Shown here: piece by piece, positions 1 through 15,236 of the stretch
Layout: every line of letters starts with the position of its first letter
Position numbering within the stretch: position 1 is the stretch's first letter
DNA from: Promethearchaeia archaeon
GTDB lineage: Archaea > Asgardarchaeota > Lokiarchaeia > Sigyniarchaeales > SOKP01
DNA: 15,236 bases
Direction of reading: 5' to 3'
NCBI GenBank assembly: GCA_029856105.1
Contig: JAHQWH010000215.1
Coordinates: forward strand, 1 to 15,236
Notes under the pieces: generated by a model
What the model was told of the DNA's origin: nothing
Seen by the model: only the letters and a program-made list of their open reading frames with translations
Database searches by the model: none
Translations under genes and position numbers: made by a program

Positions 1-752
1 GAACCAGTTAAAAAATCTTGCTCCAGCGTAAGATCAGTAATTTCTAGAAGTAAGATTATAGCTTCATAACCTTTTGAAATGAGATATTCTTTTAGTTCTC
101 TTCCAATTTTTTTCAATAACTCCTCATCTGTAGAATAAACAGAATAATGTATAATTGCTTTTGGATTATTGATAAACTCCGACTTTTTTATAATTTCTTC
201 GTTGTCAATTATCGTCACGGTGTCCGCACCAGCAATTCTGGCGATCTTCTTAAGCTCTTCTTCTAGGGAACCAAAAGTAAAGAATTGCTTGCTTCTAGAT
301 TCTACTTTTTCTATTAGAACGCGTTCTAAATCTTCACGTGTTTTCTTGTCGTAAAAAACCGTTAACTCGTTAGAACTGATTTCTTTGTATTTACCGGATA
401 TTAAATTTTCTTTCTCATTAATGAAATCTATAATAGTTTCGTAATATTGATCGTCTAATTTTTGAAACTCCTCAACACATCTTATATAATGAGTCAGCTT
501 GTCTATTAAATCGTAATAGAATTTTAATCGAGATTTAATCCTTAACTTATCATCAATTCGTTTAATTTCGGGATAATATTTCTTTAAGATGAGATTAATG
601 CCTTTGTTACTGAGAGCGCATAATTTTGCGACCTTTTCAGAATATTTAATGGATTTATAACCAAATAATTCTAGGATATCTTGCTCCAATTTGGTGAGGT
701 CGTCAAAGACTTCTGAGATCTTATCGTTATACTTTTTCTCAATATAAGACAT
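1..752 (-). CDS. Hypothetical protein, at least 250 aa, runs off the window edge; C-terminal part resembles a degenerate QueG/reductive-dehalogenase-like domain
   Basis: Not in the ORF track. Manual translation from the ATG at 752 is open to position 1: MSYIEKKYNDKISEVFDDLTKLEQDILELFGYKSIKYSEKVAKLC...GSLEEELKKIARIAGADTVTII...NPKAIIHYSV...LLKKIGRELKEYLISKGYEAII...FLTG. The CDS is well supported; the family call is weak. Confidence 0.85.
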   Translation of the reverse strand, partial: MSYIEKKYNDKISEVFDDLTKLEQDILELFGYKSIKYSEKVAKLCALSNKGINLILKKYYPEIKRIDDKLRIKSRLKFYYDLIDKLTHYIRCVEEFQKLDDQYYETIIDFINEKENLISGKYKEISSNELTVFYDKKTREDLERVLIEKVESRSKQFFTFGSLEEELKKIARIAGADTVTIIDNEEIIKKSEFINNPKAIIHYSVYSTDEELLKKIGRELKEYLISKGYEAIILLLEITDLTLEQDFLTG

Positions 753-859
753 TCCTATAATTATGATAGATTTATCTAATATAACATTATTTGAAGTTTT
801 TGATAAGAAAATTAGTAATTTTTTTTTTAAAATAGAAAGAATAAAAATTTTACAGCTTT

Positions 860-2065
860 TTATAAACCAACTAAGAGTGCTACGGTCATAATTGATCCCG
901 TTATTAAAGGAACTGTAAAATTGTCATTTAAATTCATTGAAAACATCTCAACTAAAGGTGCTAAGATGCCCCCTAGAATTAAAACAATCAAAGAAATCTC
1001 TAAACTAGTATAGAGTATATATCCCATAATAAGAACGCTCCCAACATAGGCTAATGTTCCTTCTAATGTCTTATTCAATATTTTATGTCTCCCAAATGCT
1101 AAACCAAAAAGCTTTCCAAATATGTCACCGTAGATTAAAAAGCATGATGCAATGAATGCTACCTCTTTCGGAAATATCAATAATGTAATAAATAAGGCAA
1201 CAAAAAAGATGGTGAATGACGAAAATGTTTTAATTTCATTTTTCCTAAGTAAAGCTTTAACTTTTGTCTTCAATACCTCATTTGTTTTTTTATGCATCAA
1301 TCTAAAGATATCAAATGCTACCAAAACTAGAGTCACACTACCAAGTATGTATAAAGAAGGAACTTTAGTGAAAATACTATAAGATATTAAAAAAATAATC
1401 GCAAATGGTCTTATCGCAACACGCCACCAATATATCTGAAAATTCGTGTCTTCTATCTTAAATTTACCTTCTTTTAAGATATTATAAATACCAATCGTGA
1501 TAATGTGCACAAGTATGATCCAAAAAAAGAGGTTATATTGATTATCAGGGAAATTAATGTATACTGAATATCCAAGTAAGGGAAGCACTATTACACCTAA
1601 AAGATTCCCTATTTTAGAAATATAAAAAAAAAGTGCGACAAGAAGAAGTAAATAAAAAAGAAAGAAGAAAAACTCCGGTTTGATCGTGAAATAATTCACT
1701 AAATAAAAAAGAAACATTCCCATTGCAGTGGCCACTCCCTGACCGCCTCTAAATCTCAAATAGAATGGAAATACGTGACCTACGATTGTCATCAATCCAC
1801 TTAAATGAGCCACAACAACGTTAGTTCCTAAGCTTAATGTTATTAGTATAACTAACAACCCTTTAAAAATATCAAATATGGCTGTAGGGATCCCATATTT
1901 CGCCCCTAACATCTGAAATGTATTTGTTGTTCCTGCGTTTTTTGAACCAACTTCCCTTATATCGATTTTTTTTAGTCTCCCAAAAATATAGGCAGGATTA
2001 ATACTACCAAAAAAATAACCAAATAATAAACTTAATATGCTAATCATAATTTCTAAGGGTTCCAT
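860..2065 (-). CDS. plsY: PlsY-like glycerol-3-phosphate acyltransferase domain (aa ~1-200) fused to a CTP-dependent dolichol/phytol/diacylglycerol kinase-like domain (aa ~210-401); copy 1
   Basis: PlsY motifs: GYFFGSINP, DIREVGSKNAGTTN, DIFKG, GHVFPFYLRFRGGQGVAT. Kinase motifs: LRKNE, GDIFGKLFGLAFGRHKILNKTLEGT, NDNFTVP. Highly hydrophobic. TGAGG/AAGGA lies upstream of the ATG. Confidence 0.85.
   Translation of the reverse strand: MEPLEIMISILSLLFGYFFGSINPAYIFGRLKKIDIREVGSKNAGTTNTFQMLGAKYGIPTAIFDIFKGLLVILITLSLGTNVVVAHLSGLMTIVGHVFPFYLRFRGGQGVATAMGMFLFYLVNYFTIKPEFFFFLFYLLLLVALFFYISKIGNLLGVIVLPLLGYSVYINFPDNQYNLFFWIILVHIITIGIYNILKEGKFKIEDTNFQIYWWRVAIRPFAIIFLISYSIFTKVPSLYILGSVTLVLVAFDIFRLMHKKTNEVLKTKVKALLRKNEIKTFSSFTIFFVALFITLLIFPKEVAFIASCFLIYGDIFGKLFGLAFGRHKILNKTLEGTLAYVGSVLIMGYILYTSLEISLIVLILGGILAPLVEMFSMNLNDNFTVPLITGSIMTVALLVGL
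876..1003. repeat. Direct repeat copy A (3' end of fusion gene 1); partner at 2268-2395
   Basis: Manual ungapped alignment with 2268-2395 gives 6 mismatches in 128 nt. Confidence 0.9.
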
Positions 2066-2221
2066 TCCTTATCCTCAGGTTTGATTCTTTTCTTCTGTTA
2101 GTTTTTTTATAACGCATGAATATCTACATTTTAATACATATTTATCTTGTATTTAGTGATATTTAAATTTTAGTCGGATAAAAATCATAGAAAAATTACT
2201 CTGTTAAGTATAATAAAAATA

Positions 2222-2243
2222 ATAAAAAAAGAAAAAATTTTTT
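2222..2243 (-). terminator. Putative oligo-T terminator after fusion gene 2
   Basis: The minus strand reads AAAAATTTTTTCTTTTTTTAT shortly after the stop codon. A similar T-rich tract follows gene 1 (~829-850). T-tracts are common in this AT-rich DNA, so support is limited. Confidence 0.4.
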
Positions 2244-2251
2244 ACGGCTTT

Positions 2252-3460
2252 TTATAGACCAAACAATAGTGCTACTGTCATAATTGATCCCGTTATTAAA
2301 GGAACTGTAAGATTGTCATTTAGATTCATTGAAAACATTTCAACTAAAGGTGCTGAGATACCCCCTAGAATTAAAACAATCAAAGAAATCTCTAAGTTAA
2401 TATAAAGAAAGTATCCCATAATAAGGACGCTTCCCGCATATGCTAGCGTACCTTCTAAAGTTTTATCCAATATTTTATGCCTTCCAAATGCTAACCCAAA
2501 AAGCTTACCAAACGAATCTCCGAATATCAGAAACGATGAGGCTATAATCGCTACGTTTTTTTGAAATAACAATATAGTTATAAACATCGCAACTAAGAAG
2601 ATAGTCATTGACGAAAATTTTTTAAATTCGGTTTTCCTTAATAGAGCTTTAACTTTTGATGCTATTAATTCATTTGCTTGTTTACTCATAAACCTATAAA
2701 TATCAAATACTATAAAAAATAGCGCTACGATACCAATTAATTGCAATGTAGTTATTTGCGGGTAAAACACGTAAAATATTATAAACAAAATCGCGAATGG
2801 TCTTATGGCTACCCGCCACCAATGAGCCTTAAAAGTTTCTTCTTCAATCTTGATTACCTTCCCTTTTATCATATCATAAAAAGTAACAGACATATCATAA
2901 GCTATTACTATCCAAAAGAAGATATTATAAGGGCTTTCAGGATAATAAATAAAAGCAGTATATCCGAGTAAAGCAAGTACAATGAGCGCGATTATTACTC
3001 CTGTTCTAGTAATGTAAACAAAGATCACAATTATAAAAATTAAATAGCAAAAAAGAAAAATAAGCATTTCGGGACCAACAAGAATATAATTTAATAAATA
3101 AGCAAGTAAGATACCTGAAGTACAAGCCATTCCTTGACCACCGCGAAATTTAATGTAAAATGGAAAAACGTGTCCCGCAATAGCAGCTAAACCACTTAAT
3201 TGCGCGAAGACAAAATCAGCTCCCATACTCAGCGCTATGAAAATAACAACTATACCTTTAAAAAAATCAAAAATACCTGTAGGTATAGCAAATTTAAGTC
3301 CTAAATTATGATAAGTATTTACAGTGCCAGCAATACCGTCACCTTTCTCTCTTATATCGAATTTTTTTAATCTACCAAAAAAATAAGCCGGATTTATCGA
3401 ACCTATAAAATAGCCTATAATTATAACTAAAATATTTATTGTAATTGTAAAAATCTCCAT
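2252..3460 (-). CDS. plsY: PlsY-like acyltransferase fused to a CTP-dependent lipid kinase-like domain; copy 2 (tandem paralog)
   Basis: GYFIGSINP, DIREKGDGIAGTVN, DFFKG, GHVFPFYIKFRGGQG; GDSFGKLFGLAFGRHKILDKTLEGT, NDNLTVP. Collinear with copy 1 over its full length. GTGAGG RBS-like element at 3464-3469. Confidence 0.85.
   Translation of the reverse strand: MEIFTITINILVIIIGYFIGSINPAYFFGRLKKFDIREKGDGIAGTVNTYHNLGLKFAIPTGIFDFFKGIVVIFIALSMGADFVFAQLSGLAAIAGHVFPFYIKFRGGQGMACTSGILLAYLLNYILVGPEMLIFLFCYLIFIIVIFVYITRTGVIIALIVLALLGYTAFIYYPESPYNIFFWIVIAYDMSVTFYDMIKGKVIKIEEETFKAHWWRVAIRPFAILFIIFYVFYPQITTLQLIGIVALFFIVFDIYRFMSKQANELIASKVKALLRKTEFKKFSSMTIFLVAMFITILLFQKNVAIIASSFLIFGDSFGKLFGLAFGRHKILDKTLEGTLAYAGSVLIMGYFLYINLEISLIVLILGGISAPLVEMFSMNLNDNLTVPLITGSIMTVALLFGL
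2268..2395. repeat. Direct repeat copy B (3' end of fusion gene 2); partner at 876-1003
   Basis: Same alignment, offset 1392 nt. Confidence 0.9.
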
Positions 3461-3490
3461 AAGTCCTCACTTTCTTTGATAAAAATCTTG

Positions 3491-3557
3491 TTTCCACGGA
3501 AATTATATTAAAAATTATTTTGTGATTAATAGCTCACAATCTATGTGACTATTGATC
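3491..3557 (-). promoter_or_regulatory. Putative promoter/operator region of fusion gene 2
   Basis: TATA-like TTTTAATATAA (minus strand, ~3504-3514) is flanked by the palindrome TTTCC-AC-GGAAA (3491-3502) and an imperfect inverted repeat at 3524-3557. Confidence 0.35.
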
Positions 3558-3603
3558 CTATTTTTAATTTTATTTAAATTTTAAGCAAACCAAAAACCAA
3601 GAA

Positions 3604-5352
3604 TTAATGATAAAAATATAAAAACCGCTCCATATAATACAAAAAAATCTGGTTATAATAACCTGAAAAATAAAAATCGCTTGCGTGTCCGCCTAATAAC
3701 ATCCATAATATAGCACATTCATAATTTCCTTCAGCTAAATAGGTATTTCTAAAATTATTTGTTATACTAAAATAATTAAGAATATCATGGGTACCTTGGA
3801 AAATTAAACACGGTGGACTATCTTCTTCAATAAGCTTTTCAGGATTTTTAAACTCTTCTTTTCCATCAATTCCAAAATACACCATTTGACCATTTGCGGG
3901 ATAGAATGGGATTAAACCTTTTATTGTTAAATTTTGACTAAAAATATCCGTATAATTTCCGCTTGCTATTGCTAAAGCCATAGCAGATGCAAGATGGCCC
4001 CCAGAAGATCCCCCACTAACAAATACAGAGTCTAATTTAGCGCCGTATTCATTTGCGTGTTCAGCAAGGTAAATCGTGAATATGCCAAGATGACGCATCA
4101 TATCATCGATATTAAAATCGCCCTTATTATAATCAGGTGTACTAGGATCAACAAAAGGCATCCCTCCGTCAAATAATCCGTATTGTATGTCAAATACTAT
4201 GTATCCTTGAGCTGCAAAATATTTATTCATCTGCATCATGTTCATATGTCCTTTATCCCCAGAAACCCACCCACCGCCATGTATCCTAATAATAGTTGAA
4301 TTTTCTCCAGGAAGGTTTCTCCCTCGATTTAATGGCATATAAGCATCAAAATATAGGTTTATTCCTTCGCCTTCATAAAATAAAGTTTGCTCTTCAATAT
4401 TACTGATTTTAGGAGGAATTCCTAAAAAATAACCTGGAATTGAAAAAGTAGTTTGTAAAAAATAATTGTTTACTTCAACGGGGATTTGTTCCCGCCAATC
4501 TTGACCAAACATTTCTATAAACCTCTTCTCAGCATTAAATACTATGGAATGAGTTAAAAAAAAAGGCATCATACAAATCCCAGAAATTAGAATTCCAATA
4601 AATGCTGTTCTATAATATTTTTTAGGATTCCATTTTTTCTTTTTTAATTTTAATTTTAAATATATAATTGTATTTGCCAAAAATATAAATGAAAAGAATG
4701 TCCCAAATTGAGGTGTAAATAAAACGATACCAGTTGTCATTATTTCAAATACACCAAATAATACATTAATCGCAAAAATAATACCAATAATAAAAATTAC
4801 CCGCGAAAGAATCAGAAAAATTTTATACAATATTTCTTTAGCTCTAATAATTTCTGTAGATTTGATTCCTTCAAACCTTTTTTTAAATACCCAAAAATTT
4901 TTGTTTTTGATGTTTTTAATATCAATTAATCCTATAAAAAAACCAAAAACTAAAATGCCAAAATAAGAAAAATAGGTTGTTAAATATGCTCCAAAATTTT
5001 CAATTCCTTCATTTGAATATGTCACAGAGGTAGATAAATTACCTGACATCAAACTTAGCATAGCAAAAATCATAAAAACTAAATAAAAATAACAAAGTAA
5101 GCTCGTTCTTTTTCCTAATCTATTCGAATTATTAATTTTATCCAAATTAAGATATACAAGTAAAAGATTGACAAATAGACTTATTAACAAAATAACCCCA
5201 AAAACATCCCATAAAAAAGAATATAAAGGTTTTACTATGTAAACTATGCCTAAAATAATACTAGCTAAATTTAAGACTACTGATAAGTAACTAACATTTT
5301 TGATAGTAATAATTTCAATAATTTTATTTAACTTGTTTTTAAAATCTATCAA
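3604..5352 (-). CDS. Polytopic membrane-anchored alpha/beta hydrolase (HSL/family IV lipase-esterase)
   Basis: About 7 hydrophobic segments in the first ~270 aa, then IHGGGW (oxyanion hole), GGSSGG (nucleophile elbow), QGTHD (acid) and GGHASD (His). TTG start, exact start uncertain. Confidence 0.9.
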   Translation of the reverse strand: MIDFKNKLNKIIEIITIKNVSYLSVVLNLASIILGIVYIVKPLYSFLWDVFGVILLISLFVNLLLVYLNLDKINNSNRLGKRTSLLCYFYLVFMIFAMLSLMSGNLSTSVTYSNEGIENFGAYLTTYFSYFGILVFGFFIGLIDIKNIKNKNFWVFKKRFEGIKSTEIIRAKEILYKIFLILSRVIFIIGIIFAINVLFGVFEIMTTGIVLFTPQFGTFFSFIFLANTIIYLKLKLKKKKWNPKKYYRTAFIGILISGICMMPFFLTHSIVFNAEKRFIEMFGQDWREQIPVEVNNYFLQTTFSIPGYFLGIPPKISNIEEQTLFYEGEGINLYFDAYMPLNRGRNLPGENSTIIRIHGGGWVSGDKGHMNMMQMNKYFAAQGYIVFDIQYGLFDGGMPFVDPSTPDYNKGDFNIDDMMRHLGIFTIYLAEHANEYGAKLDSVFVSGGSSGGHLASAMALAIASGNYTDIFSQNLTIKGLIPFYPANGQMVYFGIDGKEEFKNPEKLIEEDSPPCLIFQGTHDILNYFSITNNFRNTYLAEGNYECAILWMLLGGHASDFYFSGYYNQIFLYYMERFLYFYH

Positions 5353-5675
5353 CTAACGATTTTCTCTAATTTATTGGTTAAAATTTTAATTTTTAATAAC
5401 TTCCTCAACCACAAAAAATATTTGACTTATTTTCAATTCTCTAATAATCAAAAACGCCTATAATAAAATAAGTACTTAATAATTATCCGAAAATGTCAAA
5501 TATAACATAGAAAAGAAATTTTTACTTTAAAAGAACAACTAAAATTAGTTTAATTCGTGTTATTATTATATTCTTAAAAAAAAAAGAAACATTTATAAAT
5601 TATTTCTTAATCTTCTTGGTCTCCGATAATTTTCTCTAATTTTTTTTTATTTTTTTAAAATTTCTTTTTTACTAA

Positions 5676-6527
5676 TTACCAGCGGAAGGATTTAATGTCA
5701 CTTAGTTTTTTTAGCATTTCTTTTGACAGATTTAATCGGTTATAAGTTAAGTCTAAGCTCTCTAAATAACTTAAATCCCCTATTGAATCAGGTAGAGAAT
5801 CTAAACCACAGTCGAACAAATAGATTCCGGTAACGTGCTTGTTTTTAACCGTGAAGCACGGAGCTAAATGAAGATCTAATTCATCAACTAAGTAGAAGTT
5901 CTTCTTGTCGTACTCAAATAGATGGCTCTCTATTTCTAAAAGGATTTCAGCCTCCTCAGGAACCAAAACTAAAAACAAAAGCTCTTCGCTGTTAAGATAA
6001 CGAGTATAGCCTTCTTGTACCAGATATTCCACGACAGGAGGATAACCGCTTTCGAGCCGTTTGGCAATCTCTTCTTTTAAGACTTTCTTTGCTTGAGGAT
6101 CCCCGCCTTCCGCGAGTTTCTTTAGCAAGCTAAACGCTAAATTAGAATGTAATAGTCGCGTATCGTAGTTGTGTTCGTACCAAACTTGCAAGTTCGAACA
6201 GTGTCCCCAAAATTCCGTTTCGGGAGAGAGGTTATAATTAATTCCATCTATTTTTATTTGACCATCTTCATCCCATCCCAATTTGTCTGCAGCTTCGTCT
6301 ATCGAATCGAGTTCGTCGGTATCGCGGATTCTATCGATTGGAACGTTTATCAATAAGAGTTTACACGACATAAACGATTCTCCGTTAACGTAAATAATAG
6401 TATCCCTCCAGACCAATTTTACGGTTAAAAACTCGTTAACCGCGAATTCTTTTGGTTTCATCTTCGCATTCGTTTCATCTTCATTTGTTCGTAAATTATT
6501 ATAGATAGCAGTAATATTTAAATCCAT
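5676..6527 (-). CDS. Leucine-rich-repeat-associated protein of a Lokiarchaeia-type expanded family
   Basis: N-terminal domain EFAVNEFLTVKL...TIIYVNGESFMSCKLLL...EFWGHCSNLQVWYEHNYDTRLLHSNLAFSLLKKL, which I recall as recurrent in Lokiarchaeia hypothetical proteins. C-terminal LRR: LFDCGLDSLPDSIGDLSYLESLDLTYNRL. The true start may be the ATG at 6461 (MKPKEF). Confidence 0.75.
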   Translation of the reverse strand: MDLNITAIYNNLRTNEDETNAKMKPKEFAVNEFLTVKLVWRDTIIYVNGESFMSCKLLLINVPIDRIRDTDELDSIDEAADKLGWDEDGQIKIDGINYNLSPETEFWGHCSNLQVWYEHNYDTRLLHSNLAFSLLKKLAEGGDPQAKKVLKEEIAKRLESGYPPVVEYLVQEGYTRYLNSEELLFLVLVPEEAEILLEIESHLFEYDKKNFYLVDELDLHLAPCFTVKNKHVTGIYLFDCGLDSLPDSIGDLSYLESLDLTYNRLNLSKEMLKKLSDIKSFRW

Positions 6528-6656
6528 AGTGCTATGTAATTTGCTTAAATTACAATTTTATGGCAAAAATAAGATTAAAAAAATAGAAAGTTAATAAAAA
6601 ATAATAAATAAAAAAAATTTAAAATTATCCTGCTTGCCCAGATTTACGAAGACTCT

Positions 6657-7580
6657 TTATACCAGCTTCAATTTTATCTGTTTGGAGCGGCTTCGCAATG
6701 TAACTTCTGTAACTTTAGCTACTCCACTTACTTCTGCTTGTGTTTTTCGGCAGTTACTTGATTTTGCCGCCATGTAAATAACACTTGCCGCTAAGCCTTT
6801 TGGGTCTTTTCCTGTGCGCATTAATCCGTTTTTTGAAGCTTCTGAGAGCATGTTGATTGCTTTCTTTTGGACTTCCATAGGCAAATCTAAATCGTTGCCG
6901 AACCGAAAAACGAGCTGTTCTGCCGTGATTGGTTTATACCGTAAATTTAGTTCGGGTAATACTTCTTTTACAATCATGCCTAAGCTCCTGTGGACAGTTC
7001 TACGGGGAGTCATTGAAGCGTCGCACACTTCTTCCAACAATCGTGGAAATTCGTGCACTCTGATCGCGGCGTATAATGAGGCAGCAATGAAACCATCAAT
7101 TGACCTTCCCATCGTTAATTTCTTCCTAGCCACAAGGCTATAAATCTTCCAAGCTGTTTCTTTAATGTACTCAGGGATATTCATCTTAGATGTGAGCATC
7201 TTCAACTTAGGTTTAGCTTCCCAAAAGTTTCTTTCTATGCTAGAAATTAGAGAATTCTGAATTTTTGAAAGCCTGGAGAACAAGGTCTTTCCTTTTGCGT
7301 TAATTAGTCGTCCTTTTGAATCGATTTTGGAGTTTGGTAACATAGTTCTTGGACCAAATTCTCTCCATCGCGGTTCAGTACGCCTACGCTTGTTAACTTC
7401 TTCGATGGTATAGGCTCTCCTTTCATTTCCTACTAAATTTCTACTTTGAATCATTCCACAGTTTAAACAAACAACATCGCCATCTTTCGATTCAATACAA
7501 GGATTCTCGCAACACTCTTCTGCGACACCGTTCTCATCTGAACTAACCTTTGTAGATCGTAGGCGGTCTTTATATGACAT
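6657..7580 (-). CDS. tfb: Transcription initiation factor IIB (TFB) family protein
   Basis: N-terminal Zn-ribbon (GDVVCLNCG), two cyclin folds (GRSIDGFIAASLYAAIR; GKDPKGLAASVIYMA) and a C-terminal HTH (KTQAEVSGVAKVTEVTLRSR). Confidence 0.95.
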   Translation of the reverse strand: MSYKDRLRSTKVSSDENGVAEECCENPCIESKDGDVVCLNCGMIQSRNLVGNERRAYTIEEVNKRRRTEPRWREFGPRTMLPNSKIDSKGRLINAKGKTLFSRLSKIQNSLISSIERNFWEAKPKLKMLTSKMNIPEYIKETAWKIYSLVARKKLTMGRSIDGFIAASLYAAIRVHEFPRLLEEVCDASMTPRRTVHRSLGMIVKEVLPELNLRYKPITAEQLVFRFGNDLDLPMEVQKKAINMLSEASKNGLMRTGKDPKGLAASVIYMAAKSSNCRKTQAEVSGVAKVTEVTLRSRSKQIKLKLV

Positions 7581-7990
7581 ATTTTTTCACTTCTTATTGT
7601 TAATAATGTATTTTTTGCAACATATTTTAATGATTATTCAATAATAATAGCGAATATCGTAAATTATAATATTGATGTTTTTGAATTATAAGTTTTTTGA
7701 CAAATTTGTTACTTATAATCTTATCATTATATTGCTAATATACTAATAAGTTACACCACTATTTAAAAGTGTTTTTGTTTAGAATTGTTATATGCGACAG
7801 AACATGAAAAAGTGTGAAATTTGCGGGTATATAATGGGAAGAGCACCAACTTATTTTTTATAAATTGACCTTTATAGAATGTTTTTCTTTACTTTTATTT
7901 GGGAATTTTTTTAAGATATTATCGTGAATCTGATTGTTATAGAATTATATCGTCGAACTGTATAGTAAATTATTGAATTGTCGTTCAAAT

Positions 7991-9046
7991 TTAATCTTCA
8001 ATATTTTTAAATTTAAGTAAGTTACTTGCGCTCTCATGGAAAGTTTTCTCAATATTGTAGCCAGTTAACGCAGAAATTTCGATGTAATCAAGGTCTAACG
8101 CGAGAGCGAGTCTAACCGCATCCTTCTCGCTTACAATTCTTTCTTTCACCAAATCGTTCTTATTACCAATAAGATAACCTTTAATCTTTTGATCATTTTT
8201 AAAATAATTTTTTATATCCTGATGCCATTTTGGAACATTTGCAAAAGACATTGGGTTGGTAAAATCAAACAGTAAAAGAATCATGCTCATTCCTTCATAA
8301 AACTTCTTCCTTATGATCTCAAACTTAGTTTGTCCTCCAATATCCCATAATACTAATTCAACAGAGTTTTTATCAATATCAAAGATTTTCTGAGTAATAT
8401 TTAAACCCATTGTGGGGATGTATGCCCTAAGGAATACGTTATCAGTGAATCTAAGAATTGTAGATGTCTTTCCAACGCTGGGGTCTCCTAGTACTACTAC
8501 TTTAAATTTCCTTTTTTCTAACTGCTTTTTTTCTAACTTTTTAACCTCAAGTGTTTTTTCGGAAGGTTCTTCCGGCTTAGAAACATACTCGCTTTTAGAA
8601 CATAAATAATCGGTTAAATCGCATAGCGTACGCTGTAACTTAACGATCTCCTCGTAGATTAAATCTTCTTTCGATCCATTATTCTCAAAGTCGGTAATTA
8701 CGCTAACAGCTTTGCTAACGTACGAATCAATATAACTCATATATCTGTAATAAATATGATCGTCTTTTTCATCGAATAAAAAGGTTATAGCCGACTTTGA
8801 AAAACCCCCTATTTTAGTACTATCTTCTCTTTTAAAATATTTAATCAATACTTTTAACTTTAAAGGTGAAATAGGAAAAATTAAGAGAACTTCAGGGATG
8901 AAAGTTGAATCTCCTGATATAATTGAAAAACATTCGTCACCGATAAATCTTCGGATTCCTTCAGGAAGATCGTGTGGATACCAAAAGTTAATCTTTGGCT
9001 TATCTTGGTTCAAATCAAGATAAATAATTGCGTGCGCTAATTCCAT
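7991..9046 (-). CDS. Rab-like Ras-superfamily small GTPase with a ~150-aa N-terminal (probably longin/uDENN-like) domain
   Basis: G1 GDPSVGKT, G2 YIPTMG, G3 LWDIGGQ, G4 GNKND, G5 EISAL. No C-terminal Cys prenylation motif. The fold of the N-terminal domain is inferred. Confidence 0.92.
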   Translation of the reverse strand: MELAHAIIYLDLNQDKPKINFWYPHDLPEGIRRFIGDECFSIISGDSTFIPEVLLIFPISPLKLKVLIKYFKREDSTKIGGFSKSAITFLFDEKDDHIYYRYMSYIDSYVSKAVSVITDFENNGSKEDLIYEEIVKLQRTLCDLTDYLCSKSEYVSKPEEPSEKTLEVKKLEKKQLEKRKFKVVVLGDPSVGKTSTILRFTDNVFLRAYIPTMGLNITQKIFDIDKNSVELVLWDIGGQTKFEIIRKKFYEGMSMILLLFDFTNPMSFANVPKWHQDIKNYFKNDQKIKGYLIGNKNDLVKERIVSEKDAVRLALALDLDYIEISALTGYNIEKTFHESASNLLKFKNIED

Positions 9047-9072
9047 ATTAATCCTTTTTTAAGTCGACATTT

Positions 9073-9083
9073 CTTATATAAAG
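9073..9083 (-). promoter_or_regulatory. Putative TATA box of the GTPase gene
   Basis: Minus strand CTTTATATAAG about 27-37 nt upstream of the ATG at 9046. Confidence 0.5.
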
Positions 9084-9159
9084 TTACCTATTCATTGATT
9101 TAAATCATGTGTTTGTGAATTCACCACATCTGATAATGATGATATATTGACTAAAATTA

Positions 9160-10440
9160 TTAGTTAAGTAGAATTGGAAGGACTTGTGGTCCATTAGGCA
9201 AAATTAATATCTTTGCTTTATAGCCATGCTTATTTAAAGATTTTTTTATTGCTTCTTCGACAGTTTTTGCATGTTTTAAGCCAATGTTTCCGATCTCATT
9301 TTCTTTCATTTTAGAAACGATAAATATCTCTGCCATCATCATTATTCGGGTTAAAACTTGAGTTTCCCATTGGTCAGGTACTACGATTTCTTTGTTTAGG
9401 AGTTTTTTGTAAATCTCTTCTGGGACCATATCAGAATAAAGTAATTCTTTAAATTCCTCTTGCCCACCACCAATCCCATCAGCACATTCATTAACTGATA
9501 TTATCGTTCCGTTTTTTTTAACTGCCATTTCGCCAATTGCCATGCTTTTTACAGCTTGATATAAGCTGAGATCTAGGGGATATCCGCCATTACCACACAC
9601 AACGATGTCAAACGGTTCTTGAATTTCCTTGAAAATATGCTTAAGTTGAAAATTAACAAGTTTTTTGTGGACTCTTTCTAAATCACCTACTGCTACTTGT
9701 GTGATTTCGTGTTTTTCATTGATAGATACATTTACAACGAAATCTACGCCTACTAGTTTAGCAATCTCAGTTGAGTTTTCAGCCATTGGATTATTCTTAT
9801 AAATTCCAAAACGAGCATTAGGGGAAGCTATATTTTCCGCCGAATGGTTTGCTAAAATAGTTTCAGCACCCGCTATTCCTGGAATAATAGACTTTCTTCC
9901 TCCTGAAAAACCGAAGAAAAAGTGAGGTTCGACGTAACCCGTTAAAATTTTCAAATCGCTTTTGTAATAGTGTTTATTGATATAAATGGGAATATTGTTG
10001 ATAGTATTTCCTAAATATGTGAGAGAATTTTTATCTCTTGCGATGTGATCAACGATTTTCACCCTGCTTGTTAGATATTCCCCTAATATTCTTTCTAATT
10101 CGTCTTTACGAGATGTACGATGTAATCCTGTCGCAATTAAAACTGTAATCTTTTCTTCTTGAAGCCCATAATCGCTCAATTCTTTTAAGAGTCCCTTTAA
10201 AAGGAGATGAGATGGAACGGGACGTGTAGCGTCTGAAACTACAATGCAAACAGATTTTATTTCTTTCTTACTCTTTACAATTTTTTGTAAAGAAGGAGTT
10301 CCTATTGGATTTTTGATGGCATTTCTAATCACGGTAATTGGGTCCTCAATAACATCTTGTTTCGACGGGCGAAATATTGTCGTGTTCCAACTAGGATCGA
10401 GTGAGACTTCAATTCCACTTTTACCGTAATCAAATTTCAT
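9160..10440 (-). CDS. larA: Nickel-pincer-dependent lactate racemase (LarA family)
   Basis: VSDATRPVP, IATGLHR, VEPHFFFGFSGGRKSIIPG, NHS, GYPLDLSLYQAVK and PDQW match LarA catalytic and cofactor-binding motifs; length 426 aa is typical. Confidence 0.92.
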   Translation of the reverse strand: MKFDYGKSGIEVSLDPSWNTTIFRPSKQDVIEDPITVIRNAIKNPIGTPSLQKIVKSKKEIKSVCIVVSDATRPVPSHLLLKGLLKELSDYGLQEEKITVLIATGLHRTSRKDELERILGEYLTSRVKIVDHIARDKNSLTYLGNTINNIPIYINKHYYKSDLKILTGYVEPHFFFGFSGGRKSIIPGIAGAETILANHSAENIASPNARFGIYKNNPMAENSTEIAKLVGVDFVVNVSINEKHEITQVAVGDLERVHKKLVNFQLKHIFKEIQEPFDIVVCGNGGYPLDLSLYQAVKSMAIGEMAVKKNGTIISVNECADGIGGGQEEFKELLYSDMVPEEIYKKLLNKEIVVPDQWETQVLTRIMMMAEIFIVSKMKENEIGNIGLKHAKTVEEAIKKSLNKHGYKAKILILPNGPQVLPILLN

Positions 10441-10463
10441 TAATATCGCGTAAAACTAAATGA

Positions 10464-10473
10464 TTTATATAAA
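10464..10473 (-). promoter_or_regulatory. Putative TATA box of larA (probably a leaderless transcript)
   Basis: Minus strand TTTATATAAA 24-33 nt upstream of the ATG at 10440, with no RBS-like sequence in between. Confidence 0.55.
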
Positions 10474-10515
10474 GTAATAAAAAGTTTACAATCTTTTAAC
10501 TTTAATCAATAAATC

Positions 10516-11397
10516 CTATAATGTGTTAAAAACATCGCCCATATAACCCCAAGTTTTTAGAATTTGTTCCGCCTCGTTAATTATATTGTCAATAAATTCT
10601 TTTAACGGTAATATTTTATCCACATGCCCTATCGCCATTGACGCTATAGGTGAATCTTTTAGTTCAAGATGAAATATTTTTTTGTAATATTTCTCGTCAA
10701 ATATATCTTGATTTAATACCTGAGCTTTCCATCTTTTTGAAGCGGGACTCTCTTCTGTGGCTATAATTGAACTTCCTAAACATACAGCATCTGCCCCCAT
10801 CGCTAATGCGCCAAGAAATCCTCTAGCATCTCCAATCCCTCCCGCAGCAATAATTGGAATATTTAGCAACCTACGCGCCATTGTAATATTTACTAAGGTT
10901 GTGTTTTGGTTAGGGTTTTTAAATCCAGTTCCCTCAAGACCTACAAGTGTAATGGCGTCCGCCCCTCTATTTTGGGCCGCCATTGCGTGTTTCATAGTCG
11001 TACATTTATGAAACCAATAACAACCAGCGTCCTTAATTTTTTTTCCTAAATGTGGTGTTTGGTAAGCAGAAGTCGTGAATATCTTAATTCCCTTCTCAAT
11101 TGATATATCCAAAAAATCATTGTAAGATTGTTCAGTTTTCCCACGCCCTTTTTTTGCAAGATAAGGTGGTGTAATTGTAAAGTTTACTCCAAAAGGTTTT
11201 TTGGTAAGTTTAGACATTTTTTCAAGTTCCTTTTGAAAATCTTCGATTGTAGGGTAATTTATTGCAGTTATTATTCCTAAACCGCCTGCATTGGAAAATG
11301 CGGCTGCAAATTCAGCACAACCAATCGCTGCAAAGGCACCCATTATTATCGGGTACCTTACTTCCGCCATTTGGGTTATTTTAGTTTTCCAAATCAT
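10516..11397 (-). CDS. Nitronate monooxygenase / FabK-like FMN-dependent TIM-barrel oxidoreductase
   Basis: YPIIMGAF, AAAFSNAGGLGII, KPFGVN, IPIIAAGGIGDARGFLGALAMGADAVCLGS, ATEESPA. Confidence 0.88.
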   Translation of the reverse strand: MIWKTKITQMAEVRYPIIMGAFAAIGCAEFAAAFSNAGGLGIITAINYPTIEDFQKELEKMSKLTKKPFGVNFTITPPYLAKKGRGKTEQSYNDFLDISIEKGIKIFTTSAYQTPHLGKKIKDAGCYWFHKCTTMKHAMAAQNRGADAITLVGLEGTGFKNPNQNTTLVNITMARRLLNIPIIAAGGIGDARGFLGALAMGADAVCLGSSIIATEESPASKRWKAQVLNQDIFDEKYYKKIFHLELKDSPIASMAIGHVDKILPLKEFIDNIINEAEQILKTWGYMGDVFNTL

Positions 11398-11562
11398 AAC
11401 TTTTTTGTTTTTTAATATTATGATATTGATAAAAAATACAAATTTTTATTTTTTTTCCTTTTCTATGTTTAATACAGTAGTAAAAATTTCTAAAAATGAT
11501 TTTTTAAATAATAAAAAAACCATATTTAATATGAAAGTGGGATAAAAGATTAACTGAAACTT

Positions 11563-11985
11563 GTGGTACTCGTGCCTAAAATATTAAAAGATTTGTGGAT
11601 TCTTACTGAAAATGGAGTGGTTTTATTCTCAAGAGTTTTTGATCAAACAATTAATCCCCAACTTTTTGGTGGTTTGATGAGCGCTTTAAACACTTTTGCC
11701 GAAAAACTTACTGAAGGAGGGATATCTAACTTCGAAATGTCGGATCTTCGTTTTGTAATTGTAAAACGAAGAAGCTTTCTATTTATTGGGAGTTCTTTAA
11801 ACAAGACTAAAGAGAAAAAAGTGATTGATGAATTAAAGCTAATATCCGACATGTTTTTTGAAGTTTATAACGAAATATTAGTAAATTGGGATAACGATGT
11901 GAATTATTTTTCTGATTTTGGCGACCATATTGATAAATCTTTAGAAAAACAACCTGTCAAAAACCTGAAAGATGCTTTTTGGTAA
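11563..11985 (+). CDS. Small stand-alone longin-like domain protein (Asgard-type)
   Basis: Pattern LWILTENGVVLFSR / LFGGLMSALNTFAEKL / ISNFEMSDLRFVIV / FLFIG / two C-terminal helices fits the longin beta-beta-alpha-beta-beta-beta-alpha-alpha topology. Start is GTG at 11563 or 11572. Confidence 0.7.
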   Translation: MVLVPKILKDLWILTENGVVLFSRVFDQTINPQLFGGLMSALNTFAEKLTEGGISNFEMSDLRFVIVKRRSFLFIGSSLNKTKEKKVIDELKLISDMFFEVYNEILVNWDNDVNYFSDFGDHIDKSLEKQPVKNLKDAFW

Positions 11986-12079
11986 AAAAAAATCTTTTTA
12001 TTTTTATAACCATAAAAAATTTAAGAACGAAATGATATTAAAAACATGAGCAAAATAAAATAGGTTAGATATACATCAA

Positions 12080-12412
12080 ATGAGCGATAGTAATAATAAA
12101 CTCGATAAAGTGCCAGATAAACCTCATGTAATAAGAGATTATGAAGATATTCTTAATAATAATAAATTAAATCTCTTTCCTACAAGTAATCATAACGCTC
12201 ACCTTAAAAGCTTAACAACACCTCAATTTTTAGGCTCTTATCACCTTAAAGAAGCAATAAATTCTAAATATAACTCAATTAATACATTGTTAAAAGGGGA
12301 TATAGACGTAAAATACGCAAAAGCCTTAAGAGGTACAATTTTAAACCCCGTAACTATAGCTCTGATTATTATAGCATTGGTATTTAATGTTATGTGGTTT
12401 TTTTTTGTCTAA
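12080..12412 (+). CDS. Hypothetical tail-anchored membrane protein
   Basis: Hydrophilic ~88 aa followed by a single terminal hydrophobic helix (PVTIALIIIALVFNVMWFFFV-stop). Fills the gap between co-oriented genes. Confidence 0.7.
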   Translation: MSDSNNKLDKVPDKPHVIRDYEDILNNNKLNLFPTSNHNAHLKSLTTPQFLGSYHLKEAINSKYNSINTLLKGDIDVKYAKALRGTILNPVTIALIIIALVFNVMWFFFV

Positions 12413-12567
12413 TTATGAAAGCGAATAAATATGGGCTTAATAAATTTTCTCCTATTAATGATACTTATCATAGAAAATATTAATGTTCCAAATAAATTTT
12501 AAAGAAATAACTTGTTTTATTACTTAAGCTTTTTAATTCACTCTTTAAAATTCGAAAGGTAAATCCC

Positions 12568-14040
12568 TTGACAGTATATGACATTATAATTATTGGAGGC
12601 GGTGTTATTGGTTGTTGCATCGCACGAACTTTATCAAAGTACGATCTTAAGGTTGCTTTATTAGAGAAGGAGGCAGATATAGCTTCAGGCACTACTAAGG
12701 CTAACTCTGGAGTCGTACACGCGGGTTATGCGTCACCAAGAGAATATGTTAAGCGGGATATGTGTATAAAAGGGAATAAATTATATACTCAAGCTGCAGA
12801 AGAGTTAAATTTTCCTTTTCAAAGAATTGGTTCTTTTGTTGTCGCTTTGGAAGATAGTCAGATAAAAAAACTTGAGGAAGAAAGAAAACTAGCTACTCAA
12901 GACGGAGTTCCAGGCTTAGAATTAATTTTAGATAAAGAAAAAATTAAGTACATGGAACCTAATCTTACAGATGAAGCAGTTGGCGTATTACACGCCCCAT
13001 CGGCAGGAATCGTAAGCCCATATGAGATGACTTACGCGTTAGCTGAAAATGCAGCTATGAACGGCGTTAAATTCTTCCGGAACCAAAAAGTAAGACGAAT
13101 TAAGCATCAAAATTACGTATTTGTGATTAAAACTAAAACAGATGAATTCAAATCTAACAACGTAATTAATGCTGCTGGATTATATGGGTTAAAGATTTCA
13201 AAAATGGTAGGTCTAGATTACTTCAAACTAATGCCTAGAAAAGGAGAATATATCCTTTTTGATAGGAACGCAATGCACCTAAATAAAATTTTATTTCCTA
13301 CGCCCACTAAAGTATCTAAGGGAATTTTAGTATGCCCAACTGTTAGTGGAAATACTTTTGTTGGTCCTAATGCTCTTAATATTACTGATAAAAAAGATAT
13401 TGCGACTACTGAAGCTGGTTTAAAGGAAATTTTAGAAGGGGGTAATAAATTAGTTCCTAATATGCCGGTAAGGGCTTCTATTAGAAATTTTGCGGGTTTA
13501 AGGGCAATACCAGGTACCTATGATTTCATTATTGATAGCACTGATGTATATGGTTTTATTAATGTAGTTGGCATCTTATCTCCTGGTTTAACGTCATGTT
13601 ATGCTATTGCTGAAAGAGTTGTAGAATTTCTGGAATTATTAGGAGCAAACACTAAAATTAAGGAAGATTATAATCCTATGCGCCCAAAACCAGAAAGGTT
13701 TAAAGATTTCACTAAGGAAGAATTAGACAGAAAAATAAAAGAAGATCCTGCGTGGGGAAGAATTATTTGTCGGTGTGAAAATATTCCAGAAAAAGAAATT
13801 CTTAATGCCATACACGCACCTGTAGGTGCGACCACCGTGGACGGAGTTAAGTTCAGATGTAGACCTGGTATGGGACGTTGCCAAGGTGGATTCTGTCGCC
13901 CTCGTGTTATTGAGATTCTGTCTAGAGAATTAAATATTCCCTATGAGGATGTATTGAAAAGGGGAGAAGACACAAACTTTCTTGTGGCTAAAACGAAAGA
14001 AATTGCGCTACTTCGTTTAAAAAGGGGTGAAAATGAATGA
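12568..14040 (+). CDS. glpA: FAD-dependent oxidoreductase with a C-terminal BFD-like [2Fe-2S] domain; probable glycerol-3-phosphate dehydrogenase (GlpA/LhgO family)
   Basis: IIGGGVIG, GTTKANSGVVHAG, PRKGEY, FAGLR, GILSPGLTS, ICRCE...GMGRCQGGFC. TTG start. The substrate is inferred from family and gene pairing. Confidence 0.8.
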   Translation: MTVYDIIIIGGGVIGCCIARTLSKYDLKVALLEKEADIASGTTKANSGVVHAGYASPREYVKRDMCIKGNKLYTQAAEELNFPFQRIGSFVVALEDSQIKKLEEERKLATQDGVPGLELILDKEKIKYMEPNLTDEAVGVLHAPSAGIVSPYEMTYALAENAAMNGVKFFRNQKVRRIKHQNYVFVIKTKTDEFKSNNVINAAGLYGLKISKMVGLDYFKLMPRKGEYILFDRNAMHLNKILFPTPTKVSKGILVCPTVSGNTFVGPNALNITDKKDIATTEAGLKEILEGGNKLVPNMPVRASIRNFAGLRAIPGTYDFIIDSTDVYGFINVVGILSPGLTSCYAIAERVVEFLELLGANTKIKEDYNPMRPKPERFKDFTKEELDRKIKEDPAWGRIICRCENIPEKEILNAIHAPVGATTVDGVKFRCRPGMGRCQGGFCRPRVIEILSRELNIPYEDVLKRGEDTNFLVAKTKEIALLRLKRGENE

Positions 14041-15236
14041 AGAAATATAAAGCGGACGTTGTAGTTATAGGCGCTGGAGCGGGTGGGCTTGCAGCAGCTA
14101 TAGAAGTAAAAGAAGCGAAGCTAAGCGTTTTACTTATCGAGAGAGACAAAGAATTAGGAGGGATAACCTTACAATGCATCCATAATGGATTTGGTTTGAA
14201 AGAATTTGAAGAAGAATTAACAGGTCCGGAGTACGCTCAAAGATTCATAAATAAAGTAATTGAAAAAAAAATCCCCTACATATTGGATACAATGGTATTT
14301 GAAATTACTAAAGATAAAAAGTTATATGCAGTGAACAAAAAGGAAGGTTTAATTGAAGTTGAAGCGAAAGCAATTATCTTAGCGATGGGTTGTAGGGAAA
14401 AAACGAGAGGAGCGATTAATATTCCAGGATTTCGACCTGCGGGTATTTATACTGCTGGGCAAGCTCAAAGATTTGTTAATATCGAAGGGTATCTACCCGG
14501 AAATACTTACGTGATTTTGGGAAGTGGAGATATTGGAATGATAATGGCTCGGAGATTGACTTGGGAAGGTTGTACAGTTAAGGCTGTGGTGGAAATTCAG
14601 CCTTATGTAAGTGGATTGCTTCGAAATCAAGTTCAATGCTTAGAAGATTACGGGATCCCCCTGATAACGAGCTATACAGTAACTAGAATCCACGGAAGAG
14701 ATCGCATAAAAGGAGTTACCATTTCAAAAGTAAGCCGAAACTTTGATAGAATAATAGGTTCAGATAAATTCATTGAATGCGACACTTTGTTATTATCTGT
14801 TGGGTTAATTCCTGAAAATGAGTTAACGCTGCAAGTGGGTGCTGAATTATCAAAAAACGGAGGACCTGTAGTTGATGAGAATTTAGAAACTACCATCGAT
14901 GGTATATTCGCTTGTGGAAATGTATTACAAGTTCACGATTTAGTGGATTTGGTAACTGCTGAGGCTAAACGAGCTGGAAAAAACGCAATAGAATATATAA
15001 ACTCGAGGTATAGCAAAGAATTAAAGAAGAAGGAAACAATTAAATGTATCCCTGGCGAAAATGTAAATTACGTTAAACCAGATATTATCAACAAGCGAAA
15101 TTTATCAGAAGAAATAATTTTTACAATCAGAGTTAAATATCCCGATAGAAGGGTTCTTATTCAATTTAAAGACGAAAATAATAGCATAATATATAAAAGA
15201 AAGAAAATTTACGTCATCCCAAGTGAAATGCTTGAA
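14037..15236 (+). CDS. NAD(P)/FAD-dependent pyridine nucleotide-disulphide oxidoreductase, partner subunit of the GlpA-like enzyme; runs off the window edge
   Basis: Not in the ORF track. The ATG at 14037 overlaps the upstream TGA (ATGA), with AGGGGTGA RBS-like sequence at 14023-14030. Translation: MKKYKADVVVIGAGAGGLAAA...IERDKELGGITLQCIHNGFGL...LTGPEYA...LAMGCREKTRG...VILGSGDIGMIMARRLTWEG...GIFACGNVLQVHDLVD; open to the end of the window. Confidence 0.92.
   Translation, partial: MKKYKADVVVIGAGAGGLAAAIEVKEAKLSVLLIERDKELGGITLQCIHNGFGLKEFEEELTGPEYAQRFINKVIEKKIPYILDTMVFEITKDKKLYAVNKKEGLIEVEAKAIILAMGCREKTRGAINIPGFRPAGIYTAGQAQRFVNIEGYLPGNTYVILGSGDIGMIMARRLTWEGCTVKAVVEIQPYVSGLLRNQVQCLEDYGIPLITSYTVTRIHGRDRIKGVTISKVSRNFDRIIGSDKFIECDTLLLSVGLIPENELTLQVGAELSKNGGPVVDENLETTIDGIFACGNVLQVHDLVDLVTAEAKRAGKNAIEYINSRYSKELKKKETIKCIPGENVNYVKPDIINKRNLSEEIIFTIRVKYPDRRVLIQFKDENNSIIYKRKKIYVIPSEMLE

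Follow-up and report, generated by a model that had tools for sequence, protein, structure and literature searches.

Tandem PlsY-like/lipid-kinase-like fusion proteins in a Loki-type Asgard family, probably accessory lipid-salvage enzymes from bacteria

We analyzed a 15,236-nucleotide stretch of DNA from a Promethearchaeia archaeon (contig JAHQWH010000215.1; hereafter the window) and found two tandem genes, each predicted to encode a single integral membrane protein that has two halves of catalytic appearance, one PlsY-like and the other resembling CTP-using lipid kinases. Judged by its residues, the PlsY-like half retains the parts of the site that bind acyl-phosphate at its phosphate and carbonyl groups, and the side chains with which PlsY clamps G3P are replaced by other, conserved residues. 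Our preferred reading, which we hold tentatively and at somewhat less than even confidence, is that the fusion is a coupled accessory salvage enzyme whose kinase half would make a lipid phosphate, probably acyl-phosphate, and whose PlsY half would acylate an acceptor that is not bound like G3P.

Results

Two co-oriented fusion genes

Gene 1 (P0001; 860..2065, minus strand) encodes a 401-aa fusion of paralog class A, in which a PlsY-fold domain (1457..2065, minus strand; aa 1-203; PF02660 E 5.9e-36) is followed by a CTP-type lipid-kinase-like domain (863..1447, minus strand; aa 207-401). Gene 2 (P0002; 2252..3460, minus strand) encodes a 402-aa fusion of paralog class B with the same arrangement, consisting of a PlsY-fold domain (2852..3460, minus strand; aa 1-203; PF02660 E 3.8e-29) and a lipid-kinase-like domain (2255..2842, minus strand; aa 207-402; 341.7 bits against the A2 profile). 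Pairwise alignment showed 62% identity over the full length of P0001 and P0002, in agreement with the tandem gene pair proposed in a preliminary description; by half, identity was 70% in the kinase half vs 52% in the PlsY half. Homologs of P0001 included full-length matches at 100% coverage.

The PlsY-like half keeps the acyl-phosphate site and has a changed G3P pocket

Both N-terminal halves matched PF02660 (G3P_acyltransf) well above its gathering score of 24.1 (P0001, 124.5 bits; P0002, 102.3 bits), and they matched Aquifex PlsY 5xj5 at E 6.8e-19; the HMM alignment of the fusion N-half to 5xj5 ended at residue 165. In the full-length AF2 model (pLDDT 79.6), residues 6-203 superposed on residues 0-188 of 5xj7/5xj5 (Z 13.3, rmsd 4.0); the 175-182 aligned residues were 26-27% identical and spanned the whole of PlsY, so that the seven-helix PlsY fold was found in the N-half. 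Beyond PlsY and TmCdsA, all structural matches of the full-length model had Z <=6.7. However, both proteins fell short of the TIGR00023 equivalog cut-off of 137.2 bits (P0001, 116.2; P0002, 86.2).

We then compared 119 fusions with 68 canonical PlsY proteins in Aquifex-type PlsY numbering, taking the roles of the active-site residues from the Aquifex aeolicus structures 5XJ5-5XJ9 (PMC5700162). At the acyl-phosphate site, His92 was present in 119/119 fusions, and in the GGxG 'phosphate hole' of Loop3, Gly102, Gly103 and Gly105 were invariant and Ala107 was found in 114/119. Many other PlsY positions were likewise invariant across archaeal and bacterial fusions. Gene 1 retains His97 and the GGQG loop, with Gln109 at the Lys104 equivalent.

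The results for the acceptor side differed. Canonical PlsY retains the G3P-pocket set Ser35, Arg45, Lys104, His177 and Asn180, whereas in the fusions five of the six G3P-contacting side chains were replaced or variable, and Ser142 was poorly conserved even in canonical PlsY. Position 104 was Gln in 118/119 fusions (Lys in 65/68 canonical proteins). In motif 3, His177 was lost and Asn180 was lost or variable. Position 177 held a hydrophobic residue, or Gly/Ser on a one-residue shift of the alignment (His in 63/68), and position 180 held Val, Ile, Met or Thr, or Asn (52), Asp (37) and Lys (23) on the same shift (Asn in 66/68). The Ser35 position held Thr (69), Asp (36) or Ser (12), and the Arg45 position held Lys (65), Arg (31), Gln (12) or His (7). 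Thr41 was not strictly retained (Ser, Val, Ala or Thr); an invariant Thr stands just before it, in place of Ala40. The fusions have also gained a conserved Lys/Arg at position 151, and position 51 is mostly basic in them; these residues could rebuild a phosphate clamp for a phosphorylated acceptor such as G1P. The earlier proposal that the N-half acylates G3P as an ordinary PlsY is not supported, given the replaced G3P-binding side chains and the score below the TIGR00023 cut-off.

The two genes differ in motif 1, which reads GSKNAGTTN in gene 1, with the oxyanion Asn present, and GDGIAGTVN in gene 2, where Ser35 is Asp and Asn37 is Ile. Since the oxyanion Asn37 is missing throughout class B, the PlsY half of this class, gene 2 included, may be inactive.

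An alternative is that the N-half is an ordinary PlsY, that is, a G3P or G1P acyltransferase starting ester lipids, and the C-half a later CdsA/CarS-like cytidylyltransferase. The PF02660 scores, the name PlsY given to the protein by every annotation source, and the acceptance of both G1P and G3P by bacterial PlsY (PMC13400652) are in its favor, but the TIGR00023 scores and the exchanged pocket weigh against it, and together with the C-half and distribution results below they make it very improbable.

The C-terminal half resembles Dgk1-type kinases

Against PF01148 (cut-off 24), the C-half of P0001 scored 20.6 bits (E 4.4e-4), with a match that stopped at profile position 216 of 264, and the C-half of P0002 gave no match; some stand-alone relatives of the C-half scored 20-24 bits. 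Nothing relevant matched in an NCBIfam search with the C-halves, a C-half profile found no match among PDB sequences, and a Foldseek search of the PDB with the C-half model returned nothing significant (best, CdsA at E 0.8). Residues 218-400 of the AF2 model superposed on TmCdsA (Z 9.8), and VIA-align of the C-half placed it on CdsA 4q2e (Z 9.3-9.8, 174-175 residues aligned). The match to CarS 5guf followed (Z 7.4, rmsd 2.7), and the next unrelated match had Z <=6.8. The CdsA and CarS Z values are modest for a helical bundle.

CdsA and CarS are CDP-diacylglycerol and CDP-archaeol synthases, respectively, and with both (4Q2E, 5GUF) the C-half shares an FGKxFGxHK...KTx(E/Q)G core. The hhalign comparison placed the motif core on residues 165-233 of E. 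coli CdsA (probability 54%, E 1.3e-4); the alignment did not reach residues 234-285 of this 285-residue enzyme, the C-terminal signature region. Among 20 aligned diverse fusions, D314, G321, G325, K328, E335-G336, E373 and D381-N382 were invariant, and K332 and T333 nearly so.

Dgk1 is the DAG kinase of yeast, Sec59/DOLK is dolichol kinase, and VTE5/FOLK/PolK are phytol and prenol kinases. Like these enzymes, the C-half has a polytopic helical fold related to CdsA/CarS, and in the 20 aligned fusions a conserved glycine-spaced motif ending in KTxEG carries the Asp equivalent to the essential Asp of Dgk1. These kinases lack the CdsA C-terminal signature, which the CdsA alignment of the C-half does not reach. 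In yeast Dgk1, the D177A exchange at this Asp abolished activity (PMC2459266). For fragments consisting of the C-half only, JGI/NCBI use the names 'dolichol kinase', 'diacylglycerol kinase (CTP)' or 'diacylglycerol/polyprenol kinase family protein'. Unlike Dgk1-type kinases, the C-half is small, with about 195 aa, does not reach the PF01148 gathering score, always occurs fused to a PlsY-like domain in this clade, and may act on a non-alcohol. Because of the Dgk1-type Asp, the KTxEG motif, the unaligned CdsA signature and a separate CarS in the genome, the C-half is probably of the kinase type within the CdsA/CarS/Dgk1/dolichol/phytol-kinase superfamily of CTP-using membrane proteins. The earlier description of a PlsY fold joined to a Dgk1/dolichol/phytol-kinase-like domain was supported. 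The alternative of an ordinary PlsY followed by a cytidylyltransferase is favored by the structural similarity of the C-half, which is highest to CdsA and CarS, but the unaligned signature and the separate CarS speak against it.

We know of no member of the Dgk1/dolichol/phytol kinase family for which phosphorylation of a carboxylate is known, and this established pattern argues against a fatty-acid-kinase step. All known substrates of the family are lipid alcohols (PMC2459266, bioRxiv 10.1101/2023.07.17.549440). The fusion could instead work mainly as a kinase of polyprenol, dolichol, archaeol or DAG, its PlsY-like half no longer transferring acyl groups and acting as a scaffold or as a module for binding and handing over lipid phosphates. 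The preference of all characterized relatives for lipid alcohols, the higher identity between the paralogs in the kinase half and the loss of Asn37 in class B are consistent with this, and any lipid monophosphate could fit into the 'phosphate hole' and hydrophobic groove that remain (inferred from PMC5700162). We nevertheless consider it unlikely, since the invariant His92, GGxG loop and other PlsY positions suggest catalytic rather than structural constraint, and the host already has stand-alone kinase-like genes.

Host genome and gene neighborhood

The window encodes the Asgard markers TFIIB and a Ras-family GTPase and shows gene-for-gene synteny with Lokiarchaeota/Promethearchaeota MAGs, and the host genome encodes GGGPS and CarS (117.8 bits, away from the fusions), which supports the probable Asgard origin that had been suggested for the contig. 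The host genome is 92% complete, so missing genes are reported as 'not found' rather than 'absent'. PlsX (PF02504) and DegV/FakB (PF02645) were not found in it, nor were GpsA or GlpK above curated cut-offs. Candidates for the supply of glycerol phosphate were rejected: the Fe-ADH_2 matches, considered as a G1P source, were ordinary iron alcohol dehydrogenases below curated cut-offs, the best Gly3P-dehydrogenase match covered the N-terminal Rossmann part only and was below its curated cut-off, and the best FGGY kinase match, considered as GlpK, was xylulokinase-like and also below cut-off.

In P0243 the order of the two domains is reversed, and P0244 carries them behind an extension at the N terminus. 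Stand-alone kinase-like genes are present in the host as well; one lies ~1.5 kb upstream of GGGPS, and none has PlsY alongside.

Upstream of the fusions lies the co-oriented gene P0003 (3604..5352, minus strand; 582 aa), which joins a multi-TM N-half to an alpha/beta-hydrolase part of the esterase-lipase type (BD-FAE / Abhydrolase_3, Pfam). Its orthologs are adjacent to or near a fusion in L020, G113, G153, G132, G150 and G192 and lie elsewhere in other relatives. Full-length orthologs occur in genomes without a fusion (G156, G168, G183, G186 and genus g3), and fusions occur without the ortholog (G049, G177, G129 and G180); presence and absence do not track the fusion, and this esterase is treated as a loose neighbor rather than as a component of the system. 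Downstream, the co-oriented and conserved neighbor P0004 (3..752, minus strand; at least 250 aa, running off the contig) had no Pfam or NCBIfam match, and the gene at its position in three relatives (248-263 aa) was also without a Pfam match. A two-domain PlsC-like gene was found in 38/40 genomes of the Loki-type family, with or without the fusion, and as a partner of the fusion it was set aside for want of a phyletic link.

These results bear on a reversed order of reactions, in which the PlsY-like half would acylate an unphosphorylated acceptor (glycerol or a lipid alcohol) and the Dgk1-like kinase would then use CTP to phosphorylate the acylated product, turning for instance monoacylglycerol into lysophosphatidate; no G3P would be needed, and acyl-phosphate would come from elsewhere. 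The loss of phosphate-clamp residues, chiefly Lys104 to Gln, agrees with this order, as do the phosphorylation of the free hydroxyl of glycerolipids and prenols by the kinase family (PMC2459266), the lack of GpsA/GlpK matches above curated cut-offs, and the report that obvious G3P-forming enzymes are missing from Asgard archaea (PMC13400652). However, this order does not account for the supply of acyl-phosphate in a lineage that has neither PlsX nor Fak, conserved basic residues are still near the pocket, and the PlsC-like gene, which would use lysophosphatidate, is present regardless of the fusion. We regard the reversed order as rather improbable.

Distribution and phylogeny

Among 201 Asgard species, the fusion was found in one family only, in 22 of the 41 species sampled there, and family genomes of 98-100% completeness without it exist. 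Within this Loki-type family the fusion genes often form tandem arrays. Overall, fusions of these two domains were seen in about 70 archaeal and several bacterial species. In the midpoint-rooted tree, the archaeal fusions grouped in a single clade (SH-aLRT 99) that excluded the bacterial fusions; those next to the archaeal clade came from WOR-3, Aminicenantes, Latescibacterota and Eubacteriales. Class B was a monophyletic subclade within the archaeal clade (SH-aLRT 99), and gene 1 grouped with Loki_b31 and three further Promethearchaeota MAGs in a clade of five rows.

All five bacterial carriers examined (5/5) also have canonical PlsY and PlsX, and their divergent stand-alone PlsY-like genes had no kinase-like neighbor. 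Archaeal-type ether-lipid genes were rejected as a link among bacterial carriers, GGGPS/PcrB being found in just 2/5. Other Asgard families have stand-alone PlsY with canonical motifs and no fused or adjacent kinase, and PlsX (PF02504) was found in 0/201 Asgard genomes. The canonical PlsY retained beside the fusion in bacteria, and the many complete genomes of the same family without a fusion, also speak against the fusion acting as an ordinary PlsY that starts ester lipids.

Discussion

In the coupled salvage enzyme that we favor, the kinase half would phosphorylate a membrane lipid with CTP, most probably free fatty acid to acyl-phosphate, and the PlsY-like half would pass the acyl group to a non-G3P acceptor, or to one bound quite differently from G3P. 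Functional coupling of the halves is suggested by their fusion in both archaea and bacteria, in reverse order in P0243 and extended in P0244. The kinase half is a candidate source of acyl-phosphate because no other was found, with neither PlsX nor DegV found in the host and no PlsX in the 201 Asgard genomes searched; the earlier suggestion that the kinase could replace PlsX fits these results. An accessory role is indicated by the occurrence in about half of the family's sampled species, by near-complete genomes without the fusion, and by bacterial carriers that all have PlsY and PlsX. Two points go against this reading: the bacterial carriers need no kinase-made acyl-phosphate, since PlsX is already there, and a missing PlsX alone does not call for a fused kinase, since other Asgard archaea have stand-alone PlsY without PlsX or kinase. 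The C-half match to PF01148, as noted, lies below the gathering score. Both activities, their order and substrates are inferred, as is the direction of transfer, which is read from a midpoint-rooted tree.

Compared with bacterial PlsY (PF02660, TIGR00023), the fusion shares the seven-helix fold, His92, the GGxG loop, the DxxKG motif and the motif 1 glycines, but it adds a second domain of about 200 aa, carries the pocket exchanges described above, and has no PlsX/Fak partner that could be found in archaeal hosts. If the preferred reading is right, its functional analogue, not its relative, would be FakA/FakB with PlsY in Gram-positive bacteria, where fatty acid is converted to acyl-phosphate for a PlsY-type acyltransferase. 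Acyl-phosphate made by Fak feeds PlsY, alongside PlsX where present (PMC10146087, PMC9136124). Unlike the fusion, FakA is a soluble, ATP-using kinase of the unrelated Dak-type fold with a separate fatty-acid-binding protein, and it supplies a canonical G3P-using PlsY.

A bolder version, which we consider doubtful, is a self-contained enzyme that needs neither PlsX nor Fak: a Dgk1-type domain that has become a CTP-dependent fatty-acid kinase would pass acyl-phosphate within the membrane to a PlsY-type domain adapted to a non-G3P acceptor, such as G1P or an archaeal lipid. If true, this kinase activity would be new to the Dgk1/dolichol-kinase superfamily, and the Asgard archaeon would be making an ester-ether lipid or a hybrid lipid of another kind. 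A reverse, energy-conserving reaction (ester and phosphate to acyl-phosphate to NTP) was rejected, its thermodynamics being unfavorable for oxygen esters.

As for its history, the family would have arisen among bacteria and entered one Loki-type Asgard family once, an origin suggested by the single archaeal clade with the bacterial fusions outside, and repeated duplication after entry would have given the two paralog classes of the window.

A full-text literature search found no paper describing a PlsY/lipid-kinase fusion, papers on Asgard PlsY or on the kinase family did not mention it, and databases catalogue the fusion protein solely as 'PlsY'. Asgard PlsY homologs have been cited as evidence for bacterial-type ester lipids in the archaeal ancestors of eukaryotes (PMC6431249, PMC6737245, PMC9385802, PMC13400652). 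The preliminary description likewise linked the fusion to the lipid divide, and that link is weakened by its patchy occurrence in one Asgard family and its grouping with fusions of bacteria that have PlsX and PlsY. 'Asgard PlsY' covers at least two things, the Loki-type-family fusion with a replaced G3P pocket and a stand-alone canonical-motif protein without PlsX. Given the replaced pocket, the patchiness, the tandem expansion and the kinship with bacterial fusions of PlsX/PlsY hosts, arguments about the lipid divide should not treat the fusion as a G3P acyltransferase. These results indicate that the Asgard fusion is probably an accessory lipid-salvage enzyme from bacteria, not the first step of bacterial-type membrane synthesis, and that it belongs to an uncharacterized family of putative bifunctional membrane enzymes common to sediment bacteria and archaea.

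Gene layout and archaeal origin

The window is a complete contig of 15.2 kb (G000:C215; G+C ~30%). Its first 5.4 kb carry four genes, all on the minus strand. An esterase-type gene of 582 aa at 3604-5352 (-), whose N-half is multi-TM and whose C-half is of BD-FAE/Abhydrolase_3 type, is followed by the two fusion genes, encoding P0002 (402 aa, 2252-3460, -) and P0001 (401 aa, 860-2065, -), and by a gene at 3-752 (-) that encodes 250 aa or more and matches no family. P0001 and P0002 share 62% identity end to end. The contig is archaeal and of Asgard type, since it carries TFIIB and a Ras-family GTPase, the genome encodes GGGPS and CarS, and the gene order is that of Lokiarchaeota/Promethearchaeota MAGs. 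Gene for gene, the common order is NMO, LarA, GTPase, TFIIB, esterase, fusion, unknown gene and ProRS. These results confirm the probable Asgard origin proposed in the preliminary description.

The GTPase gene (7991-9046) encodes a 351-aa protein in which a C-terminal Ras/Roc/Arf-type domain (E 6.4e-43) follows an N-terminal extension of ~170 aa that matches nothing; its 283-aa neighbour (5676-6527) showed only faint leucine-rich-repeat matches. Only synteny and length assign the 426-aa ORF at 9160-10440 to the LarA type. In the Asgard relatives L020-L022, the fusion has a LarA-type gene (Lar_N/LarA_C) at a distance of three to six genes, and another (L035:9033-10307) lies directly downstream of P0244, an extended fusion of a spore-forming bacterium. 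This shared proximity in Asgard relatives and a spore-former may be a coincidence.

Folds of the two halves

The N-halves of both proteins matched PF02660 (E 5.9e-36 and 3.8e-29) and also Aquifex PlsY. In an AF2 model of the full-length fusion (pLDDT 79.6, pTM 0.73), structure comparison showed that residues 6-203 span the entire PlsY structure (Z 13.3), while residues 218-400 matched TmCdsA (Z 9.8), with every other match at 6.7 or below. When the C-half was modelled alone, CdsA (Z 9.3) and CarS (Z 7.4) were the top two among 48,161 chains. By sequence, the C-half of P0001 matched PF01148 weakly (20.6 bits, cut-off 24), and that of P0002 gave no match to this family. The conserved core of the C-half is nevertheless clear: a glycine-spaced motif holds an invariant Asp, and HK, KTxEG, a Glu that is also invariant and a DN pair come after it. 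The invariant Asp is the counterpart of Dgk1 Asp177, mutation of which abolishes CTP-dependent DAG kinase activity (PMC2459266). Where a gene fragment contains only the C-half, JGI and NCBI annotate it as dolichol kinase, diacylglycerol kinase (CTP) or diacylglycerol/polyprenol kinase family protein. Taken together, the fold matches, the motif core and the kinase-type assignment of the C-half show that the architecture was correctly described at first as a PlsY-fold domain joined to a dolichol/phytol/Dgk1-type kinase-like domain.

The CdsA matches also bear on a rival reading, an ordinary PlsY joined to a CdsA-like enzyme. In the hhalign comparison the C-half core paired with residues 165-233 of E. 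coli CdsA, the alignment ending before the CdsA C-terminal signature; the genome has a CarS of its own, and both P0001 and P0002 fell under the TIGR00023 equivalog cut-off. We consider this reading very improbable. The genome also encodes further stand-alone kinase-like genes. One of them, a 246-aa ORF at G000:C18:20181-20921 that matches the C-half profile with E 9e-7, shares its strand with GGGPS (C18:22492-23151) and lies ~1.5 kb upstream of it. In another Asgard family, f12 (G052, G096, G067 and others; for example G052:C53:12545-13081), a conserved open frame of ~438 aa ends in a domain distantly related to the kinase-like one (E about 1e-16).

Active-site residues of the PlsY half

In Aquifex PlsY, acyl-phosphate is held by the Lys104-Ala107 backbone, His92 and Thr41, and the oxyanion is stabilised by Asn37; G3P is held by Ser35, Arg45, Lys104 and Asn180, and its 2-OH by Ser142 and His177 (PMC5700162). 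We compared these positions (Aquifex numbering) between 119 full-length fusions and 68 stand-alone PlsY proteins. His92, Gly102, Gly103 and Gly105 were invariant in the fusions, as were the first three in canonical PlsY (Gly105 in 67). Lys104, present in 65/68 canonical proteins, was replaced by Gln in 118 of the 119 fusions. Ser35 (64/68 canonical) was Thr in 69 fusions, Asp in 36 and Ser in 12; Arg45 (49/68 canonical) was Lys in 65, Arg in 31, Gln in 12 and His in 7. Asn37, kept in all 68 canonical proteins, was Asn in 82 fusions and Ile/Val in 37. His177 (63/68 canonical) was hydrophobic in the fusions, and Asn180 (66/68 canonical) was Val/Ile/Met/Thr. Shifting the motif 3 alignment by one residue made Asn180 a variable Asn/Asp/Lys and His177 a Gly/Ser, which left the conclusion unchanged. 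The profile alignment of the fusion to 5xj5 stopped at residue 165 but the structure match reached residue 188, indicating that the motif 3 helix is present with different residues.

By these residues, the N-half is not a canonical PlsY. The protein has two conserved halves, one with an acyl-phosphate-type site that is kept and an acceptor site that has changed, the other with an intact CTP-motif core. Gln109, Thr46, Tyr148 and Lys/Arg151 are newly conserved in the fusions, which argues for an acceptor site that was changed but remained constrained, rather than one that decayed.

The paralogs are of two classes: class A, which includes P0001, keeps Asn37, and class B (motif GDG[IV]AGTVN), which includes P0002, has Asp in place of Ser35 and Ile or Val in place of Asn37. 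Class B forms a monophyletic subclade within the archaeal radiation (SH-aLRT 99). Identity between P0001 and P0002 is 70% in the kinase half and 52% in the PlsY half. A prenol or DAG kinase carrying a non-catalytic PlsY-like module could be imagined from the better conservation of the kinase half and the loss of Asn37 in class B; set beside the invariant His92 and glycines, it appears unlikely.

Distribution and phylogeny

Among 201 species genomes of the Asgard phylum, fusion-type genes (~400-aa ORF, C-half profile E <= 1e-57) were found only in the window's own family, where 21 of 40 other species carry them besides the genome studied here, in 4/8 genera. Copy number in the carriers ranges from 1 to 5, tandem arrays being frequent, and profile search found no fusion in some 98-100% complete genomes of the family. 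In other Asgard families PlsY stands alone, in ORFs of ~220-240 aa that score more strongly against Pfam (L120, L123, L124, L125 and L126, from G026, G133, G015, G199 and G054), often in three PlsY-like copies per genome and in 6-11 in one family (f27). The best-scoring copies examined keep the canonical residues GSGN...R, GGKG and HxxN(I/V)xR. Two further Asgard genomes have PF02660 matches within open frames of ~1000 aa (G165:C15:32925-33509 and G196:C78:59247-59777), which may represent another PlsY fusion architecture.

A scan of all GTDB species representatives yielded 79 loci, ~70 of them in Promethearchaeota-type MAGs. The remaining loci were bacterial, from WOR-3, Latescibacterota, Aminicenantes, Eubacteriales and unnamed bacteria, with 39-51% identity over the full length. 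Additional bacterial fusions, one labelled Spirochaetales, have porin or spore-germination genes as neighbours. MAGs with the fusion and near-identical synteny carry submitter labels of Hod-, Hermod-, Odin- or Thorarchaeota (L041, L048, L049, L054, L073 and others); all carriers belong to one family in the taxonomy-based Asgard sample, and submitters' record names need caution. The GGQG loop is present in nearly all bacterial fusions too, and thus marks the whole fusion family. Other layouts exist, namely a reversed-order fusion with the kinase-like half first (P0243) and the N-terminally extended P0244, which supports the view that the two domains are functionally linked.

In the tree, the 69 archaeal rows formed a single clade (SH-aLRT 99), with the bacterial fusions outside. 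Transfer of the fusion from bacteria into the archaeal family is the simpler reading; the tree was rooted at the midpoint only, so this direction falls short of proof.

Partner genes and predicted function

All five bacterial carrier genomes searched encode, beside the fusion, a stand-alone PlsY of canonical type (150-181 bits over the full profile) and a PlsX (282-358 bits); in bacteria the fusion is therefore an extra enzyme alongside the normal pathway and does not replace it. GGGPS was present in only 2/5. In four of the five there is also a divergent PlsY-like gene, the third in the genome, that stands alone and encodes ~200 aa (L115:1784-2392, L116:3872-4465, L117:266-853, L118:800-1408), with a GGEG or GGKG loop and with neither motif 3 nor a kinase-like neighbour.

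In the Asgard genome (92% complete), P0001 and P0002 were the only PlsY-like genes, and DegV/FakB, PlsX, GpsA, GlpK and G1PDH gave no match above curated cut-offs; PlsX was found in 0/201 Asgard genomes. A PlsC-like single ORF of ~560 aa with two PF01553 domains (G000:C10:47092-48270) occurs in 38/40 family genomes, with or without the fusion. The upstream esterase was considered as part of the system and rejected as a loose neighbour, whose presence or absence does not follow that of the fusion.

Full-text searches found no description of the fusion; in the papers on Asgard PlsY that were consulted, the protein figures simply as a functionally uncharacterised homolog of PlsY, and a fusion is not mentioned. 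We infer that the two halves work in sequence on one lipid. In the reverse order, an unphosphorylated acceptor would be acylated first and phosphorylated afterwards; the changed acceptor site would suit such an acceptor, and the kept acyl-phosphate-type site would still call for a donor in a genome with neither PlsX nor Fak detected. We regard this order as improbable. Our tentative preference is that the kinase half would first convert free fatty acid to acyl-phosphate, and the PlsY half would then hand the acyl group on to an acceptor that is not G3P bound in the conventional way. An acyl-phosphate-making kinase would require a substrate class new to this kinase family; it would account for the repeated fusion of the two domains, in either order, and would explain why PlsX and Fak are missing from the archaeal hosts.

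Follow-up and report, generated by a model that had tools for sequence, protein, structure and literature searches.

In bacteria, the incorporation of exogenous fatty acids starts with a secreted lipase, which frees the fatty acids. Their uptake then runs through the fatty-acid kinase FakA/FakB followed by PlsX/PlsY (as outlined in PMC10146087). PlsY is an acyl-phosphate:glycerol-3-phosphate (G3P) acyltransferase. The acceptor side of PlsY was defined in the Aquifex aeolicus enzyme, where Ser35, Arg45, Lys104, Asn180 and His177 make up the G3P pocket, and the functional loops of PlsY are cytoplasmic (structures 5XJ5-5XJ9; PMC5700162, excerpt). PlsY homologs of Lokiarchaeia have been cited as hints of bacterial-type or hybrid membranes in Asgard archaea, a question which bears on the 'lipid divide' and the origin of eukaryotic membranes (excerpts of PMC6737245, PMC9385802 and PMC13400652).

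Here we analyzed a locus in which a gene for a membrane hydrolase stands next to two genes that each fuse a PlsY-like domain to a kinase-like domain. We consider it rather probable that these are three separable membrane-enzyme genes sharing a long syntenic block, and not a dedicated three-gene system. A three-gene lipid-salvage system, proposed in a sequence-only reading and following the same logic as the bacterial uptake route, is possible.

Organization of the locus

The window, meaning the whole stretch of DNA that was analyzed, comprises 15,236 nt of a Promethearchaeia archaeon (Lokiarchaeia; contig JAHQWH010000215.1, positions 1..15,236). All three open reading frames run on the minus strand where the sequence-only reading had placed them (5352..3604, 3460..2252 and 2065..860). 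The hydrolase gene (3604..5352) has a TTG start and encodes 582 aa. It lies 143 nt upstream of fusion A (2252..3460; 402 aa) in the same orientation, as had been claimed, and a second gap of 186 nt separates fusion A from fusion B (860..2065; 401 aa). Because homologs of both the hydrolase and the fusions number in the hundreds, these are real genes and not chance ORFs. A hydropathy scan agreed with the claim that all three products are integral membrane proteins, with seven TM segments in the hydrolase and about ten hydrophobic segments in each fusion.

Downstream of the fusions, on the same strand, is a gene for a soluble protein of 250+ aa (3..752), which is cut by the window end and matched no known family in Pfam and NCBIfam searches. 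Upstream of the fusion locus, the TFIIB gene (6657..7580, minus strand; Pfam TFIIB) is a conserved neighbour.

The hydrolase combines a 7-TM domain with a predicted family-IV esterase domain

The hydrolase scored 67 bits against BD-FAE (PF20434; cut-off 26.8) and 34.8 bits against Abhydrolase_3 (PF07859; cut-off 25). When homologs were aligned, H358-G359-G360, S449 in the motif G447-x-S449-x-G451, D523 and H556 were invariant in 39/39 sequences, and the fourth G of the HGGG oxyanion motif is present in the window's own sequence. On the minus strand, the corresponding codons are at 4281..4270 (HGGG), 4008..4006 (Ser449), 3786..3784 (Asp523) and 3687..3685 (His556). The GGSxGGH and GTxD motifs align to Est2 of Thermogutta terrifontis (TtEst2), and the Ser and Asp match the catalytic ones of that enzyme.

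The AF2 model of the hydrolase (pLDDT 88.7, pTM 0.89) has helices that agree with the TM segments derived from hydropathy. The catalytic domain (residues 310-582; 3607..4425, minus strand) matched HSL-type esterases with Z 25.0 and an rmsd of 2.9-3.3 A over 244-255 aligned residues, and with a Foldseek E of 4e-9. Sequence and model together identify the hydrolase as a serine carboxylesterase of family IV (HSL/BD-FAE type), and the earlier description of a membrane HSL-type hydrolase with about 7 TM and an intact Ser-Asp-His triad was correct. It shares the alpha/beta fold, the HGGG motif, the GxSxG nucleophile elbow and the triad with TtEst2 (5aoc, 7bfn) and Lactobacillus rhamnosus esterase B (4n5h). 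The known enzymes of this family are, however, soluble proteins of 260-320 aa, whereas the hydrolase adds a conserved N-terminal domain of ~270 aa with seven TM helices (residues 1-267; 4552..5352, minus strand) and has a catalytic part that, by prediction, lies outside the cell.

Within the TM domain, N105 and Q215 were invariant in the 39 aligned sequences. Pfam gave no match for this domain, and the leads from Protein Atlas were sub-threshold (scores <=0.80). In the hydropathy scan, loops 0, 2, 4 and 6 held 27 K+R while loops 1, 3 and 5 held 1, and the C-terminal tail was acidic (35 D+E vs 18 K+R). As to the side that the hydrolase domain faces, the K+R counts of alternate loops, read by the positive-inside rule as the single criterion, place the N-terminus inside and the catalytic domain outside; the esterase domain is thus predicted to face the cell exterior. 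The 7-TM domain would hold it on the outer side of the membrane, and the most probable substrates of the enzyme are esters located at the cell surface or beyond it.

Fold matches of the hydrolase to short-chain esterases, carbohydrate esterases and lipases were at most a few Z units apart, and the carbohydrate esterases 6xyc, 6mly and 7dwc trailed the best HSL esterases by no more than ~2-4 Z units. This similarity, together with the best Pfam match being BD-FAE, a family of feruloyl/acetyl-xylan esterases, and the predicted outside location, would suit an enzyme of envelope maintenance. The hydrolase would then be an ecto-deacetylase or de-esterase, unrelated to the fusions, whose targets are glycans or glycoproteins of the cell's surface or intermediates linked to lipid, and the 7-TM domain would dock it to a membrane-bound substrate or partner. 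We find this quite unlikely; the hydrolase is, for one thing, without a glycan-binding module.

The fusions keep the PlsY phosphate hole and lack most of the G3P clamp

PF02660 (PlsY) covered residues 15-186 of fusion A and 15-188 of fusion B, with E of 4e-29 and 6e-36 and bit scores of 102 and 124 (cut-off 24.1). For the NCBIfam equivalog TIGR00023, the two stayed below the cut-off of 137.2 (86 and 116 bits). The fusions are paralogs with 61% identity. The AF2 model of fusion B (pLDDT 93.6) matched PlsY 5xj6 in Foldseek with E 1.7e-5 and a TM of 0.70 over the target.

With the bacterial enzyme of A. aeolicus, as described in the excerpt of PMC5700162, the fusions have in common PF02660, the 7-TM fold, His92 and the GGxG phosphate hole of loop 3, but the residues of the G3P clamp and those for the 2-OH are replaced and a second membrane domain is attached. 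The phosphate hole is kept in fusion B as H97 (PlsY His92) and R106-G-G-Q109-G, and the His92 position is His in 54/57 fusions. Lys104, in contrast, is retained in 9/57 fusions vs 22/23 canonical PlsY. At PlsY S35, N37, T41, R45 and K104, fusion A reads D, I, V, H and Q. Fusion B keeps Ser35, Asn37 and Thr41 and carries the substitutions R45 to Q, K104 to Q, H177 to L and N180 to G, the last two positions being mapped in fusion B only. The G3P pocket, composed of the Ser35, Arg45, Lys104 and Asn180 clamp and His177, is therefore largely absent, with one of five residues (S35) left in fusion B. Since the phosphate hole is kept and most of the clamp is lost, we infer that the acyl acceptor is other than G3P.

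The C-terminal half of the fusions is a distant member of the CdsA superfamily, as far as profile and model comparisons tell. PF01148 reached 20.5 bits in fusion B (residues about 200-401; E 4.6e-4), below the cut-off of 24, and gave no match in fusion A. A profile of the domain matched TmCdsA (4q2g) with E 0.0037, and Foldseek with fusion B matched the same structure with probability 0.77. The domain shares the core 'GD..A...G..FGR.K....KTLEG' with the CTP-transferase-1 superfamily, which also takes in the dolichol kinase Sec59/DOLK, the phytol kinase VTE5 and the DAG kinase Dgk1, and its motifs presumably resemble those of these CTP-dependent lipid kinases. Compared with CdsA, the domain is shorter (~200 aa), falls below the Pfam cut-off and lacks HGG..DR.D, the C-terminal signature of CdsA, in its sequence. 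Protein Atlas gave sub-threshold leads only (<=0.89), in clusters named 'phosphatidate cytidylyltransferase'. These results agree with the description of the two genes as acyltransferase-kinase fusions, the first half being PlsY-like (PF02660 far above its cut-off) and the second half a putative kinase-like domain.

The C-terminal domain also has many stand-alone homologs, with 2423 representatives at E<=1e-3. One putative homolog of 363 aa, itself uncharacterised, is encoded in the same genome (hhalign probability 98%). An NCBIfam scan of 35 members of the domain family returned nothing meaningful, and a Pfam scan of 15 stand-alone homologs returned no family. PlsY-like and C-terminal domains were fused in both domain orders (for example, P0331).

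In our preferred interpretation, each fusion would unite two lipid enzymes in a single protein, a pair that was acquired from bacteria or is shared with them. With a nucleotide triphosphate, the domain of the CdsA/DolK superfamily may form an acyl phosphate or a lipid-linked phosphate, and the PlsY-like domain may take this lipid-phosphate donor and hand its acyl group on to an acceptor that is not G3P.

Conservation of the gene neighbourhood

Neighbourhoods were counted in 42 related genomes with a readable fusion locus. The hydrolase gene immediately preceded the fusion in 11/42, and in 6/42 the TFIIB gene lay between, with the hydrolase upstream of TFIIB. The two genes are thus adjacent or near-adjacent (<=~2 kb) in 17/42 genomes, in two genera and two different gene orders. 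In the other 25/42 the fusion locus had no hydrolase, and the ortholog was found in another setting or not found. Conservation of the neighbourhood, on which the proposed system depended, therefore holds for part of the lineage.

The backbone of the locus reads GlpO< .. LarA> (Ras>) TFIIB> [hydrolase>] fusion x1-4 > 250-aa gene > ProRS. The order fusion, 250-aa gene, ProRS was kept in 26/29 mapped loci, the other 3 being cut by a contig end, and TFIIB stood on either side of the hydrolase depending on genus. Because the whole region is syntenic, the adjacency of hydrolase and fusion is no better conserved than that of TFIIB and fusion or of fusion and ProRS, and across lineages (42 related genomes, 79 scanned loci) no adjacency was found beyond this background synteny. 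As few as one change on the hydrolase tree explains the adjacency, suggesting that it was inherited rather than re-selected. A single-gene ProRS tree, intended to show if the adjacent-type genomes are a single clade, proved noisy and incongruent and was set aside. In one genome (G028), the hydrolase frame contains stops while both fusions are intact. We consider that the hydrolase is next to the fusions in one sub-lineage only, and that any cooperation, such as fatty-acid supply, would be loose and not obligatory.

A real but loosely organised fatty-acid salvage would also fit a part of these data. In such a salvage, the outward esterase would free fatty acids from ester lipids of bacteria or from other esters at the surface of the cell; these acids would flip across the membrane, be turned into acyl-phosphate by the kinase-like domain and be transferred by the PlsY-like domain to an acceptor lipid or alcohol. 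We judge it unlikely. The near-adjacency in two genera speaks for it, but the 25 loci without hydrolase and the 6 with an intervening TFIIB gene speak against it, as do the closest structures to the hydrolase, which are short-chain and carbohydrate esterases. Within one family (f1), the long-form hydrolase (E<=1e-100) was present in 18/25 fusion-bearing vs 5/22 fusion-lacking genomes, a co-occurrence that favours salvage and is overstated by these counts, as related genomes are not independent; its absence from 7/25 fusion-bearing genomes is a point on the other side. A further difficulty for salvage is that phosphorylation of a carboxylate is not known from the CdsA/DolK superfamily.

The hydrolase family is far broader than the fusion (53/61 genomes), and a split form consisting of two ORFs is also present in the same genome as the window. 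Orthologs with 57-60% identity occupy three other conserved settings. In 7 genomes, the ortholog is near 1-3 tandem genes for Acyl_transf_3 membrane O-acyltransferases and convergent to a gene for an Rce1-like CPBP protease. The breadth of the family and this setting would support envelope maintenance, but the Acyl_transf_3 genes are on the opposite strand from the hydrolase with one or two genes between, and the setting is itself lineage-specific.

Intergenic gaps and transcription

The gap between the hydrolase and fusion A (3461..3603, minus strand; 143 nt) has a T5 tract following the stop; a TATA-like A/T box stands ~45 nt before the ATG, and GTGAGG lies ahead of the ATG. The gap between the fusions (2066..2251, minus strand; 186 nt) has T-rich tracts following the stop, and it also includes a TATA-like box as well as GAGGA ahead of the ATG of fusion B. 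Promoter-like elements had been noted in the gaps, and we likewise read an A/T box and an SD-like motif for each gene, in line with separable genes. Across 10 adjacent-type genomes, the hydrolase-fusion gap measures 98-176 nt; A/T boxes of a similar kind are also seen in TFIIB-type genomes.

Evidence from RNA consisted of assembled contigs of four metatranscriptome libraries (X1-X4), for which DNA carry-over is possible and uncovered parts are uninformative. One contig of 526 nt from library X1, identical to the window, spans 3249-3767 and bridges the gap between the hydrolase and fusion A. This contig is consistent with the suggested co-expression of the two genes, if not DNA carry-over, and counts in favour of salvage. 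The functional link between hydrolase and fusions draws on the bridging contig and the co-occurrence, among other points, and is weakened by the predicted outward position of the esterase and by its short-chain and carbohydrate-esterase relatives.

Fusions and PlsY operons in other genomes

Full-length fusions are present in many bacterial phyla and in DPANN. Wider fusion loci were gathered from a 16-row alignment. A tblastn search with the hydrolase gave a match at 5/79 fusion loci, all of Promethearchaeota, and no hydrolase homolog near the fusion at non-Promethearchaeota loci (64 of the 79 scanned loci). Likewise, no alpha/beta hydrolase was among 62 neighbour proteins at 25 non-Asgard fusion loci. 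At the scanned loci, bacterial and DPANN fusions are thus never accompanied by the hydrolase, which argues against salvage. Of the proposed lipid salvage/remodelling system, then, the gene identities stand, and against the system itself are the adjacency in 11/42 genomes, with none outside Promethearchaeota, and the loss of most of the G3P clamp.

In the genome that carries the locus (G000), which is 92% complete and in which positive controls were detected, neither PlsX (PF02504) nor FakB (PF02645) was found. The fusions therefore need some fatty-acid source, a point in favour of salvage. The same puzzle of PlsY without PlsX, noted for CPR bacteria (PMC7242380) and Lokiarchaea (PMC9385802), also favours it. 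The locus differs from the bacterial Fak/PlsX route in that its kinase would come from an unrelated family of CTP-type enzymes embedded in the membrane, the acceptor pocket is not of the G3P type, the esterase gene does not constantly accompany the fusions, and FakB and PlsX were not found. A more elaborate scheme, which we hold to be very unlikely, is that the outward-facing 7-TM esterase strips bacterial ester lipids of their acyl chains, the CTP-type kinase makes acyl-phosphates of these, and the re-tooled PlsY loads them onto an acceptor that is not G3P, for instance a lyso lipid or an archaeal one, so that lipids with both ester and ether bonds result.

The 'PlsY' genes at this locus are fusions with an altered acceptor pocket, and the adjoining esterase is not their fixed partner; they therefore lend weak support to a phospholipid pathway of the bacterial type or to a dedicated cycle of the Lands type. 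Should the loose link be real, it would offer a testable route of fatty-acid scavenging for Asgard archaea in syntrophy with bacteria.

In Asgard genomes, PlsY-like domains were tied to three kinase types, of which two are fused to them (the CTP-type domain and a PPDK-type dikinase) and one is encoded in a FakAB operon. The last is a FakA-FakB-PlsY operon in another Asgard family, where a lipase-like hydrolase directly follows in 3/6 operons; both the variety of kinases and this hydrolase are in line with salvage. The PlsY-PPDK-type fusions of family f2 (G051, G042) have no adjoining esterase, and a gene for a MacB-like ABC transporter follows them.

Gene arrangement in the window

The hydrolase gene (5352..3604, ORF of 582 aa), fusion A (3460..2252, 402 aa) and fusion B (2065..860, 401 aa) all lie on the minus strand, separated by gaps of 143 nt (hydrolase-fusion A) and 186 nt (fusion A-fusion B). 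The ORFs, positions and shared orientation reported from the sequence alone were borne out. The two fusions are tandem paralogs with 61% identity. The window is AT-rich, with a GC content of about 0.29-0.32 across the region of the three genes, and Pfam identified Asgard-type genes in it for a Ras-family GTPase, a longin-domain protein and TFIIB.

The observation of three genes was confirmed. The sequence-only reading had joined them into one lipid salvage/remodelling system. We consider it fairly probable that the three genes are separable and share a long syntenic block, coding for a predicted outward-facing 7-TM esterase and two bacterial-type PlsY-like/CTP-transferase-like enzymes with a non-G3P acceptor, and that their functional link is loose at most.

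A 283-aa ORF (5676-6527, minus strand) lies between TFIIB and the hydrolase. It gave a weak LRR-like match only, and the 40 related loci that were clustered held no counterpart.

Family, fold and topology of the hydrolase

Residues 336-490 of the hydrolase matched the Pfam families BD-FAE (67 bits) and Abhydrolase_3 (34.8 bits), both exceeding the cut-offs. In an alignment of 39 homologs with 47-92% identity, H358-G359-G360, S449 (in GxSxG), D523 and H556 were invariant, so the Ser-Asp-His triad is intact as had been claimed; N105 and Q215 in the membrane domain were also invariant. The AF2 model was confident (pLDDT 88.7, pTM 0.89), and the nearest solved structures to its catalytic domain were T. 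terrifontis Est2, L. rhamnosus esterase B and other HSL-type esterases (Foldseek E ~4e-9; Z 25). Carbohydrate esterases and lipases followed only a few Z units behind; therefore, the fold cannot name the substrate.

Seven hydrophobic segments are located N-terminal to the catalytic domain, and alternate loops carry 27 vs 1 Lys and Arg residues. The side that the catalytic domain faces, which the sequence-only reading had left to a topology prediction, could be judged from this count: the positive-inside rule predicts a cytoplasmic N-terminus and an extracytoplasmic location for the acidic catalytic domain. The TM domain matched no Pfam family and had no useful neighbour in the Protein Atlas. 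Alternatively, the hydrolase might de-esterify components of the envelope and have nothing to do with the fusions, a reading that we regard as improbable.

The hydrolase family was present in 53 of 61 genomes (a first draw of 60 relatives and the source genome), with 1-6 copies per genome. Many relatives also carry split-form paralogs (~40% identity), in which one ORF of 150-200 aa holds the first TM helices and a following one of 438 aa the other helices together with the catalytic domain, as at G000:C127:1341-3033 in the source genome (loci L002/L003).

Domains and acceptor pocket of the fusions

The description of the two genes held up, as fusions of an acyltransferase with a kinase-like domain. 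The N-terminal half is a PlsY-like domain, matching PF02660 with E-values of 4e-29 and 6e-36 but scoring below the TIGR00023 equivalog cut-off. The AF2 model (pLDDT 93.6) matched A. aeolicus PlsY 5xj6 in Foldseek (E 1.7e-5, TM 0.70 of target). The C-terminal half, which had been called a kinase, appears to belong to the CdsA superfamily as a remote member: PF01148 matched fusion B only, and its 20.5 bits fall short of the cut-off of 24. A profile of 35 C-domain sequences matched TmCdsA at E 0.0037, and the Foldseek match to CdsA had a probability of 0.77. Relatives of the C-domain amounted to 2423 representatives at E<=1e-3, many of them stand-alone proteins of ~190-200 aa without a Pfam family, and the source genome itself carries a 363-aa stand-alone homolog (hhalign probability 98%). 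In one protein of 431 aa (P0331), the order is reversed: PlsY (residues 226-390) follows the C-domain (residues 32-206), indicating that the two domains were joined at least twice.

Pocket residues were compared between 57 fusions and 23 canonical Firmicute PlsY from the loci of the wider distribution search, using HMMER and MAFFT alignments, with the functional residues of A. aeolicus PlsY taken from PMC5700162. The donor-side phosphate hole was retained (His92 in 54/57 fusions) and the G3P pocket was lost: Lys104 was Lys in 9/57 fusions vs 22/23 canonical PlsY. S35, N37, T41, R45 and K104 are replaced by D, I, V, H and Q in fusion A, and R45, K104, H177 and N180 by Q, Q, L and G in fusion B. 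This result indicated that the fusions are not ordinary G3P acyltransferases. Neither PlsX nor FakB/DegV was found in the source genome (92% complete), which has four PlsC-type matches. PlsY in Lokiarchaea is mentioned in PMC6737245, PMC13400652, PMC9385802 and PMC6431249; the accessible parts of these papers held no mention of the fusion or of the altered pocket.

Conservation of the neighbourhood in relatives

Among the 60 relatives of the first draw, full-length fusions were present in 27/36 congeners and in 0/24 genomes of other genera. We fetched 40 neighbourhoods and called and clustered their ORFs. The conserved backbone consists of GlpO in the opposite orientation, then LarA, in some cases Ras, TFIIB, in some cases the hydrolase, one to four fusions, the 250-aa gene and ProRS.

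The locus was readable in 42 genomes, leaving out G006, G009 and G033 (cut or in a different context) and G202 and G243 (contig ending at hydrolase/TFIIB). The expected conservation of the gene neighbourhood across Asgard genomes did not hold for the hydrolase. It stood directly before a fusion in 11/42 genomes, all congeners, and was separated from it by TFIIB in 6/42 (genus g18 and look-alikes); in the other 25/42, no hydrolase was present at the fusion locus. Away from that locus, it was represented by a 57-60% identical ortholog that occupied one of three other settings, each conserved. One such setting (L035-L042, e.g. L041:9266-10078) has 1-3 tandem genes for Acyl_transf_3 O-acyltransferases near the hydrolase, which, in 6/7 genomes, is convergent to a gene for an Rce1-like CPBP intramembrane protease. 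The hydrolase tree requires as few as one change for adjacency, with a weakly supported basal split. In G028 (C49:10374-12112; L008/L049), a 93%-identical ortholog contains stops and a frame change in the TM region, either as a pseudogene or by assembly error, and both fusions are intact.

The order fusion, 250-aa gene, ProRS was more constant than the order hydrolase, fusion, being found at 26/29 loci mapped, with the other 3 cut by the contig end. The soluble protein of ~250-260 aa encoded at 3-752 (minus strand, cut by the window end) is the fusions' most faithful neighbour, followed by ProRS, and it matches no known family.

The same block as the fusions contains genes for a FabK-like NMO-family reductase (10516-11397), a type-2 glycerol-3-phosphate oxidase/GlpA-like flavoprotein with a BFD 2Fe-2S domain (12568-14040) and a pyridine-nucleotide disulfide oxidoreductase (14037-15236). 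These genes of glycerol-phosphate/lipid chemistry (10516-15236) are conserved 5-10 kb from the fusions in two genera.

Co-occurrence, transcripts and promoter-like elements

In favour of a link, the hydrolase occurs within ~2 kb of a fusion in two genera. Long-form hydrolase (E<=1e-100) was present in 18/25 genomes with PF02660 vs 5/22 without it (47 family genomes in both draws), a count confounded by relatedness because whole genera are without both genes. Metatranscriptome library X1 yielded a contig of 526 nt that is identical to the window and covers 3249-3767, bridging the hydrolase-fusion A gap, and in library X4, contigs of a 95-99% relative covered fusion A and extended to 3531-3549; this RNA evidence consists of contigs, which may include DNA carry-over. 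Both gaps have an SD-like motif, a T-tract and, ~45 nt ahead of the ATG, an A/T box, and similar A/T boxes precede the fusion where the upstream gene is TFIIB. A true salvage line linking the hydrolase and the fusions would accord with the bridging contig and, set beside the 25 loci lacking the hydrolase, appears unlikely; we favour separable genes with at most a loose link.

Pairing of PlsY-like domains with kinases

PlsY-like domains were found in 92/251 Asgard genomes, where they are paired with kinases of three types: the CTP-type domain of fusions A and B, a fused PPDK-type dikinase (G051, G042), and a tight FakA (Dak2)-FakB (DegV)-PlsY operon in 6/7 genomes of genus g52, of another Asgard family (L128:5088-8522, L132:4403-7858, L130:574-2967; also L129, L131 and L133). 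These pairings support the view that the kinase partner supplies an acyl-phosphate donor. The g52 operon is a bacterial-type unit of exogenous fatty-acid activation in archaea. Directly after 3 of the 6 operons comes a gene for a lipase-like alpha/beta hydrolase that is soluble, 264-267 aa long and equipped with an AHSIGG elbow (DUF676/Abhydrolase_1), and no esterase adjoins the PPDK-type fusion at either locus, supporting the view that a hydrolase is a recurring yet optional partner of PlsY-kinase pairs.

The PPDK-type fusions (L126:6260-9334, minus; L127:7890-10946, plus) are ~1020 aa long and combine PlsY-like, PPDK_N and PEP-utilizer domains. Co-oriented genes for a MacB-like permease and an ABC ATPase follow in both genomes.

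The two-domain fusion of the window was also found in Eubacteriales, Aminicenantes, Actinomycetota, Thermotogae, WOR-3, Patescibacteria, Saccharibacteria, Spirochaetota, Caldisericum, Cytophagia and Pace-/Woesearchaeota. By tblastn, the hydrolase matched 5/79 fusion loci, all 5 from Promethearchaeota, and none of 62 neighbour proteins at 25 non-Asgard fusion loci was an alpha/beta hydrolase. The acetokinase family makes acyl-phosphates, and in one bacterial MAG, a gene of this family (L065:5896-6963, plus) lies 43 nt upstream of a PlsY-C-domain fusion (7007-8203).
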